Sequence record: OM313460 | Strand: one strand, 5' to 3' | DNA from: Escherichia phage vB_EcoM_IntR | DNA: 52,782 bases | Shown here: positions 1 to 52,782 of the stretch, piece by piece | Numbering within the stretch: the first letter of the stretch is position 1 | Layout of the letters: the number at the start of each line of letters is the position of its first letter | Program-made: the position numbers and the translations under genes | Notes under the pieces: generated by a model | Databases searched by the model: none | Seen by the model: only the letters and a program-made list of their open reading frames with translations | What the model was told of the DNA's origin: nothing

Positions 1-121
1 ACTTAGAGGCGTCTATATGTATGATCCGGTTTATCTCTTTATTAATATCAGAACCGGATGAAAAAAATTTACGCTGGTGAAAAATAAAAAAAAGCCGGAC
101 TGATAAATAAATTTGTAGACG

Positions 122-150
122 TTTACACTATAAAAAAGATGTGTTACAAT
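122..150 (+). promoter_or_regulatory. sigma70-type promoter (TTTACA-N17-TACAAT)
   Basis: TTTACA at 122-127, 17-bp spacer, TACAAT at 145-150; upstream of the 205..636 ORF. Confidence 0.5.
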
Positions 151-204
151 ATTTATCAATGTTGCTGATTACCAAATCTTTGGATTATATACGAGGCTGA
201 ATAA

Positions 205-636
205 ATGGTTAATATAAGACAGAAAGGACAGAACTTTGAGCGTAAAATGGCTAAGAAGTTCAATAGCTCGTTCGGATTAACTGTTGAGCGCAATCTTCAA
301 CAGTCTATTAATGGCGTGGCAGACTTGTTGGGTGTGCCGTTTTTCAGCGTTGAACTGAAGAAGCACAAGACCAAGTCTATCGGAACATGGTGGAGACAGT
401 GTGCGGCATCGGCAAAGGCTCAGAACAAGATGCCAGTGCTTATATACGAACTACCAAGAAAACAGCCTACCGTGGTGATGAATAAGGCTGATGTGATTGA
501 CTGTTTTCCAAGTGGCACGACTTTTAACGAGGCATCGAANCGCCTCTTTGTGGGTNTAGTAGAATTAACATGGGAACAATTTTGCCGGGTCTACAACTAT
601 TACGTTGCGCCCGGCACTCAATATCACGTCAATTAA
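205..636 (+). CDS. PD-(D/E)XK-type nuclease-like protein (possible resolvase/endonuclease)
   Basis: ATG with GAGG Shine-Dalgarno upstream; motif GVAD...SVELKKHK resembles the D...ExK nuclease core; two N-containing codons (X) in the ORF. Confidence 0.45.
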   Translation: MVNIRQKGQNFERKMAKKFNSSFGLTVERNLQQSINGVADLLGVPFFSVELKKHKTKSIGTWWRQCAASAKAQNKMPVLIYELPRKQPTVVMNKADVIDCFPSGTTFNEASXRLFVGXVELTWEQFCRVYNYYVAPGTQYHVN

Positions 637-818
637 TCTTGTTTCAGCTCGTCACAAATGACATGCTGATTTTTGGCAGGGATAATACCAAGATTNAGNA
701 NGGTGTATGGACTATCNGCGACACATTGTTCAACGGTAGTCCATTCAGGTTTGGATTCAACAATTTTGTAACTACAATCATGAGTAGCCACACATGTTGC
801 CAGGATTAAGCCAATCAT
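633..818 (-). CDS. hypothetical protein (contains ambiguous bases)
   Basis: 61-aa ORF, AAGGTGA RBS upstream of ATG; sequence has Ns at 696-717. Confidence 0.3.
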   Translation of the reverse strand: MIGLILATCVATHDCSYKIVESKPEWTTVEQCVXDSPYTXXNLGIIPAKNQHVICDELKQD

Positions 819-994
819 AAGTAATCACCTTCAACCAGGAACTCAAACANNTGGTTGTAAACGTTGCAACCTTTAGCGAAAGAGCTTTCAGCAGGTTTAC
901 CATCGCGGACGATCATCATATACTCACCGCCATGGATGTCCACCCAGTATTGCATGCCACCTTTGACCGGATTACGTTGTAAGAATTTAAACAT
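815..994 (-). CDS. hypothetical small protein (59 aa, not in ORF track)
   Basis: ATG at 992-994 overlapping stop of upstream gene (TAATG), AGGAG RBS; my manual translation MFKFLQRNPVKGG...; contains NN at 850-851. Confidence 0.3.
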   Translation of the reverse strand: MFKFLQRNPVKGGMQYWVDIHGGEYMMIVRDGKPAESSFAKGCNVYNXXFEFLVEGDYL

Positions 995-1239
995 TATTTG
1001 CTCCTGATTCCAAGTTTATTCAATAGCCACACTGTCATGTCAACCCAGGTTAACGGTACAGTTTTCGGGGGTTGATAATCCCAGCAGCTTGCAGTTCTTT
1101 GTATTTCTGCTTGGCGCCGCTCCGCTTCGCGTAATACCGCATCGTCAGAAGTGCCGGCAGAAAAAAGATCGGTAACACCAGATAAATCGCGTTGATTAAC
1201 ACGTCGAGCAATGTCATATAAATCTTCCTTAGAAAGCAT
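994..1239 (-). CDS. hypothetical early protein
   Basis: 81-aa ORF in leftward gene array; weak RBS. Confidence 0.4.
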   Translation of the reverse strand: MLSKEDLYDIARRVNQRDLSGVTDLFSAGTSDDAVLREAERRQAEIQRTASCWDYQPPKTVPLTWVDMTVWLLNKLGIRSK

Positions 1240-1466
1240 AAGTTAATACCATAATAATTACCAGAAAAACCGCTACCAGTTTACTCATGTACCGGCCTTC
1301 AGCATATGCAGGATTCACAACAGAATACTCAACAACATGTTTACGGCGGACCATAAGGCCTCCACTTGTGGGTTAATTCAATCATGAGGACTTTTGGCAA
1401 ATCCTCAGGATTGAATTAATTACCAGCTTTTAATCAAGCCCTGTCAGCGCCAGGACTTGACTAATA

Positions 1467-1667
1467 TCACTCAATCATTATCTGTACTACTATTATACAC
1501 TCTTTATTGAAGCGGGTAAACACCTTTCCTCCATTTGTGCGTTTAGCCCCAGATTTTAGAGCTGACTGGCACCAGACATTCCATTCCTCAACTGTCAAGA
1601 ATTTTTGCTCAGCTTTGGGTGGTAGTCCATTGGCAAGGTCTACCGTAGTAAATTTGACTAGTGGCAT
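1467..1667 (-). CDS. hypothetical early protein
   Basis: ATG at 1665-1667 overlaps stop of upstream gene (ATGA coupling). Confidence 0.45.
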   Translation of the reverse strand: MPLVKFTTVDLANGLPPKAEQKFLTVEEWNVWCQSALKSGAKRTNGGKVFTRFNKECIIVVQIMIE

Positions 1668-2056
1668 CACTTGACCTCAAATTTTGACTCGTCATATTCC
1701 GGATCAGTCACGTCCCGGGTAGCACAATTTTTGATTGCCTCCCAGTAACGTTGGGCATCATCGCCATCGACATAAACTGTCCAGTGGCCGTAACCACCTT
1801 CAAATCTGTCCCAGGCTTGTTCCCAGACTTTGCCATCTTCCAGCTTGTACCAAGTTGGACGACTGTCAAACTCGCGGATTGGATGGTACCCCAATAAAGG
1901 ATTCATGATGTCAATAATGTCTGCCCTGCCAATCTCCTGGTTTTCCCACAAGATTGTCATGAATTGCTCAAACTTAAAAGCGTTTGGCAGAACTTTGATG
2001 ACTTCACCATCACAATATACGGTATAGGTGCCATCTTCGCATTTTGCACTGTACAT
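1667..2056 (-). CDS. hypothetical early protein
   Basis: 129-aa ORF, ATG preceded by AGGAGAGAG RBS; leader repeated upstream of 2563..2721. Confidence 0.55.
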   Translation of the reverse strand: MYSAKCEDGTYTVYCDGEVIKVLPNAFKFEQFMTILWENQEIGRADIIDIMNPLLGYHPIREFDSRPTWYKLEDGKVWEQAWDRFEGGYGHWTVYVDGDDAQRYWEAIKNCATRDVTDPEYDESKFEVK

Positions 2057-2129
2057 GTTTCTCTCTCCTATTGATTGTGAATAATTTCAATCATGAACTA
2101 TCACAACTTTGGATAGTTCATTGTTGAAA

Positions 2130-2303
2130 CTATACTAACTTTGTTACAATCTGAATTGTCAGCCGGAAGTCTTCCATCAAGTTATCAAACCCTTTGGAAC
2201 CACCAACCGCATCAGCTATTTGATCTTTCACAATTTGGGCATTTGATTCCAGTAATTCAATCAGGTGCGCCAATTCGTCTTCAGTCAATTTCAGGTCTTT
2301 CAT
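2130..2303 (-). CDS. hypothetical small protein
   Basis: Internal ATG at 2301-2303 with GGGTGGA RBS, ATGA overlap with upstream stop; the ORF-track start at 2318 is a TTG. Confidence 0.4.
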   Translation of the reverse strand: MKDLKLTEDELAHLIELLESNAQIVKDQIADAVGGSKGFDNLMEDFRLTIQIVTKLV

Positions 2304-2557
2304 AATGTATCCACCCAAGCCATAACTTTTGCCAGTCTTACAACGTCTTCATGGTCCCGCTCGCCATCAGAAAATTCGCTGGCGATGATACCCATAATTG
2401 ACGCCAGATTCATGTTGATGATGTAGGCGTGTTGGCGCACTTCATCAATTCCTGAATCTATCACCAGTTCCGCAAATTCCTGCGAACCTTCATCCCATTC
2501 AGCCCAATACTGCTCGGCATAAAAGTCCAGTTCTTTTTTCATCTCAATGTCAGTCAT
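2300..2557 (-). CDS. hypothetical acidic early protein
   Basis: 85-aa ORF, GAGGAG RBS upstream of ATG. Confidence 0.5.
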   Translation of the reverse strand: MTDIEMKKELDFYAEQYWAEWDEGSQEFAELVIDSGIDEVRQHAYIINMNLASIMGIIASEFSDGERDHEDVVRLAKVMAWVDTL

Positions 2558-2562
2558 TTTGA

Positions 2563-2721
2563 TTACTCCTCAGAACTTGAAAATTTGTCATCAATGGACT
2601 CAACAATATAATCAAGAGTTGAAGTGTGAGAACTATCAGAAAAAGTGCCCATCTTCTCCAGCTCAATCATCATATCCCGTAAAGCCATTGCCTGGTCTTT
2701 GGTCAGTTTAATTTTAAGCAT
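2563..2721 (-). CDS. hypothetical small protein
   Basis: ATG at 2719-2721 with AGGAGAG RBS in a conserved leader; the longer ORF-track start is a GTG. Confidence 0.35.
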   Translation of the reverse strand: MLKIKLTKDQAMALRDMMIELEKMGTFSDSSHTSTLDYIVESIDDKFSSSEE

Positions 2722-2785
2722 GTTTCTCTCCTGTTGATTGTGAATAACTTTCATTGATGGCACTACTTGAGTGCCATCTCAAAAA

Positions 2786-3355
2786 TTACTCTTCAGTTTC
2801 TTGTGCTTCAGTTTCAGGTTTTTCTTCAGTATCAGTTTTTTCACCAGTTACTGACTTACCCTCAGTCACTTTACCAGATTTTACATCATTCCGGTAGTAT
2901 GACATATATGACTGGATAACTCTTTTGGCTTTGATGTCATCCGCCTCCATTCCACAGGCTTTCATGGCATCAACAAGTGCCAATTTGGAGTCTTCTTTAT
3001 CCATCAGGTTGTAATCTTCGGGCACCACATAGCAGGTATCTTTAGTTGACGGACCAGATGACGATTTGCGAGAGCCACCAGCGGATGCTCGTGTTGTCGC
3101 AACTTTGACCTCTTCAACTTCCAGTTGGTTCAGTTCATCAAACAATGCCTTGACCAACACTTCTTTGGAGTCCTTGACACTTACAGTACTTTCATCATTA
3201 AGGGACTTAATCATCTTAATGATCTGGTTGTTGGCAAAGTACTGAAGACTATCCATCTGCACTACAATAGTCCCAAGACTTTCAGTAGTCAGACCAGATT
3301 TTACAGACTCAACAGAAAAGGCGGAAGTCAGGTAAACATAGTTGATAGTAGTCAT
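2786..3355 (-). CDS. hypothetical acidic protein (Glu/Thr-rich C-terminus)
   Basis: ATG at 3353-3355 with GAGGA RBS (ORF-track start 3424 is TTG); 189 aa. Confidence 0.5.
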   Translation of the reverse strand: MTTINYVYLTSAFSVESVKSGLTTESLGTIVVQMDSLQYFANNQIIKMIKSLNDESTVSVKDSKEVLVKALFDELNQLEVEEVKVATTRASAGGSRKSSSGPSTKDTCYVVPEDYNLMDKEDSKLALVDAMKACGMEADDIKAKRVIQSYMSYYRNDVKSGKVTEGKSVTGEKTDTEEKPETEAQETEE

Positions 3356-3450
3356 TTGATGTATCCTCGTTGATAGAATTTTTGATATGTGCCAATCCTT
3401 GGCAAGTAAGTCCAAACATGACAACTTTTGTCAAGTTGTCATGATTGAAA

Positions 3451-3753
3451 TCACTTCGCGCTTGCGTTTTCAACGGCTTGTACAACTTTCAACAAATGCC
3501 TGAAGTCATCATGATAGATTTCATTAAAGCCATCTGCCGCAAAGTTTTCGCCAATTAAGATCAGTCTTTCGCGGACCAAGTCAATCAATAGTTTATTGTC
3601 AGTTATTTCCGCACCTGTAACAAGTTCAACAAATAATTGCTGTACGTTATCGCAACGGATGTTACTTTCAATACACACTTGGCGCATGTCTTCAACTATT
3701 GACATGATTGTGACTTGCATTTCTACGTCAGAAGTGATGTTATTCAGTTTCAT
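3451..3753 (-). CDS. hypothetical early protein
   Basis: 100-aa ORF, AAAGG RBS; first gene of the leftward early array. Confidence 0.5.
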   Translation of the reverse strand: MKLNNITSDVEMQVTIMSIVEDMRQVCIESNIRCDNVQQLFVELVTGAEITDNKLLIDLVRERLILIGENFAADGFNEIYHDDFRHLLKVVQAVENASAK

Positions 3754-4125
3754 AATAGTTACCTTTGTACTAGTTTCCAGGTGTGACTACTGTTACCAAT
3801 AGTCACTAGTTGAAACTACTACTTGTGTTACTATCAACAAGAAACATGTTACCAAATTGTTAAAGAGCAAAAGGTACCATTGACATCTACCAGATGTACC
3901 TGTTGACTGGTTAAGTACTACCTACCTAATCTAAACCATACCAATATCCTTTAGACCAGTTAGACTGGTCACTCAGTCATCACATTCAATAAATATATAA
4001 TAGTCCAATCCCTCTTGATTGTACACCTTATATTTGTAAGTTTATGCAAGTTTTTAGAAATGATAATCACTTGCGATTGAGAGTGGTTCTCGTATGCTAT
4101 TGATATAGTTTCGCATGTAATTACT

Positions 4126-4205
4126 CAACTCAAAATGGTCGGCAGGGGTTATAATCACATAGGGGTGCCACTTAAAGGAGCCGGCGAAATTATTTATAAA
4201 AATAT
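4126..4205. repeat. direct repeat copy 1 (~80 bp) in control region
   Basis: TCAACTCAAAATGGTCGGCAGGGGTTATAAT...AGGGGTGCC...AAGGAGCCGGCGAAATT + AT-rich tail; matches the copy at 4301-4380. Confidence 0.6.
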
Positions 4206-4300
4206 AATTTCAATCTGAAGTATAGACGCTTTGTGTTATAACGGCCGAAGTAGTTCATACGGTAATTGTATCAATCACAATAGTTACCAGCGTAATCATT

Positions 4301-4380
4301 TCAATCGAAATAGGTGCGGCGGGGGGTAATTTCGCAAGGGTGCTACCCACCAGGAGCCAGCGGAATTTTTTTATTTTTTG
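4301..4380. repeat. direct repeat copy 2 (~80 bp) in control region
   Basis: TCAATCGAAATAGGTGCGGCGGGGGGTAATTT...AGGGTGCTACC...CAGGAGCCAGCGGAATT + T-rich tail; shares blocks with copy 1. Confidence 0.6.
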
Positions 4381-4600
4381 GTATTTTCTCCTTATCAGGA
4401 CCAATCATCATCAGAGTGATACGACAGGAGCTAACCTTTTGCCTAACACAATAATAAGTGAAGCCCCTCTAAAATTTTTTTATATTTTTCGGAAATTGTG
4501 TAGACACTCACTAAAAAGTGGTGTACTTTCTCTCCTCCACGCGCTATCATTAATGTGAATCATCAAACGGCCTCACGGTCTCCTACTTGTGGGTAACATT

Positions 4601-5164
4601 ATGAAAATTGTTCAATTAGAACCATATCCGCCTCAATTGGCTATCGTTTGTAGCGAAAAAGAGCATGAAGAGCTCCAAAAGCTGATGGATTTGCCTGATT
4701 TTGGCAACTGGAATGACCGGGAAACGCGTAATGCGTCTACTTTTACGTTCACTCGCGTTAACTATCCGTACCTGTTAATCGTCGTCGAACTGTACCACCC
4801 GGACGACCTGAAGTACAACACCATTTCCCACGAAGGCATTCACGTAATGTCGTCGCTGATGAACTATGTAGGGCTTAAATACGACCCAGAAAACGATGAA
4901 TGGTACGCATATCAGCACGATTTCATCGTAAATGCCATTTGTAAGGCCCATGATGAGTACCTGGAGCGCAAAAAAGCGCCAAAACATAAGCCAAAAATCG
5001 AAACAGGCAATCATCCTGTGATACAGCCACAAGACGTAATGAACTCGCTTTTGACTGACACTACTGGGGACTTTTTAGATGATAAACCTAATCTTTGCAA
5101 TGGGCCAAAATGGGGAATTCGGGTTGTCCCCGGAGTTTATGAAGCATCAGGTGGACTCGTGTAA
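4601..5164 (+). CDS. hypothetical protein with HExxH motif (possible zinc metallopeptidase-like)
   Basis: ATG at 4601 (ORF-track start 4589 is GTG); motif ISHEGIHVM; 3' end overlaps the next gene by 86 nt. Confidence 0.45.
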   Translation: MKIVQLEPYPPQLAIVCSEKEHEELQKLMDLPDFGNWNDRETRNASTFTFTRVNYPYLLIVVELYHPDDLKYNTISHEGIHVMSSLMNYVGLKYDPENDEWYAYQHDFIVNAICKAHDEYLERKKAPKHKPKIETGNHPVIQPQDVMNSLLTDTTGDFLDDKPNLCNGPKWGIRVVPGVYEASGGLV

Positions 5165-5753
5165 GACTATGGAAGAGGTCCGTGCGCTTCCTAAGTCTGG
5201 TTTACCATGGAAGTGTCCGTCAGATATGCTCTTTTTCAGGACTATGACTAATTCAATTGCGTCAGAACCAGGCTATAATGCGTATCAGCAACTACGGGGA
5301 CAGTTCCCAAGTGACCAGTTGCGAAACATGATAGCTGATGTAACGGTAAAAATGGTTGGGCATAGCGTATTGTTAGCCGGTCGTAAAACGTTTATGACTA
5401 TGAGTCTGCCTATGTCAGCCCACCGAATACTGCTGCCGGTATCTCGTCAGATTATGGCTTCAGAAGGCTACAACAATATAGGTGAGTTGGCAGCAGCACT
5501 TGAGACCAGTGGTTCAGATGTTTGGATTGTTGGCGGTGCACAGTTAATACTTGCGGCTCTTGAAGAGCATGCCAAAGGTACACTCCGTGTTGACAACATG
5601 TTTATCAGCACAATCAAAGAAGCAGGTCCAAGTGATATATTAATGGACCGTAGCAAATTAATGATGTACATTGATAGCGACTTCACTTATAATGATGAAT
5701 ATGTTGATAACAAATCTGTGCTGATACAGCGTTACCGGAGTGTACACAAATGA
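5079..5753 (+). CDS. dihydrofolate reductase
   Basis: N-terminus MINLIFAMGQNGEFG, LPW motif, VLLAGRKTF and VWIVGGAQL blocks match DHFR signatures. Confidence 0.7.
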   Translation: MINLIFAMGQNGEFGLSPEFMKHQVDSCKTMEEVRALPKSGLPWKCPSDMLFFRTMTNSIASEPGYNAYQQLRGQFPSDQLRNMIADVTVKMVGHSVLLAGRKTFMTMSLPMSAHRILLPVSRQIMASEGYNNIGELAAALETSGSDVWIVGGAQLILAALEEHAKGTLRVDNMFISTIKEAGPSDILMDRSKLMMYIDSDFTYNDEYVDNKSVLIQRYRSVHK

Positions 5754-6256
5754 ATATCATAGTTGAGGGACCTGACAATGCTCGTAAATCTACACTTATT
5801 AAGTTCCTTGAACCTCATCTTGGCCGCGCAGTTATTCATAATACTGTTGACAAAGATGCCGAATCGGTCATGGCTAAACAGGCCAAAGAAAACGCGCTCG
5901 AAGGCAATAGTATTTACGACCGTAGCGCTGTTATATCTGAGTATATCTATTGCATGGTTCTTCAACGTACGCCTGTCATCAATATTAATGTATCACATGT
6001 AGCAGATATGTGTGACAACGCCATCGTTATCTTTTGTATGCCGCCTATTGAAAAGGTACTGGCGACTACAAAAGAAGAGATGCCTGGTGTTGTGGAAAAT
6101 CTTGAGGCGTTATACAACCAGTATGACAACCTCATTGACGAACTGGTTATGATGGGCAAGCAGTTCTTTATTTACGACTGGACTGCTGAAGAAAATGGCC
6201 CAGAAGCAGTTCTCGAATACATCAACGAACGTATTAATAAGGAGTGGAACAAATGA
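5750..6256 (+). CDS. thymidylate kinase-like dNMP kinase
   Basis: IIVEGPDNARKST aligns with the TMK P-loop (IVIEGLEGAGKTT) but lacks the glycines; DR motif (IYDRSAVISEY); ATGA-coupled to DHFR. Confidence 0.6.
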   Translation: MNIIVEGPDNARKSTLIKFLEPHLGRAVIHNTVDKDAESVMAKQAKENALEGNSIYDRSAVISEYIYCMVLQRTPVININVSHVADMCDNAIVIFCMPPIEKVLATTKEEMPGVVENLEALYNQYDNLIDELVMMGKQFFIYDWTAEENGPEAVLEYINERINKEWNK

Positions 6257-6972
6257 GCCCAGTATACAATACCTCAGTCACGCTGTCAGCAACCGTAGGG
6301 GACGTCAACAAGACTGTTACTGTGGGTTCAACTAACCCGAACCTGTCAGGCGAAGACCTGCTACGCCTGGCCAAACGTGCTCTTGAAGATAACGAAGTGA
6401 CTGGTACTGAAGGCGTTAACATTGAAATTAACGTCGAAGGGTATCCACACAGCATCAGTATTGCTACCTCTTCATTGCCGGATGATGAAACTCGTGAACA
6501 GCTGGAAACCAAAAAGTTCAACGACGAGCTGGAATATCGTACCGGTGAGATGTTCAGCAGTGCGCTAAACTGGTACTTGTGCAAGGCTTCAAACTACGCT
6601 GGCGCTCCTATGTCAGACCGTATGTTAGCTGATATGTCTGCACGTGAAATTGCTAAAGGCTGGGCGCATGTACAGATGCTGCAGGAGCATATCTGCAAGC
6701 TGGAAAGCTGCAATAAAGACGCGTCTGAGCTTATTACTGCCTATAAGCGACAGATTAACGACCTGCAGCAACTGATGGGCAAACGCGCTGAAGAATATGA
6801 GGCTGAGATTCGTAGTCTTAACGGTACGGCTGTTGCTAACAACCGTGCTTTCAGCGAAGAGCGTAAAGCGCTTATTGCCCAGCGCGACGCTGAAAAACGT
6901 CGTGCAGACGACCTAGCAAACCGTCTTAATTTTATCCGTAAACACATGGATGCTATGGAAGGGGTAATCTGA
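6253..6972 (+). CDS. hypothetical protein (C-terminal coiled coil)
   Basis: ATG at 6253 with AGGAG RBS (ORF-track start 6244 is GTG); ATGA-coupled to upstream gene. Confidence 0.5.
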   Translation: MSPVYNTSVTLSATVGDVNKTVTVGSTNPNLSGEDLLRLAKRALEDNEVTGTEGVNIEINVEGYPHSISIATSSLPDDETREQLETKKFNDELEYRTGEMFSSALNWYLCKASNYAGAPMSDRMLADMSAREIAKGWAHVQMLQEHICKLESCNKDASELITAYKRQINDLQQLMGKRAEEYEAEIRSLNGTAVANNRAFSEERKALIAQRDAEKRRADDLANRLNFIRKHMDAMEGVI

Positions 6973-7262
6973 TGGACTTGTTCGATATGGTCGAACATCC
7001 TGAAGTAAACGGCTTGGCGGAAGCTAAGCCATTTAACTGGGATGAATTCGTAGCAGGCAAACCTGCTGTAACCCACAATGGGCAGATTGCATATTACGGA
7101 GGCCATAGCGAACATCCGATGTGCACTCACCTGTACAACGCTATCACAACCATAGCCGACGAAAACGTTATTAAATACGGAAAAGATGTAATGCCTTTTC
7201 TTGTAGATGAGCGCGGTTACTTCGAAGGTAAATGGTTCCCGTTTCTGGTAGAAATGGCCTAA
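6972..7262 (+). CDS. hypothetical protein
   Basis: 96-aa ORF, start overlaps upstream stop. Confidence 0.45.
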   Translation: MDLFDMVEHPEVNGLAEAKPFNWDEFVAGKPAVTHNGQIAYYGGHSEHPMCTHLYNAITTIADENVIKYGKDVMPFLVDERGYFEGKWFPFLVEMA

Positions 7263-7378
7263 AAACCGGATAAATATAAAGGCGTCTAAGTTAGTTCTTC
7301 ATCTATATAAGCTACTTATTCGCCTTTCTACTGTAGACTTTCTCATCATCTCTCTAGACACTTCATTTTTATATTCTG

Positions 7379-7407
7379 TTTACTTACTTCGCGTAACTCG
7401 TTATAAT
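7379..7407 (+). promoter_or_regulatory. sigma70-type promoter (TTTACT-N17-TATAAT)
   Basis: TTTACT 7379-7384, 17-bp spacer, TATAAT 7402-7407; upstream of the terminase genes. Confidence 0.55.
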
Positions 7408-7439
7408 CCCGACTATCCGGATTAACGAGGACGACACCC

Positions 7440-7730
7440 ATGGCAAAACCGAAAAAAACCCGTGAGGCAACAGAAGAACTGTTGGCCACGATGCGACGTA
7501 TCCAGCTGGACCCGTTGGAAGTTATGCAACGGGCTATCATACTTGCTGAACGTGAAGACGACTACAAAGCAATGATGGATGGTGCACTGGGCGTTATGCC
7601 GTACATGTATCCTAAGCTGAAAGAATCCGTTGTCAAAGCAGACATCGACCAGAACCTGTCTGGTAATGGTGTCAACCTGAACATTACAATAGGCGACCAG
7701 AAAGTGGTAGATACTACTGGGGAAGAGTAA
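7440..7730 (+). CDS. putative terminase small subunit
   Basis: 96-aa ORF immediately upstream of the large terminase, GAGGA RBS; assignment by position only. Confidence 0.4.
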   Translation: MAKPKKTREATEELLATMRRIQLDPLEVMQRAIILAEREDDYKAMMDGALGVMPYMYPKLKESVVKADIDQNLSGNGVNLNITIGDQKVVDTTGEE

Positions 7731-7733
7731 TAA

Positions 7734-9122
7734 ATGAATCTTGACTTTCACCTGCATGACAGACAAGGTGCCGCTCTGCGGTCTCAGGCAACTGAGATTC
7801 TGTACGGTGGTGCTGCTGGTGGTGGTAAGTCTCACCTTATGCGTGTAATGTCAATTATCATGTGTTGCATGATACCTGACTTGCAGATTTACCTTTTCCG
7901 CCGAAACTATAACGACCTTACGGCTAACCACATGGTTGGCCCCACAAGTTATCCTGCCTTGCTGGATGGTATGTGCAAAGCTGGCAAGTGCAAGATTAAC
8001 TACTCGAGCAACACTATCAAATTCTGGAACGGTGCAAACATCAAGCTCTGTCACCTCCAGTATGAAAAAGATATTTATACCTACCAGGGTGCGGAGATTC
8101 ACGTTCTGCTGATGGATGAGCTTACTCACTTCACAGAAACGATGTACCGCTTCTTGCGTAACCGTGTCCGACTCGGTGCTCTCAAAGTCCCTGAGAACTT
8201 TTTCCGGCCTCTGCCACTCATCTTTTGTGGGTCAAACCCCGGTGGTGTAGGTCACAACTGGGTTAAGCGTACTTTCGTAACTGCTGCTCCTCCGATGAAA
8301 ATCGTTAAGCAGGAAAAACGCGAAGGTGGTATGGCGCGTCAGTACATACCAGCTAAGATGACTGATAACCCTACGTTGATGGAAAACGACCCTGATTACG
8401 GCGACCGTCTTGAAGGTCTTGGTGACCCGGCGCTTGTTGCCGCGATGAAAGAAGGCGACTGGGATATTGTTGCAGGTGGTGCACTCGACGATGTATGGTC
8501 AACCAAGTGTATTCTGCCTCGTATGCGTATTCCAAAAGGCTGGACTATCGAACGTTCTCTTGACTGGGGTTCTACTCACCCGTTCTCTGTTGGTATCTGG
8601 GCTATTGCAAATGGCGCTTCGCTTACAGACGACGAAGGCAATGAGTACTTTATTCCACGTGGTTCCATTATACGTATAGCTGAATGGTATGGGTGCTCTG
8701 AAAAAGAAGCTAACAGGGGTATTAAACTTTCTGCTGCCGAAGTTGCTCAAGGTGTTATTCGTCTACAGGAAAATCTGCAGGCTGGTGGCTGGATTCAAAG
8801 CAACGTTAATCCTGGTCCGGCAGATAGTCAGATTTATGCGTGCAAGGAAAAAGACGTTGAGACTATCGCGAAGAAAATGGAAGACGAAGGCGTAACCTGG
8901 GTCAAGGCCGACAAGTCACAAGGTTCGAGAATAAATGGCTTAGAGCTATTCCGTCAGCTTCTGAAAAATGTTAAGATGGACGAAACGGAAAAGCCGGGCA
9001 TTTATTTTATGGAAAACTGTCCAGCAGCCATAAACACGTTGCCGGTTCTGCCGCGTGACAAGAACAACACGGAAGATGTCGACACGAACTCTGAAGACCA
9101 CGTATACGATGATTGTCGTTAG
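7734..9122 (+). CDS. terL: terminase large subunit
   Basis: Walker A YGGAAGGGKSHLM, Walker B LLMDELTH; followed by the portal gene. Confidence 0.85.
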   Translation: MNLDFHLHDRQGAALRSQATEILYGGAAGGGKSHLMRVMSIIMCCMIPDLQIYLFRRNYNDLTANHMVGPTSYPALLDGMCKAGKCKINYSSNTIKFWNGANIKLCHLQYEKDIYTYQGAEIHVLLMDELTHFTETMYRFLRNRVRLGALKVPENFFRPLPLIFCGSNPGGVGHNWVKRTFVTAAPPMKIVKQEKREGGMARQYIPAKMTDNPTLMENDPDYGDRLEGLGDPALVAAMKEGDWDIVAGGALDDVWSTKCILPRMRIPKGWTIERSLDWGSTHPFSVGIWAIANGASLTDDEGNEYFIPRGSIIRIAEWYGCSEKEANRGIKLSAAEVAQGVIRLQENLQAGGWIQSNVNPGPADSQIYACKEKDVETIAKKMEDEGVTWVKADKSQGSRINGLELFRQLLKNVKMDETEKPGIYFMENCPAAINTLPVLPRDKNNTEDVDTNSEDHVYDDCR

Positions 9123-9183
9123 ATGGTGTTGCGTGGCATCAACCGTTATACTACCAAGCTCAAAATAAATATGGGACGGTAAA

Positions 9184-10746
9184 ATGTCGATAACCCCAAG
9201 CAGCACGCCTAACGTCGGATACCAGCGTCCTGAGCTGACTAAGAACGCTGGTAAGTACCGAATGATTAAGGACTGCATCGAGGGTCAGGAAGCTGTTAAA
9301 GCACGCGGTGATTTTTATCTGCCTCGTCCTGACCCTACGAACTGCACAGAAGAAAACCTGATGCGGTACAACTCGTACCTGCGTCGCGCTGTGTTCTATA
9401 ACGTACTACAGCGAACTCTTTCGGGTATGACTGGTCTGGTATTCCAGCAGCAACCTGAAATGCTGATGCCTGATGATATGGAAGTGCTGAAAGTAAATAT
9501 CGACGGTGCAGGTATCGGTGCTATTCAGCAAATGCGTAAGTGCTTTAAATCAGTGCTTGCGTTTGGACGGGCAGGATTGCTGACTGACTTTCCAAAAGCA
9601 CGTATCGGTGAGTTTGGTGAATCCATTGGTTTTACACGTAAAGAACTAATGGATGGAGAAGTGCAGCCGACAGTAACGCTGTACATGCCATGGCAGATTA
9701 TAAACTGGCGAGAAGAGTATCGCAACGGTAAAGTGATGCTCACTCAAGTTGTCATTTGCGAGCAAATACCGGGGGTTACTGATGGCTTTCAGCAAGACTA
9801 CACACCCGTGTGGCGTCACCTTTACCTGGATGAAGAAGGCAATTGCAACCAGTCTTTGTGGGTCAATAAGGGCGACAAGAATGCGCAGAACGTCTCCGGT
9901 GGTGCGTTGTATGTCACGCAAGAAAATGTTGTCTTACGCGACTCCAACGGCTTACCGCTGAAGTTTATTCCGTTCCAGTTTATTGGTTCTGAAACAAACA
10001 GCGCTGAGATTGACCCTCCGCCGATGTACGACTTAGCTGTGCTTAATATCGCACACTACCGTAACTCTGCTGACTACGAAGAATCATGCTTCGTAACAGG
10101 TCAACCCACAGTATGGGCGTCTGGACTTACTGAAGCATGGGTTGAAGATGTTCTGAAGGGTGAACTGCGACTCGGTTCGTTTGGTGGTATTCCGCTGCCG
10201 GCTAACGCCGCTGTAGGTATTATTCAGACCAACCCTAACACCCAGCCGTTTGAAGCGATGAAGCAAAAAGAAGCGCAGATGATTGCAATCGGTGCTCGAC
10301 TGATTCGCGAGAATGGTAAGGTAGAACGACGCGAAGTTGAGATTAAGAATGAAGCTGCATCTGAAGCTTCGCTTATCGTAACTGTTGCGCAGAACGTTGA
10401 AGCTGCTTATCGTAAAGCAATCGAATGGTGTGGCCTGTTCTACGGACACCCTAAAGAAGAAATTACGATTAACCTCAGCTACAACTTCATCTATAGCCAG
10501 TTGACTTATCAAGAACGTCAGCAGCTGGTTAACGAATGGATTGCTGGTGCTATCACGTTTAGTGAGATGCGTAGCAATCTTAAACAGGCTGGCATTGCTA
10601 AGCTCACCGACGAAGAAGCTAAGAAGCTAATTGATGAAGAGCTGGCTGAACGCGATGCGCGTGAGGTAGCAAAAGAAGCAGAAAAGAACGCTCAAGCAGC
10701 TAAGAACAGTGATGGGCAGGAAAATAATCCAGAAAAAACTGAATAA
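9184..10746 (+). CDS. portal protein
   Basis: 520-aa protein between terminase and scaffold/capsid genes; acidic C-terminus. Confidence 0.65.
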   Translation: MSITPSSTPNVGYQRPELTKNAGKYRMIKDCIEGQEAVKARGDFYLPRPDPTNCTEENLMRYNSYLRRAVFYNVLQRTLSGMTGLVFQQQPEMLMPDDMEVLKVNIDGAGIGAIQQMRKCFKSVLAFGRAGLLTDFPKARIGEFGESIGFTRKELMDGEVQPTVTLYMPWQIINWREEYRNGKVMLTQVVICEQIPGVTDGFQQDYTPVWRHLYLDEEGNCNQSLWVNKGDKNAQNVSGGALYVTQENVVLRDSNGLPLKFIPFQFIGSETNSAEIDPPPMYDLAVLNIAHYRNSADYEESCFVTGQPTVWASGLTEAWVEDVLKGELRLGSFGGIPLPANAAVGIIQTNPNTQPFEAMKQKEAQMIAIGARLIRENGKVERREVEIKNEAASEASLIVTVAQNVEAAYRKAIEWCGLFYGHPKEEITINLSYNFIYSQLTYQERQQLVNEWIAGAITFSEMRSNLKQAGIAKLTDEEAKKLIDEELAERDAREVAKEAEKNAQAAKNSDGQENNPEKTE

Positions 10747-10751
10747 AGCTA

Positions 10752-10780
10752 TTTACTTTCGGTTTACCTGGCTATATAAT
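10752..10780 (+). promoter_or_regulatory. sigma70-type promoter (TTTACT-N17-TATAAT)
   Basis: TTTACT 10752-10757, TATAAT 10775-10780. Confidence 0.55.
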
Positions 10781-10782
10781 CC

Positions 10783-10875
10783 TTCATGTCAACCGCGCAA
10801 CAGCCGGCCACGAGAGTCTGCAGGGCTCAGTGGATTTCGGATGGCTGGCTGCGCGGTTCGACCCAAACCTGTTCG
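10783..10875 (+). ncRNA. structured leader RNA (long imperfect hairpin) upstream of scaffold gene
   Basis: AACCGCGCAACAGCCGGCC ... GGCTGGCTGCGCGGTT inverted repeat downstream of the promoter -10. Confidence 0.3.
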
Positions 10876-10923
10876 GAGCCCACTTGAGTGGATTGAGCCC
10901 CTCTCATATAGGATTGTAAAATT

Positions 10924-11637
10924 ATGGCACTTAAAACAGTTGTAACTGACCTTACCGAAGTTGATGAAGGCTTCCGTGGCCTGTATATCAAAGACGAAGC
11001 ATCTGGCGCATTCCGTTTGGACGTTGAACCAGACGAAAAAACGCTGAAAGAATTAGAAGACCTGCGCAAAGAAAAACAGCGTATGGAACAGCACACCAAA
11101 AAGCTTCTCGAAGAAAAGAAAAAAGAAGCTGAACGTGCTCGCCTGGCTGAAGAAGAACGCGCACGTCGTGAGCGTGATGTTGAATCTCTTGAGCGCTCTA
11201 TCAAAGAGAAACATCAGGCTGAACTGGAACAGTATACTAATCGTCAGGCACAGCTGCAAGCTCAGCTGGAAGCGCAAATGGTTGATAACCTGGCGCTGAA
11301 CCTGGCTAACCAACTCTCTGACACCCCGGCACTTATTATGCCACACATCAAGGCCCGACTGCGCGCTCAGGAAATTGATGGTAAGTGGCGTACTACTGTC
11401 GTGGATGTTATGGGTAACCCGACTGCTACAACGCCAGATGAGCTAGTGGAACATATGCGCGCTGATAAGCAGTTTGCACCTCTTGTGCGTGGAACCAAGG
11501 CTGGCGGTGGCGGTGCCAACGGCGGCGGAGCTAATCCTGGTGGGAACGGCGGTGGCGAACAGCACACTTTCGGAGGCGGGGACGACCGCATAGCACGTGC
11601 TCGTGCTAAAATCCAAAACACACAATGGGGCAAATAA
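10924..11637 (+). CDS. scaffolding protein
   Basis: Charged coiled-coil (E/K/R-rich) with Gly-rich C-terminus; located directly upstream of the major capsid gene. Confidence 0.6.
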   Translation: MALKTVVTDLTEVDEGFRGLYIKDEASGAFRLDVEPDEKTLKELEDLRKEKQRMEQHTKKLLEEKKKEAERARLAEEERARRERDVESLERSIKEKHQAELEQYTNRQAQLQAQLEAQMVDNLALNLANQLSDTPALIMPHIKARLRAQEIDGKWRTTVVDVMGNPTATTPDELVEHMRADKQFAPLVRGTKAGGGGANGGGANPGGNGGGEQHTFGGGDDRIARARAKIQNTQWGK

Positions 11638-11640
11638 TTT

Positions 11641-12618
11641 ATGTCACTGTATATTTTTAACGAACAAGTACGTTCTACCGCCACCGAACGGGTCGACCAG
11701 GACGTACAGAAGTTCAACGAAGCTTCTGCAGGTACCCTTATCCTGGGTAACCAGTACGTAATCGGTGATTACGTTGAGCAGGCAATGTGGCAGCTGGTTG
11801 ACGGTATCGCTACTCGTCGTAACGCTTACGCAGGCACCAACAAAGTTGATGCGCAGACTCTGGGCCAGATTCTGGACCGTTCTGTTAAGATCGACGGCCG
11901 TGTTGGTCCTCTGAACATTACCGGTACTATGATGCGTCGCATCGGTGCAGGTGATACTGAACCAGCAGCTGTTGTTGCTGCACAGGCTTCTGCTGCGATG
12001 TTCCAGGACTACCTGAACACCACTGCTGCATGTCTGGTAGCTGCTATCGGCGCAAACGCTGATGTTGTTCTGGACGTAACTGCAGGTTCCGGTGCTGCTG
12101 CAAACATCACTATGCAGAACCTGAACAAAGTAAACGCTAAGATGGGTGACCGTTCTCAGCAGATTCGTGCATACATCATGCATTCTACTGCGTTCCACTC
12201 TCTCATCGACCAGGCCATCAACAACACGGAACACCTGTTCCAGATTGGTGACCTGAACGTATACAAAGACTTCCTGGGTCGTCGTTATGTCGTTTCCGAC
12301 ATCCCGGCTCTGGTTGATGGCGCCGGTGCTTCCGCTAAGTACCGCACTCTGGGTCTAACCCCGTCTGCTGCAATCGTTCAGGTCGGCGGCCTGTACGATA
12401 TGGTTACCTCCGAGCAAACCGGTGGTGAAAACATCCTGCGTCAGATGCAGGGTGAATACGACTTCAACGTGTCGCTGAAAGGCTACAGCTGGGTCGGTCA
12501 CAAAGCTGGTCAGTCTCCGACTGATGAAGACCTGGCTGCTCAAGCGTCCTGGTCTAAAGTTGCGACTTCCAACAAAGACACCGCTGGTGTTATGCTGCTG
12601 GCTAAGTCTGCAATCTAA
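11641..12618 (+). CDS. major capsid protein
   Basis: 325-aa Ala/Gly-rich protein after the scaffold gene; followed by a strong terminator. Confidence 0.7.
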   Translation: MSLYIFNEQVRSTATERVDQDVQKFNEASAGTLILGNQYVIGDYVEQAMWQLVDGIATRRNAYAGTNKVDAQTLGQILDRSVKIDGRVGPLNITGTMMRRIGAGDTEPAAVVAAQASAAMFQDYLNTTAACLVAAIGANADVVLDVTAGSGAAANITMQNLNKVNAKMGDRSQQIRAYIMHSTAFHSLIDQAINNTEHLFQIGDLNVYKDFLGRRYVVSDIPALVDGAGASAKYRTLGLTPSAAIVQVGGLYDMVTSEQTGGENILRQMQGEYDFNVSLKGYSWVGHKAGQSPTDEDLAAQASWSKVATSNKDTAGVMLLAKSAI

Positions 12619-12640
12619 CCCACAAACGGGACTAACAAAA

Positions 12641-12670
12641 GGCGAGCTGACGAGCTCGCCTTTTTTATTT
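12641..12670 (+). terminator. rho-independent terminator
   Basis: GGCGAGC...GCTCGCC stem followed by TTTTTTATTT. Confidence 0.75.
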
Positions 12671-12696
12671 ACACGTATAAAGTTCTGGTATATAAT
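12668..12696 (+). promoter_or_regulatory. sigma70-type promoter (TTTACA-N17-TATAAT)
   Basis: TTTACA 12668-12673, TATAAT 12691-12696; overlaps the terminator T-tract. Confidence 0.55.
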
Positions 12697-12722
12697 CGGA
12701 CTAAACTTGCTGGAGGCTTTAT

Positions 12723-13223
12723 ATGGCATACACACTTGTTGTGGAAGACGGTTCAATCGTTCCGGGTGCTAACTCGTATGTTAGCGCTGCAGAAGTAGAT
12801 GAGTTTATCACTAACGAAGGTCTTCTCATTCAGCCAGGAACTGACCCGTACTACCAGGCTGCCAAAGCAGCTATTCGACTTGATAACCAGTTTAACTGGC
12901 TAGGCCGTAAGGTCAGCAAAACACAGAACATGGCTTGGCCCCGTACTGGCCTCGGTGCATGCAATGTTGACATCGCGGAGTCTGTAATTCCGCGAGAAGT
13001 TAAGCTGGCACAGCTTTATATGATGGCCAGTGTATTGAGCTATGACGGCGAAGAAGGTGTGCGTAGCGACCAGGCTTTGCGCCGTAAGAAAGTTGGTAAC
13101 CTGGAGATTGAATACTTCGACTCCAAATCAGGCGTTACCGGCGCAACTGACCTTTGGACGTCAGACGTCAAGGCCATGCTCAAGCACCTTGTGGGTGCAT
13201 CCCTGAGAACGCGGAGAGTATAA
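12723..13223 (+). CDS. head-tail connector / head completion protein (putative)
   Basis: 166-aa ORF right after the capsid gene, GGAGG RBS; assignment by position. Confidence 0.45.
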   Translation: MAYTLVVEDGSIVPGANSYVSAAEVDEFITNEGLLIQPGTDPYYQAAKAAIRLDNQFNWLGRKVSKTQNMAWPRTGLGACNVDIAESVIPREVKLAQLYMMASVLSYDGEEGVRSDQALRRKKVGNLEIEYFDSKSGVTGATDLWTSDVKAMLKHLVGASLRTRRV

Positions 13224-13711
13224 TGATTCGCATACGCCTTGAACGTCGCGACAAACAAAAGTTCGAGTTCACCTACCGTGCCTTTAAGTCGTTTGAAGGT
13301 CAAGGCGTATCAGTAGGTGTTCATCCAGAACACAACAGACGTGTAAACCCTAGAGATCGTATAACAAACGCTGAGCTTGCAATGGTGCATGAGTACGGTC
13401 TTAACGGTCTACCAGAACGAAGCTTTCTTCGTAGCGCTGTTGGTGGTAGGGGTAAAGGTCGACAGGCGATAAACAAAGCTTTCCGTGATAACGTGCCTGC
13501 CGTTCTTAGAGGAAGCATGACTGCCCATGAACTTAACGACAGAATAGGCCGTATGCTTGTCGATGCTGTTCACGACAGAATGGACAGTGATGTACCGCCT
13601 CCTAACACCGAGCTGACAGAAGAGCGCAAGCGCGGACCTGGTACGCTTAGAGAATCTATGCAGTTGTATGATTCGATAGGGTACAAGGTCGGCAGAAACT
13701 GGAGGCTATAA
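13223..13711 (+). CDS. neck / head-closure protein (putative)
   Basis: ATG at 13223 overlapping the upstream TAA, GGAGA RBS (ORF-track start 13154 is upstream and overlapping). Confidence 0.45.
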   Translation: MIRIRLERRDKQKFEFTYRAFKSFEGQGVSVGVHPEHNRRVNPRDRITNAELAMVHEYGLNGLPERSFLRSAVGGRGKGRQAINKAFRDNVPAVLRGSMTAHELNDRIGRMLVDAVHDRMDSDVPPPNTELTEERKRGPGTLRESMQLYDSIGYKVGRNWRL

Positions 13712-14088
13712 TGCTCAAGATAACTTCGCTAATGAAGGATAAAACCTTTGTAGCATTAACGGATGTTCTTCTCCGAAACGATTCGCGCTTACCAAATGGC
13801 GACTTCGAAGACGAATATACAGCTGCAAAGTATCTGTGTAACATTCAACCTGGTGCAGCTACCAACCAGCCTAACCTGTTGACTAAAGACGATGGCGAGC
13901 ATGAGTTCCCACGTATTGCGATATACAGTGGACAAGAGCTGAAGCTCGGAGACTTCGTTATATACGAAGACCAACCATACCGTGTATTCCGTATCGACCC
14001 ATGGAGTCGTCATGGCCACTACTACGTTACAGCAATTCTCCATAAAGGACCTCAGGGAGCTCGTTCAGAAGCTTTTACCATTACCTGA
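13711..14088 (+). CDS. neck / tail-completion protein (putative)
   Basis: ATG overlapping upstream stop, GGAGG RBS. Confidence 0.4.
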   Translation: MLKITSLMKDKTFVALTDVLLRNDSRLPNGDFEDEYTAAKYLCNIQPGAATNQPNLLTKDDGEHEFPRIAIYSGQELKLGDFVIYEDQPYRVFRIDPWSRHGHYYVTAILHKGPQGARSEAFTIT

Positions 14089-14539
14089 CGGGACATGTAT
14101 TATTGGTGAAGAGTCTGGTACAGTCGATGGTAGTCCGTATGTTTACTTGCGCCCTGGCGACGCATATGACTTCGGACCTCCTCGAACCAAACAAGGCGCT
14201 GACGGCTTTGAGTACGTCAGTAAACCTATGATGACATCTGTACGTATTACAGCTGTCGGTAAGAATGCTGCTGAGTTAATGCGTAAGCTACATATAGCAC
14301 TGGGTAGCTCACCAGCTAAGCAGTTTAACCGTTTACGGCATTATGCAATAACCAAAATATCGAAGATTGATAATGTCGGTGGTGCTATTGGTGCAGGCTA
14401 TGCGCAGAAATCAATGATGACTGTCGACATTAGCTATGTACATAAAGTTAAAATTGAGCAACCGTACATCTACAAGGTTGACATCACTTGTATGGATGAT
14501 AACGGTAACAAAGCGACTGGTACAGTAGAGGAACCGTAA
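14012..14539 (+). CDS. tail completion protein (putative)
   Basis: ATG at 14012 with GGAG RBS (ORF-track start 13982 is GTG); overlaps the previous ORF by 77 nt. Confidence 0.4.
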   Translation: MATTTLQQFSIKDLRELVQKLLPLPDGTCIIGEESGTVDGSPYVYLRPGDAYDFGPPRTKQGADGFEYVSKPMMTSVRITAVGKNAAELMRKLHIALGSSPAKQFNRLRHYAITKISKIDNVGGAIGAGYAQKSMMTVDISYVHKVKIEQPYIYKVDITCMDDNGNKATGTVEEP

Positions 14540-15162
14540 TGGCAACTGAAGTAGACCCGGAACTGCAAGCGCAGCTGGATAAGCTAACAACTGCTGTCCA
14601 GCTTATTCATGACTTCGGTATGTCAGACGACTCAAGCATCCCTAACCCGGAAGGCGGTGTCATACGCACACTCGAAGGCATTAACGCTGCAATCAATGAA
14701 GCTATACCAAATTTTGAAAATGCTAACGAAGCTGCTATACAGGCGCGTGCTGCTCGTGATGCGGCTATTGCAGCCAAAGAAGCTGCAGAAACCGCAGCTG
14801 AACAGGCCACAGTATCTTCTACGTCAGCAATCTATGAGTACGGCAACGTTGCAAGTGCAGCTACTGTAACTATACCTGCTGCATCTAAAACAATTGTCAG
14901 TCTTACTCTTAACCAGCCAAACACCGTAATTAATATCGGTGGTGTATCTGACCCGTCTACTGTTGCGCGTCAGATTACTATTGCTATTAAGCAAGGCACT
15001 GGTTCTAACAAGGTGACTGCCTGGGATCCCAGAATAAAATGGGCAAACAACAGAAAGCCCGTTCTGTCATTCCTTGTGGGTTACACAGATGTTGTTACGT
15101 TGCTTACATTTGACTCAGGAGCAACTTGGATGGGTTTCTTTAACGGTGGATGGATTAAATAA
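14539..15162 (+). CDS. virion structural protein (Ala-rich coiled region)
   Basis: 207-aa ORF, GAGGA RBS, start overlaps upstream stop. Confidence 0.4.
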   Translation: MATEVDPELQAQLDKLTTAVQLIHDFGMSDDSSIPNPEGGVIRTLEGINAAINEAIPNFENANEAAIQARAARDAAIAAKEAAETAAEQATVSSTSAIYEYGNVASAATVTIPAASKTIVSLTLNQPNTVINIGGVSDPSTVARQITIAIKQGTGSNKVTAWDPRIKWANNRKPVLSFLVGYTDVVTLLTFDSGATWMGFFNGGWIK

Positions 15163-18119
15163 TGCACACGATGTTGCTTAAAGACGGATCAGACCATCGA
15201 GCTAATGTCGAAAGCCTTATCGAAGGTCACCACCACTTTCTTGAGCGCAATACTGGTAGAACTGACGACGCTACGCGTCAGCACTATATCTTCAACCCAG
15301 AAGGAGTAGTGTCGAACAACCGCCATTTTATTGCGCACACTATGATGGAGTACCAACCTAACGGTGATGCTCCGTCTGAAAGTCAGTCGCTGCTGATACT
15401 CGGCGAAATTCACGCGTACCTTGCTACTAAGGAACAGCGGTATCTGGACAAAGCAATTGAGTACTTCAATGCTTACGTCAAATACTATTACGAGGGTGAC
15501 CCAATCCCTGATACTCCTCGTCGCTGGATCGCTAACTGGCTTTGTAATGGCAAAGAGCCTGTGCTAGCCAGCTTCCCGATCAACCCTGATTCACCAACAC
15601 AGGGTGGATATAAAAATGTGCCAGTTAAATTTGTTAACGGCAAAGCACAAATCCCTCATGGTTCTCCTTTCTGGGGCGAGTACCTGGATGTTGCTACTTG
15701 GGCCCACAGGGGACACATGGCATGGCCTGCTATTAATGGCGGGGTGCGTGTTATTAAAAATGAAGTTAACTGGGATGATATTTACAACAATTATCGCATC
15801 ACTACCATGCCAGCTGACCCATGGAATCAGTTAGCCTGGATTGACTGGCCGAGGTACCTCGGTGAGCCAAGCTACACTGTGGACTGGTCTGCTGCTGAAC
15901 CTCCTATACATCTCATCGAGTATATTGTTGCGTGGACCAATAACAAGATTGGTGTTCTACCTGGCAAAAACGATGAGCTATGGGGAGGCGAGATTCTTGA
16001 GACTGGACTGCCTGACTCTCGCAGGGGTGAGATTCAGCTTCGTGACCATACTATCAATGGTGTGTACCTGCTTAACTATGCTGTTAAGCTTCCTGTTGAA
16101 CACGGTGGTTATTTGCTCAAGCGAAATGAAGTATGGCACAACAGACCTGTGAACGTTCCACTGTACGGCGAGCTTCAGCGCGGTAATGCTGCTGATGCTG
16201 AGTTGTGGTTCTGTGACTGCTGCTATATGCTGTGGCGAATTACTAACGAGCAAAAGTATTACAACGCTTGGCAAGCTGTCCTGTTTACACTGGAGGAGTA
16301 TATTGACATCGATAAACAAGACCAGTTCTTCCGACAAGACACTCACGCGTCGTCTCCGTTTACTGATGGCATCTCTTATGATTGGTCTTATCCTGAACTG
16401 GCACAAGCTATATATTCACGTGATGAAAATGGTTATATAGTTCTACGTCAGAACGAAAAAGCTCAATCATCTCTGGAGCAGCAGGCTGTATGGTTTAAGT
16501 GTAAGCCAACAGCTAAGATACGTACAGAAGTTGGTGGCAAAGATGATGCTGGTCAGAATATCAGTGTCAAGGTGGAAATGTACATGAACCGTGAAAAGGT
16601 TGACGTCGAGCAAAACATCTATCGTTTTGTCACACAGCTACCTGCTCTTGGCGCTTCGCCTGCTAACTACGACATTCCGTTAAGCGATTTTGTCGCAGGT
16701 ACTAAGCCAGACGGTTCTGAGTATATCTTAGCTGATATTCGTTCATCCACTGATTATGGTAATGCCACTATTGCAGTGTCTTACCGTACTGACATACTCG
16801 ACAACAGACGTGGCAACACTGTTCGTATGACGATACCGGATAGTTCGTCAGGTGCCATTATAGGCTTTTGGCTACTGGAATCTTCCCAGGCACCTTTAAA
16901 CTCGCTGACGTATACTTCTACAGGTCCGTTGTACATCAAAGTAACTGACGCGCAAGGCTGGAGCTGGGTACGTGATTTACCTGCCGCATCAGGCTGGGTA
17001 ACTCAGCAGATTCGTACATGGGAGTTCAGGCTGGCGTCATACCAGGAAAACCCAGGTACACCACCAGCTAGCCCACAATTCGGCGAGATTAAGCAGTTCT
17101 CGTTTGTACTGCCTGACGGCGTTAATACGTCGACAAGTATTAGCTGGTACTGTGTGAATGATGTTCCGCCTCGCTATAACTGGCCAATTGGTTATACGAT
17201 TAAGTATCGTCTTACTTTCTCGGCTGATAACCCGTACACAGCTAAGCTTGGCGACTGTACTGTGCTGGACTATGAGAATGATAACCTTGCTTACACGCCA
17301 GGTGTTATTCCGTTCTCCAACATTTATAACCCTGATTCTAAGCAGTTCGATGGTTGGCACGGTATACCTTACCCTGGCTATCAGTATCCGTTTGTCTTTA
17401 CGCATGACGATACTGCAGCAGGTACAATCAGGCTGAACAACATGGTTAACTTTTTGTACGATTCTCAGCAATGGTACTATAAGAAGTTTGGTCAGCTAGG
17501 TCCTGGTGCATCTGCTTTTATCTGGAACCGTTGGGATAACTTTAAATACGGTGTACCTGATACGTTTACCATGTATCACTGGGGTAATGGTAGTGCATGG
17601 TCAGGTTACCAGCCTCGTGCTTATTTCTCCGCAGCACGTGGATGGTATGAGCTAGTAAACCGTGGTAAGCCGGTTCCGAGTAAGCTTATTGCTTACGTGG
17701 ATAACTGGTCAAAATGGTTGCTTGACTTCATGGAAAGGTCAGGAGGTGTGTCACCTTCTAACTTCCCGCAAGAAGGTGTTGCTCTGCCAGTCCCTTCAGA
17801 CTTCACAGGCCACATGTGTGGACTATGGCTTGCTGGTGCAGCTATGTCAGCCCTTTGTGGGTCAACAGTATCAGGACTTGATAAGCTGATGGATATGCTT
17901 GTCAATGAGCTAGAAGACCACTATGACATAACTGGTATTCCGGGACATGTAATGGATGGTGGTTGGTCGCCAGCGTTACGCCTTGAAACTGGTACCGGAC
18001 CTGAAAGCAACGCCATGTACTATGGTTTTTACTCTGGCGAAATATTACGAGGGCTGGGGTTATACTTACTGTACAAAAACAAAGGGGCTAAAGCAGATAT
18101 TTATGATTTAGGCCCGTAA
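15162..18119 (+). CDS. large virion-associated protein (985 aa), possible glycan-degrading enzyme
   Basis: Long uninterrupted ORF rich in Trp/Tyr; inserted between neck genes and the tail sheath gene. Confidence 0.5.
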   Translation: MHTMLLKDGSDHRANVESLIEGHHHFLERNTGRTDDATRQHYIFNPEGVVSNNRHFIAHTMMEYQPNGDAPSESQSLLILGEIHAYLATKEQRYLDKAIEYFNAYVKYYYEGDPIPDTPRRWIANWLCNGKEPVLASFPINPDSPTQGGYKNVPVKFVNGKAQIPHGSPFWGEYLDVATWAHRGHMAWPAINGGVRVIKNEVNWDDIYNNYRITTMPADPWNQLAWIDWPRYLGEPSYTVDWSAAEPPIHLIEYIVAWTNNKIGVLPGKNDELWGGEILETGLPDSRRGEIQLRDHTINGVYLLNYAVKLPVEHGGYLLKRNEVWHNRPVNVPLYGELQRGNAADAELWFCDCCYMLWRITNEQKYYNAWQAVLFTLEEYIDIDKQDQFFRQDTHASSPFTDGISYDWSYPELAQAIYSRDENGYIVLRQNEKAQSSLEQQAVWFKCKPTAKIRTEVGGKDDAGQNISVKVEMYMNREKVDVEQNIYRFVTQLPALGASPANYDIPLSDFVAGTKPDGSEYILADIRSSTDYGNATIAVSYRTDILDNRRGNTVRMTIPDSSSGAIIGFWLLESSQAPLNSLTYTSTGPLYIKVTDAQGWSWVRDLPAASGWVTQQIRTWEFRLASYQENPGTPPASPQFGEIKQFSFVLPDGVNTSTSISWYCVNDVPPRYNWPIGYTIKYRLTFSADNPYTAKLGDCTVLDYENDNLAYTPGVIPFSNIYNPDSKQFDGWHGIPYPGYQYPFVFTHDDTAAGTIRLNNMVNFLYDSQQWYYKKFGQLGPGASAFIWNRWDNFKYGVPDTFTMYHWGNGSAWSGYQPRAYFSAARGWYELVNRGKPVPSKLIAYVDNWSKWLLDFMERSGGVSPSNFPQEGVALPVPSDFTGHMCGLWLAGAAMSALCGSTVSGLDKLMDMLVNELEDHYDITGIPGHVMDGGWSPALRLETGTGPESNAMYYGFYSGEILRGLGLYLLYKNKGAKADIYDLGP

Positions 18120-18125
18120 CCACTA

Positions 18126-18154
18126 TTTACTTAACCGAGGCGCCAGCCTATAAT
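18126..18154 (+). promoter_or_regulatory. sigma70-type promoter with -10 inside an inverted repeat
   Basis: TTTACT 18126-18131, TATAAT 18149-18154; GCGCCAGC..GCTGGCGC inverted repeat spans the -10. Confidence 0.5.
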
Positions 18155-18186
18155 AAGCTGGCGCACCCAATAAGAGGATTCTCCAG

Positions 18187-18825
18187 ATGGCAAATCGTAC
18201 TACAGCCAACCGTCATATTGAAGACGCAGACCTGCGTCAAGAGTCGGTTACTCAGTTCCCGTTAGCCAAGCCGACCAAGCTTGATGAGAACGGAAAATTC
18301 ATTCCAACCCCAGTTACCGGTGTAACTGTTACCCCTAAAACTAAGTCAATTGCTGTTGGTGAGTTTACTACTCTGACAGCAGCAGTAGCCCCGGCAGACG
18401 CAGATGACGTCACTGTATTGTGGGAAAGCGATGCACCTGACAAAGCCACTGTTGATGGTTCAGGTCGTGTTCAGGGTATCAAAGTAGGTTCAGCAACTAT
18501 TACTGCTAAATCCAAGCTTGACCCTGCCAAAACCGATACCGTAGCAATTACGGTAACTGCTCCGCCTGTAGCCGTCACTGGTGTTACGTTAGCGCCTAAG
18601 TCGCCCAGCGTTGTAGTAGGCTCTACTGTACAGCTGACTGCAACTGTGCTGCCTGCTGGCGCTACTAACAAAGCTGTTACCTACGAGTCCAATGACACGG
18701 CTAAAGCTACTGTTAGCGCTACCGGTCTGGTGACTGGTAAAGCAGCTGGCGTCGTCACCATCACTGTCAAAACAGCTGATGGCAGCTTCACTGACACCGC
18801 GTCAGTAACTGTTACTGCCGAGTAA
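18187..18825 (+). CDS. bacterial Ig-like (BIG2-type) domain protein
   Basis: Two Thr/Val-rich repeats of the pattern VTGVT...ATVD..G.V.G...G.ATIT..T.DG. Confidence 0.6.
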   Translation: MANRTTANRHIEDADLRQESVTQFPLAKPTKLDENGKFIPTPVTGVTVTPKTKSIAVGEFTTLTAAVAPADADDVTVLWESDAPDKATVDGSGRVQGIKVGSATITAKSKLDPAKTDTVAITVTAPPVAVTGVTLAPKSPSVVVGSTVQLTATVLPAGATNKAVTYESNDTAKATVSATGLVTGKAAGVVTITVKTADGSFTDTASVTVTAE

Positions 18826-18836
18826 GGAGCTGATTG

Positions 18837-20966
18837 ATGTCGCTTCCACTTGATGAGGTTGTCGACGTCCAGTTCAGTAAGAGCAACGGGGGTAAAGGTT
18901 TTACCCCCAATGTTCCGCTGGAAGGCATAATGCTTTACAACTACGAGTACTCAATCGTTGCGGATGATGACCCTGTTCAGCTAGCTGTGCTCTACATTCC
19001 AACCAACGCTACGGAGCGTGGTATGGTATGGGAATCTAGCGACTCAGACGTTATCACCGTTGATGAGCTCGGATTTGCAAAGCCGCTGGCGGAAGGTGTT
19101 GCATACGTGACTGGTACGTCTGTTGATGGCGGTTATACTGTACGAGCAAAGTTCAATGTTGCTCGAGCACCTATCCTTGTTGAATCTGTTACAGTGTCTC
19201 CCACAAGCGTGACACTTGAAGAGGGTAAGACTCAACGTCTGACATACACCTATTTACCTGCTAATGCAGACAAACCTGATTTTTACTGGATTTCAGATGA
19301 CGAGGCTGTTGCTGTCGTTAGTGACAGCGGGCTTGTCACTGCCATTGGAGACGGTGAAACAACTGTAAGCGTACAGTACGGTATTGACAGTACTATATCT
19401 GATAGCTGTATCGTAACTGTTATTCCACCTATTGTACACGTTACAGGAGTTGAGTTTCTTACTCAGTCACCTCTTAACATTAATATCGGAAGCACAACTG
19501 AGACGAGTATTCGTGTATCGCCAGAAGACGCCACTGACAAAACAGTGACGTACGAAAGCAGTGCGACTGATGTAGTAACTGTAGATACTGACGGAAATGT
19601 TACGGGTGTTATAGCTGGCAATGCCACTATTACTGTTAAGACGAATGATGGTGATAAGACTGACACTCTTGATATTATAGTCAAGGAGGCTGTCGTAAAT
19701 GTTACCGGTGTAAGTATTGATGAAGGCGCTACAGCTTCCATGGAAGTTGGAGACACTCTTCAGTTGCATGCTACTGTGACTCCTGAAAATGCTACTGACC
19801 CGTCTGTTGTGTGGGATGCTCCTACATCAGCAGTTGCGACTGTTACTAAAGCTGGTTTGGTAACCGCTAATGAAGTAGGTTCAATTAATGTTACTGTTAC
19901 CACTAATGACGGTGGCTTTACCGATAGCATTGAGGTTAAAGTTACAGACCCTAGCATCGCAGTTACAGACGTTGCATGGGCTTCTGACTCTCCGACTAAA
20001 GTGAGTGCTGGCCATCAGGTGCAAACTAAAATTGTTATAACACCTGAAAAAGCAACCAATAAAAAAGTCAGTTACAACAGCTCAAACCCAGACGCTGTTA
20101 CTGTTGACACTGATGGAGTTATATACGGTCAATCTCCTGGAACTTCAACTATTACAGTTACAACAGACGACGGTGGACTTACTGCTTCGTTTATAGCTAC
20201 TTGCACAGAAGTGGCTGTTATTACACCTGACGGTCTTGGCGGTATTCCAATCGGTGGCACCCAGCAGTTCACTTATACTGTTAGCCCGTCTGATGCTGAG
20301 CTAACTGATATTCGTTACGAATCTGCTAACCCAGCTATTGCAACTGTTGATTCGTCTGGCGTTGTAACTGGTGTTGCTAGCGGCGGATGTAATATCTGGA
20401 TTTACGCAACTAGTAATGGTGCGGACATTAGCTCAGCTACTTGGGCACAAATTTCTGAGAGGGTTCAGGTATACCCGCAGTATGCTGAATGGCTTGTGGG
20501 TAACAACAAACAGCTTGATGTTGAGATTTATCCATCGGACTCTAAGAGCGTTACCGTTACTTATAGCTCGTCAGATGATTCTGTAATTAGCATAGATGCA
20601 AATGGCTTGATGACTGCTAAGTCTGAAGGTTCAGCAACTATTACTGCTAACGTTGTAATGAACGGTGTTGCTGCTTCTGGTACAACATCTCCTTACGTGT
20701 CTGAGCTTTCTGTTACTACTGATTCGCTGCCTGCACTTACTGTTGGCAACACGCAGCAGCTGGTTGTAACTGTTAGACCTGAATACGCTAAGACAGACCC
20801 AGGCTATAACATTCAGTATACAACTACAGACGATACTGTCGCTACTGTAAGTAATACCGGTGTTATTACTGGCGTTGGTAACGGTGGATGCCGTATTGGT
20901 GCCACAGTAACTGTGAGAAATGCTACAGCGTCGGACAGCTCTTATCAGTCCGTTGATGCAGCATAA
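18837..20966 (+). CDS. multi-domain Ig-like (BIG2-type) repeat protein
   Basis: ATG at 18837 with AAGGAG RBS (18834 is TTG); about seven tandem Ig-like repeats. Confidence 0.6.
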   Translation: MSLPLDEVVDVQFSKSNGGKGFTPNVPLEGIMLYNYEYSIVADDDPVQLAVLYIPTNATERGMVWESSDSDVITVDELGFAKPLAEGVAYVTGTSVDGGYTVRAKFNVARAPILVESVTVSPTSVTLEEGKTQRLTYTYLPANADKPDFYWISDDEAVAVVSDSGLVTAIGDGETTVSVQYGIDSTISDSCIVTVIPPIVHVTGVEFLTQSPLNINIGSTTETSIRVSPEDATDKTVTYESSATDVVTVDTDGNVTGVIAGNATITVKTNDGDKTDTLDIIVKEAVVNVTGVSIDEGATASMEVGDTLQLHATVTPENATDPSVVWDAPTSAVATVTKAGLVTANEVGSINVTVTTNDGGFTDSIEVKVTDPSIAVTDVAWASDSPTKVSAGHQVQTKIVITPEKATNKKVSYNSSNPDAVTVDTDGVIYGQSPGTSTITVTTDDGGLTASFIATCTEVAVITPDGLGGIPIGGTQQFTYTVSPSDAELTDIRYESANPAIATVDSSGVVTGVASGGCNIWIYATSNGADISSATWAQISERVQVYPQYAEWLVGNNKQLDVEIYPSDSKSVTVTYSSSDDSVISIDANGLMTAKSEGSATITANVVMNGVAASGTTSPYVSELSVTTDSLPALTVGNTQQLVVTVRPEYAKTDPGYNIQYTTTDDTVATVSNTGVITGVGNGGCRIGATVTVRNATASDSSYQSVDAA

Positions 20967-20991
20967 AAATTAATTAACTTTGCACTGGCCA

Positions 20992-21020
20992 TTTACTTGG
21001 TTAAACTTACTGAGTATAAT
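20992..21020 (+). promoter_or_regulatory. sigma70-type promoter (TTTACT-N17-TATAAT)
   Basis: TTTACT 20992-20997, TATAAT 21015-21020. Confidence 0.55.
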
Positions 21021-21052
21021 GGCCGGAAAGTCCACCCAAGAGGTAAACAAAA

Positions 21053-22192
21053 ATGCCGTTGAATGTAAACCAGATTGTAAACGTTCAACTGAACAACACT
21101 CCAACTGGTATCAGCAAAGGTGACTTCGGTAAGCTGGCTCTTTTAACTCAGGACCCTGGCACTGCTTTTCCTGACAGCGACAACGGACACTATGTTGAAA
21201 TCGGCAGCTACTCTGAAGCCGAGTCTTATTGGGGTGCTGGTTCAGTTGTGCTTGGCGCGTTGAAGATTTTCTTTGCACAATCTCCGCGTCCTCGTTCAGT
21301 AGTTATCGCCTCATGGAACAACACCTCTACTCTGGATGCGGCTATTAAAGCATTCAACGATGTGTACCCTGACTGGTATGTTCTGCGTCCGCTTCCACCT
21401 ACTGGTGAGCTGTCTGACGATGACATCAGTTTGCTGGCGTCAACTGTTGCTGCTTACGATAAAAAACGTTGCAGCTATACAACCACTAAAGCAACTCATA
21501 TTGAAAACAGCGACTCCAACCCGATTAAAGTTCTGGCTGGTAAAGGCTACAACAATATGTGGCTTCAGTATGATAAGAACAACCAACACTATGCAGACAT
21601 TTCTGCTATGGCGCGTGCTCTGTCCGTTAACTTCTCTGGTAACCGCACCACGATTACCATGAAGTTCAAACAAGAGCCTGGCATTACACCGAACAACACT
21701 TTAACGCTTACTGAAGCTAACAAGTGTAAAGCGCTGGGTATTAACTGGTACACCTACTACAGCACCTTTGCTATGCTTGCTGAGGGTACTGTTCTCGGTA
21801 CGTCCAAACCGCCTCGCTTCTGGGATGAAGTACACGGCCTAGACTGGTTCTGTAATGCAGTTCAGACTTACGTCTTCAACTCAATCGCTACGTCACCCAC
21901 GAAGGTGCCGCAGACGAACAAAGGTCACGAGCGCCTTACCGGTGCTGCAGCTGTTGCTTGTCAGCAGGCTGTCGACAACGGCTTGGTTGCACCTGGTATC
22001 TGGTACGGTGATGAGTTTGGTACACTGTCTTATGGTGACCGACTCGAGACAGGTTTCTACATCTACATCCCTGACGTAGATGACCAGCCTCTGGATGAGC
22101 GTGAAGCTCGTCAGGCCGTTGTAATGCAAATCGCGATTAAGCTGGCAGGTGCAATCCATTCCAGCGACATCCTGATTAACTTCACTCGCTAA
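21053..22192 (+). CDS. tail sheath protein (P2 FI / Mu L-like size class)
   Basis: 379-aa ORF followed by tube, chaperone and tape-measure genes; AGAGG RBS. Confidence 0.5.
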   Translation: MPLNVNQIVNVQLNNTPTGISKGDFGKLALLTQDPGTAFPDSDNGHYVEIGSYSEAESYWGAGSVVLGALKIFFAQSPRPRSVVIASWNNTSTLDAAIKAFNDVYPDWYVLRPLPPTGELSDDDISLLASTVAAYDKKRCSYTTTKATHIENSDSNPIKVLAGKGYNNMWLQYDKNNQHYADISAMARALSVNFSGNRTTITMKFKQEPGITPNNTLTLTEANKCKALGINWYTYYSTFAMLAEGTVLGTSKPPRFWDEVHGLDWFCNAVQTYVFNSIATSPTKVPQTNKGHERLTGAAAVACQQAVDNGLVAPGIWYGDEFGTLSYGDRLETGFYIYIPDVDDQPLDEREARQAVVMQIAIKLAGAIHSSDILINFTR

Positions 22193-22203
22193 GGAGCAGA
22201 TCA

Positions 22204-22635
22204 ATGATCATCGATTCTTCTGAATGCGTGTTGAGCCTGAATGGTGTTCAGCTGTCCGACTGGGCAGACGGTGCCGATGTCATTGACGTGCAATGGGTGG
22301 ACCCAGCTTCCACCTATCTTGCAGGTGCTGATGGCGGTGGTATCCAGATTATGAACCCGTCCAAAGCCATTAAGCTGACTATCAAAGTTAAGCAAAGTGG
22401 TCCGGACGCCAAATGGCTTAACGACCAGTACAACCTGCAGCGTAACAACATTCGTGGATTCGTCCCGTTTGTGCTGCAAGCCAAAGACCTGCTAAACCAG
22501 GATTTGGCATGGGGTAAAAAAGGTTACTTTACCGATGGTTCCCCGTGGACTCGTGGTAACGGCCATAACCCGACTACCTTCTCTATTGTGTTCCACCAAG
22601 GTGGTATGCAGTTGACTGAAGGCTTTGACCAGTAA
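22204..22635 (+). CDS. tail tube protein
   Basis: 143-aa ORF between sheath and chaperone genes; AAGGAG RBS. Confidence 0.5.
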   Translation: MIIDSSECVLSLNGVQLSDWADGADVIDVQWVDPASTYLAGADGGGIQIMNPSKAIKLTIKVKQSGPDAKWLNDQYNLQRNNIRGFVPFVLQAKDLLNQDLAWGKKGYFTDGSPWTRGNGHNPTTFSIVFHQGGMQLTEGFDQ

Positions 22636-22653
22636 CAATAGAGGAAAGCACAA

Positions 22654-23082
22654 ATGACTGAGCCCAAATCATTTGACATCGACGACGTAACGTACAACAT
22701 GACACTCGCAAACGCGCTGCAAGCCTGGACAGTCCTGAAAAAAGCAGGTAAGCTGTTCAAAGGCATTGGTAACGCGGACATTGTGGGTAAAGACGGCAAA
22801 GTGGACGGTAAGAAAGCAATGCTGGTCCTGTTGGACGCTGTTCTGGAGAACGCAGGTTCTGACGAGATGACAGCTATTGAGGAACTAATCTTCCGCAATA
22901 CTGTTGTTGTAGTTGATGGCAAACCGCGTAAGCTGTCTGACTGTAAAGACCAACACTTCAACGCACATCGTAGCCATATCTTCGGTGTGCTCAAGGAGGG
23001 ATTGGTATATCAGTTCGCGGATTTTTTCAAAGGGAATGGCCTGTCAGGTCTAGCGGGTCTAGCCACGCCCTTGACGAAATAA
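22654..23082 (+). CDS. tail assembly chaperone (short form)
   Basis: 142-aa ORF immediately upstream of the tape-measure gene; AGAGGAAA RBS. Confidence 0.55.
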   Translation: MTEPKSFDIDDVTYNMTLANALQAWTVLKKAGKLFKGIGNADIVGKDGKVDGKKAMLVLLDAVLENAGSDEMTAIEELIFRNTVVVVDGKPRKLSDCKDQHFNAHRSHIFGVLKEGLVYQFADFFKGNGLSGLAGLATPLTK

Positions 23083-23264
23083 AACGCAAGCAACAGTCAG
23101 GGACGCAAGAAACTGACTGGTTTATTTGGCTTCCTATTCTCAAGGGTCATGTGACCCTTGCAGAATTAAAGTCGTCTTACAGCTTGTGTGATTTGTGCGA
23201 CCTGCATATTGCTATTCTGGACTATGCCGAGTTAGAGGAAATCCATGGCGACCATAATCGATAG
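22654..23264 (+). other. tail assembly chaperone, -1 frameshifted long form (predicted)
   Basis: Slippery heptamer T_TTT_TTC at 23022-23028 in the zero frame; the -1 frame stays open from 23025 to a TAG at 23262-23264, overlapping the tape-measure start. Confidence 0.5.
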
Positions 23265-24927
23265 CTTTCTGGTAACGCTTGAGAGTAAAGCCGATAGTGC
23301 AGGCTTTGACCTCTTCGACCAGCTGTCCCGCCGTTTTGTGATTACCCTCGGCGATGTAATCAATCTTGCTGAGCGTGCCGCTGGTGCGCTCGGTAGGATG
23401 TTTGCGCCTGCGTTAGAGGCTGACGTACTCGCCGCCAAGATTAAAGGCTTCGGCTACGACGTCGAATCGACGTGGAAAACGCTGATGGATATGTCTTTGC
23501 AAATGGGTACACCATTTCAAGAGGCACTCGACGGCTTTACTAAACTTAAAGCGTATGGCGTTGACCCGTTAAACGGTTCGCTACAAATGCTCAAAACAAT
23601 CACTGCTGCAACAGGCGGTGATTTGGCACGTACCATTGTTGCGTACGGCCAGGCAACTGCGATGGGTTCATTGCAGGGCCAGGAAAAGAACCAGTTCATT
23701 AACGCCGGTGTTGACATCTGGGGCGCATTGTCCCGTTACACTGGTAAGCAACTCGGCGAGCTTCAGGATATGATGCGGCAGAAGAAAATTACTGCCGACA
23801 TACTGACTAGCGCGCTCAAACAAGAAGCCGAACGGTTAAAACCAATTGCCCACGAAGTGTCACAGACACTCAAAGCGCAGTTAACTAACCTGAGCACAAT
23901 TTGGTATGCTGCTCGTGCTAAGATTACCCAGACCCGAGTATGGGACGAGGTAACTAAAGGCGCGATAAATATGGTTAAGTCACTTACCGCAGTGCTTAAC
24001 GATACCACACTTACTGCAGCATTTAAAAAGTTTGATGAAATTGTATTCAATACAATTGAAAATATAAAACGACTTATCTACGTTATCGGGGATAACTTCC
24101 CGTTAATGGTTGCAATAACCTCATACGCACTGCTGTCACTTATTCCTGTGCTGGCGGCACTTATTCCCGTGCTGACTAAGGTCGGCAATGCCTTTGTGGG
24201 TTTAGCTGCCAAAATACTTATGAACCCGCTTACGTGGATTGTACTTGCTATCGGCGCAGTTATTGCTGTACTCGCTGACCTCGATGATGCTCTGGCAGGA
24301 CGTGAGACAGTTGTTAAGTGGTCAAAAGACGTTGTTGCTGCATGGGGAATTGTCAAGCAGTATATCGTAGTTATTGCAGACTTTATTCTGTCAATATTTG
24401 ACGGCCGCTTATGGAACCGGCTCGGTAACTGGTGGCAAGGTTTCCTTGGTGAAGTTAAGCAAGGCATAGAGCAGATAAAGCTGTGGTTGTCTGAAGCGCT
24501 TTACCAGTTGCCTGGTGGTAAGTTCCTAATGGCATTATTTGGTAAGCTCGATTCTACCCTGGGCTTTGCTGGTAACAAACTTGTGACAGGTGCGGAGGCT
24601 ACTGTCAATGCTGTGTCGCCTACCACTGAACAGGGCGGAAGCTTCTGGAGTAAGGCGCTCAACTGGTCTATGCGTAACTTCAACCCTATTACAGGGGAGA
24701 TGACAGCTGGAGGCCAGGCTATGCAGTCAGCTATAAATACAGCTAAGCAAAACCAACAACAGAACGCAACTGTTATCCATCAGGATAATAGCGTTAAAGT
24801 TGATGCTACTATTACCGGTGTACAAAACCCACAAGAAGTAGGTCGTGAGGTCAATGACCAGGTCAAACAGGCGCAGAAAGAGAATGCTACTGTAAGGGCT
24901 AACAACAAAACGGCGGTAACACAATGA
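23245..24927 (+). CDS. tail tape measure protein
   Basis: 560-aa alpha-helical protein with a central hydrophobic segment; position after the chaperone. Confidence 0.7.
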   Translation: MATIIDSFLVTLESKADSAGFDLFDQLSRRFVITLGDVINLAERAAGALGRMFAPALEADVLAAKIKGFGYDVESTWKTLMDMSLQMGTPFQEALDGFTKLKAYGVDPLNGSLQMLKTITAATGGDLARTIVAYGQATAMGSLQGQEKNQFINAGVDIWGALSRYTGKQLGELQDMMRQKKITADILTSALKQEAERLKPIAHEVSQTLKAQLTNLSTIWYAARAKITQTRVWDEVTKGAINMVKSLTAVLNDTTLTAAFKKFDEIVFNTIENIKRLIYVIGDNFPLMVAITSYALLSLIPVLAALIPVLTKVGNAFVGLAAKILMNPLTWIVLAIGAVIAVLADLDDALAGRETVVKWSKDVVAAWGIVKQYIVVIADFILSIFDGRLWNRLGNWWQGFLGEVKQGIEQIKLWLSEALYQLPGGKFLMALFGKLDSTLGFAGNKLVTGAEATVNAVSPTTEQGGSFWSKALNWSMRNFNPITGEMTAGGQAMQSAINTAKQNQQQNATVIHQDNSVKVDATITGVQNPQEVGREVNDQVKQAQKENATVRANNKTAVTQ

Positions 24928-25820
24928 GTGACATCTTTGCTGGAATTACTGATGCTGCCAATAACTTGTACCAGGACGCCCGTGACAGGCTCATGGGCGA
25001 CGGTACAACCACCTTACGCTTCCGCAACTGCGGAGGCATTAAGATGGATGCTGTCACTAACGAAGAGCATCAGTCTGACCTTGACATCGCTGATAACGAA
25101 CTTGAGTCCGGGGCTAAGGCTTCGGACCATGCTGCTGTACAACCAAAAGTTATTACTGTCACTGGCGTGGTGGTTGGTTATATCGACGAGTCAGTTCAAG
25201 AGTCAACAATTAAGGATGTAACAGGCCTACGGTCTATGGATTTCTTGGATGATATTCAGCTTCCACAGGTAGTGTCTACTGCTCTCGAAGGAACAAGGGA
25301 CTTTGCTGTTAACAAGCTAGCCTCATTCATAGACTGGGGCGGTTTAGACGCTACCATCTCACGCTCTTTAGTTCCATGGCTTCCTGACTTTAGTATAGCT
25401 GAACAGCTTAAGTCTTCGGACAATATGAGGATTGAACAGGTATACCGTACCTTGCTGGATTTACAGAAAAACGTTATCTACTGTGACGTTGACACTGGTA
25501 TCTTCAAGTATACGAATATGCTTTTGAAGTCTGTTCGTGTTGTACAGGAGAAAGATGGTTCAGCGACGTTTACCCTTACGTTCCGTGAAGTCATCGAAGT
25601 GCCGATTGTAGTTACAAACGCTGTAGCGGCTAAGTCAACAGGTCGCCCGGCTAACAACGGTACCAAGAAGAGCGGACGGGCGCAAGGTCAGGGTGATGCT
25701 GTCAGTAAGAAGGACATAAACACAACTACGTCGATTAGCGAGAAACGCGTAAACGATAACCGTGGATTCGGCGTAACGCTTGGTGATATGTTCGGCTTTA
25801 ACCTACGAGGTATTTTCTGA
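24924..25820 (+). CDS. tail/baseplate protein (Mu N-like position)
   Basis: 298-aa ORF between tape measure and baseplate genes; start overlaps upstream stop. Confidence 0.45.
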   Translation: MSDIFAGITDAANNLYQDARDRLMGDGTTTLRFRNCGGIKMDAVTNEEHQSDLDIADNELESGAKASDHAAVQPKVITVTGVVVGYIDESVQESTIKDVTGLRSMDFLDDIQLPQVVSTALEGTRDFAVNKLASFIDWGGLDATISRSLVPWLPDFSIAEQLKSSDNMRIEQVYRTLLDLQKNVIYCDVDTGIFKYTNMLLKSVRVVQEKDGSATFTLTFREVIEVPIVVTNAVAAKSTGRPANNGTKKSGRAQGQGDAVSKKDINTTTSISEKRVNDNRGFGVTLGDMFGFNLRGIF

Positions 25821-26212
25821 TGATACTTACCACAACTGCTTTCCTCGACATTGTAGGTAACGATGGTTCTGGTATTTACGACTTGGAGCCTACCTCTGAA
25901 GGTAAGCAATCAATATCAATTTCTATCGCTGGATATACGTATAACATTGAGTTGTACTATAACACGGTAGGTCAGCTCTGGCAGGCTACAGTGACTGACC
26001 TATCAAGTAATGCTGTACTTTGTTCCAGTTATGCTTTACAATATGGGCGTATTGCTTTTGGTAACTGGGACACGCGTATAGCGTTGCTGGTAAGTGACAA
26101 ATCCTCCAGCCGCATCGGTCCTATGACTACAGATGACATGGGAGGACGTTGCAATGTCTACATCGTCGACAAAACAGCCTACCCGTCAGTTTGGCCGCGC
26201 GTTAAAGCTTGA
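25820..26212 (+). CDS. tail protein (hypothetical)
   Basis: 130-aa ORF, translationally coupled. Confidence 0.4.
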   Translation: MILTTTAFLDIVGNDGSGIYDLEPTSEGKQSISISIAGYTYNIELYYNTVGQLWQATVTDLSSNAVLCSSYALQYGRIAFGNWDTRIALLVSDKSSSRIGPMTTDDMGGRCNVYIVDKTAYPSVWPRVKA

Positions 26213-27113
26213 GGTCAGCAACGGTAAAGATGAAGGCATAATCATCTCAAATCTTCGTGTTACCTTTGACATTCAAAAGGGTAACACGAAGCATCCAAAT
26301 AAAGCGACAATCACAGTGTTCAACTTGACTGAATCCAACCGTTATAAGTTGGCGGCAGGTACCTGGGATTACGTCCGTCTCTCTGTGGGTTACGGTCTTG
26401 ACAACATAGTTTATCGTTTGATATTCGAAGGCGATATTACTCGTGCTAACGACCAACGAAACGGCCTTGACATTCAGACTGTTCTCGAATGTGGCGATGC
26501 CCGTAAATCTTACAACGATGGCTTTGTTAATACGACGCTGGCTGCTGGTTCTACGTATGACAGTGTTGTTGACGTTTGCCTGGCTAGCATGCCAAACGTT
26601 GAAGAAGGGTACGTCTGCCTTGACAGCAACAAACCAGCTTTCCTGAGAGCACGTACTCTGTTCGGACAAACGCACAGTGTACTGGACCAGGTTGCTGCTG
26701 CCAACAAGGCTACCTGGTCTATACAAGACAATAAGCTCAATATCATTCCTAACGACTCTGTTACTGACTACGACGTTGTTGTGCTGTCAGAATCGTCTGG
26801 TATGATTGGTGCTCCTCGCGGCACAGACAAAGGTCTTGAGGTTACTTGCAACCTGAATCCTAGCCTGGCCATCGGTGGTCTTGTACAAGTAAATTCTATG
26901 TTTACACAGTACAACGGACAGTATAAAATCGACACTATAAGATTTCGGGGTGACAATAAACCGAAAGGACCGTGGCGTGCTGACTTAACGGTTCTTGGCG
27001 GACAGTTCGCGAAGAAAGTTCGTCGACTCAAGAAGCCACGCAAACTGTCGAAGATTGAGTACGACTACGTTACCGAACCCGGTGTTGACCATACAGTAGG
27101 CGGAGGTAGCTGA
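26154..27113 (+). CDS. baseplate hub protein (putative)
   Basis: ATG at 26154 with GGAGGA RBS (ORF-track start 26133 is upstream); sits before the spike gene. Confidence 0.45.
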   Translation: MSTSSTKQPTRQFGRALKLEVSNGKDEGIIISNLRVTFDIQKGNTKHPNKATITVFNLTESNRYKLAAGTWDYVRLSVGYGLDNIVYRLIFEGDITRANDQRNGLDIQTVLECGDARKSYNDGFVNTTLAAGSTYDSVVDVCLASMPNVEEGYVCLDSNKPAFLRARTLFGQTHSVLDQVAAANKATWSIQDNKLNIIPNDSVTDYDVVVLSESSGMIGAPRGTDKGLEVTCNLNPSLAIGGLVQVNSMFTQYNGQYKIDTIRFRGDNKPKGPWRADLTVLGGQFAKKVRRLKKPRKLSKIEYDYVTEPGVDHTVGGGS

Positions 27114-27760
27114 TGTCAGCTATTGACTATAATACAGCAACACTTGACGAGGCCATTGAAGCTGCACTGTTTGCTGCAATGATTGGTAAACGCCACTGTT
27201 TACCTGGCCGTATAGTATCGTTTAACAGCGACCTACAGACTGTTGTTGTTGAACCTATGGTTAGCGCCGAAAACGAAGATGGTTCGATGAGACAGTTACC
27301 ACCAGCAGCTGATGTTCCTTTGTTCCAGCTAGGTGGCGGTGATTTTGTTATAACACTCGAACCAAAGAAAGGCGACCCGTGCTTACTTCTTGTTGCTGAC
27401 AGATGTATTGACGTATGGTATGAGCTGGCTGAAAACGCTATACCAGGTGACTTCCGACAGAATGACCTGTCAGACTGCTTCTGTCTTGTGGGCTTCAGAC
27501 CTAAACCTCTGAAGATAACAAACTGGATGGAAGGTGTAACTATCCGTAAGGTTGATGGTAGCCACTATATCAATATTAATAATGCTGGCAAGGTATCGAT
27601 AAAGGCTACAGCAGTAGACTTGCTTGATACACCAACACTTAATGCACCAAACACAGAAGCCAAGTTTAAAGAAATTAATATTGGCGGCGTTAAGATGTCC
27701 AAACACAGACACCAAGAGAATGGTGACGGTGGCGGTATTACTAATGGCCCGCAAAACTAG
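27113..27760 (+). CDS. baseplate spike / assembly protein V-like
   Basis: GGAGG RBS; N-terminal LPGRIVSF block typical of gpV-type spikes; Gly-rich C-terminus. Confidence 0.55.
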   Translation: MSAIDYNTATLDEAIEAALFAAMIGKRHCLPGRIVSFNSDLQTVVVEPMVSAENEDGSMRQLPPAADVPLFQLGGGDFVITLEPKKGDPCLLLVADRCIDVWYELAENAIPGDFRQNDLSDCFCLVGFRPKPLKITNWMEGVTIRKVDGSHYININNAGKVSIKATAVDLLDTPTLNAPNTEAKFKEINIGGVKMSKHRHQENGDGGGITNGPQN

Positions 27761-27770
27761 GTAACCCACA

Positions 27771-28142
27771 ATGCGAACTAGACGACTTGATTCAAACTGG
27801 GACTGGAATTTTGGGCGTGGACGACTTGACTACGCCGAGACATCTGAGTCCATTGAACAACGCATCGTGCAGATACTCCGCTGCTATACCATGGACTGGG
27901 TACATGACCTGGACTATGGCATTGATTGGTTCGGACTAATGGAGAAGCCTGTTCGATGGGCTGACCTGGAGGCTGCAATCAAAACAGCAATACTTGCGGA
28001 GTATGGAGTTAGTTCTATCGAGAGCTTTACCCTAAGCTTCGACCCTGACTCACGTCACGCTGTTTATTCGGTTGAGGTTAATGATATTTACCACAACACA
28101 ACCTCTATTAACAGAAGTATTAATTTAACCGGAGAAAACTGA
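27771..28142 (+). CDS. baseplate wedge protein (gp25/W-like)
   Basis: 123-aa ORF upstream of the J-like gene; size and position match gp25/W. Confidence 0.5.
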   Translation: MRTRRLDSNWDWNFGRGRLDYAETSESIEQRIVQILRCYTMDWVHDLDYGIDWFGLMEKPVRWADLEAAIKTAILAEYGVSSIESFTLSFDPDSRHAVYSVEVNDIYHNTTSINRSINLTGEN

Positions 28143-29314
28143 TGGGCTCTGTAACTAGCACAGGCTATGTTCCCGTCAAGCTCGACGACTGGATCAGCAG
28201 ATTCGAAACGCTCTTCCGTCGTGTGTATGGCGCGGATATTGATTTGTCAGCTAAGTCTGCTGACGGACAAATGGTTGGTATTCTGGCGCAGATGTTTGCA
28301 GACCAGGACGAGCAAGTTGCAATTCTGTTTTCTATGCTTGACCCTAACCAGGCGTCTGGCGTATACGTCGACCAGTTTCTTGCCTACGTAGCGCTTCAGC
28401 GTAAAGGCGAGATGTCAACGCTGTTGACTAAGGTTAAGATTGAAGGCGACCGTAACACTATTATACGTACGCCTTACTATGTAACTGACAGCTCGAATAA
28501 CGTGTACCAGCTTAACTCCACTGTTGCGCTGGATGATAACGGTGTAGTAGAAACAAGCTTCAGCTCTGTTAAGACTGGACGCTTTGTCGTACTTGCAAAC
28601 GATGAGCTTAAACCACAGACTATTGTTTCTGGTGTACGTAAAGTTACCAACATGCAAGTGTCGTCTGGCGGTGCGTCCACTGAGCTCGACTCTGAGGCAA
28701 TAGACCGGGCGTATGCTTCTTACGGCAAACCTGGCACTAACAGCATCGATGGTATTGTTGCTGAGATTCGTCAGATGACTGATGTTATCGCATGTAACGG
28801 TTACGAGAACGAAGAAGCTACACAGGACCCGTTAACTGGCTTACCTCCTCATAGTATGCAGATTGTTGTGGATGGCGGTTCACCTGCGGCTATTGCTGAT
28901 TGCATCTTCCGTCGTAAGACTAATGGCTGTAAGCAGATTGGTACGGAGTCTTATCAGATTACGGATAAGTCCGGTACACAGCGTACAATAAAATGGAGTC
29001 AGCCTACTTATGTTGAGGCATATGCTTCAATAGTTGTAGCTCGTAAAGAGCTGTTTACAGACGTTTCCGAGGACCTTATCAAGAATGCTATTCTGTCCAA
29101 GGTATACAATATCGGTGAAGAGGTATCGACTTACGAGCTGGGCCAGCTGATTCAAGAAGCTAACGGTGTAAGCCCGAACTTCTACATCAAGACGTTCTTT
29201 GTGGGTAAAACATCTAATCCGTCAACAGATACTATTCTGCGTATCACTGCTCTTGAGCGTGCAATATTCGCTGCAGACCGTATCACTATTGCAGTGGTGA
29301 ACGCTGATGGCTGA
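28142..29314 (+). CDS. baseplate J-like protein
   Basis: 390-aa ORF, GGAGA RBS, in canonical baseplate gene order. Confidence 0.6.
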   Translation: MGSVTSTGYVPVKLDDWISRFETLFRRVYGADIDLSAKSADGQMVGILAQMFADQDEQVAILFSMLDPNQASGVYVDQFLAYVALQRKGEMSTLLTKVKIEGDRNTIIRTPYYVTDSSNNVYQLNSTVALDDNGVVETSFSSVKTGRFVVLANDELKPQTIVSGVRKVTNMQVSSGGASTELDSEAIDRAYASYGKPGTNSIDGIVAEIRQMTDVIACNGYENEEATQDPLTGLPPHSMQIVVDGGSPAAIADCIFRRKTNGCKQIGTESYQITDKSGTQRTIKWSQPTYVEAYASIVVARKELFTDVSEDLIKNAILSKVYNIGEEVSTYELGQLIQEANGVSPNFYIKTFFVGKTSNPSTDTILRITALERAIFAADRITIAVVNADG

Positions 29315-29960
29315 ATATCATAAACTACTTATTCAGCAGTACGCTGATAAGCCAAAAGCTGTTGCAACTATTCAAGGCTTCGATGATGCTATTCAAGGCA
29401 TCTGGGATGGTGCCCAGCAAGTTGTTGATAGTCTTAATATTGATAAAGCTTTCGGTAAAGGTCTTGATAATGTTGCAGCCCGAGTTGGTGCCTCACGTGC
29501 TCTTAAAAAAGGCGTAGACCGTAAGTTCTTCGGCTTTACCAATAAAGTACCAGACGTGCTTGGCTTCGGCGGTTCGTCTGGTAATAAAGGCGGTCCGTTC
29601 TACCGTTACGGTGCATCAGTATGGGACCCGGTAATTCTTGATGATATTGACTTGCGTACTTACATCAAGATGAAAATCTGGAAGAACATGCAAGACGGTA
29701 CTATGCCGTATTTAATTGACTTCCTGATTGAATTCTTCGGAATGAATAACTTCGTTATAACTGACAACGAAGATATGACAATGACTCTGGAGATATACAG
29801 TACTCTGACTCCGCTTAAGCAAGTGTTGATTCAGAACTACGATATTCTTCCGCGCCCCACAGGGGTGAAGATTGAACTTAATACGAGCGTTGACGTTACA
29901 GATAGCCTGTACCGTTATGCTACTGTAAACTTACCAGCACAGGTGAATGTATATGGCTGA
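29307..29960 (+). CDS. baseplate/tail protein (Mu gp48 / P2 I-like position)
   Basis: 217-aa ORF overlapping the J-like gene end. Confidence 0.45.
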   Translation: MAEYHKLLIQQYADKPKAVATIQGFDDAIQGIWDGAQQVVDSLNIDKAFGKGLDNVAARVGASRALKKGVDRKFFGFTNKVPDVLGFGGSSGNKGGPFYRYGASVWDPVILDDIDLRTYIKMKIWKNMQDGTMPYLIDFLIEFFGMNNFVITDNEDMTMTLEIYSTLTPLKQVLIQNYDILPRPTGVKIELNTSVDVTDSLYRYATVNLPAQVNVYG

Positions 29961-31287
29961 TGTACAAACAAGACCCGATAACGACATCTTCGCCAGCTCA
30001 GCGGGTACTGGTGAACTGCTGCCGTTCGGTGACCTTGCTAGAGGCTGGGGTGCAACCCTTGGGTACTCGGAAGGTATTCCTCCGATGGAGTGGTTTAACT
30101 TTATCGGTAACCGTACTGACAAAGGTATCCACTACATCCTACAGCAGGGTGTTGATGTATGGGTGGAAACTGAGACCTACCCGGTTGGCGCACTGGTTAA
30201 AGTTAACGCTGACAATATGCTGTACCGTTGTCTGGTGCAAAATATTAACATGGTACCGTCGGCTAACCCTACGCAGTGGCGTCCTGTACTTGATCTGACC
30301 GCTGCGTCTGCTGCTGCACGACAGGTTGGTAAAGCCTCTGGTAACGTAATCCAGGTCGGTGCATTTGGCTTAGGTGGCAACGCTGAGGTAGTTACTAATG
30401 CTAACAGCATTGTAAACGACGGTATCTACCAGCTTCCAGCATCAGGCACAGGCGGGCCTACTAACGGCGTTGCGACTGAGATTCTGCACATCAACTGGGA
30501 TGCTAATAACGCTTCACAGTGGGCACGAACCAAAGGTAAGCGCGTAATTGCTATGCGTGAGAAGGTTAACAATACCTGGGGTGGCTGGTCATACTCTTAC
30601 GGGCCTGACAATAAACCTACGGCTGCTGAGCTGGGTATTAACCAGGACTTCATCCCTATGGATGGTTCTGACTCAATCCGTGGTAACTTAGGTACTATTG
30701 GCTGGTTGCATATTGCACGTACTACTTCCGACTTGCTACGTGCTGCTAACTCCGCTGGTGTAGGTACTGTCGAGTATTCTGGTAACATCGCAGGTGGTAC
30801 TGCTGTTCAGGAGTTGCTGACTTCAGTTTCTGTCGCGGCTAACAGTAATGTTGTCACTGCTGCTCGCTGGGGATCTGTACCTATGTCGCACATCCAGCAC
30901 ATCCTTGTGGCTGGCGGTGCTACACAGATTAACATGGCGGTATGTCGCCCTGGTGGTATTGCCGACCGCCGTACAGTAGCTTTGCAGGTGGATGGTCTTA
31001 ACAGCCGAGTAACTACCACAAATAGCTTTATTTTATGTGAGAATGGTGTTAGAGTATATTCACCTAACAACCCGCAGCCTATCGATACTTCAGCCGGTAA
31101 CGTTCGGGGTATTCGACTCGGCGCTCGTATTGCTGCTGGTGTATCCGAGTCAACATTCTACCCGGGCCATGTAATGACTGGCTGGCGCTTCGGTAATAAG
31201 AAAGAGCTGCGCGGTGGTACATACTGGTCAGCGCCGTTACAGTATTATATCAACGGCACTTGGATTAACGTAAGCAACGTATCGTAA
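29953..31287 (+). CDS. tail fibre protein
   Basis: ATG at 29953 with AGGTGA RBS (29947 also ATG); Gly/Ala/Asn-rich 445-aa protein followed by chaperone genes. Confidence 0.55.
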   Translation: MADVQTRPDNDIFASSAGTGELLPFGDLARGWGATLGYSEGIPPMEWFNFIGNRTDKGIHYILQQGVDVWVETETYPVGALVKVNADNMLYRCLVQNINMVPSANPTQWRPVLDLTAASAAARQVGKASGNVIQVGAFGLGGNAEVVTNANSIVNDGIYQLPASGTGGPTNGVATEILHINWDANNASQWARTKGKRVIAMREKVNNTWGGWSYSYGPDNKPTAAELGINQDFIPMDGSDSIRGNLGTIGWLHIARTTSDLLRAANSAGVGTVEYSGNIAGGTAVQELLTSVSVAANSNVVTAARWGSVPMSHIQHILVAGGATQINMAVCRPGGIADRRTVALQVDGLNSRVTTTNSFILCENGVRVYSPNNPQPIDTSAGNVRGIRLGARIAAGVSESTFYPGHVMTGWRFGNKKELRGGTYWSAPLQYYINGTWINVSNVS

Positions 31288-31296
31288 AGGTTTATT

Positions 31297-31839
31297 ATGA
31301 CTAAGCATAAGGTGTTCCGTAACTTTACCATGTACCATCCCGAGGTAACAGAAGAGAACGAGAACATTGTAAATGCTGGTGCAATCTTCCTCAAGGATGA
31401 GGAAGGTCGCGACTGGTACAATCTCGCAAAAGAGTTCGCTGTCAAATACGAAGGCGCAACGTTCTTGCAGGTAGATAAGAACGGAGTTGTAATTGCGGCA
31501 CATACCGACCCAACTATGTTCCATCCTGTGGGTTGCGATATGGTAGTAACATACGACCCGCCTTTCAACATCTTCGAGACTGTTGGCGAATGGCTGTTCG
31601 ACGGTAAAGAGTTTACGCTTAACGCACCAATGATGAAGGAGATTGCTCGTGAGCGTAAAGAACAAGCTCTGTCCATCGCTTCGACCAAGGTCAGTGTTTT
31701 ACGTGACACAGTTGATAGTGGCAATGCTACCGATGAAGAAAAAGAGCTATTTGCTAAATGGCGTGATTACAGGATTGCTGTCAATCGTCTTGACATTAAC
31801 CTTGGTTCCGCTATGGTTGTTCCACCTATGCCGGAGTAA
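31297..31839 (+). CDS. tail fibre assembly chaperone (Tfa-like), paralog 1
   Basis: 180 aa; shares LKDEEGRDWYNLAKE / AAHTDPTMFHPVGCD blocks with the next ORF. Confidence 0.5.
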   Translation: MTKHKVFRNFTMYHPEVTEENENIVNAGAIFLKDEEGRDWYNLAKEFAVKYEGATFLQVDKNGVVIAAHTDPTMFHPVGCDMVVTYDPPFNIFETVGEWLFDGKEFTLNAPMMKEIARERKEQALSIASTKVSVLRDTVDSGNATDEEKELFAKWRDYRIAVNRLDINLGSAMVVPPMPE

Positions 31840-31842
31840 ACC

Positions 31843-32346
31843 ATGCAACTGTCATTTTTCAACTTTACAGAATACAACCCACAAAGGACGGCGGAGACAC
31901 TTCCGCTGATTAAGCAAGGCGTTGTATTCATCAAAGATAACAATGGTAATGACTGGCGTAAGCTGGCTAAAGAGCTGGCTAAGAATAAAGAGCTGGTTCA
32001 TTATATTGTTGTGGACAAGTACAATGCTGTTGCCGCGTATGCTAACGATCCTACGCTACTGTTTCCTGTTAATTGCGATTTGCATATTGTTGAGTCTGTC
32101 CCTGCTGCTAAGTTTGCGGATTGCTATTACGAATGGTCATACGTTAATGGCAAGTTTGTTAAGCACTCGGAACTGCAGAAGGTGATTGCAGAAGAACGCC
32201 TGCAGGAAGAACAGGCTTGGGTTGAAGGACAACTCGACACTGAAGAAGATGAGGAACGTATTATCGCTCTCCATAAATTCCGTGCCGATTTGTTGCTGCT
32301 TGTTATGTCAGATGCGCCGCATATCGACTGGCCTGTACGACCGTAA
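31843..32346 (+). CDS. tail fibre assembly chaperone (Tfa-like), paralog 2
   Basis: 167 aa; matching blocks IKDNNGNDWRKLAKE / AAYANDPTLLFPVNCD. Confidence 0.5.
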   Translation: MQLSFFNFTEYNPQRTAETLPLIKQGVVFIKDNNGNDWRKLAKELAKNKELVHYIVVDKYNAVAAYANDPTLLFPVNCDLHIVESVPAAKFADCYYEWSYVNGKFVKHSELQKVIAEERLQEEQAWVEGQLDTEEDEERIIALHKFRADLLLLVMSDAPHIDWPVRP

Positions 32347-32352
32347 CTAATT

Positions 32353-32394
32353 GCTACCAGCAAGCTTGTGCAGTTGCTGGTAGCGTTTCTTTTA
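32353..32394 (+). terminator. rho-independent terminator
   Basis: GCTACCAGCAA...TTGCTGGTAGC inverted repeat followed by GTTTCTTTT. Confidence 0.6.
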
Positions 32395-32448
32395 CGCTTG
32401 AGTCGTGCTATAATCCACTCTGGGTATACAATAAACCGGAGATATGGG

Positions 32449-32709
32449 ATGTTTGACTACAACGACAAGTCTTCCCTTATTGGCCAGTTTGTGGCTTGGG
32501 TAACAATAACAGTAAGTACTTTATCACTAAGTGATTGGGGTACTCTTATCGGTATACTCAGTTCCTTGGTGATGCTGATTGTTGTTACATATAACCAAAC
32601 ACGGCGAACCAAAATTATGTCGGATTATTACAATCGTAAGAAGCCGATAGAGGATGAAGTCGCGTCGAAAGAAGAGGTGTTACGTGAGTCTGAAATCAGC
32701 AGCGACTAA
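32449..32709 (+). CDS. holin (two transmembrane segments; possible pinholin)
   Basis: ATG at 32449 with GGAG RBS; hydrophobic stretches LIGQFVAWVTITVSTLSL and GTLIGILSSLVMLIVVTY; directly upstream of the endolysin. Confidence 0.55.
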   Translation: MFDYNDKSSLIGQFVAWVTITVSTLSLSDWGTLIGILSSLVMLIVVTYNQTRRTKIMSDYYNRKKPIEDEVASKEEVLRESEISSD

Positions 32710-33229
32710 AGGAGGTTGTAGCATGCTCGCTATCATCGGGCTTGTATTGTCGATGACAAGTACGCATGTACGTACTAATAAAGAAGGTCTTGAAATAATC
32801 GGTAATGCAGAAGGTTGTATGCGCAACCCGTATGTATGCCCTACTGGTTATTTAACAGTTGGCATTGGTAGCCGCATCTACAGCGATGAGCCCGCTGTAC
32901 GGCGCGAAGGCCTGACAGACCAGGAGATTGCTGACCGCTGGGTCAAGAATATACAAGAAGCAGAAAAGTGTGTTAACGACTGGTTCCACGGTAAAGATAT
33001 GAACACTAACCAGTTCAGCGCTATGACTTCAATGGTATTCAACCATGGTTGCACTAGACTCCGTAAGAACAAGGATGGTTCACCTACCAAAATATATACT
33101 GCTGCCCGTAAACAAAACTGGACTGAAATGTGTAACAGCATAACTGACTGGGATATGGGTGGTAAGTACAGGGGCTTGACAATACGTAAGCAAAAGGAAA
33201 AAGCGTTATGTCTAAAACCGGTGCAATAA
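32654..33229 (+). CDS. SAR endolysin, T4-lysozyme family (P1 Lyz-like)
   Basis: Catalytic block EGLEIIGNAEGCMRNPYVCPTGYLTVGIG and HGKDMNTNQFSAMTS; N-terminal weakly hydrophobic Gly/Ala/Ser-rich segment with Cys; alternative starts at GTG 32684 and ATG 32723. Confidence 0.75.
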   Translation: MKSRRKKRCYVSLKSAATKGGCSMLAIIGLVLSMTSTHVRTNKEGLEIIGNAEGCMRNPYVCPTGYLTVGIGSRIYSDEPAVRREGLTDQEIADRWVKNIQEAEKCVNDWFHGKDMNTNQFSAMTSMVFNHGCTRLRKNKDGSPTKIYTAARKQNWTEMCNSITDWDMGGKYRGLTIRKQKEKALCLKPVQ

Positions 33230-33537
33230 TTGCAGTTATTCTCGGCCTCGCCATTGTGTTCCTGGCTTTGTGGGTACGTGAGCTGAAAGGTGATATTATC
33301 GACCGTGACGGTATAATCAAACAGCTTAACAAGACTAATGGCGAGTTGTCCGCTACTAATCAAACGCTGATTAACTCTGTAAAGGATGAACGAGAGGCCT
33401 CAGCCAAACGCGCCAGTAAGATAACTGAACTTGAACAACAACTGCGTGATAAGAAGGGTAAATATGACGAAGCGACAAAATATGATTCGTGCGCTAATAC
33501 TGTTGCTCCTTCTGCCGTTCATGAACTCATGCGCTGA
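33208..33537 (+). CDS. i-spanin (Rz-like)
   Basis: N-terminal TM segment IIAVILGLAIVFLALWV then coiled coil; overlaps the endolysin end. Confidence 0.55.
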   Translation: MSKTGAIIAVILGLAIVFLALWVRELKGDIIDRDGIIKQLNKTNGELSATNQTLINSVKDEREASAKRASKITELEQQLRDKKGKYDEATKYDSCANTVAPSAVHELMR

Positions 33538-33739
33538 TAAGCCTGAAGTTGTTTATGTTGACAGGGTAGTCAAGGTTTATCCGCCTGGTGCGTACCTGGT
33601 TAAATGCCATAAACCTGAATTAACAGGTAATACCTGGAAGGCAATAGGTCAGTTAGCTATTGAACGTGGAACAGCTCTTGATGATTGTGCAGACAAGATG
33701 GACAGCATAATTAACTGGAGTAACAAAGGGGCCGAGTGA
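33464..33739 (+). CDS. o-spanin (Rz1-like lipoprotein), overlapping the i-spanin gene
   Basis: ATG at 33464 with AAGAAGGG RBS; signal peptide LILLLLLPFMNSC; out of frame with the i-spanin 3' end. Confidence 0.5.
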   Translation: MTKRQNMIRALILLLLLPFMNSCADKPEVVYVDRVVKVYPPGAYLVKCHKPELTGNTWKAIGQLAIERGTALDDCADKMDSIINWSNKGAE

Positions 33740-33753
33740 TGGCCCCTTTATTT
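33728..33753. terminator. bidirectional rho-independent terminator between convergent blocks
   Basis: GGGGCC-GAGTGAT-GGCCCC hairpin flanked by A-run upstream and TTTATTT downstream. Confidence 0.65.
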
Positions 33754-33755
33754 GA

Positions 33756-34034
33756 TTAAGCCTGCAGGAAGCCTGGGAACATATCAGCGCGTAAAGCAGC
33801 GCCCTTCAGTAACCAGATTTGGTCTTTAGCCTGTGCAAGCGCATTGTCCTGAGCTACTTGTTTGCCGATGTCTGCATTGAACTCTGCAGGGTCAACACAA
33901 CCAGAAGTACCTACACCTAACTGGAAGCCATCCAGCGTTGCCACACATACAGTTACAGTTGTATTCGGTACCTGCCAGAAATGATACTCCAGTTTATCAA
34001 CAAGAGCATTAACTTCTTTAAAATCTACTTTCAT
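33756..34034 (-). CDS. hypothetical protein
   Basis: 92-aa ORF, AAGGAAAG RBS, start overlaps upstream stop. Confidence 0.5.
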   Translation of the reverse strand: MKVDFKEVNALVDKLEYHFWQVPNTTVTVCVATLDGFQLGVGTSGCVDPAEFNADIGKQVAQDNALAQAKDQIWLLKGAALRADMFPGFLQA

Positions 34035-34258
34035 TATCGCTTTCCTTTCTTCTCGTTATACTGCGCGCAGGATGCACACAATACTGTACCGGGTAAGAGC
34101 TGACGTCGTTTTTCTTCAATGTCTTCCCCACACTGGTAGCACGTCAGCGGGCTTACTCCTGTGTATCTTACTCGGTTCGATAGCGCTGCGTCCCGGGCAA
34201 CTTGTTCAGCTTCAGAAGCCATATCATTAATGTCCGATGTGCGCGTAGTCTCAATCAT
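34034..34258 (-). CDS. DksA/TraR-type C4 zinc-finger protein
   Basis: CYQCGEDI...CASCAQ (CxxC-N17-CxxC), 74 aa; GAGGGA RBS. Confidence 0.55.
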   Translation of the reverse strand: MIETTRTSDINDMASEAEQVARDAALSNRVRYTGVSPLTCYQCGEDIEEKRRQLLPGTVLCASCAQYNEKKGKR

Positions 34259-34533
34259 TATTTTCCCTCTTCTTCACAATACAGGGTTTCTAATTCGTCG
34301 CATAGCTGTTGCGTCCAGCAATCATCCTCACCACGTATCTGGAAGCACAGCACAGGAATATCCTGTCGTAAAATATCGCTCTTGTAAATCTTTTTGGCAA
34401 CAGCTTCTGGTTCTTCCTGGAATATCTTCATAAACCAGTCCAGGCCTGACGTGCAGCCTGAGGCGTCTAGTATCTCCTTCGCCCTTAACTTAAGCGTTTC
34501 ATCTACTTCATACTCTAAACCTATCTTAGACAT
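34258..34533 (-). CDS. hypothetical acidic protein
   Basis: 91-aa ORF translationally coupled to the downstream gene. Confidence 0.45.
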   Translation of the reverse strand: MSKIGLEYEVDETLKLRAKEILDASGCTSGLDWFMKIFQEEPEAVAKKIYKSDILRQDIPVLCFQIRGEDDCWTQQLCDELETLYCEEEGK

Positions 34534-34548
34534 ATTATAGACCTTTAA

Positions 34549-36516
34549 TTAGTGTGCCTCTGCCCAGTTACTTTCTATCTTAGCATCAGTAAGAACAGGT
34601 ACACGAAGCGGTAGTACAGTTTCCATGACCCGTACGAAATCATAGAACCCATCTTCTGCTTGCTTACCAGACGGTAGAGAGAAGTTAAGCTCATCGTGTA
34701 CAGTCAGGCGAGGTACGCCAATCACGTCAAAGTAACCGTCTTCATACCCTTTCAGCATTGCAGACTTCATCTGGTCTGCTGACGACCCTTGCAGCACTCG
34801 GTTGATTGCCTTGTGGGTGTCTGCCAGTTTAATGTTCGGGCCATACTCCTGACGTGCTTCTTCAAATGGCAAAGGCATCTTCCCGAATCCACCACGCTTT
34901 GGTACCCACTTATTGAACCACGTCTTCCGGCCCATAAAGGTTTCTACGTACCCCTGGCTATAACATAAATCTTCATAATGCTTCATGGTAGCACCAATGA
35001 ATGGTGCGCCCTGATGGTACGCCTTCAGAACAGGTTCTGCTTCTTCAGGCGTCATTGCTAACTTACGGGCAAGAGCATTAAGCATCATGCCATATAGCAA
35101 ACCAAAGTTGATGGTCTTGGCTGGTTTACGCTCTATAACGTGACCTGAGGCTTCCTTGATAATATCGACCATAACATTGTGGTAATCTGCTTCCGGGTTA
35201 GCCGCGAAAATTGCTCGTAACTCATCAGCGCCCGGGCCGACTGCAAAATGCGCCATGAATCGATATTCAATTTGGGCGTAGTCTGCTGATCCCCATCTGT
35301 GTCCGACATCCGGTACGAAACAAGCACGAAGGAGTGGTCCCAGTATTTTGTGTCGAGACGGTATATTCTGCAGATTAGGGTCAGATGAGCTAAACCGACC
35401 ACTAACGGTTCCACCGTCATCACCGCGCATTTGATGGAATTGACCGTGAAGGAAGCCATTTGTATTCATCCCCAATATATAGCCACGAATAAACGTGGAC
35501 TGGATTTTTTCATAAGACTTAATCTCAGACACCAGTTCCGCAAACGGATGGTGCAAGCCTGCTAAGAAGTCTGCCGTAAACGACGGATTACCCGCCGCTG
35601 TTTTGAAGTACTCCAGACCTAAATGGTCAAATGCAAGAGCTAAGTCCGGACCTGAGTTAACGTTAATGTTAAAGCCAATCTGGTCTTTAATCTGCTGGTG
35701 CATTTTCCTTATTTCAGCGCTAAGCGTATCATCCGCCTCTTTGGCTTTATCAAGGTCAACACGCACACCTGCAAAACGCATCTTAAGCATTAATGGAATA
35801 AGCTTGCACTCCATATAGAATACATCTGTTAAACACCAGCGACTTAACAAAGGCCACTGGGCTTTGATAATGTGTATTGGTAAGTCGGCGTCAGATTCAG
35901 CATAGTAACCCACAAGACGAGGAGGCGTTTTGTAGATGTACTTTCTGGCTTCACCTGTTGGCTTACAGCCATAAGCATCTGAAATCCATTGGTACATCTC
36001 GGCTGAGTCTTTACCTTCGCCTACATACTTTCGTCCAAGTCCTTCAAGTGCAACACGCGCGCCTGGGTCAAGTAATGCTTCCGCGAATTGTACATCCATG
36101 CACAATCCTTTAACTTCCACGCCTTCTGCTGCAAGCCAGCCCAAGTCATATGTGATGTTAGCACCGACTTTAACTTGGTTAGGTCGCGAGAGTTCGAGCC
36201 GAAGCCAACCAAGTACTTCCTCAGCTGGAAGGTTATCCTCTTCGCCGAGCTCGTGTCTGATTGGGTAGTAAGCTTTGAAGCCGTTGTCCGTAGCGATACT
36301 AACTCCAACGATATGACCCTCCCTCCTGGCCCAACCACTACCATTTGTATCCATCCCTGGGTCGTATGTTTCACAGTCAAGACCGATAATCTTTGCAGAA
36401 GACAAATCCGGGTAATGCGCGCGCGGCCGCCATCCAGTATCCCTGACGTATGGTATAGGACGGTTGATAGGTTTAACATTCTTTGCACCTTCGAAGCTAT
36501 CGAATAAAAAGCTCAT
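34549..36516 (-). CDS. DNA polymerase, family A (with 3'-5' exonuclease domain)
   Basis: Exo I motif IGLDCETYD; Pol motif A DYAQIEYRF, motif B RKPAKTINFGLLYGM, motif C LTVHDEL. Confidence 0.85.
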   Translation of the reverse strand: MSFLFDSFEGAKNVKPINRPIPYVRDTGWRPRAHYPDLSSAKIIGLDCETYDPGMDTNGSGWARREGHIVGVSIATDNGFKAYYPIRHELGEEDNLPAEEVLGWLRLELSRPNQVKVGANITYDLGWLAAEGVEVKGLCMDVQFAEALLDPGARVALEGLGRKYVGEGKDSAEMYQWISDAYGCKPTGEARKYIYKTPPRLVGYYAESDADLPIHIIKAQWPLLSRWCLTDVFYMECKLIPLMLKMRFAGVRVDLDKAKEADDTLSAEIRKMHQQIKDQIGFNINVNSGPDLALAFDHLGLEYFKTAAGNPSFTADFLAGLHHPFAELVSEIKSYEKIQSTFIRGYILGMNTNGFLHGQFHQMRGDDGGTVSGRFSSSDPNLQNIPSRHKILGPLLRACFVPDVGHRWGSADYAQIEYRFMAHFAVGPGADELRAIFAANPEADYHNVMVDIIKEASGHVIERKPAKTINFGLLYGMMLNALARKLAMTPEEAEPVLKAYHQGAPFIGATMKHYEDLCYSQGYVETFMGRKTWFNKWVPKRGGFGKMPLPFEEARQEYGPNIKLADTHKAINRVLQGSSADQMKSAMLKGYEDGYFDVIGVPRLTVHDELNFSLPSGKQAEDGFYDFVRVMETVLPLRVPVLTDAKIESNWAEAH

Positions 36517-37511
36517 CAGTCCCCTCTCACATACGCAATTACAACTGTACGAGTTGAGTTTTCCATTTTGAGCGCCTGACTACCCAGTCCTATTCTTTCC
36601 ATGCCTTTAGCCAGTTTACTCATCTGACTAATAACACAGTTGAACGGTTTACTAAACTTAGTCGACTGGAACTTAATGTCGACGGACATCTTTGGAATAA
36701 TCTTATCTGGTAAGTCTGCCTTTGCAGTTGACTCGCCTGTTATCTCCAGAATAGCCTGACCTTCGTCGTACCCAGTAAGCTGGTCCATGACTTCCAGGAA
36801 CTCAGGAGTGATGGCCTGCATATCCATTTCCATATTGAAGAACTTCGATACGTCTGGCCATTTGGCTGCGAGTACCGGAGCATCCATCTGTACGCCATCC
36901 GCAAAGCCGAAGAACATCTGGCCGCGGGCGTATCCTACACTTGTGGGTTCCATCTTCAGCTTAACCAGGGCCTCAAGCATTGGTTTGGCTATGGCACATT
37001 CAAATTCAAAATCCACGTTCAACTTCTCGCGTATCATATACTTACCGTTAGTGGCGTAAGCATAACCATCGCGCAGAAGTAAAGATGTTGCCCATACCTG
37101 CGGTGCTTCGTTAGGTACCCATTTGGCTAAGGCAGTTAATACCGGGAGTAATTCGCCATGTGCTGAATACCAGTTGTTAACTGTAGCAAGCGGCGGTATT
37201 GGTTCATTAAGCGCTTGCATTCTTGTTTTAAGTACACCTGCTGTGACTGTGAGGTTTCCAGCGGCTGTAATGTTAAAAGTAATCTGTTCAGTTCTTGCCG
37301 CATTAACGGCCTTACGAAATGATTCAGCATCCACTTGCAGGTCTGGAAATCCTTTACATGGCGCTCGTAGTAATACGTTCTTGTAGTATGAATGGATTGT
37401 TCCGTCTGCAATCCATATTTTGCCCATAAGACCACTATCAGTATACTTGATGGGACGAGCTTGTTGAACGGCAGTCTGTATTTGTTTGGTGTCATAGTTA
37501 AACTTGCTCAT
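36516..37511 (-). CDS. hypothetical protein adjacent to the DNA polymerase gene
   Basis: 331-aa ORF; start follows a stable hairpin; function not recognisable by eye. Confidence 0.5.
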   Translation of the reverse strand: MSKFNYDTKQIQTAVQQARPIKYTDSGLMGKIWIADGTIHSYYKNVLLRAPCKGFPDLQVDAESFRKAVNAARTEQITFNITAAGNLTVTAGVLKTRMQALNEPIPPLATVNNWYSAHGELLPVLTALAKWVPNEAPQVWATSLLLRDGYAYATNGKYMIREKLNVDFEFECAIAKPMLEALVKLKMEPTSVGYARGQMFFGFADGVQMDAPVLAAKWPDVSKFFNMEMDMQAITPEFLEVMDQLTGYDEGQAILEITGESTAKADLPDKIIPKMSVDIKFQSTKFSKPFNCVISQMSKLAKGMERIGLGSQALKMENSTRTVVIAYVRGD

Positions 37512-37518
37512 AGTATAA

Positions 37519-37534
37519 CGGGGCCGAAGCCCCG
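37519..37534 (-). promoter_or_regulatory. stable intergenic hairpin (UUCG tetraloop on transcript strand)
   Basis: CGGGGC-CGAA-GCCCCG on the + strand, so CGGGGC-UUCG-GCCCCG in the leftward transcript, between the ThyA-family and downstream genes. Confidence 0.5.
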
Positions 37535-37541
37535 CTCCATC

Positions 37542-38426
37542 TTATACGGCCATTTGGAGTTTGATGTTTGGCATTGGTTTGTACTTCTCAACCATTGGCG
37601 TAACATCGGCAGGAGTGAAGTCAAACACTGACACGTCACAAATTGCATTAATGTCAGGACGACCTTCAAAGTTAGTGTCCAGTGTAGTATCAGAATTGCT
37701 TACGATACGTTGCAGGAAAATCTTTGCCGCATCGATATGATTCTGATAGATGTGATAATCACCCAGCGTAACAGTCATATCCCCTACACCAACACCCAGC
37801 TCAGCAGCAATGGTAATCTGCAACATCTGATGCAGCAGAATGTCATGAGGCAGGCCCAGAATAACATCCGCGCTACGCATATGGAACATCAGCTCTAATT
37901 CATTACGGTTGTTAATGAACAGCTGAAAACCATGGTAACAAGGCGGAAGGGCCATGGCGTCCATCTCTTGTGGGTTCCATGCCGTAACGTAAGCCCGGCG
38001 GTCGGTAGGTTTAACCTTCAGCGTTTCAATAACATCTTTAAGCTGGTTAGTGAGAACACCATTCTTATAGAATGGCTTAATCCACTGCACGCCGTACACA
38101 GGACCTAAGTCACGGTTGTCTGGTGTACCCCAACGTTTGTTTGCATCCTGCAGATTACCTTCCCACCAGTTGCAGCCAAAACCTTTGAGCGTATCGACAT
38201 TTGAAATGCCGTTGATAAAGCAATAAAGCTCAGCAGCAACAGCCTTGATGTTAACTGGTTTAAATACCGGTACCATCAGTTTGTTGTCCTTGAAAGCCAG
38301 CTTAAACGCTGTACCAAAACAACGGCGTGTACCAACACCTGTACGGTCTTCGACATCTTCACCCTTACGCAGGATAAACGAAATGATGTCGCTGTAAAGA
38401 GAATCGACAGTGCTGTATGTTTTCAT
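37542..38426 (-). CDS. ThyA-family pyrimidine C5-modifying enzyme, predicted dCMP-specific (hydroxymethylase or methyltransferase)
   Basis: DRTGVGT, DLGPVYGVQW, MALPPCYHGFQ (catalytic Cys), RSADVILGLPHD; Asp replaces the Asn177-equivalent and Tyr replaces His147; AAGGAA RBS. Confidence 0.75.
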   Translation of the reverse strand: MKTYSTVDSLYSDIISFILRKGEDVEDRTGVGTRRCFGTAFKLAFKDNKLMVPVFKPVNIKAVAAELYCFINGISNVDTLKGFGCNWWEGNLQDANKRWGTPDNRDLGPVYGVQWIKPFYKNGVLTNQLKDVIETLKVKPTDRRAYVTAWNPQEMDAMALPPCYHGFQLFINNRNELELMFHMRSADVILGLPHDILLHQMLQITIAAELGVGVGDMTVTLGDYHIYQNHIDAAKIFLQRIVSNSDTTLDTNFEGRPDINAICDVSVFDFTPADVTPMVEKYKPMPNIKLQMAV

Positions 38427-39019
38427 TAAAACAGTTCCTTTTGGGCCGGGTTAACGTGTGCGTCGATGATTGCCTGAATGTCAGGTGCTTTCCATCCTTC
38501 AGGCTTAACAATATCCTGACCAGACTTATGCTTACTGTTGCTTGCATCAGGCTTAGCGCGTTCTTTCGCCATGTTAGCAGCCTGTACCGCATCCCATGCA
38601 TCATCAAGTGGCCAGTTGTTGTTTGCACACCAGGTAATCAGGTGGATAATTAACTGTGCCAGACGGTCGCAATGAGTGTCTTCAGTATCCTTAACGTATA
38701 CGATAAGACCTTCAGCATCAAAGCGGTCCATAAATCCGCATGGCGTAGTCAATAGAATCGGATACTCAAATTCGTTGGTGAACCATGCTGTCTGGTCATA
38801 CAGGTATAACGTACCTGCAGCAATATAGATTAAGTCTACAATACCGTCTAAGAATCCAGCTTTATCGCCTTCTTTCTTAGCTTGCTTAATTTCATCCATC
38901 TCCTCAATAAGACGGTCATAACGAAGTTTGAACTCTGGCTTGCCGCCTTGACTAATCGGCTTGAGGTCAAACTTCTCGTGGAAAGCTGTAACACCTGCAG
39001 CAATTTTACTGAATCGCAT
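38426..39019 (-). CDS. MazG-like NTP pyrophosphohydrolase (candidate dCTPase/dUTPase)
   Basis: LIEEMDEI (EExxE-like) and LDGIVDLIYIAAG blocks; AAGGAG RBS; stop overlaps the ThyA-family start. Confidence 0.5.
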   Translation of the reverse strand: MRFSKIAAGVTAFHEKFDLKPISQGGKPEFKLRYDRLIEEMDEIKQAKKEGDKAGFLDGIVDLIYIAAGTLYLYDQTAWFTNEFEYPILLTTPCGFMDRFDAEGLIVYVKDTEDTHCDRLAQLIIHLITWCANNNWPLDDAWDAVQAANMAKERAKPDASNSKHKSGQDIVKPEGWKAPDIQAIIDAHVNPAQKELF

Positions 39020-39404
39020 TTCTTAACTCCTTACAAACAGTTTCGATAAACTTACGTTTTGTTTCAGTAGACCAGATTATATGTCGGGCCTTCTCTAATA
39101 CGTCCCAGCGGTCTTTACCCACAGGAAAGGGAACAATGAAGAGGCCGGTGCGAGATATACGCTTGATAAACGGGAACTTGCAACGCATGGTTGTTTCAAA
39201 TTTGATAAAGTTATTTTGCGCTTCGCGTGTAAATTTAACCTTATCAAATTCATGCTCGAGTGTTTGAGCAAGGTTGCATACCTCATGGAAAGAGGATGCA
39301 GGCAGGTAGTCTTCACGACCGACAGTGTTTACGTAGTCGATTTGACCTTCAAGACGAAGTATCCAAATTCTATAATAAGCTTCAGCGACACGTTGTAGAT
39401 TCAT
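39006..39404 (-). CDS. hypothetical protein
   Basis: 132-aa ORF with GAGGAGAG RBS, first gene downstream of the 39431-39459 promoter. Confidence 0.5.
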   Translation of the reverse strand: MNLQRVAEAYYRIWILRLEGQIDYVNTVGREDYLPASSFHEVCNLAQTLEHEFDKVKFTREAQNNFIKFETTMRCKFPFIKRISRTGLFIVPFPVGKDRWDVLEKARHIIWSTETKRKFIETVCKELRNAIQ

Positions 39405-39430
39405 TGTATCTCTCCTCTAAAAGATAACTT

Positions 39431-39459
39431 ATTATACCACATCACTCTCTAGTGGTAAA
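39431..39459 (-). promoter_or_regulatory. sigma70-type promoter on the minus strand (TTTACC-N17-TATAAT)
   Basis: Reverse complement of 39431-39459 reads TTTACC-17 nt-TATAAT. Confidence 0.55.
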
Positions 39460-39474
39460 GCACTTTTTATGCTT

Positions 39475-39509
39475 CGGGTAAAATAAAAAGGACCAGCGTT
39501 AACTGGTCC
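39475..39509 (-). terminator. rho-independent terminator (minus strand)
   Basis: GGACCAG-CGTTAA-CTGGTCC hairpin followed on the minus strand by TTTTTATTTT. Confidence 0.7.
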
Positions 39510-39741
39510 TTATGGCAGGGTGGCGTAAGGAGATACAAGGAATCGCAGTTATGCAACCAGGCAGCGCATATGAGATTGGCTTAAGGACTGACCGACTTAA
39601 TCCCCGCGACGAGTCGAAAGGAGGTACCATCAAGTAGCCAATCACATATGCGTTACTTGCTGTGTGCTCTTACCACAGAAAGTATATAGCGTTACACTTA
39701 TCACACAGTTGTAGTGGCAAAAGCACACAGCAAGTACAACC

Positions 39742-39828
39742 TTAGTTGTGGTGTCTTAGCACCTGAGTTATTGTGGATAACCTGCACCCGACGGGTGTCA
39801 AAAAGATACGCCAAAACACCACAACTAA
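39742..39828. repeat. 13-bp perfect inverted repeat pair flanking a DnaA-box-like 9-mer
   Basis: TTAGTTGTGGTGT at 39742-39754 and ACACCACAACTAA at 39816-39828; TGTGGATAA (reverse complement TTATCCACA) at 39772-39780; palindrome CACCCGACGGGTG at 39785-39797. Confidence 0.5.
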
Positions 39829-40079
39829 AATTGTGACCGCCGTCTACACCAGGCGCCTGGGGTCAAGGTAGCGAGCCAATACCCTTTTCAGCGTCGGAGG
39901 AATCGAACCTCACACATCACGGCTTTTACCAAATCTCGGTCAGCGAGCAGAATTGAACTGCATTCACTGGACACCCTCACTGTTTCAACACACCAGGCTT
40001 AATTGATTGTTGATAAGAAGAGAGATGTAAGGATGTCCATTGAATGCACCTCCGTAGAGGTGCGTTCAGATCAGCGCTA

Positions 40080-40547
40080 TTATTCAGCAACTTCTTCGTT
40101 GTCGCCTTCGATCGCGCCAGCCAGTTTAGCAGCTTCAGCTTTAGCAGCTTCTGCTTTCTGGCGAGCTTTTTCAGCTTTCTCTTCAGCTTTGCGAATCTGC
40201 TCAGCAGCTTTCGCTTCGGCTTTTTCAGCTTTGATGCGAGCACGCTCTTCAGCTTTACGCTGTTTTTCAGCAGCTTTAGCAGCATCGCGTTCTGCTTTAG
40301 CGGTATCAACGCGCTTAGCCAGAACTTTACCAGTGGCTTTACGCCAGTAGGTCAGCTGGGAAGAAACAGTACCACGGGACATTTCGGTAGTGGCAACAAC
40401 TTCGTCCATAACATCGGAGCTGGACTTGCCTTCTTCATGGGCTTTATCAGCCAGGTCCCATACGTAACGTGCGCCAGTACCAGCTGCCGGATACAGTACG
40501 CCGTTAACTTCTTCTTTACCAGTTACAAAAGTCAGTTTCTCGCTCAT
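40080..40547 (-). CDS. hypothetical protein with C-terminal Lys/Ala/Glu-rich single-helix repeat
   Basis: ATG at 40545-40547 with GAGGAAAA RBS; C-terminus KAEKAEAKAAEQIRKAEEKAEKARQKAEAAKAEAAK; overlapping + strand ORFs are low-complexity mirror frames. Confidence 0.5.
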   Translation of the reverse strand: MSEKLTFVTGKEEVNGVLYPAAGTGARYVWDLADKAHEEGKSSSDVMDEVVATTEMSRGTVSSQLTYWRKATGKVLAKRVDTAKAERDAAKAAEKQRKAEERARIKAEKAEAKAAEQIRKAEEKAEKARQKAEAAKAEAAKLAGAIEGDNEEVAE

Positions 40548-40653
40548 AATTTTTTCCTCGTCTACAGGGCTTAATGTTTGTTCGTTACGTGAGTTAATAT
40601 ACGTCATTTAAAAGAGAGTGTAAACACCTTTTTTAAACTTTTTTCATTAGTGT

Positions 40654-40881
40654 TTAGAAAGGCACATCATAGTCAAAAAGTTTACATCCGGAAGACAGGA
40701 CTGCCGGCGGTGGTGTTTTGCCTCCGGATAATAGACAACCTCCTGCCTGAAAGCTACGGCAGTTCGCACAGCTCATATCCTGCAGGTATATAATAAGCTG
40801 CCGGCGAACGTGCCGAGGCAAAGCTTTAGCCTGGGTTGCTACCCGTTCAAATAGTTCTCTGTTATCGAGCGCCATAGCCAT
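40654..40881 (-). CDS. hypothetical Cys-containing small protein
   Basis: 75-aa ORF overlapping the helicase 3' end by 20 nt. Confidence 0.3.
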   Translation of the reverse strand: MAMALDNRELFERVATQAKALPRHVRRQLIIYLQDMSCANCRSFQAGGCLLSGGKTPPPAVLSSGCKLFDYDVPF

Positions 40882-42532
40882 TTCCCCAGTCGTAGTTCAT
40901 GATTTGTGGGTAGGGCCGTTTAATCCATACCTTAATACGCTTAGGAATGGCCAGCTCACCCTTACGGCGGATAAACTCGTCGCATGTTTCAGGCGGTTCG
41001 GTTCCTGCAGCATTACGCCACCAGGCATCTGCCATTTGTTTAGCATTACCATGGGCCTCAATATTTACCCAAGTTGTGTACACTTCCAGGTTTGAGTAGT
41101 ACACAACCTTTATACTGTCAGGTCGTCCTTGCTTCTGGAATAAAGAATAGTTTACCAGCGTAACATCTTTATCCACAACACGAAGCTGGCCATTAGTCAT
41201 TACTTCTTCTTCTGACGAAGTGAATGCAATAGCAGGTCCGTTAACTGTAAATTCAAATTCATGTCCGCACATCGGATATACACCATTCTCATCTGGCGTA
41301 CTTCCTTTAGCCGGATGCTTACACGTACGGGCGGCATAACCACTTACCTGGTGGCAGATAGGGCACTCTTTACCGCCAGGTGTTTTCTCTGACCGTTTCT
41401 TTTTCTTCTTACCAAGACGTGGCGGAACAGCCGGGTCATCAATAGGCCCAAGGTCAATGGTGTTAGATGTAAAGTCCATGACAAGACAGTCATGCTTACC
41501 AGGCGCTGTACGTAACCCTCGACCGAGTATCTGCACCCACAAAGCAACAGACGTGGACGGGCGCAAGATGCCGAGCATATCAATCTCAGGATAGTCAAAT
41601 CCTGTTGTCAATACGTTTACGTTTACACAGACCCGTGCTCGTCCGCTTGTAAACTCTTCCAGCGCCGTTTCACGTTCTTTCTTTGTAAGACCGCCATGCA
41701 CAACTACAGTCTGCCACCCTCGCAGATTAAATTCGTCTGCTATGTTGTGGGCGTGTTCAACACTTGTGGCGAATACAAGAACGTGGTTCCTGTCTTTACC
41801 GTAGTGCATCATCTCGCGGATGGCTGCAACTGTTATGCTGTGTTGGTTGGCTACCTTCTCAAGCTCTGACGGTATATAATCACCCATCCTTTCGCCAACA
41901 TTACTGGTGTCAATCTTGGTTAACACTTTCTTGTTGACCAGGCGTGACAGGAAGCCTTCATTTACCAGTCTGGTGAATGCGTCAGGTGTTGTAAGGTCAT
42001 AGCAGATGTCGGTAAATATACCGCAGTCAAGTAAGTGACCACCCGCCAGTCGATACGGAGTTGCTGTAAGGCCTGTTACCTTTACCTTAGGATTAAGCTC
42101 TTTGAAATGAGCAATAACCTTACGGTATGTTGTTTCAGACTTCTCAGGAACAAGATGGGCTTCGTCAATGAATATAAGATTGAACTTACCTGCTTCTTCC
42201 AGGTTCTTAATAATCGACTGTACTGACGCTACAACGATACGACCTGAAAAGTCTTTGTGTCCTGCGCCTGAAGAGTAGATTGATACTGGTGCTTGCGGCC
42301 AGTGGCGAACAATCGCTTTGGCGTCTTGTTCTACCAGCTCCTTGACGTGTGTCAATATAAGAATACGCTGACGTGGATAGCTGGTAAGAATATCCTTCAT
42401 CAACATACCAAGCACAGGTGATTTACCTGAACCTGTAGGCATGACAATAAGTGGATTACCACTATAAGAATTGAAGTACGACCACCAAGCTGTGACCGCT
42501 TCTTTTTGATACCAGCGAGCTTCAAAAGCCAT
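40862..42532 (-). CDS. SF2 DNA helicase (DEAH-type)
   Basis: Motif I MPTGSGKS, motif II FIDEAH, motif III TATP, motif VI QILGRGLR; C-terminal Cys cluster CPICH...C. Confidence 0.8.
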   Translation of the reverse strand: MAFEARWYQKEAVTAWWSYFNSYSGNPLIVMPTGSGKSPVLGMLMKDILTSYPRQRILILTHVKELVEQDAKAIVRHWPQAPVSIYSSGAGHKDFSGRIVVASVQSIIKNLEEAGKFNLIFIDEAHLVPEKSETTYRKVIAHFKELNPKVKVTGLTATPYRLAGGHLLDCGIFTDICYDLTTPDAFTRLVNEGFLSRLVNKKVLTKIDTSNVGERMGDYIPSELEKVANQHSITVAAIREMMHYGKDRNHVLVFATSVEHAHNIADEFNLRGWQTVVVHGGLTKKERETALEEFTSGRARVCVNVNVLTTGFDYPEIDMLGILRPSTSVALWVQILGRGLRTAPGKHDCLVMDFTSNTIDLGPIDDPAVPPRLGKKKKKRSEKTPGGKECPICHQVSGYAARTCKHPAKGSTPDENGVYPMCGHEFEFTVNGPAIAFTSSEEEVMTNGQLRVVDKDVTLVNYSLFQKQGRPDSIKVVYYSNLEVYTTWVNIEAHGNAKQMADAWWRNAAGTEPPETCDEFIRRKGELAIPKRIKVWIKRPYPQIMNYDWGNGYGAR

Positions 42533-42590
42533 TTAACGTCTCCTCATTAACTTCATATATTATACCACTTCCTTGTGGTGATGTATACTT

Positions 42591-43469
42591 TTATTTTAAG
42601 GAAAGTTTAACGGGCTTCTCATCCTGTGGGAAGACATCAGCAGGGCGATACTCATCGCAAGCCGCTAATTGCTCTTCGATTGTTTCGAGTTCTTTCTGGT
42701 GCTTGTTGCAGTACCACACTTTGCCCTGAAGCGGTTTACTGTAATGGCAGGTTCTGCAGTTCCTGTCTGGCATTGCTCCTTTGTGGCACAAGTGATGGTA
42801 TTCGCACATCCCTGGTTTGCACTCCCACCAAATAGGCGATTCAGAAATCTTCGGCATATCCAAACCAGATTCCGCATATACAACAGCCTCCGCTTTACTC
42901 AGTTGTATGTCGCTTTCCAGTAAGTCAATCTCGACCACTTCAAAATACATCTCGTCAGTGTTCTTGTTGATTGCAATATACACAGCTTGATTCAGCTTAA
43001 GCTTCCGCATGTACACCTGCATCTGGGCGTAGTGTACCGGCTTACTTGCTTTAACAGACTTGAGCTTGACTAACTCTTTAAACGACTTATCGCCATGCGT
43101 CTTGAATTCAGCAAGTGCCCATACGCCTTTGTATTTAATTACACAGTCACAAGACCCAGAGAAGATGTCATTGAAGTCGTGTATGCGCCATTGCTTACCA
43201 GTCTTGGGATTGACGTCCAGCACTTCGTCACATACGGAACGAAGCCACTTTACAATTCTGCTTTCTTCAAGGTTACCACGTTCAAACAGACGAAGTTGCT
43301 TAGCTGTAAACTTCTCCTTGAACGACCAGTGCAGAACGTGCCAAAGATAGCGATAGCAGTTGTGTCCTATCTGCGATGCTCCAAGATGCCCGCGTCGTTC
43401 TTCTCTTTCATGGGCTTCGACTATCTTGATGTCAATACGTTTCTGCAGGTCGTTAAACGGACTGGGCAT
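42591..43469 (-). CDS. RecB-family (Cas4-like) PD-(D/E)XK exonuclease with Cys cluster
   Basis: ATG at 43467-43469 with GAGGAG RBS; DCVIKYKGVWALAEFK (D...ExK), QMQVY (QhxxY), C-terminal CKPGMCEYHHLC...CRTC. Confidence 0.6.
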   Translation of the reverse strand: MPSPFNDLQKRIDIKIVEAHEREERRGHLGASQIGHNCYRYLWHVLHWSFKEKFTAKQLRLFERGNLEESRIVKWLRSVCDEVLDVNPKTGKQWRIHDFNDIFSGSCDCVIKYKGVWALAEFKTHGDKSFKELVKLKSVKASKPVHYAQMQVYMRKLKLNQAVYIAINKNTDEMYFEVVEIDLLESDIQLSKAEAVVYAESGLDMPKISESPIWWECKPGMCEYHHLCHKGAMPDRNCRTCHYSKPLQGKVWYCNKHQKELETIEEQLAACDEYRPADVFPQDEKPVKLSLK

Positions 43470-43938
43470 TGTTAAACTCCTCAACGCTGAATTCATCATA
43501 CACAATATTATGTGCCCACAAATGGGCGACGGCATTTGCCATGCTGTCCTTCCATTTGGATTGAGAAGCTGTGTGTGCCAATGCAACTACCCGAACCAGG
43601 TTAAGGTTGGCTATCAGCATATCTGCACAATGTTCGCACGGCGGGTAGGTTATGTAGATGGTAACCGGGCCTAATGAAGGAGTGTCTAACTCACTCCTTA
43701 TATTAGCTAAGGTATTTATCTCGCTATGAATAGTGAGAGCGTTCTTGAGGCTATTAGGCACTATTCTTATAGAGTCTAGCTGCGTAGGCAGACCGTTATA
43801 TCCAGTGGAAATAATACGCTTGTTCTGGTCCACAAGAACGCTACCGACTTGACGTTTCGGGTCCTTCGACCAGCTTGCAACTTCACAAGCTATGCGCATA
43901 AACCGCTTATCCCACTTGTCCATCTTCTTCTTTTGCAT
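43453..43938 (-). CDS. dCMP deaminase (cytidine/deoxycytidylate deaminase family)
   Basis: Zinc-binding HSE (HSEINTL) and PCEHC motifs; GGAGA RBS. Confidence 0.8.
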   Translation of the reverse strand: MQKKKMDKWDKRFMRIACEVASWSKDPKRQVGSVLVDQNKRIISTGYNGLPTQLDSIRIVPNSLKNALTIHSEINTLANIRSELDTPSLGPVTIYITYPPCEHCADMLIANLNLVRVVALAHTASQSKWKDSMANAVAHLWAHNIVYDEFSVEEFNNAQSV

Positions 43939-43955
43939 GGTAGTCTCCGTATATG

Positions 43956-43976
43956 AAAATAGGGGCCGAAGCCCCT
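43956..43976 (-). terminator. terminator-like hairpin (UUCG tetraloop) on the minus strand
   Basis: AGGGGC-CGAA-GCCCCT on the + strand; on the transcript a hairpin followed by AUUUUC. Confidence 0.45.
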
Positions 43977-43999
43977 ATTGAATATCTACTCGGCAGGGA

Positions 44000-44527
44000 T
44001 TATTCTTCCCAAGGAGCTGCTTCACCACCATCAGTACCAGGTGCCGTTGCAGTAGCACTCGCACCTGCACCTACTTTCTTCGTCGTCGATGCAGTTGCTT
44101 GAGACTGACCGCCTACTGCAGTAGTTGCTTCAGTTGACGCTTTGTATTCGCGAATATCGTTTTGTGGGTCGTACTCACCGGTCTTGTCGATACGAACACC
44201 AACTTTACCGGCTACAATACGGTTTTCCAGTAAGTCGGTAGAAGTCAGTTCAACAATACCCAGCGCACGACACAACGCAGACAGTTTGCGATGACCGATT
44301 TCAACAGCTTGCGCATTAGGGTTGGAGTAGGTAATCATGTCAAATACAACACGGTTAGCGAACTCACCTTCCTGCACTTTCAGACGCAGGGACAGATAAG
44401 AACCAGTGCCTGCTTTAGTCGGCTTCAGCTCAACCTCTTCAATCATGAAGTTGTACCAGCCTTTCGGGATCGGGTCAAAAGACTGTTGCGGTTCGACGGT
44501 AGAGCTGTTGAAGTTTAATTCAGCCAT
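44000..44527 (-). CDS. hypothetical protein (DUF669-like position next to the ATPase; possible ssDNA-binding role)
   Basis: 175-aa ORF with Ala/Thr/Gly-rich acidic C-terminus, directly downstream of the AAA ATPase. Confidence 0.45.
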   Translation of the reverse strand: MAELNFNSSTVEPQQSFDPIPKGWYNFMIEEVELKPTKAGTGSYLSLRLKVQEGEFANRVVFDMITYSNPNAQAVEIGHRKLSALCRALGIVELTSTDLLENRIVAGKVGVRIDKTGEYDPQNDIREYKASTEATTAVGGQSQATASTTKKVGAGASATATAPGTDGGEAAPWEE

Positions 44528-44634
44528 TGTTTGGTATCCTGTTTAAGTTTAATTTAATTTCGTTTAACGCTTTACCGGCAGCGTTCGGCCGTGATGCTTA
44601 TTATACGCCACTTTTTATCATGGCGTAAACACTT

Positions 44635-45519
44635 TTATTCGCCGGATTCTTTTTCAGCTTGAGCAGCTTTCTTCGCCATCCAGGCTAGGTGCTTCTCTTT
44701 CGATTCGTCTGAACCGATTTTAGTGAGTTGCACATTCGGGTCGTCGTTCTGCATTTGTTCTGCAGCTCGACCAGTCAGAAGCAGGTAGCTGTCTGACTCC
44801 GGGTGGTAATACCACAGCTGGTAAGGATGATAGCCTTGTAGCTTATCATAAATCCAACCCAGATCTGCAGGTTCACGTGCATCCAGTTCACGCCCTGGTG
44901 CGTTACGGCACTTAGCTTCCCATTGATAGTCAGGTTGTGTCTGAATATAACGTTCGCTGTTACCGTTGGCATCTGGTGCAGTCATACGCAAAGCAAGTAC
45001 CGCATCCATAAGATACGGCAACTGTTTAGGTAACTGCTGTCCTGGCATAAGAGGTGAGTACAGCATTGCACCAGTAACCTCGTCCTTGTTCTTCTCAAGC
45101 TTGCACAGGTATGCAACGCTGAAAGGCAAGTCACGGAACTGACGCATGATATACATCATCTTGTCGTTGGTATTACCATAAGCCTGTCGTTTGTCGTTGA
45201 CCTGCGACTTCTCATAGTCCAGACAAACTTCAGCAACATCCGATAGTGAGTCGAAAATCAGATGCTCGTACTTCTGCGCATCCTTACTTTCGGTAAGCCA
45301 TTTGTACAGCGCCAGAATGTCATTGAACGTATTGATTGGCGTAGAGTCGATGTCAGCATCTGCAATCGACATCAATCCACCTTCAGCGTTAATGACCAGA
45401 ACCTTGTCATGAGGCAAGGTCTTAGCCAGGCTGGTTTTACCAACACCTGATGCGCCGTAAATAGCGACCTTAGGTCGCTTATTTTCTACGGCTTGTTTAG
45501 TAGATACAATCTGAACCAT
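44635..45519 (-). CDS. AAA/RecA-like ATPase (Sak4-like recombination ATPase)
   Basis: Walker A GASGVGKTSLA, Walker B HLIFDSL; GAGGA RBS. Confidence 0.7.
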   Translation of the reverse strand: MVQIVSTKQAVENKRPKVAIYGASGVGKTSLAKTLPHDKVLVINAEGGLMSIADADIDSTPINTFNDILALYKWLTESKDAQKYEHLIFDSLSDVAEVCLDYEKSQVNDKRQAYGNTNDKMMYIMRQFRDLPFSVAYLCKLEKNKDEVTGAMLYSPLMPGQQLPKQLPYLMDAVLALRMTAPDANGNSERYIQTQPDYQWEAKCRNAPGRELDAREPADLGWIYDKLQGYHPYQLWYYHPESDSYLLLTGRAAEQMQNDDPNVQLTKIGSDESKEKHLAWMAKKAAQAEKESGE

Positions 45520-45749
45520 TAGTGATAGTCCTCGTAAAGTGATTCTTCATCGCAGTACATACGATAAAGAGCTTCTTCGGCTTCTTCCAGGGTGTCAAAC
45601 TCCTCGCCACAGACGGAGTATTTTGTGGGTTCATCGAATGACTCGACGATGTGCCAGTCATGATGAATACCGTACGTCCACAAGTCGCAGTCATCTTTTG
45701 CAACAAGCTTACGTGTGGAACGAAATTGTGCTAGAGTATTGATGCTCAT
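45519..45749 (-). CDS. hypothetical acidic protein
   Basis: ATG at 45747-45749 with GAGGAGAGAG RBS (ORF-track start 45788 is upstream). Confidence 0.4.
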   Translation of the reverse strand: MSINTLAQFRSTRKLVAKDDCDLWTYGIHHDWHIVESFDEPTKYSVCGEEFDTLEEAEEALYRMYCDEESLYEDYH

Positions 45750-45809
45750 ATTCTCTCTCCTCATGTGTATAGAGGTATTATACACCACTTACATGGGGTA
45801 AGTACACTA

Positions 45810-46256
45810 TTATTTTACACTAACAGCTTGACACGATAGCCGCGACAAACCGAGGTTGGCTATAACGCCATCGAGCAATACTCCTGCATGTTCTTCATTG
45901 TATGCTTCTACCCACAAAGGGATGGTGACGCCCTTCAGATGGTCGCTATACACGTTAAACCTATATACCTGTTTGTGTGCTTTGTCAACACGCACAACAG
46001 TAAGGTTACCATCCTCGTAAGGAGGAAGCTCAACGCCTTTCTTACTCCAGAAGTTACGGAACTCAGCACTATTAACAATGCCGTGTACAACACGTTCTGT
46101 AAGCTCTGTTTTGAGGTCAGCACGTGCCTTTGTACTGATAAAGAAACGACAAGAGAAGAAAGCATTGACGTTTAACACATCAACCGCGTACACAACGTTA
46201 TGCTCTTCAGCAGTTGGTGCTTTATAAACAATATATTTAGTTTTGAACAGGTCCAT
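45810..46256 (-). CDS. hypothetical protein
   Basis: 148-aa ORF, GGAGAG RBS. Confidence 0.5.
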   Translation of the reverse strand: MDLFKTKYIVYKAPTAEEHNVVYAVDVLNVNAFFSCRFFISTKARADLKTELTERVVHGIVNSAEFRNFWSKKGVELPPYEDGNLTVVRVDKAHKQVYRFNVYSDHLKGVTIPLWVEAYNEEHAGVLLDGVIANLGLSRLSCQAVSVK

Positions 46257-46279
46257 AGTACTCTCCAGGGAGGAAGATA

Positions 46280-46297
46280 GGCGGGCTTGTACCCGCC
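46280..46297 (-). promoter_or_regulatory. intergenic hairpin
   Basis: GGCGGG-CTTGTA-CCCGCC between the 46305..47210 and 45810..46256 genes. Confidence 0.4.
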
Positions 46298-46304
46298 GAA
46301 GTTA

Positions 46305-47210
46305 TTACAGCAGTTCTGCTTTCATGGCAGCGATACCATCAAGCAATGCTTTGATGTCCGGATTAGATGCTGCCAGGTCTGCAACAACTGACTGACGACG
46401 ACGTTCCAGCTCTTTCTCAACTTCCAGGTCGAGGCGTGCTGATGCTTCACGCAATAAGGTTTCAACCTGCTGACGACGCTGGTACTTGTTAAAGTCAGGT
46501 ACATCAACCAGCCATTTGAGAGTTGCAGTATTATAGCCAGAAGTATTGGCTGCACTTACAGACACAACGTCAACCAGCTTAGTACCGTTTAAGTCCGGAT
46601 AGTTAACATTGCGAACGTCAACAACTGCTTTGTCGCCTACACTTACTTTGCCGATGTACTTGTATGTGTACACACGACCATTCGGTTCAAATTTAACACC
46701 GACGAACTTCAGTTTGTCGTCGGCAATAACTTCTTCCTCAACTTTGAAGTTGATTGCTGTGTTCTTGACAGGTGCAGCCGCTTTGAGCTTAGCAACCATG
46801 TACTGTTCGGAATGAGCAGGACGGCACAGACGGAATACGTCTTCATTGTACGTCAGCCAGTTACCAGTCTCATCCATGCATGCAATCTGATTAGTGCCAT
46901 CCAGCGAACGAACACCCGGACGATTCTTCTCAACACGATACAGCTTACCTTCTTTCAGGTTAGCATAAGAACGGCGGGCGATACCCCAGTTGTGTTTTTC
47001 AGATTCATACTTAGCGAAACGGTCAACACTGAAGTTCTGCTTCAGACCACGGTCGTCAATTACCCATAAGTTATCGTAAGCACCGCCGAAAGAACCCAGG
47101 TTGGCATACACTTTGCCCTGCGTCAACAGGGAAGTGTTTCCCTCGTCAACACAGATAACAAAACCCAGAGCTTCGTGTGCTTTACCGCTGCGGTCAAATA
47201 CTGTAGTCAT
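46305..47210 (-). CDS. hypothetical protein
   Basis: 301-aa ORF, AAGGAAA RBS. Confidence 0.55.
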   Translation of the reverse strand: MTTVFDRSGKAHEALGFVICVDEGNTSLLTQGKVYANLGSFGGAYDNLWVIDDRGLKQNFSVDRFAKYESEKHNWGIARRSYANLKEGKLYRVEKNRPGVRSLDGTNQIACMDETGNWLTYNEDVFRLCRPAHSEQYMVAKLKAAAPVKNTAINFKVEEEVIADDKLKFVGVKFEPNGRVYTYKYIGKVSVGDKAVVDVRNVNYPDLNGTKLVDVVSVSAANTSGYNTATLKWLVDVPDFNKYQRRQQVETLLREASARLDLEVEKELERRRQSVVADLAASNPDIKALLDGIAAMKAELL

Positions 47211-47324
47211 TTCTTGTTTCCTTGTATACCAGTTTGATTGTATGCCAGAGACATTCCCTGCGCATGTGCTTTATTGCTTAACCGTTAAAGACATTATATC
47301 ATTAGTGAGTGGTGACGTACACAT

Positions 47325-47615
47325 TTATTTTAAGGCAGAAGTGCAAATAGCATCACACAAACAATAATGAGCACGGTCGTAGTCTTCAAACAAGAACACT
47401 TCGCCGTTGGCGACTACTTCAATATCGTTAACTTGCATGCTGATACCAGAATGCAGGAGCACATCCATAGCCTGGTCCTTGTTCTTGTACGGGTCCCAAA
47501 TAAGCTGGAAGCCTGACCCGCAAAGGAGACATCCCTTGAGCTCCGGAAGAGTTGACTCCTTCACAGTCACATTACAAATCTTAGCCAGTTTAGCACGAGA
47601 ATCGAGAGTACTCAT
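47325..47615 (-). CDS. hypothetical protein
   Basis: 96-aa ORF, ATGA-coupled to the upstream gene. Confidence 0.45.
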   Translation of the reverse strand: MSTLDSRAKLAKICNVTVKESTLPELKGCLLCGSGFQLIWDPYKNKDQAMDVLLHSGISMQVNDIEVVANGEVFLFEDYDRAHYCLCDAICTSALK

Positions 47616-47902
47616 TTACGTTTACCTTTACGTTTGTGTAGCGGAGTATATGTTTTCTTTGGTACGCCAAACATGGCCGCATATGTACCGACTTCTTTCT
47701 TTGTTGGCTTATCCACAATTTCGTCAATCACGATTAAGTCATGGTCGATATTGCGAAAGACTTCAGCCGCTCTTTTCTCAACAGGAGTAAAGTCAATAAC
47801 CAGCTCTTTGCCTATCAGGCTTTCTTTGAGCTTGTCAAATAGCCATTTGTCACGCGGACCAGGATTGCCCATAAACATAACACGCATCTGCTTATTGTCC
47901 AT
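47612..47902 (-). CDS. hypothetical basic protein
   Basis: 96-aa ORF with Lys/Arg-rich C-terminus. Confidence 0.45.
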   Translation of the reverse strand: MDNKQMRVMFMGNPGPRDKWLFDKLKESLIGKELVIDFTPVEKRAAEVFRNIDHDLIVIDEIVDKPTKKEVGTYAAMFGVPKKTYTPLHKRKGKRK

Positions 47903-47992
47903 GGATGATATACCCCGTTATTTGTGTTGCCAGGTACAAACCGTATACCACACACCCAACTAGTATGGCATCAAGAATCAGATGAGCTATCT

Positions 47993-48295
47993 TTACGTTT
48001 GATCACCGGCCTTGACTGTAACGTTACGGCTGTTAACCACTTCCAGGCTGGTGCCATCATTTTTGTGGGTTACACGAATAAACGCAACACCCTCAGCCTG
48101 TGCCTGCTCAATAGCTTTATTCAGCACAACATTATCCTGTACCATATGACGTACGCGAGGAAGGATATTACAAAGAGGTTCCATCTCATCCATTCCTGCA
48201 GTACGCATGACTGACTTGAGAATGCCAAGATGATGCTTATAACGGTCTTCAAGATTATACTTCTTGCTGTTATGACTTTTACGTTCTGCTGCCAT
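47993..48295 (-). CDS. hypothetical protein
   Basis: ATG at 48293-48295 with GGAGA RBS (ORF-track start 48307 is TTG). Confidence 0.45.
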   Translation of the reverse strand: MAAERKSHNSKKYNLEDRYKHHLGILKSVMRTAGMDEMEPLCNILPRVRHMVQDNVVLNKAIEQAQAEGVAFIRVTHKNDGTSLEVVNSRNVTVKAGDQT

Positions 48296-48314
48296 GTAAG
48301 TCTCCAAAAGTCAA

Positions 48315-48333
48315 GGGGCTTGTGCTAAGCCCC
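48315..48333 (-). promoter_or_regulatory. intergenic hairpin
   Basis: GGGGCT-TGTGCTA-AGCCCC between the 48340..48789 and 47993..48295 genes. Confidence 0.4.
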
Positions 48334-48339
48334 GTCTAA

Positions 48340-48789
48340 TTACTCGGCTTCTTCCGTAGCTGCCGGGGTGAATGTTACAGTCGGAATACCAGGCGAGGTC
48401 TTCACAACAGGGTCGACGATAGCCAGTTGTTCTGGTGTCAGGTTACGGTATGCAGTAACTGACATTTCATACTTGGTTTTAAACAGCTTGGCAACAACAG
48501 TCTTCGGTAACTTCTTCATTACGTCAGGCACAAGCTTCTGGTCTAGCGAGCGGTTAACCTTCTGCTCAACCTTGAGTTTACCAGGTACGCCATGCATGCT
48601 GAACTCAACCGTTAGTGTACCTTCTTTACCACGATTGATAATCATGTCGCGTTCAAGACGTGCTTTAATGGTCCGGCGCAATGTCTCCTGGTTAGCTTTC
48701 GCCTGTGCCATCCAGCGGTTCAGATTCGCCAGCTTGTCGTACAGCTGTTCCGTGTCCATCGATTCCAGTTCTTGTGGGTTCAGTGCCAT
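48340..48789 (-). CDS. hypothetical protein
   Basis: ATG at 48787-48789 with GAGGAAA RBS (ORF-track start 48828 is upstream). Confidence 0.45.
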   Translation of the reverse strand: MALNPQELESMDTEQLYDKLANLNRWMAQAKANQETLRRTIKARLERDMIINRGKEGTLTVEFSMHGVPGKLKVEQKVNRSLDQKLVPDVMKKLPKTVVAKLFKTKYEMSVTAYRNLTPEQLAIVDPVVKTSPGIPTVTFTPAATEEAE

Positions 48790-49060
48790 CAGTTGTTTCC
48801 TCAGGTTGCATGTGCATAGTTGCACCAATTAGTAGACAATAGTTATTGAACATTGTACGTAGTGCCTGGCCCGCAACAATATCCGTTATGTCTATTATAC
48901 CACTTTTAGTGGTGACGCGTAAAGCTTTTTCTTTCTTTGTTTTTTCCACGAATGCAATGCTGATGATTTCTTCCGCATGTATTACGTGGATAGTACCTGC
49001 AAACTCACCAGTCTTAGCTGGTGCCTGGTACACTAACGACATAGACGGTTGGTTACTCAT
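48692..49060 (-). CDS. hypothetical protein (3' end overlaps the next gene by ~98 nt)
   Basis: 122-aa ORF, weak RBS; the long overlap makes the true stop uncertain. Confidence 0.3.
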   Translation of the reverse strand: MSNQPSMSLVYQAPAKTGEFAGTIHVIHAEEIISIAFVEKTKKEKALRVTTKSGIIDITDIVAGQALRTMFNNYCLLIGATMHMQPEETTDGTEPTRTGIDGHGTAVRQAGESEPLDGTGES

Positions 49061-49070
49061 TTAATTACTC

Positions 49071-49508
49071 TTATTTATATAAGTCCATCCAGTTACGATA
49101 CTCGTCATAGAACCGGTCAAACTCGGTTTTGGTGAGTGCGATAGCAACACCATTTACCAGATGCATGGTTCGTGTTTTGATGTTGACATACATGACGTTG
49201 CTGTACGGGAACAAGCTACCGTCATTGTCAGTGAAGTAAGTCGGTGTGATATGAAGCGCATCGCGCAATGCAACCAGCGCTTCAACAGCTTCTGCATGAC
49301 CTTCGCGGCGGAACGTCATGCAAGGCGGTGCACCGTCTTCGTCCTGGGTACCGCGCAAAGTAAGGTATACAATTTCAGCAGTATCATTGTGTACAATTAC
49401 GCTGATGTCAACGATGTCGCTGGTACGGAAGGTAACAAAGTGCTCTTCAATTACTTGTTCGTCGGTATTAGGACTGACGCCCTGAAAGGTCTTGAGTGTG
49501 TGAAACAT
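49071..49508 (-). CDS. hypothetical protein (first gene of the leftward block)
   Basis: ATG at 49506-49508 with GGAGA RBS (ORF-track start 49592 is upstream). Confidence 0.45.
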   Translation of the reverse strand: MFHTLKTFQGVSPNTDEQVIEEHFVTFRTSDIVDISVIVHNDTAEIVYLTLRGTQDEDGAPPCMTFRREGHAEAVEALVALRDALHITPTYFTDNDGSLFPYSNVMYVNIKTRTMHLVNGVAIALTKTEFDRFYDEYRNWMDLYK

Positions 49509-49539
49509 TGGTTGTATCTCCTTAACAGAATGTAAGTCT

Positions 49540-49568
49540 ATTATGTATATAAAGGAGGGGAAAGTAAA
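49540..49568 (-). promoter_or_regulatory. sigma70-type promoter on the minus strand (TTTACT-N17-CATAAT)
   Basis: Reverse complement of 49540-49568 reads TTTACT-17 nt-CATAAT; divergent from the + promoter at 49602-49631. Confidence 0.5.
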
Positions 49569-49601
49569 TAGATATAAATGTATAAAATACATAAAAGTCT
49601 A

Positions 49602-49631
49602 TTTACTCTGGTTTAATAACGTGTATATAAT
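49602..49631 (+). promoter_or_regulatory. sigma70-type promoter (TTTACT-N18-TATAAT)
   Basis: TTTACT 49602-49607, TATAAT 49626-49631. Confidence 0.5.
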
Positions 49632-49661
49632 GAGAGCCTCACAAACAAGAGGAGAGACTCA

Positions 49662-49994
49662 ATGATAAAGCCAAAGCTGTTGCGGCATATTCGCAACGGT
49701 ATTAAGCTACTCGCCGAAGGCAATGAATATGCCTGCAAGCAACGCGGTATTACAAAAGTCGGCCTGTTCAATAAAGAGTTACCGACTCGCTACTTTACCA
49801 AATCACCACTAACACTCGTACCTGCAGCGGAGTATTATAAAGACCCCGAAGCAGCTCGGGCTAAAATCAAGGAAGGTCTTGACCGACTTGTAGAGGAAGG
49901 CTATTTGACAGTACGTCAACACACTGAATCATCTTATTACTACAAGCCAACTTCTAAGGTAACCAGCAATGACAATGACGAGTCAGCCGAGTGA
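49662..49994 (+). CDS. hypothetical protein (possible DNA-binding regulator)
   Basis: 110-aa ORF with AGGAGAG RBS immediately upstream of the primase-helicase gene. Confidence 0.45.
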   Translation: MIKPKLLRHIRNGIKLLAEGNEYACKQRGITKVGLFNKELPTRYFTKSPLTLVPAAEYYKDPEAARAKIKEGLDRLVEEGYLTVRQHTESSYYYKPTSKVTSNDNDESAE

Positions 49995-52503
49995 TATTCT
50001 CGGTCTGAAATACTTTAAGCCAGAAGGGATTCCCCAAGTCTTCAAAGATATGAAGCGCTGGGCTATCTTTGAGCTGACGTACGAAGACGAGACTCTCGAA
50101 GTTCAATCCAAACCTAAGAAACCTGCAAGAGCGCCATCAGGCCGTTCCTTCAGCACAACTGTGCCTGAAGAGTGGATGACTTTCGACGACGCCCTGTCAC
50201 GTTGTATTCGCAATCGTGAAATGAAGATTAAAGCTGTACAGGGGAATATCACCTTTGTGCCGGCTTTGGTTGTTCCTCGCCAGTGGTACTTTGTTGACCT
50301 GGACAACCATGAAGATAACCCAGACATTGAAGCTACCCACAAAGCGATAATTGAAGGGACTCGTGGTGCTTATGCCGAGACGTCAATCTCTGGCAAAGGG
50401 CAACACATTGCAATCCCTTTACCCTGGACTGCAGCAACATCTAAAGAGAAAGACGAACAACTGGACATCAAAATCCAGAAGGCTGAGATGTTCCTGGTAA
50501 TGACAGGCAATGTATTGAGTGAGTTCAATGCTAATCCTGTTTCAGCCCGTGAATGGCATGCAGCAATTGAGAAGTTCTTTCTTGAATCAAGCGCACCTGA
50601 TATTGATGTTGAGTTTGAGCAAGACGAAGACCGTGGCGAAGAGTATGACAAAGAGCTGTACGAACAGCTAGCCGACAATACTCGCTGGGCGCTTGAGCAC
50701 TATCTTAGCGACTACGCACCAGACGGTGTTGGTGTGAGTAATGACGGTTCTGAACGTTTAAGCCGTATCTTAAAAGACTTGCTTCGTGTAACCCGTAACT
50801 ATGAAGTTACACAACGCATCTTCATGGCCAGCAAAGCTGCAGCATACGAAGGTCGTCGTGCAAGTCGACATAGTTTGTCTGTTGACAAGTACCATCAGTG
50901 GTTCAGTCGTGTTGGTAAGACTGTGCTGAAAGAGATGCAACGTGATGGCTTATTCGTCAAGACCAAGTTTGCTCTTGACATCAACAAAGAGTTAACCAAG
51001 AATTCTGGGGTGTCACTGGCTGAGAACGTTGAGTTCAAAGTCAACGACGATATTCTGCCATCTGACGTATTTGTCAGAACGGCCCCGTCCGGGTTTAAAC
51101 GGCTTATTGCTGAGATACAGGATAACATATCTCCGGCTAACAGGGTTAACGACTATGCAATTGGCACAGCTCTTAACATCCTGAGCAACTGCGCCGGTCG
51201 TAAGTATGTTTGTCCAGTAGGCGGTCATGCTAACTTCCTGGTAACCAACATCATTCTTGTGGGTGGTTCATCAATCGGTAAATCGTTGTATACCGAGATG
51301 TTCCCACAAATCCAGGCAAGTTTACCTGACACATCGCCTATCAGCCTTAATCGTATTCCAAGGGAACAGACTTTTGCAACCAGGACGTTCGCTGAACTGA
51401 TGGCTAACCCGTCATACCATTCAGTCCAGTTGTTCTACCCTGAATTTGGTCTGGCTTTAGGTTCTGGCTTACGCATGAATCCTAACAACCCTGACAACTT
51501 TCAGAAAGCTCTGATGGACGCTTCAACCAAGCGTAAGGTTGGCGGTATACTGACAGGTATCAAACGTGCTAATGCTGACAATGATGTCAAGACAGTAAGC
51601 GAACCATGCTACTCTATCCTGGGGGACTCAACTCAAGAGCTTATCCTTGACAACACCCGGAAGCAAGACTTCTCAAGTGGCTTTTTGCCCCGCTTCCTGT
51701 TCATCCCGAACTATGAGCGAGCGGAGTTTGCCAAACCTGAGAAGGTAGGACGTCGCCAGCAGATTCGCCGTACTCAATTCTCCAAAGAGCTGATTGAGAA
51801 ACTGGAAGCAATCGCTTATGTGAATGCTATCCCGCCTAACGGTAAACTAAGGCACGACCCGATTCCTATTTACGACGAATCGGATGATGATGACTTCCTG
51901 TACGAATACCAGTGCAATATTAATGATATGCGCCAGTATTACAGGGATAACGAAGTAGCATCTGCCTTTGTGGGCCGAATGGGCGAGTATGTATTCAATA
52001 TAGCAGCACTGATTGGACTACTCGATAACTGGGATGCTCCTGTTATGACCAGGGACAACATCGAATGGGCTTACAAATATGTTCTTCGTTGTATAACCGC
52101 CTGGGTCAATAACACAAGCAGGATAGTCGCACCACCAACTACCAACGCCGAAGTAGTGGACGGCTTCCTCAAAGTCTACAGGGACATTTTGGCCCTTTAC
52201 ACCAAAAGAGGATGGAACGGTATTGTTAAGCATTATCCTGAGGGTGTTGTGAGAAGTATCCGGGAAGAACACCTCCAGATGAATGGTTTAAGCATATATG
52301 CTATTCGTCAGTCTTTGAGCTGGTTTAAATCGAATTACGGTTTTAATATCACAGCTAACAACAAAGTCATTGACGGTATGCTGCAGGATATGATTGACCA
52401 GGACTATTTAGCAGTTCAAATATATAAGCCCACAAGAGGCCGATCTGCTAACATTTACTGCCTGACAGAGCGAGGATATGACACTGCTAAGAAGTTAAAA
52501 TAA
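49969..52503 (+). CDS. DNA primase-polymerase / SF3 helicase fusion
   Basis: Prim-pol motifs WYFVDLDNHED (hDhD) and SISGKGQHIAIP (sGxGxH); C-terminal P-loop ILVGGSSIGKS. Confidence 0.75.
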   Translation: MTMTSQPSDILGLKYFKPEGIPQVFKDMKRWAIFELTYEDETLEVQSKPKKPARAPSGRSFSTTVPEEWMTFDDALSRCIRNREMKIKAVQGNITFVPALVVPRQWYFVDLDNHEDNPDIEATHKAIIEGTRGAYAETSISGKGQHIAIPLPWTAATSKEKDEQLDIKIQKAEMFLVMTGNVLSEFNANPVSAREWHAAIEKFFLESSAPDIDVEFEQDEDRGEEYDKELYEQLADNTRWALEHYLSDYAPDGVGVSNDGSERLSRILKDLLRVTRNYEVTQRIFMASKAAAYEGRRASRHSLSVDKYHQWFSRVGKTVLKEMQRDGLFVKTKFALDINKELTKNSGVSLAENVEFKVNDDILPSDVFVRTAPSGFKRLIAEIQDNISPANRVNDYAIGTALNILSNCAGRKYVCPVGGHANFLVTNIILVGGSSIGKSLYTEMFPQIQASLPDTSPISLNRIPREQTFATRTFAELMANPSYHSVQLFYPEFGLALGSGLRMNPNNPDNFQKALMDASTKRKVGGILTGIKRANADNDVKTVSEPCYSILGDSTQELILDNTRKQDFSSGFLPRFLFIPNYERAEFAKPEKVGRRQQIRRTQFSKELIEKLEAIAYVNAIPPNGKLRHDPIPIYDESDDDDFLYEYQCNINDMRQYYRDNEVASAFVGRMGEYVFNIAALIGLLDNWDAPVMTRDNIEWAYKYVLRCITAWVNNTSRIVAPPTTNAEVVDGFLKVYRDILALYTKRGWNGIVKHYPEGVVRSIREEHLQMNGLSIYAIRQSLSWFKSNYGFNITANNKVIDGMLQDMIDQDYLAVQIYKPTRGRSANIYCLTERGYDTAKKLK

Positions 52504-52514
52504 GTAGGTAAATC

Positions 52515-52557
52515 AAGGGCTTGGGTAATTGTAAAAATCCTAAGCCCTTATTTTTTA
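52515..52557 (+). terminator. rho-independent terminator
   Basis: AAGGGCTT ... AAGCCCTT inverted repeat followed by ATTTTTT, just after the primase-helicase stop. Confidence 0.55.
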
Positions 52558-52670
52558 AGCTTATTTTACAAACTGATTAATATTTAAACTATAATTAAAT
52601 ATATGGACCCTAAGAGTATGATTTTATTACTCTTTTACAAATCATAATATATGGGCTCCCTATAAAAAGA

Positions 52671-52745
52671 TTAAGGGGGTAATAAGGGGATCCAAGTACC
52701 GGATAAAAGGGGTATATATTTATTTTATTATTATTATTATTATTA
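52671..52745. repeat. AT-rich region with three G-tract iterons and a (TTA)7 microsatellite
   Basis: TTAAGGGGG (52671), ATAAGGGG (52683), ATAAAAGGGG (52703) and TTATTATTATTATTATTATTA at 52725-52745. Confidence 0.55.
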
Positions 52746-52782
52746 TATATTATTAATTATATTAGAAGTAATAAAAACAGCT

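What the first reader, a model, noticed from the sequence alone, without database searches (positions are those of the whole stretch)
22654..23264. Programmed -1 ribosomal frameshift predicted in the tail assembly chaperone gene
The zero frame contains the slippery heptamer T_TTT_TTC at 23022-23028. From there the -1 frame is open for ~80 codons to a TAG at 23262-23264, overlapping the tape-measure start at 23245, and encodes a protein-like extension (...DWFIWLPILKGHVTLAELKSSYSLCDLCDLHIAILDYAELEE...). This is the conserved G/GT (lambda) and E/E+E' (P2) arrangement.
Basis: partly seen in the sequence, partly recalled or inferred. Interest (0 to 1): 0.5.

Follow-up and report, generated by a model that had tools for sequence, protein, structure and literature searches.

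The report
Unannotated tail-chaperone frameshift in coliphage swi3
The phage's tail assembly chaperone gene carries a conserved slippery TTTTTTC site that should let a share of ribosomes slip back one base and add a second domain; this trick is well known in long-tailed phages and has simply not been annotated in this phage group.

Summary
The window is Escherichia phage vB_EcoM_swi3 (MT768059.1, Rosemountvirus).

- **Gene:** 22654-23082 (142 aa) is a Pfam Phage_TAC_9 tail assembly chaperone (E 4.5e-33). It lies between the tube gene and the tape-measure gene.
- **Site and extension:** T_TTT_TTC at 23022-23028 is in phase. The -1 frame then runs 78 codons to TAG 23262-23264, giving a 203-aa fusion.
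- **Conservation:** In 58 distinct homologous loci (13 clusters at 70% identity), the base before the run is always T and the P-site codon is always TTT. A control Phe codon in the same genes flips freely (TTT 33, TTC 25).
- **Coding evidence:** The extension is under purifying selection (dN/dS 0.08-0.25). In most loci, including the window, it has no start codon ahead of its conserved DWFxWxP…L.EL…Y.L.DL..H core.
- **Site pinned:** In 23 loci a -1-frame TGA abuts the T run.
- **Known relatives:** The Aaphi23 homolog is already annotated as a joined ORF54-54'. P2 E/E+E' shifts at TTTTTTG.

No convincing stimulatory hairpin or correctly spaced SD-like sequence was found.

Verdict: an ordinary, unannotated new member of the known G/GT-type frameshift. 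Nobody has shown the fusion product experimentally in this family. Interest is low.

The parts
22654..23082 (+). Tail assembly chaperone gene, zero frame ('G-like', 142 aa). It is annotated only as a hypothetical protein (QNR52382.1).
   Evidence: Pfam PF10876 Phage_TAC_9 E 4.5e-33 and PF21822 Phage_TAC_15 E 1.2e-16. phrog_6419 and phrog_1613 'tail assembly chaperone'. GenBank annotation seen.
23022..23028 (+). Slippery heptamer T_TTT_TTC. The last base of Asp123 (GAT) is followed by Phe124 (TTT, P site) and Phe125 (TTC, A site).
   Evidence: Sequence and phase. Conserved in phase in 58/58 distinct homologs: the base before the run is always T (GAT 56, GGT 2), the P-site codon is TTT in 58, and the A-site codon is TTC 29, TTT 28, TTG 1.
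23028..23264 (+). -1 frame extension ('T-like'): 78 codons plus TAG. It is reached only by slipping back one base, so nt 23028 is read twice. The predicted fusion is join(22654..23028,23028..23264), 203 aa.
   Evidence: Translation. dN/dS 0.08-0.25 in the part beyond the G stop. tblastn finds both pieces in two frames in every relative.
23028..23114 (+). Poorly conserved linker of the extension, about 29 aa. The first 18 codons overlap the zero-frame C-terminal tail of the short product.
   Evidence: Alignment A2.
23115..23225 (+). Conserved core of the extension: DWFIWLPILKGHVTLAELKSSYSLCDLCDLHIAILDY. Invariant residues are D30, W31, P36, L47, L53 and H60 of the extension.
   Evidence: Alignment A2. 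It matches phrog_4364 ('unknown function', small ORFs) in 11 of 14 members, best E 1.9e-8. There is no Pfam family.
23151..23264 (+). 37-codon GTG ORF that some related records annotate as a separate gene (for example BP63_35). It is probably a fragment of the extension, not a gene.
   Evidence: The GTG lies 12 codons after the invariant D-W of the core and is not conserved: it is ATC in the S144 lineage. A short SD-like AAGGG sits only 4 nt upstream (sequence; spacing is my reading).
22993..23000 (+). SD-like AAGGAGGG upstream of the heptamer. It is a possible stimulator, but this is unsupported.
   Evidence: [quoted passage not shown] The Gly codon there is nevertheless GGG or GGA in 39 of 58 loci, against 16% background.
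23038..23059 (+). Weak predicted hairpin 9 nt after the heptamer: 7 pairs, 3 of them G-U. It is not supported as a stimulator.
   Evidence: z-score -1.15 against shuffles. No common structure across lineages. The stem never varies in close relatives, so it is uninformative.
22204..22635 (+). Tail tube gene (context).
   Evidence: phrog_280 E 5e-30. PF11681 is just below its cutoff. The S144 homolog is annotated as a putative tube protein.
21053..22192 (+). Tail sheath gene (context).
   Evidence: phrog_205 tail sheath E 1.6e-93 and PF11863 DUF3383 E 4e-72.
23245..24927 (+). Tape measure protein gene (context). Its start overlaps the end of the extension by 20 nt.
   Evidence: PF20155 TMP_3 E 1.5e-20. 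phrog_29251 matches over the full length.

Best explanation
**Mechanism.** Gene 22654-23082 encodes the tail assembly chaperone of a contractile-tailed phage. Most ribosomes read it straight through and make the 142-aa short form. A minority slip when the two tRNA-Phe occupy UUU (P site) and UUC (A site) of U_UUU_UUC at 23022-23028. Both tRNAs re-pair one base back on UUU UUU, and decoding resumes at CAA (23028). This gives a 203-aa long form, ...ADFF-QREW..., that ends at TAG 23262-23264.

**Function, by analogy with lambda G/GT and P2 E/E+E'.** The shared N-terminal chaperone part would coat the tape measure protein. The -1-encoded C-terminal core (DWFxWxP...L.EL...Y.L.DL..H) would recruit the tube protein. 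The slip frequency would set a fixed short:long ratio, and neither form would end up in the virion.

**Shown here:** gene identity, site, phase, the open frame, coding constraint on the extension, and deep conservation of the site.

**Inferred:** that slipping happens at all, that it is ribosomal, its frequency, and the binding partners.
For: 1. **TAC identity and position.** Pfam Phage_TAC_9 E 4.5e-33; gene order is sheath, tube, TAC, TMP.

2. **Heptamer in phase, 78 open -1 codons**. It is the only such case in the genome that is not explained by a downstream annotated gene, and the only shift-prone motif in the permissible window.

3. **Conservation beyond what the protein requires.** Across 58 distinct loci in 13 clusters at 70% identity:
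   - The codon before the run is GAT 56 or GGT 2, never GAC. GAC makes up 43% of the other Asp codons in the same genes.
   - The P-site codon is TTT in 58 of 58. Other Phe codons in these genes are TTT 131 and TTC 124. The invariant Phe of the HFN motif is TTT 33 and TTC 25.
   - The Z position varies freely: C 29, T 28, G 1.
   - The codons just upstream vary synonymously.

4. **Shift pinned to the T run.** In 23 of the 58 loci a -1-frame stop (GC-TGA-TTT) abuts the run, so the frames can only be joined at or after it.

5. **The extension is coding.** dN/dS is 0.08-0.25, against 0.06-0.14 for the chaperone part. A conserved core is shared with Pasteurella, Aggregatibacter, Proteus and Erwinia phages at 27-37% identity.

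6. **No ATG, GTG or TTG in the -1 frame ahead of the conserved core**, in the window and in most loci.

7. **Precedent.** Aaphi23 ORF54-54' is annotated as a two-piece CDS whose length fits a -1 shift. P2 E/E+E' shifts at an in-phase T_TTT_TTG, annotated in NC_001895 (PMC3091744).

8. **Motif efficiency.** H_HH.U_UU.Y heptamers are among the most efficient motifs in E. coli. U_UU.U_UU.C gives more than 0.1% shifting even without stimulators (PMC4066793).

9. **Virion proteomics.** The TAC homolog gp22 of phage S144 was not among the proteins found by virion mass spectrometry, while gp20, gp21 and gp23 were (PMC7432712).
Against: - No experimental evidence exists for the fusion protein in this phage or in any member of this TAC family. 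The Aaphi23 join may itself be an inference.
- No significant downstream structure: z -1.15 and -1.34, with no fold shared between lineages.
- The SD-like element lies 23 nt upstream, outside the proven 6-17 nt range (PMC4066793). Efficiency may therefore be low, and it is unknown.
- A T6-T7 run is also the kind of sequence where RNA polymerase can stutter. Sequence analysis cannot fully separate the two routes to the same frame.
Confidence: 0.86

Rival explanations
1. Transcriptional slippage. RNA polymerase adds one extra U at the T6 run (T7 in half of the relatives). Standard translation of that minority mRNA then reads into the same -1 frame, giving ...ADFFFQREW... with one extra Phe.
For: The site is a homopolymer run. 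The requirement for T before TTT lengthens the run as well as completing the heptamer. No ribosomal stimulator was found. A non-translational mechanism has been proposed for the TACs of T4-like phages (title of Vladimirov et al. 2022, cited in PMC12846349; I have not read it).
Against: - Efficient slippage by bacterial RNA polymerase is described for runs of 9 A or T (PMC5009743). Here the run is 6 or 7 and never longer in 58 loci.
- The seventh position shows no preference for T (C 29, T 28, G 1). That fits a free Z position in X_XXY_YYZ and does not fit selection for a longer run.
- P2's in-phase TTTTTTG is annotated and described as a -1 translational frameshift (PMC3091744).
Confidence: 0.07
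2. The downstream frame is a separate small gene. This is the reading in BP63, KE24, vB_SenM-1, SOI901 and KE25, where a 37-45-codon ORF is annotated. It would be translated from its own start (GTG 23151 in this window), with no recoding.
For: Gene callers annotate such an ORF in several records. phrog_4364 collects such small ORFs. A short SD-like AAGGG sits 4 nt before the GTG (sequence; spacing is my reading).
Against: - The candidate start lies 12 codons inside the conserved core, after the invariant D, W and P.
- Start positions are not conserved between lineages, and one lineage has no start codon anywhere in the -1 frame.
- Purifying selection and amino-acid conservation extend upstream of every candidate start.
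- The -1 frame stays open back to the heptamer in all loci and stops exactly there in 23 of them.
Confidence: 0.04
3. Chance or relic. The heptamer and the open -1 frame have no function, and only the 142-aa protein is made.
For: Taken alone, one heptamer with a long open -1 frame somewhere in a 53-kb genome is not very improbable. The expectation is about 0.3, from 19 heptamers times 1.5% of positions.
Against: - The site, its phase and the extension are conserved in 13 divergent clusters.
- The six T's are under synonymous constraint while a control Phe codon flips freely.
- dN/dS of the extension is far below 1.
Confidence: 0.02

Closest known systems
Haemophilus/Aggregatibacter phage Aaphi23 ORF54 / ORF54-54' (NC_004827, YP_003960.1)
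   Same: It is a true homolog: 43-44% identity in the chaperone part and the same conserved core in the extension. It has the same gene order (sheath, tube, TAC, TMP). An in-phase T_TTT_TTT sits at the homologous codons. The CDS is already annotated as a two-piece join whose length fits a -1 shift.
   Different: It is a temperate phage of Pasteurellaceae. The Z base is T rather than C. The linker differs, and the tape measure is longer.
Phage P2 E / E+E' (NC_001895; Christie et al. 2002, as cited in PMC3091744)
   Same: - It is a contractile-tailed phage, and the TAC gene lies between the tube gene (FII) and the tape measure gene (T).
- The -1 shift is at an in-phase T-run heptamer, GGT TTT TTG. 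That is the same phase and preceding-T rule as here, and the same heptamer as in the Proteus phage ZX7 homolog.
- No downstream hairpin is known.
- The end of the extension overlaps the tape-measure start (PMC3091744).
   Different: - The proteins are smaller: 91 and 142 aa, against 142 and 203 aa here.
- No detectable sequence relation: BLASTP E at least 0.57, hhalign probability 0.5% for the chaperone part and 2.7% for the extension.
- Pfam places this gene only in Phage_TAC_9 and Phage_TAC_15.
Phage lambda G / GT (Levin et al. 1993; Xu et al. 2004, 2013, 2014, as summarised in PMC5009743)
   Same: [quoted passage not shown] The functional model is that G binds the tape measure, T binds the tube subunit, the ratio is fixed, and both are absent from virions.
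   Different: - Lambda is a siphovirus.
- Its heptamer is G_GGA_AAG, which uses tRNA-Lys.
- Its T domain is about 140 aa, against 78 aa here.
- No detectable sequence relation.
Pakpunavirus/Vandenendeviridae TAC frameshift (phage Adele, PMC12846349)
   Same: This is a recent re-annotation of the same sort. A 'hypothetical' ORF between the TAC and TMP genes of myoviruses was shown by comparative genomics to be the -1 extension, with an invariant poly-T motif (GTTTTT).
   Different: It concerns a different phage family. I did not compare its proteins or its motif phase with this locus.

Membership tests
Pfam PF10876 Phage_TAC_9 (tail assembly chaperone) | Whole-protein score above the curated gathering cutoff | tested here: met
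   114.7 bits against a cutoff of 25, E 4.5e-33, covering residues 8-131 of 142. Phage_TAC_15 also scores 61.8 bits against a cutoff of 22.
G/GT-type programmed -1 frameshift of long-tailed phage tail assembly chaperones (Xu et al. 2004) | The gene lies between the major tail/tube gene and the tape measure gene | tested here: met
   Tube 22204-22635, TAC 22654-23082, TMP 23245-24927.
G/GT-type programmed -1 frameshift of long-tailed phage tail assembly chaperones (Xu et al. 2004) | A second ORF overlaps the 3' end in the -1 frame, lacks its own start, and runs to about the tape measure start | tested here: met
   The -1 frame is open 22974-23264. There is no ATG, GTG or TTG before the conserved core. 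It overlaps the TMP ATG by 20 nt.
G/GT-type programmed -1 frameshift of long-tailed phage tail assembly chaperones (Xu et al. 2004) | An in-phase slippery sequence in the overlap, conserved among relatives | tested here: met
   T_TTT_TTC is in phase. T_TTT_TTN is present in 58 of 58 distinct loci and 13 of 13 clusters, with synonymous constraint limited to the T run.
G/GT-type programmed -1 frameshift of long-tailed phage tail assembly chaperones (Xu et al. 2004) | The extension is a protein under selection | tested here: met
   dN/dS 0.08-0.25 in the non-overlapping part. The core has six invariant residues across 14 diverse sequences.
G/GT-type programmed -1 frameshift of long-tailed phage tail assembly chaperones (Xu et al. 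2004) | Both the short and the frameshifted product are made in vivo, at a set ratio | not testable with these tools
   This needs proteomics or a reporter assay. No such data were found for Rosemountvirus or Loughboroughvirus.
G/GT-type programmed -1 frameshift of long-tailed phage tail assembly chaperones (Xu et al. 2004) | The products act in assembly and are absent from the mature virion | tested here: inconclusive
   Literature only, for the 83%-identical homolog. S144 virion ESI-MS/MS lists gp20-21 and gp23 but not gp22 (PMC7432712). This is absence of evidence, and it was not tested for swi3.
-1 PRF signal with a stimulatory element (dnaX / IS911 / IS3 type) | [quoted passage not shown] | tested here: not met
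   The nearest SD-like element, AAGGAGGG 22993-23000, ends 23 nt before that base (criterion from PMC4066793).
-1 PRF signal with a stimulatory element (dnaX / IS911 / IS3 type) | A stable, conserved downstream hairpin or pseudoknot | tested here: not met
   Fold energies are not distinguishable from shuffles (z -1.15 and -1.34). Predicted structures differ between lineages. Lambda and P2 also lack such a structure, so this does not argue against the frameshift.
Lambda gpG/gpT and P2 gpE/E' protein families | Detectable sequence or profile similarity | tested here: not met
   BLASTP E at least 0.57. hhalign probabilities 0.2-2.7%. Pfam hits are only TAC_9 and TAC_15.

The most novel reading that the evidence does not exclude
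The frameshift may be tuned by an unusually distant upstream element. The conserved Gly codon 7 codons before the site is GGG or GGA in 39 of 58 loci, against 16% background. GGG is the majority codon in 8 of 13 clusters, against 12.5% background. Together with the preceding Glu codon this makes an SD-like GAGGGG or AGGAGGG about 20-23 nt 5' of the heptamer. That is beyond the 6-17 nt range known to stimulate -1 shifting. If real, it could act through pausing of the translating or a trailing ribosome, or the product could arise partly through polymerase stuttering rather than tRNA slippage.
Probability: 0.1. Interest if true: 0.4.

Novelty: new member of a known kind. Interest (0 to 1): 0.15.

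Why it matters
The value is mainly in annotation.

- In swi3, and in all eight Rosemountvirus, Loughboroughvirus and related records inspected, the chaperone is a 'hypothetical protein' or a single 'chaperone'. The 162-nt stretch 23083-23244 is either left as intergenic or called as a 37-45-codon orphan gene.
- It should be annotated as join(22654..23028,23028..23264) with ribosomal_slippage.
- These phages are being developed against Salmonella and E. coli. Correct tail-module annotation helps engineering, because recoding or codon-optimising the T run would silently abolish the long chaperone form.

Scientifically, the locus adds one more deeply conserved U_UUU_UUY site to the catalogue of tail-chaperone frameshifts. 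It also defines a compact T-type core (about 37 aa) that has no Pfam family. It opens no new question.

Tried and rejected
- **Downstream stimulatory structure.** I folded 23029-23110 and 22980-23160 and 70 nt after the site in 16 diverse homologs. Nothing was significant or shared, so I rejected it.
- **Upstream SD stimulator.** An SD-like element is present but 23 nt away. I rejected it as a classical stimulator and kept it as an unexplained codon-bias signal.
- **Promoter or terminator in the 'intergenic' gap.** None found.
- **Structured RNA or tRNA explanation for the gap.** No Rfam hit and no tRNA anywhere in the window.
- **Independent small gene at GTG 23151.** Rejected, because the start is not conserved and it truncates the conserved core.
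- **Homology to lambda G/T or P2 E/E'.** Not detectable.
- **Solved-structure relatives of the chaperone.** Only spurious PDB hits, E at least 0.0014.
- **Pfam family for the extension.** None.
- **Literature search for a prior report of this frameshift in Rosemountvirus, Loughboroughvirus or swi3.** None found. The Aaphi23 genome paper could not be read.
- **Not run.** I did not run the large protein-database searches or structure prediction. The verdict did not depend on them.

Full report
**Identity of the window.** A tblastn search with the predicted fusion protein and a megablast search of the locus both show that the window is Escherichia phage vB_EcoM_swi3, MT768059.1. This is a 52,782-bp myovirus of the genus Rosemountvirus (species BP63), and the coordinates are identical. 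In that record the gene at 22654-23082 is a 'hypothetical protein'. Nothing is annotated between 23083 and 23244, and no joined CDS exists. The paper describing swi3 mentions neither a chaperone nor a frameshift (PMC8317433).

**Checking the observation.**
- ATG 22654 opens a 142-codon ORF ending at TAA 23080-23082.
- Codons 123-125 are GAT TTT TTC, so T_TTT_TTC at 23022-23028 is an in-phase X_XXY_YYZ heptamer.
- The -1 frame is open from 22974 to TAG 23262-23264. After a slip it encodes 78 residues (QREWPVRSSG...DWFIWLPILKGHVTLAELKSSYSLCDLCDLHIAILDYAELEEIHGDHNR).
- It ends 20 nt inside the next gene, whose ATG is at 23245.
- The predicted long product, join(22654..23028,23028..23264), is 203 aa.

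**Is it more than chance?**
- The 74 genes of the window (73 scored, 16,050 codons) hold 19 in-phase X_XXY_YYZ heptamers.
- The median open -1 run after any codon is 6 codons.
- Only two heptamers are followed by 50 or more open -1 codons. One is this site. The other, at 34267-34261 on the minus strand, simply reads into the next annotated gene.
- Within the 109 nt where the two frames could be joined (22974-23082), the heptamer is the only motif of a class that is shift-prone in E. coli. The other in-phase tetramers are G_GGA and G_GGT (hierarchy A_AA.G > U_UU.Y > C_CC.Y > A_AA.A from PMC4066793).

**What the gene is.**
- The 142-aa protein matches Pfam Phage_TAC_9 (PF10876, 114.7 bits against a cutoff of 25, E 4.5e-33) and Phage_TAC_15.
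- Upstream lie the sheath gene (phrog_205, E 1.6e-93) and the tube gene (phrog_280).
- Downstream lies the tape measure gene (Pfam TMP_3; phrog_29251 over its full length).
- This is the canonical position of a tail assembly chaperone.
- In the 83%-identical phage S144, the authors called the homolog a chaperone. Their virion mass spectrometry lists gp20, gp21 and gp23 but not gp22 (PMC7432712).

**Comparative test of the frameshift.**
- tblastn with the fusion protein finds two pieces in two frames in every related record. These include Pasteurella Pmp2, Aggregatibacter S1249/Aaphi23, Erwinia LS-2018a and Proteus phages at 34-44% identity.
- I fetched 12 annotated loci and 80 viral-contig loci. 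These reduce to 58 distinct sequences in 13 clusters at 70% protein identity.
- Every one has a T-run heptamer at the homologous codons and in the same phase.
- The codon before the run ends in T: GAT 56, GGT 2, never GAC. GAC makes up 43% of the other Asp codons in these genes.
- The P-site codon is TTT in 58 of 58.
- The third position of the A-site codon is free: TTC 29, TTT 28, TTG 1.
- As a control, the invariant Phe of the conserved HFN motif in the same genes is TTT 33 and TTC 25. It splits roughly evenly among the 13 clusters.
- The Ala and Phe codons immediately upstream of the site also vary synonymously.
- The nucleotide constraint is therefore confined to exactly the six T's that tandem tRNA slippage requires.
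- In 23 of the 58 loci, including Proteus phage ZX7, L090 and L092, a -1-frame stop (GC-TGA-TTT) abuts the run. The frames can then be joined only at or after the heptamer.
- One locus (L022) has a 1-nt indel just after the site that moves the extension into the +1 frame. This is probably an assembly error or a decayed prophage.

**The extension is a protein and not a separate gene.**
- In the part downstream of the zero-frame stop, which has no dual coding, dN/dS against five increasingly distant relatives is 0.08-0.25. The chaperone part gives 0.06-0.14.
- An alignment of 14 diverse extensions shows a variable linker of about 29 residues. A conserved core follows, with invariant D30, W31, P36, L47, L53 and H60.
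- The core has no Pfam family. It matches phrog_4364, a family of small ORFs of 'unknown function', in 11 of 14 members. These small ORFs are evidently T-type extensions that gene callers annotated on their own.
- In the window, and in most loci, there is no ATG, GTG or TTG in the -1 frame ahead of the core.
- The first candidate here, GTG 23151, is annotated as a 37-codon gene in BP63, KE24 and vB_SenM-1. It lies 12 codons after the invariant Asp and is replaced by ATC in the S144 lineage.
- No promoter-like or terminator-like site falls in the 23083-23244 gap, and there is no Rfam or tRNA hit anywhere in the window.

**Mechanism.**
- The best-supported reading is tandem -1 slippage of two tRNA-Phe on U_UUU_UUC.
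- H_HH.U_UU.Y heptamers are among the most efficient motifs in E. coli. U_UU.U_UU.C exceeds 0.1% shifting even without stimulators (PMC4066793).
- I found no convincing stimulator. The hairpin 9 nt downstream (23038-23059, 7 pairs including 3 G-U) is not better than shuffles (z -1.15). Predicted folds differ between lineages.
[quoted passage not shown] That is outside the 6-17 nt window shown to stimulate.
- Curiously, the Gly codon in that element is GGG or GGA in 39 of 58 loci, against 16% background. GGG is the majority codon in 8 of 13 clusters. I leave this unexplained.
- Lack of a stimulator is normal for this class. P2 has no hairpin (PMC3091744), and low-level shifting is what the lambda model requires (PMC5009743).

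**Rivals.**
- *Transcriptional slippage* would reach the same frame with one extra Phe. However, efficient slippage by bacterial polymerase is described for runs of 9 A or T (PMC5009743). The run here is 6-7, never longer, and the seventh position shows no preference for T.
- *An independent small gene* is contradicted by the missing or unconserved starts and by conservation upstream of them.
- *Chance* is contradicted by the conservation pattern.

**Comparison with known systems.**
- The closest known case is the true homolog in phage Aaphi23. RefSeq already carries a two-piece CDS there, ORF54-54', whose 584-nt span fits a -1 shift. An in-phase T_TTT_TTT lies at the homologous codons.
- P2 E/E+E' is the closest characterised analogue. 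It is a contractile-tailed phage with the same gene position and GGT TTT TTG in the same phase, and the site is annotated in NC_001895 (PMC3091744).
- Lambda G/GT supplies the functional model but uses G_GGA_AAG (PMC5009743).
- No sequence or profile similarity to the P2 or lambda proteins is detectable: BLASTP E at least 0.57 and hhalign probability at most 2.7%.
- The only hint is a faint resemblance between the cores, WFIWLPILKGHVTLAELKS here and IFHWPPSELYPMSLTELIT in P2 E'.
- A 2025 paper made the same kind of re-annotation for Pakpunavirus myoviruses with a conserved poly-T motif (PMC12846349).

**Verdict.**
- This is a new, unannotated member of a well-known kind. None of the eight Rosemountvirus, Loughboroughvirus and related records inspected annotates the join. 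I found no paper in the searchable library reporting it for these genera.
- The actual production of the 203-aa form, its frequency and its binding partners remain inferred.
- Interest is low. The practical value is correcting the annotation and warning against synonymous recoding of the T run.

Noticed in passing
window 25820-26212 (+): A 130-aa ORF between the gene downstream of the tape measure and the baseplate hub gene is missing from the GenBank annotation of swi3. It matches phrog_349 'virion structural protein' (E 3.2e-14), so it is very likely a real gene.
   Followed up: partly
window 4601-5164 (+): The annotated CDS 4601-5086 does not end at a stop codon. The ORF actually runs to 5164, overlapping the next gene (5079-5753) by 86 nt. 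This looks like an annotation error. The protein matches phrog_1365, of unknown function.
   Followed up: partly
window 34267-34261 (- strand): An in-phase G_GGA_AAA heptamer lies immediately before the stop codon of the 91-aa gene 34258-34533. A -1 slip there would fuse that gene to the downstream DksA-like zinc-finger gene 34034-34258. The two genes overlap by one base, so this is probably coincidence. I did not test conservation.
   Followed up: no
window 22993-23001 (+) and homologous positions in L004-L092: The SD-like AAGGAGGG lies 23 nt upstream of the slip site. The conserved Gly codon there is GGG or GGA in 39 of 58 loci, against 16% of other Gly codons in the same genes, and GGG is the majority codon in 8 of 13 clusters. 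This is a synonymous bias with no established explanation at this spacing.
   Followed up: partly
window 23118-23174 compared with L096 (P2 E'): There is a faint motif resemblance between the core of the extension (WFIWLPILKGHVTLAELKS) and P2 E' (IFHWPPSELYPMSLTELIT). hhalign gives E 0.017 and probability 2.7%, which is not significant. It may hint at a shared T-type motif.
   Followed up: partly
PP583539.1 (hit H30/H38): A record named 'Listeria phage 220426122051', with host Listeria monocytogenes, is 97.9% identical to this enterobacterial Rosemountvirus locus. A mislabelled host or a contaminant seems likely.
   Followed up: no
L022 (IMGVR_UViG_2843849862_000001), about 1554-1800: This is the only homolog in which the arrangement is broken. 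A 1-nt indel in the G-run just after T_TTT_TTT truncates the zero frame and puts the conserved extension in the +1 frame. It is probably an assembly error or a decaying prophage.
   Followed up: partly
window 3754-4600: An 847-nt stretch has no annotated gene. It lies between the leftward and rightward gene blocks and is probably a divergent regulatory region. The only ORF of at least 50 aa lying wholly inside it is a 72-aa GTG ORF at 4340-4558.
   Followed up: no

What the first reader, a model, noticed from the sequence alone, without database searches (positions are those of the whole stretch)
32449..33739. Lysis cassette with a P1 Lyz-like SAR endolysin, alternative start codons and overlapping spanin genes
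The endolysin has a weakly hydrophobic Gly/Ala/Ser-rich N-terminal segment containing a Cys (SAATKGGCSMLAIIGLVLSM) and two Cys in the catalytic block (EGCMRNPYVCPTG). By recollection of P1 Lyz, this is the layout of a disulfide-caged signal-anchor-release endolysin. Three in-frame starts exist: ATG 32654, GTG 32684 and ATG 32723 with the strongest RBS. Starting at 32723 would truncate the SAR domain and remove the caging Cys, so start choice could give anchored and soluble isoforms. The upstream 2-TMD holin fits a pinholin. The o-spanin (lipobox-like FMNSC) starts inside the i-spanin gene in another frame.
Basis: partly seen in the sequence, partly recalled or inferred. Interest (0 to 1): 0.45.

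Follow-up and report, generated by a model that had tools for sequence, protein, structure and literature searches.

The report
Ordinary phage lysis cassette, P1-type endolysin
This is the standard four-gene host-lysis module of a BP63-like (Rosemountvirus) phage, with a membrane-tethered, disulfide-locked lysozyme closely related to phage P1 Lyz; it is already recognised in related phages, and the only useful new point is that the enzyme most likely starts at GTG 32684, not where most public records start it.

Summary
Window 32449-33739 encodes a holin, a GH24 lysozyme, an i-spanin and an overlapping o-spanin, and every quoted peptide and start codon is present.

The lysozyme is a clear homologue of phage P1 Lyz (PDB 1XJT, E=3.7e-42). 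All seven P1 cysteines align, and it has an E-x8-C-x5-T triad and a Cys-containing, weakly hydrophobic N-terminal segment.

Comparison with 15 related phage genomes and 80 viral contigs identifies GTG 32684 as the conserved start:
- It is GTG or ATG in every relative.
- Codons 32684-32722 evolve as coding sequence.
- The product (181 aa) is collinear with P1 Lyz (185 aa).
- ATG 32654 is not conserved; sister clades have a stop or ACG there.
- Codon 32723 is Val in 14 of 15 relatives and in all distant homologues. Its Shine-Dalgarno-like AGGAGG is simply Lys-Gly-Gly codons that drift at synonymous sites.

The two-isoform idea therefore has no comparative support. The pinholin call is plausible but unproven.

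The window is indel-free against phage swi3. It carries ATG at all seven swi3 genes annotated with GTG or TTG starts, including 32723 and the "M" of FMNSC.

Related records and the phage S144 paper already describe this cassette. Low interest.

The parts
32353..32394 (+). Terminator-like hairpin (32353-32384) plus a T-rich tail, at the end of the tail-fibre-assembly genes and just upstream of the lysis cassette
   Evidence: RNA fold -21 kcal/mol, z = -4.2, 0 of 200 shuffles as stable. A different-sequence hairpin plus T-tract sits at the same place in the KM/SOI901 clade.
32406..32414 (+). Extended -10 promoter-like element TGcTATAAT, about 35 nt upstream of the holin start
   Evidence: TG[CT]TATAATCC (CGCTATAATCC in one, L012) is conserved in all 9 aligned relatives across clades while the flanks diverge. 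Only one exact copy occurs in the window. Function is inferred, and the consensus scan did not list it.
32449..32709 (+). Holin, 86 aa. It has two hydrophobic segments (res 10-28 and 30-48), a basic then acidic C-terminal tail, and no dual-start motif.
   Evidence: phrog_1350 holin E=2e-15. SD CGGAGA -6.6 kcal/mol. Kyte-Doolittle 1.49 and 1.96. The family alignment shows an invariant core, including G31, G35, S38 and S39. For the S144 homologue, TMHMM predicts N-in/C-in and Phobius predicts 2 TMDs.
32654..32683 (+). Non-conserved in-frame upstream extension (MKSRRKKRCY) opened by ATG 32654; most likely not translated as part of the endolysin
   Evidence: The SD abuts the ATG with spacing 0. 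S1/ZCSE2 have a stop two codons downstream, SE4-like has ACG, and the KM clade has a stop. Variable sites here fall on holin third positions and are non-synonymous or stop in this frame.
32684..33229 (+). P1 Lyz-type (class I) SAR endolysin, 181 aa from GTG 32684, overlapping the holin 3' end by 26 nt. Key features: SD GAGGTG 32674-32679; SAR segment about res 5-27 (32696-32764); Cys12 32717-32719; Glu43 32810-32812; Cys45 32816-32818; Cys52 32837-32839; Thr58 32855-32857.
   Evidence: PDB 1XJT E=3.7e-42. 85 identities and all 7 Cys aligned with P1 Lyz. The start codon is conserved as GTG or ATG in all relatives. The distance from start to SAR Cys matches distant homologues. The codon-position pattern indicates coding sequence. 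S144, S1, KM, KE25 and SOI901 annotate this start.
32710..32725 (+). Internal SD-like AGGAGG (Lys-Gly-Gly codons, immediately after the holin stop) plus ATG 32723 (Met14). This is the start used in most public annotations and is probably only a by-product initiation site.
   Evidence: -12.3 kcal/mol, spacing 5. The codon is Val in 14 of 15 relatives and in all distant homologues (C-[SA]-[VI] motif). The SD drifts synonymously. The ATG fits the 7/7 pattern of annotated non-ATG starts becoming ATG in the window.
33208..33537 (+). i-spanin, 109 aa, with an N-terminal TMD (res 5-23) and a single C-terminal Cys95. It overlaps the endolysin 3' end by 22 nt.
   Evidence: phrog_214 Rz-like spanin E=1.8e-13. 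DUF2570 E=3.6e-5, below Pfam's cut-off. Kyte-Doolittle 2.85. Cys position.
33464..33739 (+). o-spanin, 91-aa precursor from ATG 33464 in the +1 frame of the i-spanin, with 74 nt of overlap and extending 202 nt beyond it (overlapped architecture). Signal MTKRQNMIRALILLLLLPFMNS, lipidated Cys23 (33530-33532), Ala at +2, and further Cys48 and Cys75.
   Evidence: Pfam LysC PF23793 E=2.9e-19. phrog_456 E=8.4e-22. SD -5.8 kcal/mol for 33464, against -1.6 for 33482 and +1.2 for 33521. Relatives conserve both upstream Met and carry FLNSC, LLNSC or FLTSC.
33725..33749 (+). Intrinsic terminator closing the cassette, overlapping the o-spanin stop. It separates the cassette from the convergent leftward genes.
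   Evidence: 10-bp stem with 6 GC pairs, a 5-nt loop and a T-tract. The BP63 RefSeq record annotates a bidirectional terminator at the homologous place.

Best explanation
Window 32449-33739 is the late lysis cassette of a BP63-like Rosemountvirus: holin, SAR endolysin, i-spanin and o-spanin. It lies between an upstream hairpin plus promoter-like element and a downstream terminator.

Shown by sequence:
- The endolysin is a homologue of phage P1 Lyz.
- Its conserved translation start is GTG 32684, 26 nt inside the end of the holin gene and preceded by GAGGTG. This gives a 181-aa protein.
- The first ~27 residues (MSLKSAATKGGCSMLAIIGLVLSMTST) form a weakly hydrophobic segment rich in Gly, Ala, Ser and Thr and containing Cys12.
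- The catalytic block is Glu43-x8-Cys52-x5-Thr58, with Cys45 two residues after the Glu.

Inferred by analogy with P1 Lyz:
- The protein is exported by the Sec system and held in the inner membrane by its N-terminal signal-anchor-release (SAR) segment.
- It is kept inactive because catalytic Cys52 is disulfide-bonded to Cys45.
- When the holin depolarises the membrane, the SAR segment leaves the bilayer. Cys12 then attacks the Cys45-Cys52 bond, Cys52 is freed, and the muramidase becomes active.
- The spanin pair then fuses the inner and outer membranes. The i-spanin is anchored by its TMD, and the o-spanin is lipidated at Cys23.

On the other two starts:
- The holin has two hydrophobic segments and is most likely a pinholin-type trigger. 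This rests on context only.
- The AGGAGG-N7-ATG at 32710-32725 is a coding by-product (Lys-Gly-Gly-Cys-Ser-Met) that gene callers mistake for the start.
- Any product made from it would lack Cys12 and the charged N-terminus. It is not a conserved part of the system.
For: Homology to P1 Lyz:
- Pfam PF00959 E=9.2e-20.
- 1XJT E=3.7e-42, aligned from the SAR region onward.
- Global alignment gives 85 identities. Cys 12/45/52/96/123/150/176 align with P1 13/44/51/91/118/150/178.
- tblastn to P1 lyz begins at ORF residue 11, which is the GTG codon.

Start at 32684:
- The codon is GTG in Rosemountvirus and Loughboroughvirus genomes. It is ATG in KM, KE25, SOI901 and a metagenomic relative, where the frame opens only 4 codons upstream.
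- 35 distinct N-termini from 80 viral contigs were examined. All 34 that are complete begin M-x-x-[KR/S] and place the SAR Cys 31 residues before the catalytic Glu, exactly as in the 32684 product.
- Upstream of 32684, variable sites fall on holin third positions and give amino-acid changes or stops in the endolysin frame.
- Within 32684-32709 only 2 sites vary.
- Within 32710-32722 all 5 variable sites are synonymous, including an AGC/TCC serine switch. The KM clade has an in-frame 9-nt insertion.
- The SD at 32684 (-7.1 kcal/mol) is as strong as or stronger than those of neighbouring genes (-3.4 to -6.6).
- The manually curated phage S144 annotation uses this start and notes the P1 SAR-endolysin match.

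Spanins and transcription signals.

Literature: the triad and Cys caging in P1 Lyz are described in PMC3556154. The pinholin plus SAR-endolysin pairing is described in PMC9025707 and PMC6139136.
Against: - No experiment exists for this clade in the literature I could search. Export, membrane release and disulfide isomerisation are all inferred.
- The SAR segment is less hydrophobic than that of P1 (19-residue Kyte-Doolittle mean 1.5 against 2.1) and contains Lys9.
- The SAR Cys sits 2 residues further from the catalytic Glu than in P1 (31 against 29).
- The strongest ribosome-binding site in the window is at 32723, not 32684, and it directly follows the holin stop. Some initiation there is likely.
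- Most public records, including RefSeq BP63, start the gene there.
- The holin has no Pfam hit. The BP63 record reports only one TMD. Its similarity to the S21 pinholin is marginal.
Confidence: 0.82

Rival explanations
1. The public annotation is right. The endolysin starts at 32723 (168 aa), is a soluble cytoplasmic lysozyme, and needs a large-hole holin to reach the wall. The upstream in-frame codons are untranslated.
For: - This site has the strongest SD in the region (-12.3 kcal/mol, spacing 5), placed right after the holin stop. That is the classic coupled-gene layout.
- swi3, BP63 (GenBank and RefSeq), SPLA11, PA13076 and the Listeria-labelled record all annotate this start.
Against: - The 13 upstream codons are conserved as protein. 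All changes in 32710-32722 are synonymous, there is a Ser AGC/TCC switch, and the KM-clade indel is in frame.
- These codons align with the P1 Lyz SAR region, including its Cys, and with all distant homologues.
- The codon is GTA in S1/ZCSE2 and GTT in the KM clade, neither of which is a start codon.
- The SD is not conserved.
- The window's ATG fits a systematic pattern tied to the annotation.
Confidence: 0.05
2. Translation starts at the first ATG of the ORF, 32654. This gives a 191-aa SAR endolysin with an extra, strongly basic N-terminus (MKSRRKKRCY) that reinforces N-in topology.
For: - It is the first ATG in the open frame in Rosemountvirus genomes.
- A basic N-terminus agrees with the positive-inside rule for signal anchors (general knowledge).
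Against: - GAGG abuts the ATG with zero spacing.
- The frame is closed by TAG two codons later in S1/ZCSE2, the ATG is ACG in the SE4-like genome, and a stop lies upstream of the start in the KM clade.
- R4H and Y10C/F changes occur at holin-synonymous sites.
- P1 Lyz and the distant homologues have no such extension.
Confidence: 0.05
3. Two functional isoforms are made. A membrane-tethered, Cys-caged form starts at 32684, and a SAR-less soluble form starts at 32723 by reinitiation after the holin stop. The two are used together to tune lysis.
For: - TAA-AGGAGG-N7-ATG (GTG in most natural Rosemountviruses) is a near-ideal initiation or reinitiation site.
- In-frame secondary translation products are documented for some endolysins of Gram-positive phages (PMC4777826, PMC9430671).
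Against: - There is no conservation of either the SD or a start codon at this site outside the very closely related Rosemountvirus genomes. Loughboroughvirus, with a 91%-identical protein, has AGGTGG plus GTA.
- The truncated product would lack Cys12 and the basic N-terminus, and would keep only about 10 hydrophobic residues.
- By analogy with P1 Lyz it would be either trapped in the cytoplasm behind a pinholin, or, if exported, locked inactive.
- I found no report of such isoforms for SAR endolysins.
Confidence: 0.08

Closest known systems
Phage P1 Lyz (SAR endolysin activated by disulfide isomerisation; PDB 1XJT and 1XJU)
   Same: - GH24 lysozyme of nearly the same length (181 aa against 185 aa).
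- About 46% identity, E=3.7e-42.
- N-terminal weakly hydrophobic segment containing a Cys.
- E-x8-C-x5-T triad, with a caging Cys two residues after the Glu.
- All seven cysteines aligned.
   Different: - The SAR Cys lies 31 rather than 29 residues before the catalytic Glu.
- The SAR segment is less hydrophobic and carries an internal Lys.
- The gene sits in a compact holin-endolysin-spanin cassette and overlaps the holin by 26 nt. In P1, lyz is followed by lydD/lydE and is unlinked to lydA/lydB.
- There are no experimental data for this protein.
Phage 21 lysis cassette S21-R21-Rz-Rz1 (pinholin plus SAR endolysin paradigm)
   Same: - Same gene order and logic: a small two-TMD holin, then a SAR endolysin, then a two-component spanin.
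- The second holin TMD shows a weak match to S21 around W-x-x-IG-x-L-x-SLV...TY (35% over 54 aa, E=7e-4).
   Different: - R21 uses an E-D-T triad with no Cys caging, so the endolysin here belongs to the P1 class rather than the R21 class.
- The holin is not detectably in the S21 Pfam family, and the hhalign probability is only 6%.
- There is no dual-start antiholin motif.
- The spanins are overlapped, not embedded.
Phage P2 LysB/LysC (overlapped two-component spanin)
   Same: - The o-spanin matches Pfam LysC PF23793 (E=2.9e-19).
- The o-spanin gene starts inside the i-spanin gene in the +1 frame and extends beyond it. This is the 'overlapped' architecture of Kongari et al. (PMC6139136).
   Different: - The NCBIfam P2_Rz1 equivalog is not reached (13 bits against a cut-off of 27).
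- The lipobox is non-canonical at position -2 (L/M-N-S-C).
Erwinia phage ERA103 Lyz103 (SAR lysozyme with a different disulfide cage)
   Same: A SAR-domain GH24 endolysin regulated through a SAR-domain Cys. It is a detectable homologue (29% identity, E=5e-14).
   Different: It is much more distant than P1 Lyz. To my recollection (Kuty et al. 2010, which I could not open), Lyz103 keeps the E-D-T triad and cages the catalytic Glu. The window protein has the catalytic Cys of P1 Lyz.
Loughboroughvirus S144 / S1 and Rosemountvirus records that already annotate this cassette
   Same: - The endolysin is 91% identical and the holin about 87% identical.
- The curated S144 annotation starts the endolysin at the same GTG, notes the P1 SAR-endolysin match, calls a two-TMD type II holin, and calls a +1-frame o-spanin.
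- The GenBank records for phage S1 and for 'Listeria phage 220426122051' name the gene SAR-endolysin.
   Different: - The window (like PA13076) has Met instead of Val at residue 14.
- The window has Met instead of Leu at lipobox position -3.

Membership tests
P1 Lyz-type (class I) SAR endolysin | GH24 / T4-lysozyme-family catalytic domain | tested here: met
   Pfam PF00959 E=9.2e-20, above the cut-off. phrog_7 endolysin E=1.2e-47. PDB 1XJT E=3.7e-42.
P1 Lyz-type (class I) SAR endolysin | Glu-8X-Cys-5X-Thr triad, with Cys replacing the usual Asp | tested here: met
   E43, C52 and T58 (numbering from GTG 32684) align with P1 E42, C51 and T57. The definition is taken from PMC3556154.
P1 Lyz-type (class I) SAR endolysin | Caging Cys near the catalytic Cys (P1 Cys44) | tested here: met
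   C45 aligns with P1 C44, within the motif GNAEGC shared with P1 and with all 80 viral-contig homologues.
P1 Lyz-type (class I) SAR endolysin | N-terminal weakly hydrophobic segment rich in Gly, Ala, Ser and Thr, preceded by basic residues (SAR domain) | tested here: met
   Residues 5-27 contain 13 of 23 G/A/S/T. The 19-residue Kyte-Doolittle mean is 1.5, against 2.1 for P1, and K4 and K9 lie upstream. This holds only if translation starts at 32684 or 32654, and the comparative data support 32684.
P1 Lyz-type (class I) SAR endolysin | Cys inside the SAR domain (P1 Cys13) available for disulfide isomerisation | tested here: met
   C12 is conserved in every relative and distant homologue as C-[SA]-[VI], always 31 residues before the catalytic Glu. 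The spacing in P1 is 29.
P1 Lyz-type (class I) SAR endolysin | Sec-dependent, holin-independent export; release on membrane depolarisation; activation by disulfide exchange | not testable with these tools
   This needs expression, fractionation, energy-poison and Cys-mutant experiments. I found none for this clade.
Pinholin (phage 21 S21 type) | Small class II holin with two TMDs, N-in and C-in | tested here: inconclusive
   Two hydrophobic segments, residues 10-28 (KD 1.49) and 30-48 (KD 1.96), separated only by Ser-Asp. For the S144 homologue, TMHMM predicts N-in/C-in and Phobius predicts two TMDs. The BP63 RefSeq note reports one TMD.
Pinholin (phage 21 S21 type) | Sequence homology to S21 | tested here: inconclusive
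   No Pfam hit at E<0.1 apart from noise. Pairwise blastp gives 35% over 54 aa, E=7e-4. hhalign gives probability 6%, E=0.006. The S21 sequence used was verified against phage 21 record OL657228.
Pinholin (phage 21 S21 type) | Gene adjacent to a SAR endolysin gene | tested here: met
   The holin lies immediately upstream of the SAR endolysin and overlaps it by 26 nt. The association rule is stated in PMC9025707.
Pinholin (phage 21 S21 type) | Forms nm-scale holes that depolarise the membrane but do not pass a folded endolysin | not testable with these tools
   This requires complementation with a cytoplasmic endolysin such as lambda R, as was done for P1 LydD (PMC9025707).
Two-component spanin, overlapped architecture | i-spanin: type II inner-membrane protein with an N-terminal TMD and a helical periplasmic domain | tested here: met
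   TMD at residues 5-23, KD 2.85. phrog_214 Rz-like spanin E=1.8e-13. Single periplasmic Cys95.
Two-component spanin, overlapped architecture | o-spanin: outer-membrane lipoprotein signal with a lipobox Cys | tested here: met
   Pfam LysC E=2.9e-19. The signal is MTKRQNMIRALILLLLLPFMNS followed by Cys23, with Ala at +2. The lipobox (M/L)-N-S-C departs from [LVI][ASTVI][GAS]C at position -2. Comparable deviations such as LNGC are listed by Kongari et al..
Two-component spanin, overlapped architecture | The o-spanin gene starts within the i-spanin gene, out of frame, and extends beyond its stop | tested here: met
   33464 lies in the +1 frame of 33208-33537, and the o-spanin stop is at 33739. 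The definition is in PMC6139136.
Two-polypeptide endolysin (in-frame secondary translation product) | An internal translation-initiation region conserved among homologues | tested here: not met
   The SD varies at synonymous sites (AGGCGG, AGGTGG, GCTGGTGG). The codon is GTA or GTT in two sister clades and Val or Ile in all distant homologues.
Two-polypeptide endolysin (in-frame secondary translation product) | A second polypeptide detected and required for function | not testable with these tools
   This needs protein-level data.

The most novel reading that the evidence does not exclude
In Rosemountviruses the sequence TAA-AGGAGG-N7-(G/A)TG lies immediately after the holin stop. It could drive reinitiation that yields a SAR-less, Cys12-less cytoplasmic lysozyme alongside the membrane-tethered caged form. 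The phage would then have a second endolysin pool whose amount is coupled to holin translation. This would be the first in-frame two-product endolysin gene in a Gram-negative SAR system.
Probability: 0.07. Interest if true: 0.45.

Novelty: already known. Interest (0 to 1): 0.14.

Why it matters
It matters mainly for annotation. Most public Rosemountvirus records, including the RefSeq entry for BP63, start the endolysin 13 or 23 codons too late. This deletes the Cys-bearing membrane anchor. Several records also truncate or miss the o-spanin signal peptide or the holin.

Anyone cloning these 'lysozymes' as antibacterial enzymes, or predicting lysis type from annotation, would misread a P1 Lyz-type SAR endolysin as a soluble one. 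Biologically the cassette adds nothing beyond the known pinholin / SAR-endolysin / spanin paradigm.

Tried and rejected
- **ATG 32654 as the start.** Rejected: it is not conserved, has zero SD spacing, and its codons evolve freely.
- **ATG 32723 as the sole start.** Rejected: the upstream codons are conserved as protein and align with P1 Lyz.
- **Natural occurrence of the 32723 ATG.** Among 40 Rosemountvirus records, only PA13076 matches the 79-nt stretch exactly. A metagenome pattern scan found nothing.
- **Holin homology to the S21 pinholin and to P1 LydD.** The S21 signal is marginal and there is none for LydD. Pfam and NCBIfam gave only noise for the holin.
- **Proteomic evidence for the N-terminus in the S144 paper supplement.** The supplement holds the curated CDS and coverage figures but no peptide list.
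- **Primary P1 Lyz and Lyz103 papers.** PMC404059 and PMC2953681 are not held. A residue-number search returned only irrelevant papers. Details of the Cys13/Cys44/Cys51 exchange therefore rest on my knowledge of Xu et al. 2005 plus PMC3556154.
- **Not run.** I did not run structure prediction or the large protein-database searches. The 46%-identity match to a solved structure made them unnecessary.
Full report
**What is in the window**

ORF listing and direct reading confirm four same-strand genes:
- A holin, ATG 32449 to TAA 32709 (86 aa).
- A lysozyme frame open from 32654 to 33229, with in-frame ATG 32654, GTG 32684 and ATG 32723.
- An i-spanin, 33208-33537.
- An o-spanin frame ending at 33739.

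Family searches assign all four genes:
- Pfam Phage_lysozyme E=9.2e-20, and LysC (Rz1-like) E=2.9e-19.
- PHROG holin 2e-15, endolysin 1.2e-47, and Rz-like spanins 1.8e-13 and 8.4e-22.

The window is a BP63-like Rosemountvirus. It is about 98% identical to Escherichia phage swi3 and 99% identical to phage PiR in this region.

**The endolysin is a P1 Lyz homologue**

- The best solved structure is P1 Lyz, 1XJT, at E=3.7e-42. The alignment begins in the N-terminal hydrophobic region.
- I took the P1 sequence from its genome record. A global alignment of the product starting at GTG 32684 (181 aa) with P1 Lyz (185 aa) gives 85 identities.
- The alignment pairs every cysteine. The window has Cys 12, 45, 52, 96, 123, 150 and 176. 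P1 has Cys 13, 44, 51, 91, 118, 150 and 178.
- The catalytic block is E43-x8-C52-x5-T58, with C45 two residues after the Glu. This is the Glu-8X-Cys-5X-Thr form in which, in P1 Lyz, the catalytic Cys is held in a disulfide until activation (PMC3556154).
- The identity of the partners (Cys13 displacing Cys51 from Cys44) is from my knowledge of Xu et al. 2005. The primary papers are not in the library.
- ERA103 Lyz103 is far more distant, at 29% identity.

**Which start codon**

This is the crux of the finding, and comparison settles it. I read the junction in 15 related genomes.

*GTG 32684:*
- It is GTG in all Rosemountvirus and Loughboroughvirus genomes.
- It is ATG in vB_SE1_KM, KE25, Erwinia phage SOI901 and a metagenomic relative. 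In those the frame opens only four codons upstream.
- The 26-nt overlap with the holin 3' end is kept everywhere.

*ATG 32654:*
- It is followed by TAG two codons later in S1 and ZCSE2.
- It is ACG in the SE4-like genome.
- It lies behind a stop in the KM clade.

*A site-by-site table shows the switch in constraint:*
- From 32600 to 32683, variable sites fall on holin third positions. In the endolysin frame they give amino-acid changes or stops.
- From 32684 to 32709, only 2 of 26 sites vary, as expected for dual coding.
- From 32710 to 32722, all five variable sites are synonymous in the endolysin frame, including an AGC/TCC serine switch.
- The KM clade carries an in-frame 9-nt insertion here.

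*Distant homologues:*
- 80 viral contigs at 38-46% identity give 35 distinct N-termini. The 34 that are complete all begin with Met followed by basic residues.
- They then have C-[SA]-[VI], with the Cys 31 residues before the catalytic Glu. This is exactly what the 32684 start yields.

*Other support:*
- The SD for 32684 (GAGGTG, -7.1 kcal/mol, spacing 4) is as good as or better than those of neighbouring genes.
- The curated annotation of Loughboroughvirus S144 uses this GTG and notes the P1 SAR-endolysin hit.
- The records for S1, KM, KE25 and SOI901 also use this start.

**The 32723 site**

- It has the strongest SD (-12.3 kcal/mol) and follows the holin stop directly. This is why swi3, BP63, SPLA11, PA13076 and others annotate it as the start.
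- PiR and ZCSE2 start even later, at the 32753 equivalent.
- The AGGAGG is the Lys-Gly-Gly codons of the SAR segment. It drifts to AGGCGG (SPLA11), AGGTGG (Loughboroughvirus) and GCTGGTGG (KM clade).
- The codon itself is Val in 14 of 15 relatives: GTG, or the non-start codons GTA and GTT. It is Val or Ile in all distant homologues.
- Only PA13076 shares the ATG.
- A product starting here would lack Cys12 and the basic N-terminus, and would keep about 10 hydrophobic residues.
- By analogy with P1 Lyz it would be trapped in the cytoplasm or, if exported, locked inactive.
- Some initiation there is likely on biophysical grounds. Nothing suggests it is a selected feature.
- In-frame secondary products are documented only for Gram-positive endolysins.

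**A data caveat**

- The window aligns with swi3 over all 52,782 bases with no indel and 2,148 substitutions.
- All seven swi3 genes annotated with GTG or TTG starts have ATG in the window. These include 32723 and 33521.
- 33521 encodes the residue at position -3 of the o-spanin lipobox. The relatives have FLNSC, LLNSC or FLTSC there, never FMNSC.
They are not independent evidence.

**Holin**

- The family alignment shows an invariant core spanning two hydrophobic segments, residues 10-28 and 30-48. The N- and C-termini are variable.
- Predictions reported by others disagree. They give two TMDs, N-in/C-in, for the S144 homologue and one TMD for BP63.
- Similarity to the phage 21 pinholin is weak. 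The S21 sequence was verified. Blastp gives E=7e-4 and hhalign gives probability 6%.
- There is no similarity to P1 LydD.
- 'Pinholin' is therefore a reasonable inference from its size, its two segments and its adjacency to a SAR endolysin (PMC9025707). It is not demonstrated.

**Spanins and transcription signals**

- The i-spanin has a strong N-terminal TMD and one C-terminal Cys.
- The best o-spanin start is ATG 33464 (SD -5.8 kcal/mol). It gives a lipoprotein signal ending at Cys23, with Ala at +2.
- The o-spanin gene lies in the +1 frame, starts 74 nt before the i-spanin stop, and extends beyond it. This is the 'overlapped' class of Kongari et al., who also document how often such starts are mis-annotated.
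- swi3 and BP63 start the o-spanin inside the lipobox.
- Upstream there is a stable hairpin with a T-tract, followed by a clade-wide conserved TGcTATAAT.
- An intrinsic terminator closes the cassette.

**Verdict**

- The isoform hypothesis is not supported.
- The cassette is an ordinary instance of the pinholin / SAR-endolysin / spanin paradigm and is already described for close relatives.
- The practical outcome is a start-codon correction for many public records.

Noticed in passing
whole window (1-52782); starts at 633-818(-), 5079, 26154, 32723, 33521, 39512, 48692-49060(-): The window is collinear with Escherichia phage vB_EcoM_swi3 (MT768059.1) with zero indels and 2,148 substitutions (95.9% identity). 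All 7 swi3 CDS annotated with GTG or TTG starts carry ATG in the window. This looks systematic rather than natural, and it affects which start codons a reader sees.
   Followed up: partly
window 32353-32414: A stable hairpin plus T-tract (-21 kcal/mol, z = -4.2) is followed by an extended -10-like TGcTATAAT. The motif is conserved across Rosemountvirus, Loughboroughvirus and the KM/SOI901 clade while the flanks diverge, and the KM/SOI901 clade has a different-sequence hairpin at the same place. This suggests the lysis cassette is its own transcription unit.
   Followed up: partly
L005 (PV660647 vB_SE1_KM) 681-926; L090 (PP856724 KE25) 1492-1737: In these records the true holin ORF (81 aa, ending ...ESQINSD) is not annotated. 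A 64-aa ORF in another frame is annotated instead as a hypothetical protein.
   Followed up: yes
L001/L002 (swi3, BP63) 2722-2940; L007 (PiR) 1843-1986; window 33464-33739: Public o-spanin annotations are truncated. swi3 and BP63 start at a TTG inside the lipobox, so the signal peptide is lost. PiR annotates only a 47-aa fragment. S1 and ZCSE2 annotate no o-spanin at all.
   Followed up: partly
L089 (PP583539.1): A genome 96-97% identical to these enterobacterial Rosemountviruses is deposited as 'Listeria phage 220426122051' with Listeria monocytogenes as host. The cassette (SAR endolysin, spanins for an outer membrane) fits a Gram-negative host, so the host label is doubtful.
   Followed up: no
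window 32449-32709, holin residues 31-39: The second hydrophobic segment carries an invariant small-residue ladder, G31-x3-G35-x3-S39. G35 and S39 align with the G-x3-S of the S21 pinholin zipper motif (the motif is from my recollection of Pang et al. 2009). This hints at pinhole-type helix packing.
   Followed up: partly
window 33756-34533 (- strand): Convergent leftward genes abut the cassette terminator. They include a DksA-like C4 zinc-finger protein (34034-34258) directly downstream of the DNA polymerase gene. Names are taken from relatives' annotations only.
   Followed up: no

What the first reader, a model, noticed from the sequence alone, without database searches (positions are those of the whole stretch)
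37519..48333. Recurring GC-rich tetraloop hairpins between genes of the leftward replication block
Near-identical hairpins sit in intergenic gaps: CGGGGC-UUCG-GCCCCG (37519-37534), AGGGGC-UUCG-GCCCCU followed by AUUUUC (43961-43976), GGCGGG-6 nt-CCCGCC (46280-46297) and GGGGCU-7 nt-AGCCCC (48315-48333). UUCG tetraloops on short GC stems are very stable. The pattern suggests partial terminators or attenuators, or RNase processing and stability elements that set differential expression within a long operon.
Basis: seen in the sequence. Interest (0 to 1): 0.4.

Follow-up and report, generated by a model that had tools for sequence, protein, structure and literature searches.

The report
Leaky terminator hairpins between phage genes
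The four GC-rich hairpins are real, conserved RNA stem-loops at the ends of early genes of a Rosemountvirus phage. They are most likely weak transcription terminators or mRNA-end protectors, which is an ordinary feature. One of them also sits, unusually, between a gene's ribosome-binding site and its start codon.

Summary
The window is a BP63-like Rosemountvirus, colinear with Escherichia phage swi3. All four hairpins exist exactly as described, on the minus (sense) strand. Each starts 6-20 nt after a stop codon: thyA, SSB, gp68 and gp72.

They are not chance. Ten of the 12 strong GC hairpins in the genome lie in the 8% that is non-coding. The same four gaps in diverged relatives carry hairpins with different stem sequences: 100% of cells paired, 4 of 7 and 6 of 9 pairs compensatory. 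G·U pairs and UUCG loops occur only in the sense orientation.

Relatives have canonical U-tracts. In the window the U-tracts are weakened, at the 95th-97.5th percentile. The authors of phage S144 already annotated the orthologous hairpins as terminators.

The block is not one operon. At least seven sigma-70-type promoters divide it, and three hairpins follow the first gene after a promoter.

Best reading: leaky intrinsic terminators and 3'-end stabilisers that step expression down. RNase III processing is unlikely because the stems are only 6-9 bp.

H1 lies between an invariant GGAG and the start codon of the polymerase processivity-factor gene. This resembles the split ribosome-binding sites of T4 genes 25 and 38.

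Ordinary overall: a new member of a known kind.

The parts
37519..37534 (-). H1: CGGGGC-UUCG-GCCCCG hairpin. It starts 7 nt after the thyA stop (37542-37544) and ends 7 nt before the AUG of the pol-beta/processivity-factor gene (37509-37511).
   Evidence: -15.7 kcal/mol, z = -3.2. Orthologous gaps in 5 stem variants are 100% paired, with 4 of 7 pairs compensatory. Tail score 3.47, 97.5th percentile.
37535..37538 (-). GGAG Shine-Dalgarno sequence lying directly 5' of H1. It is 23 nt from the AUG unfolded and 7 nt with the hairpin folded.
   Evidence: GGAG is invariant in all lineages while the neighbouring spacer varies. There is no SD between the hairpin and the AUG. The gene is one of 11 of 72 with no SD 3-12 nt upstream.
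43958..43979 (-). H2: AAUAGGGGC-UUCG-GCCCCUAUU followed by UUCAU. It starts 20 nt after the SSB stop. The SD and AUG of dCMP deaminase follow.
   Evidence: Six variants are 100% paired, with 6 of 9 pairs compensatory. Relatives have an A-tract, stem and UUUUU tail, with tail scores 4.8-5.1. Annotated as a terminator in S144.
46280..46297 (-). H3: GGCGGG-UACAAG-CCCGCC followed by UAUCUUCCUCCC. It starts 7 nt after the gp68 stop.
   Evidence: The stem is invariant while the loop and flanks vary among close relatives. KM, fHy-Eco03, SOI901 and L014 have different stems, some with UUCG or UUAG loops.
48315..48333 (-). H4: GGGGCUU-AGCAC-AAGCCCC followed by UUGACUUUUGGAG. It starts 6 nt after the gp72 stop.
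   Evidence: (the only one of the four flagged by the terminator scan). Conserved in Rosemountvirus and Loughboroughvirus; SE4 has a different loop and stem. Absent in the KM, fHy-Eco03 and SOI901 lineages.
40046..40063 (-). It starts 16 nt after the gp59 stop and has no U tract.
   Evidence: conserved in all lineages, UUCG loop in most, compensatory change in SOI901. Tail score 2.44, which is background.
39488..39511 (-). Canonical intrinsic terminator (AAGGACCAG-UUAACG-CUGGUCCUU followed by UUUAUUUU) that ends the gp59 unit, just upstream of promoter 39459-39431.
   Evidence: z = -5.1; tail score 5.46. The S144 orthologue is annotated as a terminator.
33725..33749 (.). Bidirectional terminator between the convergent late (+) and early (-) blocks. 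It is the end point of the H1-containing transcription unit.
   Evidence: (annotated in BP63).
44600..44629 (-). Sigma-70-type promoter TTTACG-N18-TATAAT upstream of SSB. The unit reads promoter, SSB, H2.
   Evidence: (annotated in BP63).
47293..47321 (-). Promoter TGTAC-N-GATATAAT upstream of gp68. The unit reads promoter, gp68, H3.
   Evidence: gap sequence.
48894..48923 (-). Promoter TTTACG-N18-(TG)TATAAT inside gp73, upstream of gp72. The unit reads promoter, gp72, H4.
   Evidence: PHROG coverage supports the long gp72 start.
39431..39459 (-). Promoter TTTACC-N17-(TG)TATAAT that drives gp57, the pyrophosphohydrolase, thyA, H1, pol-beta and pol.

Best explanation
H1-H4 are sense-strand RNA stem-loops of the intrinsic (Rho-independent) terminator type. 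They sit just after the stop codons of thyA, SSB, gp68 and gp72 in the host-RNAP-transcribed early and replication block of a Rosemountvirus.

Proposed mechanism (inferred):
- As RNA polymerase transcribes the GC stem and the U-rich tail, a fraction of complexes release the transcript. The rest read through into the downstream genes, which have no promoter of their own.
- Terminated or 3'-trimmed transcripts end in a very stable hairpin that resists 3' exonucleases.
- Together with at least seven internal sigma-70-type promoters, this gives a stepped expression profile. The promoter-proximal genes (SSB, gp68, gp72) are expressed more than the distal enzymes.
- In the window's lineage the U tracts are degraded, and three hairpins start only 6-7 nt after the stop codon. 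A terminating ribosome would cover the 5' arm there. Termination is therefore expected to be weak and sensitive to translation.

H1 has a second probable role. It lies exactly between an invariant GGAG and the AUG of the polymerase processivity-factor gene. Folding shortens the SD-AUG spacing from 23 nt to 7 nt, the spacing this phage normally uses.

Shown here: existence, position, strand, conservation, covariation, tail statistics and promoter layout.
Inferred: termination, stabilisation and SD bridging.
For: 1. Position. All hairpins lie 4-20 nt downstream of a stop codon on the coding strand.
2. Enrichment. There are 12 strong GC hairpins against 4.5 +/- 2.3 expected, and 10 of the 12 lie in the 8.4% of the genome that is non-coding.
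3. Conservation with covariation across Rosemountvirus, Loughboroughvirus, KM/KE26, fHy-Eco03, Erwinia SOI901, RF1 and two metagenomic contigs. For H1, 35 of 35 cells are paired and 4 of 7 pairs are compensatory. For H2, 54 of 54 cells are paired and 6 of 9 pairs are compensatory. Slid controls give 28-74% paired.
4. Strand specificity. G·U pairs occur in several lineages and would be A·C in the antisense strand. Tetraloops read UUCG, UUAG or UACG only in the sense orientation. U-rich tails are on the sense side only, with antisense tail scores of 1.8-2.5, which is background.
5. Terminator anatomy. Stem energies of -11 to -13 kcal/mol equal those of the genome's canonical terminators. Tail scores of 3.1-3.5 (95th-97.5th percentile) compare with 4.3-5.6 for the canonical terminators. 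Orthologues of H1 and H2 in relatives score 4.2-5.1 and have A-tracts.
6. Independent annotation. The S144 authors' own table lists the orthologues of H1, H2 and H4 as 'terminator' and that of H3 as 'regulatory'.
7. Architecture. Three units read promoter, first gene, hairpin (P44629-SSB-H2, P47321-gp68-H3, P48923-gp72-H4). No promoter motif lies between H1 and the pol genes.
8. Stop-codon proximity represses terminators in E. coli (PMC4824070).
9. Split RBS at H1. GGAG is invariant 0-2 nt 5' of the hairpin in five stem variants, followed by 7-8 AU-rich nt to the AUG with no other SD. Other genes use GGAG-N6/7-AUG. The precedent is T4 genes 38 and 25 (PMC3014915).
Against: - No transcript 3'-end data exist for this genus.
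- In the window the U tracts are interrupted, with 4-5 U in the first 8 nt. Only H4 passes the simple terminator scan.
- In some close relatives the tail falls to background while the stem is kept (BP63 H3 at 2.09, yarpen H4 at 2.25). The stem is therefore selected for something beyond termination.
- H5 has the same stem and loop type with no U tract.
- Hairpins 6-7 nt from a stop codon may hardly terminate when translation is coupled.
- RNAfold pairs the last two SD bases of H1 weakly with the tail. That could mask the SD rather than present it.
Confidence: 0.62

Rival explanations
1. The hairpins do not terminate transcription to any useful extent. They are purely post-transcriptional elements. 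They would block 3'-to-5' exonucleases after endonucleolytic cleavage, or protect 5' ends. This would give the upstream cistron's mRNA segment a longer life, and for H1 would shape the ribosome-binding site.
For: - Stems are conserved while U tails decay within Rosemountvirus.
- H5 has the same cUNCGg hairpin with no U tract and is conserved in all lineages.
- H1, H3 and H4 start 6-7 nt after the stop codon, where ribosomes repress terminators.
- T4 CUUCGG hairpins are associated with mRNA stability (PMC8948821, citing Tuerk 1988).
Against: - Tails are still U-enriched on the sense side only, at the 95th-97.5th percentile. In most other lineages they are canonical UUUUU tracts with matching A-tracts. 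That is not needed for a mere exonuclease barrier.
- S144's terminator predictions hit the same sites.
Confidence: 0.27
2. They are RNase III (or other double-strand-specific nuclease) processing sites that cut the polycistronic RNA into separately stable messages, as in the T7 early region.
For: The position between cistrons is like that of the T7 R sites. Long stems suited to RNase III do exist nearby, but in a different element (39558-40048, arms of 22-25 nt).
Against: H1-H4 have only 6-9 bp of helix with 4-6 nt loops. This is well below the roughly two helical turns that RNase III substrates need (established knowledge). No Rfam family matched.
Confidence: 0.04
3. They are DNA-level palindromes: protein-binding operators, cruciforms, recombination or insertion hot spots, or hairpin promoters of the N4 type.
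For: - They are perfect palindromes in DNA.
- In AV127 a tandem duplication junction lies inside the H2 hairpin.
- The database copy of the S144 record labels them 'promoter'.
Against: - Stem sequences differ between lineages while pairing is kept. This argues against a sequence-specific binding site.
- The G·U pairs would be mismatches in DNA and in the other strand.
- Loop and tail asymmetry follows the direction of transcription.
- The 'promoter' label is a slip, because the authors' own table says terminator.
- No phage RNA polymerase was found in S144 (PMC7432712).
Confidence: 0.04
4. Chance palindromes in GC-rich spacers with no function.
For: Each element is short. A repeated 14-mer alone is not significant in 52 kb (own estimate: about 5 repeated 14-mer pairs are expected).
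Against: Enrichment over shuffles, concentration in non-coding DNA, and conservation at orthologous positions with compensatory changes.
Confidence: 0.01

Closest known systems
Intrinsic (Rho-independent) terminators inside phage and bacterial operons. The orthologous sites are annotated as terminators in Salmonella phage S144 (Loughboroughvirus).
   Same: - A GC-rich stem of 6-9 bp with a 4-7 nt loop, followed by a U-rich tail on the sense strand just after a stop codon.
- The same four gene junctions as in S144.
- Stem energies equal to those of the genome's clear terminators.
   Different: - In the window the U tracts are interrupted, with 4-5 U in 8 nt.
- Three hairpins start only 6-7 nt after the stop codon.
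- Downstream genes depend on read-through, so the hairpins can be only weak terminators.
- Termination itself is untested.
cUUCGg (UNCG) tetraloop hairpins of phage T4 intercistronic regions (Tuerk et al. 1988, PNAS 85:1364, as cited in PMC8948821)
   Same: - H1 and H2 are C(UUCG)G loops on GC stems in intergenic regions of a lytic coliphage.
- H5 is C(UACG)G.
- UUCG recurs in the relatives at three of the four junctions and at H5.
   Different: H3 and H4 have 5-6 nt loops that are not UNCG. The phage is unrelated to T4. The function of the T4 hairpins is itself varied.
Split ribosome-binding sites of T4 genes 38 and 25 (Nivinskas et al. 1999; Malys and Nivinskas 2009; reviewed in PMC3014915)
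   Same: The SD and AUG are too far apart: 23 nt here, against 22 and 27 nt in T4. A stable hairpin between them brings the spacing to a functional value: 7 nt here, against 5 and 11 nt in T4. The arrangement is kept across related phages.
   Different: - Here the intervening hairpin is also a terminator-type element at the end of the upstream gene.
- There is no mutational or probing evidence.
- The Erwinia phage RF1 lineage lacks it, with a 2-nt gap.
RNase III processing sites of the T7 early region
   Same: Stem-loops between cistrons of an early phage transcript.
   Different: The stems are far too short (6-9 bp). Tested here and not met.

Membership tests
Intrinsic (Rho-independent) terminator | GC-rich stem of about 5-14 bp with a short loop and a stable fold | tested here: met
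   6-9 bp stems with 5-6 GC pairs. Core energy -10.9 to -13.1 kcal/mol, the same as the canonical terminators at 39488, 33725 and 12637.
Intrinsic (Rho-independent) terminator | Run of U immediately 3' of the stem on the transcribed strand | tested here: inconclusive
   In the window there are 4-5 U in the first 8 nt, with tail scores of 3.1-3.5 (95th-97.5th percentile) against 4.3-5.6 for clear terminators. Orthologues of H1 and H2 in other lineages have UUUU(U) and score 4.2-5.1.
Intrinsic (Rho-independent) terminator | Located downstream of a coding region, in the sense orientation | tested here: met
   The hairpins lie 6-20 nt after the stop codons of thyA, SSB, gp68 and gp72. Antisense tails are at background.
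Intrinsic (Rho-independent) terminator | Transcript release or 3' ends at the site | not testable with these tools
   No transcriptome or 3'-end data for Rosemountvirus or Loughboroughvirus were found in the searched literature.
cUNCGg tetraloop hairpins (T4-type CUUCGG hairpins) | UNCG tetraloop closed by a C-G pair on a Watson-Crick stem | tested here: met
   Met for H1, H2 (UUCG) and H5 (UACG). H3 and H4 do not meet it, having loops of 6 and 5 nt.
Split (hairpin-bridged) ribosome-binding site, T4 gene 25/38 type | SD more than 15 nt from the start codon, and no SD at normal spacing | tested here: met
   The arrangement is GGAG, then the 16-nt hairpin, then UUAUACU, then AUG, giving 23 nt. 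There is no SD-like core 3-12 nt upstream.
Split (hairpin-bridged) ribosome-binding site, T4 gene 25/38 type | A stable hairpin wholly between the SD and AUG that restores a spacing of 5-11 nt | tested here: met
   The folded spacing is 7 nt in the window and 8-10 nt in relatives. The phage's usual spacing is GGAG-N6/7-AUG. Caveat: RNAfold adds two weak pairs involving the last two SD bases.
Split (hairpin-bridged) ribosome-binding site, T4 gene 25/38 type | Arrangement conserved with covariation among relatives | tested here: met
   Five stem variants have an invariant GGAG and 4 of 7 pairs compensatory. Absent in Erwinia phage RF1.
Split (hairpin-bridged) ribosome-binding site, T4 gene 25/38 type | Translation drops when the stem is disrupted and recovers with compensatory mutations | not testable with these tools
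   Needs reporter fusions or toeprinting.
RNase III processing site | About 20 bp or more of (near-)continuous double-stranded RNA | tested here: not met
   The stems are 6-9 bp.
Dispersed repeat (REP/MITE-like) element | Many copies sharing sequence beyond the stem, at non-orthologous sites | tested here: not met
   Only H1 and H2 share a 14-mer. The elements sit at orthologous junctions in all lineages, and their sequences diverge independently.

The most novel reading that the evidence does not exclude
H1 is a dual-purpose element. The same cUUCGg hairpin acts as a weak, ribosome-sensitive terminator at the end of thyA. In read-through transcripts it acts as the bridge of a split ribosome-binding site for the DNA-polymerase processivity-factor gene. 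Polymerase-module expression would then be set jointly by termination, by translation of thyA and by refolding of the hairpin. More broadly, the stems are kept while U tracts decay, and H5 has no U tract at all. This hints that in the Rosemountvirus lineage the hairpins are shifting from terminators to post-transcriptional elements.
Probability: 0.35. Interest if true: 0.4.

Novelty: new member of a known kind. Interest (0 to 1): 0.22.

Why it matters
It gives a first transcription-unit map for the replication block of Rosemountvirus phages, which are being developed for Salmonella and E. coli biocontrol. None of the BP63 or swi3 records examined annotates these elements.

It corrects a mislabel: the S144 database copy calls the orthologous terminators 'promoter'.

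It offers a compact natural set of graded terminator variants. The stem type is the same but the U tracts and stop-codon distances differ across lineages. These could be used to test rules of terminator strength and ribosome interference.

The H1 arrangement would extend the hairpin-bridged ribosome-binding site beyond the T-even phages.

None of this changes current understanding of phage gene regulation.

Tried and rejected
- Rfam at gathering thresholds over the whole window gave no family. An E-value scan of 39400-40100 gave only weak miRNA-precursor-like hits, which are generic long hairpins.
- ARAGORN found no tRNA or tmRNA.
- IMG/VR scans with the SSB and pol-beta proteins returned almost only the same isolates, plus one new contig (L014) and one distant contig (L015).
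- tblastn of pol-beta against phage records reached only relatives at 20-26% identity beyond the clade. These are too far for junction comparison.
- Literature searches found no transcriptome or 3'-end mapping for Rosemountvirus or Loughboroughvirus. One search was badly framed and useless.
- DnaA boxes: 19 matches with up to 1 mismatch against 14.4 expected, so no enrichment and no support for an origin.
- RNase III sites, DNA palindromes or operators, N4-type hairpin promoters, REP-like repeats and chance were considered for H1-H4 and rejected. The reasons are in the rival explanations and the membership tests.
- The 'promoter' label on the S144 orthologues was checked against the authors' supplementary table and found to be a labelling slip.


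Full report
**Identity of the window**

Megablast places the region in the genus Rosemountvirus (Salmonella phage BP63 type). Forty-four phage records cover at least 80% of the query, nearly all of them at 90-97% identity.

The window is colinear, without indels, with Escherichia phage vB_EcoM_swi3 (MT768059, 52782 bp). It differs by 2051 substitutions in 50 kb. These fall overwhelmingly on third codon positions, so it is a natural close relative and the swi3 and BP63 gene tables can be transferred.

Genes between about 33.7 and 49.5 kb are on the minus strand. In sense order they are:
- gp74, gp73 and gp72
- gp71, gp70 and gp69
- gp68 and gp67
- gp66 and the Sak4-like annealing protein
- SSB, dCMP deaminase and the Cas4-like exonuclease
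- helicase and gp60
- gp59
- gp57, a pyrophosphohydrolase and thymidylate synthase (thyA)
- the DNA polymerase 'beta subunit'/processivity factor (called pol-beta here), then DNA polymerase

On the minus strand the four elements read as follows:
- H1, 37519-37534: CGGGGC-UUCG-GCCCCG.
- H2, 43958-43979: AAUAGGGGC-UUCG-GCCCCUAUU.
- H3, 46280-46297: GGCGGG-UACAAG-CCCGCC.
- H4, 48315-48333: GGGGCUU-AGCAC-AAGCCCC.

Each sits in a short gap of 30, 61, 48 and 44 nt. Each starts 7, 20, 7 and 6 nt after the stop codon of thyA, SSB, gp68 and gp72 respectively.

Genome-wide there are 12 perfect hairpins with a stem of at least 6 bp and at least 5 GC pairs. Dinucleotide shuffles give 4.5 +/- 2.3. Ten of the 12 lie in the 8.4% of the genome that is non-coding.

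- A fifth hairpin of the same kind, H5 (40046-40063, GCACCUC-UACG-GAGGUGC), 16 nt after the gp59 stop.
- A canonical terminator at 39488-39511.
- A bidirectional terminator at 33725-33749.

'Near-identical' applies only to H1 and H2.

**Comparative evidence**

I extracted the four gene junctions from these relatives:
- BP63, yarpen, SE13 and AV127 (Rosemountvirus)
- S144, ZCSE2, S1, AEV23 and SE4 (Loughboroughvirus, about 72% nucleotide identity)
- KM and KE26
- fHy-Eco03
- Erwinia phages SOI901 and RF1
- two metagenomic contigs (L014 and L015)

Every lineage that has the junction has a hairpin there, but with a different stem.

thyA-to-pol-beta junction (H1):
- CGGGGC/GCCCCG
- GGGCGGC/GUCGCCC
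- AGGCGGC/GCCGCCU
- AGGGGCC/GGUCCCU

SSB junction (H2):
- AAUAGGGGC
- AAACAGGAGC
- AAAGGGUAGGC
- AAAAGGGUAGC
- AAAGGGCUGGCC
- AAAGGCUCC
- GGGGCGGUC in L015, whose SSB is only 34% identical

Counting pairs on the alignments gives:
- H1: 35 of 35 cells paired, 4 of 7 pairs with changes on both sides.
- H2: 54 of 54 cells paired, 6 of 9 pairs with changes on both sides.
- Slid controls: 28-74% paired and almost no double changes.

Several pairs are G·U in some lineages. These would be A·C in the antisense RNA and mismatches in a DNA cruciform, so the structure is selected in the sense transcript.

Tetraloops read UUCG (or UUAG, UACG) only in the sense orientation.

For H3 and H4 the stems are invariant among close relatives while the loops and flanks change. 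More distant lineages carry other stems. The KM, fHy-Eco03 and SOI901 lineages have no gap at the H4 junction.

**Terminator anatomy**

Core stem energies of -10.9 to -13.1 kcal/mol equal those of the clear terminators of this genome.

I used a TransTermHP-style tail score. The formula is recalled from Kingsford et al. 2007, and scores are calibrated against all 15-mers of the block:

| Element | Tail score | Percentile |
|---|---|---|
| Clear terminators | 4.3-5.6 | 99.8 or higher |
| H1 | 3.47 | 97.5 |
| H2 | 3.2 (3.8 from the GC core) | 95.5 |
| H3 | 3.14 | 94.7 |
| H4 | 3.37 | 97.0 |
| H5 | 2.44 | 77.7 (background) |

The antisense sides score 1.8-2.5, which is background.

In the other lineages the H1 and H2 orthologues have UUUU(U) tails scoring 4.2-5.1, with matching A-tracts. 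That is textbook terminator anatomy.

Within Rosemountvirus the tails have weakened, and in some isolates they fall to background (BP63 H3 at 2.09, yarpen H4 at 2.25). The stems stay intact.

The S144 authors' supplementary annotation lists the orthologues of H1, H2 and H4, and of the 39488 terminator, as 'terminator'. It lists the H3 orthologue as 'regulatory'. The 'promoter' label on these features in the database copy of the record is therefore a slip.

**Transcription-unit layout**

The block is not one operon. A promoter family T[GTA]TAC-N17/18-TATAAT, often with an extended TG, occurs on the minus strand at these positions:
- 48923
- 47321
- 45806
- 44629
- 42587
- 40624
- 39459

Four of these are annotated in BP63.

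Three hairpins follow the first gene after a promoter:
- P48923, gp72, H4
- P47321, gp68, H3
- P44629, SSB, H2

H5 follows the same pattern: P40624, gp59, H5.

H1 lies inside the unit P39459, gp57, pyrophosphohydrolase, thyA, H1, pol-beta, pol, then the terminator at 33725. No promoter motif lies after H1, so the polymerase genes depend on read-through. The same holds for dCMP deaminase and Cas4 after H2.

This fits leaky terminators that step expression down from promoter-proximal genes, such as the stoichiometrically needed SSB, to distal enzymes.

Three hairpins begin 6-7 nt after the stop codon. Li et al. showed that a terminator a few bp after a gene is almost completely repressed by the terminating ribosome, and that efficiency rises with distance (PMC4824070). 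I therefore infer that termination at H1, H3 and H4 is weak and depends on translation. H2 lies 14-20 nt from the stop in all lineages and is the most terminator-like.

**H1 and the ribosome-binding site**

The junction reads UAA-GAU-GGAG-[CGGGGCUUCGGCCCCG]-UUAUACU-AUG.

- GGAG is invariant and lies 0-2 nt 5' of the hairpin in all five stem variants. The rest of the spacer varies (GAUGGAG, GGAGAC, AAGGAG, CUUUUGGAG, CUUCAGGAG).
- Only 7-8 AU-rich nucleotides, with no SD-like core, separate the hairpin from the AUG.
- Of 72 annotated genes, 61 have an SD-like core 3-12 nt upstream, and GGAG-N6/7-AUG is typical. Pol-beta is one of the 11 without one.
- Folding the hairpin reduces the GGAG-AUG distance from 23 nt to 7 nt.

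This is the arrangement shown experimentally for T4 genes 38 (22 to 5 nt) and 25 (27 to 11 nt) (PMC3014915).

A caveat: RNAfold adds two weak pairs (A-U and G·U) involving the last two SD bases. Termination-reinitiation from thyA is an untested alternative.

**Alternatives**

- A purely post-transcriptional role, as an exonuclease barrier or stability element, is the main rival. The evidence for it is that stems are conserved while tails decay, that H5 has no U tract, and that the hairpins lie close to stop codons. The two roles are not exclusive.
- RNase III processing is unlikely for stems of 6-9 bp.
- DNA-level palindromes are disfavoured by the G·U pairs, the strand asymmetry and the divergence of stem sequence.
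- No Rfam family matches.

**Comparison with what is known, and verdict**

The elements belong to well-known kinds:
- intrinsic terminators inside phage gene blocks
- cUUCGg hairpins, first noted in T4 intercistronic regions (Tuerk 1988, as cited in PMC8948821)
- for H1, the hairpin-bridged split ribosome-binding site

The orthologues in a sister genus were already predicted as terminators. The finding is real but ordinary. The H1 arrangement is the only mildly unusual point.

**Seen in passing**

The 560-nt CDS-free stretch between H5 and the 39488 terminator is the more striking feature in this interval. It holds four tandem long stem-loops, with a z-score of -9.5, and is conserved with G·U pairs in the sense strand. 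It has not been explained here.

Noticed in passing
window 39512-40045 (minus strand is sense): A roughly 560-nt stretch without an annotated CDS lies between H5 and the strong terminator at 39488-39511. It contains four tandem long stem-loops at 39959-40048, 39736-39834, 39654-39736 and 39558-39659. The arms are 22-25 nt and 83-91% complementary. The MFE of the 581-nt stretch 39486-40066, which also includes H5 and the 39488 terminator, is -233 kcal/mol against -171 +/- 6.6 in shuffles (z = -9.5). There is no tRNA and no Rfam family. Relatives have long inverted repeats at the same place; in Erwinia phage SOI901 they flank two tRNA genes. An alignment of six relatives keeps stems of about 23 bp with several G·U pairs in the sense orientation. 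Possible readings are RNase III substrates, a structured non-coding RNA or a degenerate tRNA cassette.
   Followed up: partly
window 40046-40063: A fifth GC hairpin with a UNCG loop (GCACCUC-UACG-GAGGUGC) lies 16 nt after the gp59 stop and has no U tract. It is conserved in all lineages, has a UUCG loop in most, and shows a compensatory change in SOI901.
   Followed up: yes
window minus strand 48923, 47321, 45806, 44629, 42587, 40624, 39459, 1520; plus strand 122, 7379, 10752, 12668, 18126, 20992, 49602, 52565 (first base of each): A family of sigma-70-type promoters, T[GTA]TAC-N17/18-TATAAT, often with an extended TG. They divide both the early and the late regions into short units. Divergent promoters lie at 49509-49661.
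   Followed up: partly
L017 (Escherichia phage AV127, OR352957) 9540-9943: A partial tandem duplication of the 3' half of the SSB gene. Its junction lies inside the H2 hairpin (GGGGCUUCGGC|GCAAACUG...), and the second copy ends with an intact hairpin. It could be real illegitimate recombination at the hairpin or an assembly artefact.
   Followed up: partly
L008 (Erwinia phage RF1) 9390-9813; L007 (fHy-Eco03) 8855-9403: In RF1, an unannotated HNH-endonuclease-like ORF on the gene strand, recognised by eye (motif ...DHVNGNH...CANCH), sits directly after the SSB terminator hairpin. The record annotates only an opposite-strand hypothetical CDS there. In fHy-Eco03 an HNH homing endonuclease gene lies between dCMP deaminase and the exonuclease gene. 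Insertions therefore cluster around this junction.
   Followed up: no
window 1355-1466, 2057-2129, 2722-2785, 3356-3450 (minus-strand small-gene block): Long AT-rich inverted repeats (TTTCAAnnATGA...TCATGnTTGAAA, and 14-20 bp stems at 1355-1466). A repeated motif, TTATTCACAATCAAyAGGAGAGA, lies just before two starts. This is a different class from the GC hairpins.
   Followed up: no
window 1-50000; N at 540, 556, 696, 699, 701, 717, 850-851: The window has exactly the length and coordinates of swi3 (MT768059). It differs by 2051 substitutions and no indels, and has eight N. Most substitutions are at third codon positions. This suggests a reference-guided assembly of a close relative.
   Followed up: partly
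L003 (S144, MT663719) 3049-3070, 5017-5046, 9411-9435, 11724-11745, 13850-13874: The database copy labels these hairpin-plus-T-tract features 'promoter'. The authors' supplementary table calls them 'terminator', with one 'regulatory'. Their RBS for the pol-beta gene is placed inside the hairpin (AGGU in the loop and 3' arm), which is implausible.
   Followed up: yes
window 39772-39780 (minus): An exact DnaA-box 9-mer, TTATCCACA, lies in the loop of one long stem-loop and is conserved in six relatives. DnaA-like boxes are not enriched in the window: 19 against 14.4 expected.
   Followed up: partly
window 45463-45479 and 18888-18908: These are the only two strong GC hairpins inside coding sequence, near the 5' ends of the Sak4-like gene and of the 18837-20966 gene. 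The first has a T-rich tail on the plus (antisense) strand.
   Followed up: no

What the first reader, a model, noticed from the sequence alone, without database searches (positions are those of the whole stretch)
37542..39019. ThyA homolog with Asp at the pyrimidine-specificity position, coupled to a MazG-like pyrophosphatase: candidate cytosine C5-modification pathway
The 294-aa protein aligns block-for-block with thymidylate synthase (DRTGxGT, DLGPVYGxQW, ALxPC catalytic Cys, RSxDVxLGLP, GDxHxYxNH). At the residue equivalent to E. coli TS Asn177, which reads the O4/N3 face of dUMP, it has Asp (LGLPHD rather than LGLPFN), and His147 is replaced by Tyr (PCYH). Asn-to-Asp at this position is known to switch TS from dUMP to dCMP, and T4 dCMP hydroxymethylase naturally carries Asp there. 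The gene is translationally coupled to a MazG-like all-alpha NTP pyrophosphohydrolase, the arrangement expected for a dCTP-depleting enzyme feeding dCMP to a C5-modifying enzyme. This predicts that the phage DNA carries 5-hydroxymethyl- or 5-methylcytosine.
Basis: partly seen in the sequence, partly recalled or inferred. Interest (0 to 1): 0.85.

Follow-up and report, generated by a model that had tools for sequence, protein, structure and literature searches.

The report
Phage pathway for methylated-cytosine DNA
This Salmonella/E. coli phage carries a thymidylate-synthase look-alike rebuilt to act on cytosine nucleotides, plus four helper enzymes, which most likely replace the cytosine in its DNA with 5-methylcytosine, a trick already known from phage Xp12 that would explain why DNA of related phages resists restriction enzymes.

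Summary
ORF 37542-38426(-) is a full-length PF00303 enzyme (E=3e-63). It has Asp at E. coli Asn177 and Tyr at His147, and I also find Trp at Ile79, Met at Gln165 and His at Phe176. Its start overlaps by one base (TAATG) the stop of a PF01503 all-alpha NTP pyrophosphohydrolase at 38426-39019(-).

The genome also encodes a DHFR, a dNMP kinase and a dCMP deaminase. That is the enzyme set of Xanthomonas phage Xp12, whose DNA has 5mC in place of C: four genes are pairwise homologous, and no Xp12 kinase counterpart was found in the 26 kb examined.

Published work already links Asp177 TS homologs, PRA-PH and deaminase domains to cytosine-modified phage DNA, and shows that such TS homologs make 5mdCMP. 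DNA of fHy-Eco03 and S144, which carry this same TS signature, resists restriction enzymes. The one enzyme that cuts fHy-Eco03 (ScaI) cuts 5mC DNA partially but not 5hmC DNA.

The retained TS C-terminal tail, the DHFR and the absence of transferase genes favour 5mC over 5hmC. This is a new member of a known kind, and databases label it plain thymidylate synthase. No chemistry was tested here.

The parts
37542..38426 (-). Thymidylate-synthase-family enzyme with a remodelled pyrimidine pocket (E. coli numbering: W79, Y147, M165, H176, D177); predicted dCMP C5-methyltransferase
   Evidence: PF00303 E=3e-63. Residue mapping. AF2 model pLDDT 92, with full-length TS as nearest solved structures, TM 0.82. 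28% identity and E=3e-27 to the Xp12 enzyme.
38426..39019 (-). All-alpha NTP pyrophosphohydrolase (PRA-PH / dimeric-dUTPase-like); its stop overlaps the TS start by 1 nt; predicted dCTP (possibly also dUTP) pyrophosphatase supplying dCMP
39006..39404 (-). First gene of the operon (132 aa, function unknown); overlaps the pyrophosphohydrolase start by 14 nt; probably not a core pathway component
   Evidence: phrog_36727, unknown function. Conserved in S144 and fHy-Eco03, where it was detected by LC-MS/MS. No homolog upstream of the PPase in L005 or Xp12.
39431..39459 (-). Sigma-70-like promoter (TTTACC-17-TATAAT with TG extension) for the orf132-PPase-TS-clamp-PolA transcription unit
   Evidence: 10/12 consensus match. 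BP63's annotation places a promoter at the equivalent position. This is a consensus match only.
39488..39511 (-). Terminator-like hairpin (10-bp stem followed by a T run) that closes the preceding unit just upstream of the promoter
36516..37511 (-). DNA polymerase processivity factor (clamp-like), 30 nt downstream of the TS gene in the same unit
   Evidence: phrog_947 E=2e-47
34549..36516 (-). Family A DNA polymerase with 3'-5' exonuclease; the enzyme that would incorporate the modified dNTP
   Evidence: PF00476 E=1.6e-63 and PF01612. DNA_pol_A is among the top five domains co-localised with deaminase/TS on cytosine-modified contigs.
43453..43938 (-). dCMP/dCTP-deaminase-family enzyme; predicted to make thymidine nucleotides from 5-methyl-dC nucleotides
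   Evidence: PF00383 E=2e-21. 33% identity and E=4e-23 to the Xp12 deaminase. Conserved in distant clade members. The functional analogy is to mSCD-B5.
5079..5753 (+). Dihydrofolate reductase-like protein (224 aa with an insertion); recycles the DHF that only methyl-transfer chemistry produces
   Evidence: PF00186 E=3.4e-8, above the cutoff. phrog_316 E=6e-27. PDB DHFR E=8e-6 with the PW..P.D...F...T and GGAQ motifs conserved. E=3e-6 to the Xp12 DHFR.
5750..6256 (+). P-loop dNMP kinase ('thymidylate kinase' family); predicted 5-methyl-dCMP kinase
   Evidence: phrog_761 E=1e-23. A homologous kinase domain is fused to the PRA-PH pyrophosphohydrolase in P0145, next to an Asp177 TS homolog and a deaminase.

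Best explanation
The phage encodes an Xp12-type pathway that replaces cytosine with 5-methylcytosine at the nucleotide-pool level, before DNA synthesis. The proposed steps are these. (1) The all-alpha pyrophosphohydrolase (38426-39019) hydrolyses dCTP to dCMP + PPi, which depletes the canonical precursor and supplies substrate. (2) The TS homolog (37542-38426) binds dCMP instead of dUMP and transfers the methylene and a hydride from CH2-THF, giving 5-methyl-dCMP + DHF. Its base pocket is rebuilt (Asn177->Asp, Gln165->Met, His147->Tyr, Phe176->His, with Ile79->Trp nearby), while its methyl-transfer machinery and C-terminal tail are intact. (3) The DHFR (5079-5753) regenerates THF. (4) The phage dNMP kinase (5750-6256) phosphorylates 5mdCMP, and host NDP kinase completes 5mdCTP. 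(5) The phage family A polymerase, co-transcribed with steps 1 and 2, incorporates it. (6) The deaminase (43453-43938) converts part of the 5-methyl-dC nucleotide pool into thymidine nucleotides. Shown here: gene presence, residue identities, gene-for-gene homology to four Xp12 genes, conserved linkage, and the statistical association of Asp177 with PRA-PH. Taken from the literature: Asp177 homologs make 5mdCMP, and relatives' DNA resists restriction. Inferred: the substrate of each enzyme in this phage, and 5mC as the final base.
For: 1. The pocket is rebuilt but the core is kept. Across 31 clade members (51-98% identity), W79, Y147, M165 and H176 occur in 31/31 and D177 in 29/31, whereas 89/89 canonical TS have I/H/Q/F/N. 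R21, E58, W80, Y94, C146, R166, S167, D169, H207 and Y209 are all kept.
2. All three Asp177 enzymes compared lose Gln165: Xp12 has Leu and T4 gp42 has Met.
3. Four genes are homologous to Xp12's 5mC operon, which reads PF01503 hydrolase, TS, deaminase, DHFR: TS E=3e-27, PPase E=3e-10, deaminase E=4e-23, DHFR E=3e-6.
4. The Xp12 TS homolog and 5 of 7 metagenomic Asp177 homologs made 5mdC in E. coli. Their contigs are enriched for PRA-PH, DNA_pol_A and deaminase domains (10.1101/2024.12.05.627091). MetaGPA ranks positions 177 and 147 as the top discriminators (PMC8670742).
5. In my own sample of 80 IMG/VR TS loci, 5/5 with Asp177 have a PRA-PH PPase within 10 kb versus 3/74 with Asn177, Fisher p=2.5e-6.
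6. The PPase-TS stop/start overlap and the deaminase...helicase...PPase-TS-clamp-PolA order persist in members whose TS is 54-74% identical.
7. A natural kinase-PPase fusion sits next to an Asp177 TS homolog and a deaminase.
8. Published digests fit. fHy-Eco03 DNA was cut only by ScaI among 10 enzymes (PMC8145870). S144 DNA was cut only by the AT-only sites SspI and PacI, whichever host it was grown on (PMC7432712). Both phages carry the same TS signature.
9. 5mC is favoured over 5hmC for four reasons. ScaI cuts Xp12 5mC DNA partially while T4gt 5hmC DNA is resistant, and NcoI, SphI, AflII, Sau3AI and SmaI are blocked on both (NotI is blocked on Xp12 and has no site in T4gt) (PMC7653180). The canonical C-terminal tail is kept (...PNIKLQMAV) whereas T4 CH lacks it. 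A DHFR is present although this is the phage's only TS-family gene, and hydroxymethylases release THF, not DHF. No glycosyl-, carbamoyl- or DNA-methyltransferase domain was found in the non-structural ORFs scanned.
Against: No enzyme activity and no base composition was measured for this phage or for any relative closer than 74% TS identity. The restriction data come from relatives whose TS is 74% (S144) and 58% (fHy-Eco03) identical.

The ScaI discriminator rests on a single enzyme, different suppliers, and a T4gt preparation that still carried about 17% glucosylated 5hmC.

The window clade does not group specifically with the validated Xp12 enzyme (6/100 bootstraps), and 2 of 7 Asp177 homologs tested by NEB gave no 5mdC.

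The protein is closer to canonical TS (37-40% identity) than to Xp12's enzyme (26-28%), and it passes NCBI's TIGR03284 TS equivalog cutoff.

The close relative CF2 is recorded with an E. coli K-12 host, and MG1655 was an isolation strain in that study. K-12 McrBC/McrA should attack 5mC DNA, and no anti-Mcr gene was identified.

The PPase's nucleotide specificity is unknown, and its nearest structural relatives are dUTPases. No kinase homolog was found in the 26 kb of Xp12 examined.
Confidence: 0.66

Rival explanations
1. The enzyme is a dCMP hydroxymethylase, as in T4. The TS homolog would add the methylene to dCMP and water would quench the intermediate, giving 5hmdCMP + THF, so the virion DNA would carry 5hmC, either bare or further decorated by an unrecognised enzyme.
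For: Asp at position 177 and Met at position 165 are shared with T4 gp42. The restriction resistance of S144 and fHy-Eco03 at most sites fits 5hmC as well as 5mC. Sequence alone has no validated rule separating methylases from hydroxymethylases, and none is given in the NEB papers. Many ORFs of unknown function remain in the genome.
Against: Identity to gp42 is only 20-22% (E=3e-6 over 110 residues). The full TS C-terminal closure tail and W80 are retained, whereas gp42 and the L007 homolog lack the tail. The DHFR would have no phage-made DHF to recycle. ScaI cut fHy-Eco03 DNA but not T4gt 5hmC DNA. No glycosyl- or carbamoyltransferase was detected. All tested deaminase-linked Asp177 homologs that gave a product gave 5mdC.
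Confidence: 0.16
2. The enzyme is an ordinary thymidylate synthase after all. Despite Asp177 it would make dTMP from dUMP, with the deaminase, kinase, DHFR and a dUTPase-like pyrophosphohydrolase forming a conventional phage dTTP-supply pathway, as the S144 authors assumed. The restriction resistance of related phages would then have another cause.
For: Canonical TS are the closest characterised relatives by sequence and structure (37-40% identity, TM 0.82), and the protein passes the TIGR03284 equivalog cutoff. The gene set is formally the same as a dTMP pathway. The PPase's best structural matches are dUTPases. Two clade members carry Asn at position 177.
Against: Five positions in or next to the active site differ from 89/89 canonical TS and are fixed across the clade. 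Asn177->Asp alone converts TS to a dCMP methylase (Liu & Santi 1992 and Hardy & Nalivaika 1992, as cited). Asp177 is strongly associated with cytosine-modified contigs. No other candidate modification genes were found that could explain the published resistance of S144 and fHy-Eco03 DNA. The Asn variant P0013 nests inside the clade, and both Asn variants sit on contigs of about 1-1.5 kb.
Confidence: 0.08
3. The pathway is a detour to thymidylate without DNA modification. 5mdCMP would be made but quantitatively deaminated to dTMP/dTTP, so the pathway would only supply thymidine and virion DNA would keep canonical C.
For: The deaminase is conserved with the TS in all clade members examined. mSCD-type deaminases convert 5mdCTP to dTTP efficiently. 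This would remove the conflict with McrBC-positive hosts.
Against: It does not explain the restriction resistance of S144 and fHy-Eco03 DNA at C-containing sites. In Xp12 the same enzyme set gives full 5mC substitution. A dCTP-depleting PPase and a dedicated kinase are hard to justify if only dTMP is wanted.
Confidence: 0.05

Closest known systems
Xanthomonas phage Xp12 5-methylcytosine pathway (deoxycytidylate C-methyltransferase, EC 2.1.1.54, with its neighbouring PF01503 hydrolase, dCMP-family deaminase and DHFR; MT664984)
   Same: Four genes are homologous one for one. Both TS homologs have Asp177 and have lost Gln165. In both, the PF01503 gene lies immediately upstream of the TS gene. Both phages carry a DHFR and a family A polymerase. 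The published restriction pattern of the relative fHy-Eco03 mirrors Xp12's (ScaI cuts; NcoI, NotI, SphI, AflII, Sau3AI and SmaI do not).
   Different: The virus backbone is different: a 52.8-kb enterobacterial myophage versus a 63.8-kb Xanthomonas siphophage (Bosavirus). TS identity is only 26-28% and the two do not group specifically in a tree (6/100). The window enzyme has Y147/M165/H176 where Xp12 has P/L/Y, and it keeps the full canonical C-terminal tail where Xp12's is 4 residues shorter. Here the module is split over three loci (5.1-6.3 kb, 37.5-39.0 kb, 43.5-43.9 kb) instead of one operon. The window PPase has an insertion of about 50 residues and lacks Xp12's C-terminal extension of about 100 residues.
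Metagenomic Asp177 TS / PRA-PH / dCMP-deaminase / DNA_pol_A modules on cytosine-modified viral contigs (MetaGPA, eLife 2021; mSCD-B5 preprint 2024)
   Same: The domain combination and the discriminating residues (177 and 147) are the same. TS homologs of this kind were shown to produce 5mdC, and their deaminases to turn 5mdCTP into dTTP.
   Different: Those papers do not mention Salmonella, Escherichia, BP63-type or Rosemountvirus phages. Here the deaminase lies about 5 kb from the TS, outside their +/-3 kb window. Whether any tested protein belongs to this W79/Y147/M165/H176/D177 clade is unknown.
Bacteriophage T4 dCMP hydroxymethylase gp42 with dCTPase/dUTPase gp56, dNMP kinase gp1, dCMP deaminase Cd and DHFR Frd
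   Same: The logic is the same: deplete dCTP, modify dCMP at C5 with a TS-fold enzyme carrying Asp at the specificity position, phosphorylate with a phage kinase, and incorporate with a phage polymerase. Met replaces Gln165 in both.
   Different: Identity to gp42 is 20-22%, and gp42 lacks the C-terminal tail. The PPase shows no detectable similarity to gp56. There is no second, canonical TS and there are no glucosyltransferases here. The predicted product is methyl rather than hydroxymethyl.
Canonical thymidylate synthase ThyA (EC 2.1.1.45)
   Same: The fold, the dimer-type architecture, the catalytic Cys and the phosphate-binding Arg residues, the folate-side residues and the C-terminal tail are all shared. 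ThyA is the closest characterised relative by sequence (37-40% identity), and the protein passes the TIGR03284 cutoff.
   Different: Five substitutions in or next to the pyrimidine pocket are each absent from 89/89 canonical TS, including the Asn177 that defines dUMP specificity. There are also 8- and roughly 20-residue insertions.

Membership tests
Thymidylate synthase / dCMP hydroxymethylase superfamily (Pfam PF00303) | Full-length match to the family profile above the curated cutoff | tested here: met
   213.8 bits versus a cutoff of 24.3, profile positions 3-266 of 266; AF2 model TM 0.82 to solved TS structures
Thymidylate synthase / dCMP hydroxymethylase superfamily (Pfam PF00303) | Catalytic nucleophile Cys146 and the nucleotide-phosphate/ribose ligands (R21, R166, S167, D169, H207, Y209) | tested here: met
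   All are present and invariant in the clade
Canonical thymidylate synthase ThyA (EC 2.1.1.45) | Asn177 (with Gln165 and His147) reading the O4/N3-H face of dUMP | tested here: not met
   Asp, Met and Tyr at these positions, versus N/Q/H in 89/89 canonical TS
Canonical thymidylate synthase ThyA (EC 2.1.1.45) | Score above the curated equivalog cutoffs | tested here: inconclusive
   Passes TIGR03284 (175.9 versus 108.35) but fails NF002497 (190 versus 327) and the other equivalog models
Deoxycytidylate C-methyltransferase, Xp12 type (EC 2.1.1.54) | TS-fold enzyme with Asp at the Asn177 position | tested here: met
Deoxycytidylate C-methyltransferase, Xp12 type (EC 2.1.1.54) | Sequence homology to the experimentally validated Xp12 enzyme | tested here: inconclusive
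   It is homologous (28% identity, E=3e-27), but no closer to Xp12 than to canonical TS, and the two are not sister groups in the NJ tree (6/100)
Deoxycytidylate C-methyltransferase, Xp12 type (EC 2.1.1.54) | Methyl (hydride) transfer producing DHF; retained C-terminal closure tail and a partner DHFR | tested here: met
   This is indirect evidence only: the tail ...PNIKLQMAV and W80 are retained, and a DHFR is encoded with its catalytic motif conserved. The product itself was not measured.
Deoxycytidylate C-methyltransferase, Xp12 type (EC 2.1.1.54) | Forms 5-methyl-dCMP from dCMP + CH2-THF; virion DNA has 5mC in place of C | not testable with these tools
   Only indirect support: relatives' DNA resists restriction with an Xp12-like pattern
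dCMP hydroxymethylase, T4 gp42 type (EC 2.1.2.8) | Asp at the specificity position | tested here: met
dCMP hydroxymethylase, T4 gp42 type (EC 2.1.2.8) | Open folate site: lacks the ~27 C-terminal residues of TS (PMC5175136) | tested here: not met
   The window protein aligns with canonical TS through to its C-terminal tail ending ...MAV, whereas gp42 ends soon after the HxY motif
dCMP hydroxymethylase, T4 gp42 type (EC 2.1.2.8) | Accompanying enzymes that decorate 5hmC (glucosyl-, arabinosyl- or carbamoyltransferase) | tested here: not met
   No such Pfam domain in the non-structural ORFs scanned. Small or novel enzymes cannot be excluded.
All-alpha NTP pyrophosphohydrolase superfamily (MazG / HisE PRA-PH / dimeric dUTPase) | Profile match and the acidic metal-binding motifs (EExxE ... 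DxxxD) on a helical bundle | tested here: met
All-alpha NTP pyrophosphohydrolase superfamily (MazG / HisE PRA-PH / dimeric dUTPase) | dCTP-specific hydrolysis to dCMP + PPi (the role assigned here) | not testable with these tools
   Inferred from conserved coupling to Asp177 TS genes and by analogy to T4 gp56, with which it shares no detectable sequence similarity
MazG family proper (PF03819) | Match to the MazG profile | tested here: not met
   Only PF01503 was reported at E<=0.01. 'MazG-like' holds at superfamily level only.

The most novel reading that the evidence does not exclude
The W79/Y147/M165/H176/D177 enzymes could be a separate, unusually TS-like lineage whose product is not plain 5mC. 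It might be undecorated 5hmC or a new C5 adduct completed by one of the many unknown early genes. Alternatively, the phage might pair full 5mC substitution with an undiscovered inhibitor of McrBC/McrA-type restriction that lets it grow on E. coli K-12.
Probability: 0.15. Interest if true: 0.7.

Novelty: new member of a known kind. Interest (0 to 1): 0.5.

Why it matters
Rosemountvirus and Loughboroughvirus phages are among the most often isolated candidates for Salmonella and E. coli biocontrol. The phage collection searched here holds 61 genome records with this gene, and nearly all annotated ones call it 'thymidylate synthase'.

Two papers reported that DNA of related phages resists restriction enzymes and could not name the genes responsible (PMC7432712, PMC8145870). 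This analysis gives a concrete, testable explanation: a five-enzyme pathway, four of whose genes match Xp12's, that puts 5mC in place of C.

If it is right, several things follow:
- It affects how these phages evade or trigger host defences (type II versus type IV restriction).
- It affects how their DNA behaves in cloning, nanopore sequencing and bisulfite/EM-seq workflows.
- It affects how the genes should be annotated.
- It provides an easily grown enterobacterial model for full 5mC substitution.
- It provides a very TS-like dCMP methylase for studying how few pocket changes switch pyrimidine specificity.

The underlying principle is not new.

Tried and rejected
1. I suspected the window was an artificially mutated copy of swi3, because it has the same length and coordinates, differs at 3.4% of sites and has no indels. 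I rejected this: the differences are mostly third-codon transitions, are unevenly distributed, and 93 of 342 match BP63. None touches the key residues.

2. I considered orf132 (39006-39404) as a conserved pathway component. It has no homolog upstream of the PPase in L005 or Xp12, so I rejected that.

3. The Lys/Ala/Glu-rich ORF at 40080-40607 is not homologous to Xp12's 'TolA protein'.

4. The PPase shows no similarity to T4 gp56 dCTPase.

6. I looked for a published residue rule that separates methylases from hydroxymethylases, or 5mC-specific from ordinary deaminases. Neither NEB paper states one.

7. I looked for direct modification or digestion data on phages at least 95% identical to the window (swi3, vB_SenM-1, the SPLA phages, AV127, CF2) and found none.

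8. I tested whether the clade arose independently by a recent Asn->Asp switch within canonical TS. The NJ tree does not support this: all canonical TS cluster together 100/100 and exclude every Asp177 lineage. Rooting and long-branch effects leave the question of a single origin open.

9. PADLOC found nothing relevant.

10. Using IMG/VR to count clade members was not informative, because only one clade contig (L008) came back. I reused the other loci as a comparison set.
Full report
**What the window is.** The 52,782-bp window is a complete genome of a BP63-like myophage (genus Rosemountvirus). A 4.2-kb query around the finding matches 57 phage records, 40 of them at 95-99% identity. The window has the same length and gene coordinates as Escherichia phage vB_EcoM_swi3 (MT768059). 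Over the 10.2 kb I compared, it differs from swi3 at 3.4% of sites and has no indels. The differences are mostly third-codon transitions, are unevenly spread, and often match BP63 (93 of 342), so they look like natural polymorphism. None affects the residues at issue.

**The observation.** It is confirmed in full.
- ORF 37542-38426(-) encodes a 294-aa protein that matches PF00303 end to end (E=3e-63).
- A high-confidence HMMER alignment to a solved TS puts Tyr on His147, His on Phe176 and Asp on Asn177.
- ORF 38426-39019(-) encodes a 197-aa protein with a PF01503 (PRA-PH) match above the gathering cutoff, plus phrog_671 'nucleotide pyrophosphohydrolase'.
- The two genes share one base (TAATG), and a Shine-Dalgarno-like AAGGA lies inside the end of the upstream gene.
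- A terminator-like hairpin (39511-39488) and an extended -10 promoter-like site (39459-39431) precede a tight unit: orf132, PPase, TS, clamp, PolA. BP63's annotation has a promoter at the equivalent place.

**The TS homolog belongs to a distinct, conserved subfamily.** A search of 5.8 billion proteins returns 31 clusters at 51-98% identity, mostly on 44-54 kb contigs. The next hits are canonical 264-aa bacterial TS at 35-40% identity.
- Inside the clade, five positions in or next to the active site differ from the canonical enzymes. Ile79->Trp, His147->Tyr, Gln165->Met and Phe176->His occur in 31/31 members, and Asn177->Asp in 29/31. All 89 canonical sequences keep I/H/Q/F/N.
- The catalytic and phosphate-binding residues (R21, E58, W80, Y94, C146, R166, S167, D169, H207, Y209) and the C-terminal tail (...PNIKLQMAV) are kept.
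- The AF2 model is confident (pLDDT 92). Its nearest solved structures are full-length mammalian and viral TS (TM 0.82).
- By established knowledge, Asn177 (oriented by Gln165) reads the O4/N3-H face of dUMP. Asn->Asp alone converts TS into a dCMP methylase (Liu & Santi 1992 and Hardy & Nalivaika 1992, as cited in PMC8670742). The MilA paper notes Asp in every cytosine-specific family member and Asn in the uracil-specific ones.
- In my alignment, the validated Xp12 methylase and T4 gp42 also have Asp177 and have also lost Gln165 (Leu and Met respectively).

**The rest of the pathway lies elsewhere in the genome.**

| Gene | Coordinates | Evidence |
|---|---|---|
| DHFR-like | 5079-5753(+) | PF00186 above cutoff; catalytic PW..P.D...F...T and GGAQ motifs conserved |
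| P-loop dNMP kinase | 5750-6256(+), abutting the DHFR | phrog_761, E=1e-23 |
| dCMP-deaminase-family enzyme | 43453-43938(-) | PF00383, E=2e-21 |

No glycosyl-, carbamoyl- or DNA-methyltransferase domain turned up in the other non-structural ORFs.

**Comparison with Xp12.** Xp12 is the classic phage with C fully replaced by 5mC. It carries, on one strand and in order, a 'HAD hydrolase' that is really a PF01503 protein, then the TS homolog, a dCMP deaminase and a DHFR. Each is homologous to the window's counterpart:

| Pair | Result |
|---|---|
| TS | E=3e-27, 28% identity |
| PPase | E=3e-10 and 2e-6 (two blocks) |
| Deaminase | E=4e-23, 33% identity |
| DHFR | E=3e-6 |

T4 gp42 is much more distant (20-22% identity, E=3e-6), and T4 gp56 shows no similarity to the PPase.

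**Conservation of linkage.**
- In clade members whose TS is only 54-55% identical (L005, L006), the order is deaminase, exonuclease, helicase, x, PPase, TS, clamp, PolA. The PPase (41% identity, E=1e-39) again ends where the TS gene starts.
- S144 and fHy-Eco03 show the same arrangement.
- An unrelated 58-kb contig (L007) encodes a single protein, P0145. It fuses a kinase domain homologous to the window's kinase (E=4e-8) to the PRA-PH domain, and is followed by an Asp177 TS homolog and a deaminase. This fusion ties the kinase to the same pathway.
- Among 80 diverse viral TS loci from IMG/VR, all 5 with Asp177 have a PRA-PH-family gene within 10 kb, against 3 of 74 with Asn177 (Fisher p=2.5e-6). 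Four of the five share one signature (Y79/H147/Q165/Y176/D177), so this adds about two independent lineages to Xp12 and L007.

**What the literature already says.**
- MetaGPA (eLife 2021, PMC8670742) found TS to be the domain most strongly associated with cytosine-modified viral DNA. Positions 177 and 147 were the top discriminating residues, and PF01503 and dCMP-deaminase domains were co-occurring partners.
- A 2024 NEB preprint (10.1101/2024.12.05.627091) reports that 70% of deaminase genes on modified contigs lie near a TS gene. The top co-localised domains are Thymidylat_synt, MafB19-deam, PRA-PH, DNA_pol_A and DNA_pol_A_exo1.
- The same preprint shows that the Xp12 TS homolog and 5 of 7 Asp177 homologs produce 5mdC in E. 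coli when co-expressed with T4 gp1 kinase. It also shows that the linked deaminase mSCD-B5 converts 5mdCTP to dTTP.
- Neither paper mentions Salmonella, Escherichia or BP63-type phages.

**Published wet-lab evidence on relatives.**
- fHy-Eco03 was classified as a Rosemountvirus by its authors. Of 10 restriction enzymes tried on its DNA, only ScaI cut, and the authors concluded that 'an unknown modification' was present (PMC8145870).
- S144 belongs to the sister genus Loughboroughvirus. Its DNA was cut only by SspI and PacI, whose sites are pure A/T, whichever of three hosts it was grown on. The authors inferred cytosine modification, could not find the genes, and read the TS, deaminase, kinase and DHFR as an ordinary dTTP pathway (PMC7432712).
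- I verified that both phages carry the W79/Y147/M165/H176/D177 signature, the MAV tail and the overlapping PPase gene. Their TS proteins are 58% and 74% identical to the window's.
- In fHy-Eco03, the TS, the PPase and the orf132 homolog were detected by LC-MS/MS in phage preparations, so they are expressed.

**5mC or 5hmC.** Four lines favour 5mC.
1. In the NEB survey, ScaI cleaves Xp12 (5mC) DNA partially, while T4gt (5hmC) DNA is fully resistant. NcoI, SphI, AflII, Sau3AI and SmaI are blocked on both; NotI is blocked on Xp12 and has no site in T4gt (PMC7653180). 'Only ScaI cuts' is the fHy-Eco03 pattern.
2. The enzyme keeps W80 and the complete C-terminal tail. In TS that tail closes over the folate, and T4 CH lacks it, leaving its site open. 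From my own knowledge of the TS literature, deleting the tail or altering W80 uncouples hydride transfer and exposes the methylene intermediate to solvent.
3. This is the phage's only TS-family gene, yet the phage carries a DHFR. Hydroxymethylases release THF and need no DHFR, and Xp12 also encodes one.
4. No enzyme for decorating 5hmC was found.

Each line is indirect, and the ScaI argument rests on a single enzyme and an imperfect T4gt control.

**Phylogeny.** An NJ tree (264 columns, 100 bootstraps) places all canonical Asn177 TS in one cluster that excludes every Asp177 lineage (100/100). The window clade is monophyletic (100/100). It is sister neither to Xp12 (6/100) nor to the Y79/Y176 group (0/100). 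The rare Asn variant P0013 nests inside the clade. I therefore cannot claim an independent origin. The clade is a deep and unusually TS-like branch among the cytosine-specific enzymes.

**Annotation consequence.** NCBI's TIGR03284 'thymidylate synthase' equivalog scores the protein at 175.9 bits against a cutoff of 108.35, whereas Xp12's enzyme falls just below the cutoff. This explains why nearly all of the 61 phage records with this gene call it thymidylate synthase.

**Caveats.**
- No chemistry was measured for this phage.
- The nearest phage with digestion data has a TS that is 74% identical.
- Two of the seven Asp177 homologs in the NEB test gave no 5mdC.
- The PPase's specificity is unknown.
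- CF2, whose TS is 96.9% identical, is recorded with an E. coli K-12 host, and MG1655 was an isolation strain in that study. K-12's McrBC and McrA should restrict 5mC DNA, and I found no anti-Mcr candidate.

**Verdict.** The most likely reading is an Xp12-type nucleotide-pool pathway giving 5mC-substituted DNA (confidence about 0.66). The rivals are 5hmC (about 0.16), ordinary TS (about 0.08) and a thymidylate-only detour (about 0.05). This is a new member of a known kind. It explains two published unexplained observations and exposes a systematic misannotation, but it does not add a new principle.

Noticed in passing
window 33500-43700 versus MT768059.1 (L001): The window has exactly the length (52,782 bp) and gene coordinates of phage swi3, yet differs at 342 of 10,201 positions with no indel, even in intergenic DNA. 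The differences are transition-biased (255/342), mostly at third codon positions and unevenly spread (2 to 52 per 500 nt), and 93 of them match BP63, so they look natural. Zero indels at this level of divergence is still unusual.
   Followed up: partly
L007 10001-10972 (protein P0145), Logan SRR26541667 contig, 58 kb: This is a natural fusion of a P-loop dNMP-kinase domain (38% identical to the window's kinase, E=4e-8) with the PRA-PH pyrophosphohydrolase domain. It is followed by an Asp177/Leu165 TS homolog that lacks the C-terminal tail (hydroxymethylase-like) and by a dCMP deaminase. It appears to be a third, unrelated phage backbone carrying the same module.
   Followed up: partly
L010, L012, L017, L030 (IMG/VR contigs): A second Asp177 TS subfamily has the signature Y79/H147/Q165/Y176/D177. 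It keeps His147 and Gln165, and in each case a weakly matching PRA-PH-family gene lies about 80-500 nt downstream of the TS gene. Its product is unknown. It shows that Asp177 occurs in more than one pocket context.
   Followed up: partly
proteins P0013 and P0022 (contigs of 1.0-1.6 kb): Two members of the window's TS clade carry Asn instead of Asp at position 177 while keeping W79, Y147, M165 and H176. In the tree, P0013 nests inside the clade. These could be true reversions, which would be interesting for specificity, or assembly or sequencing errors at a single G/A position.
   Followed up: partly
window 39006-39404 (-): A 132-aa protein of unknown function (phrog_36727) is the first gene of the PPase-TS-clamp-PolA unit and overlaps the PPase start by 14 nt. 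It is conserved in S144 and in fHy-Eco03, where it was detected by LC-MS/MS. It has no detectable homolog at the equivalent position in the more distant clade contig L005 or in the Xp12 region examined.
   Followed up: partly
KY608966 (phage CF2), TS 96.9% identical to window 37542-38426: The GenBank host field says E. coli K-12, and the paper lists MG1655 as an isolation strain. K-12 carries the McrBC, McrA and Mrr restriction systems, which target 5mC/5hmC DNA. If the DNA is modified as predicted, an unidentified anti-restriction function may exist among the many small early ORFs (window 150-4400 and 45500-49600).
   Followed up: no
window 38795-38645 (PPase residues ~75-125): The Rosemountvirus-type pyrophosphohydrolases carry an insertion of about 50 residues between the two conserved helical blocks. 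Most family members, including Xp12's, lack it. The insertion is modelled with lower confidence (pLDDT about 71 for residues 81-90).
   Followed up: no
L088 1525-2073 (fHy-Eco03 gp64): In fHy-Eco03 an HNH homing endonuclease gene is inserted between the deaminase and the exonuclease genes. The window and S144 have no such gene there.
   Followed up: no
window 40080-40607 (-): A 175-aa protein has a highly Lys/Ala/Glu-rich C-terminal half (AEKAEAKAAEQIRKAEEKAEKARQKAEAAKAEAAK...). It has no Pfam hit and is not homologous to the 'TolA protein' annotated at a similar position in Xp12.
   Followed up: partly
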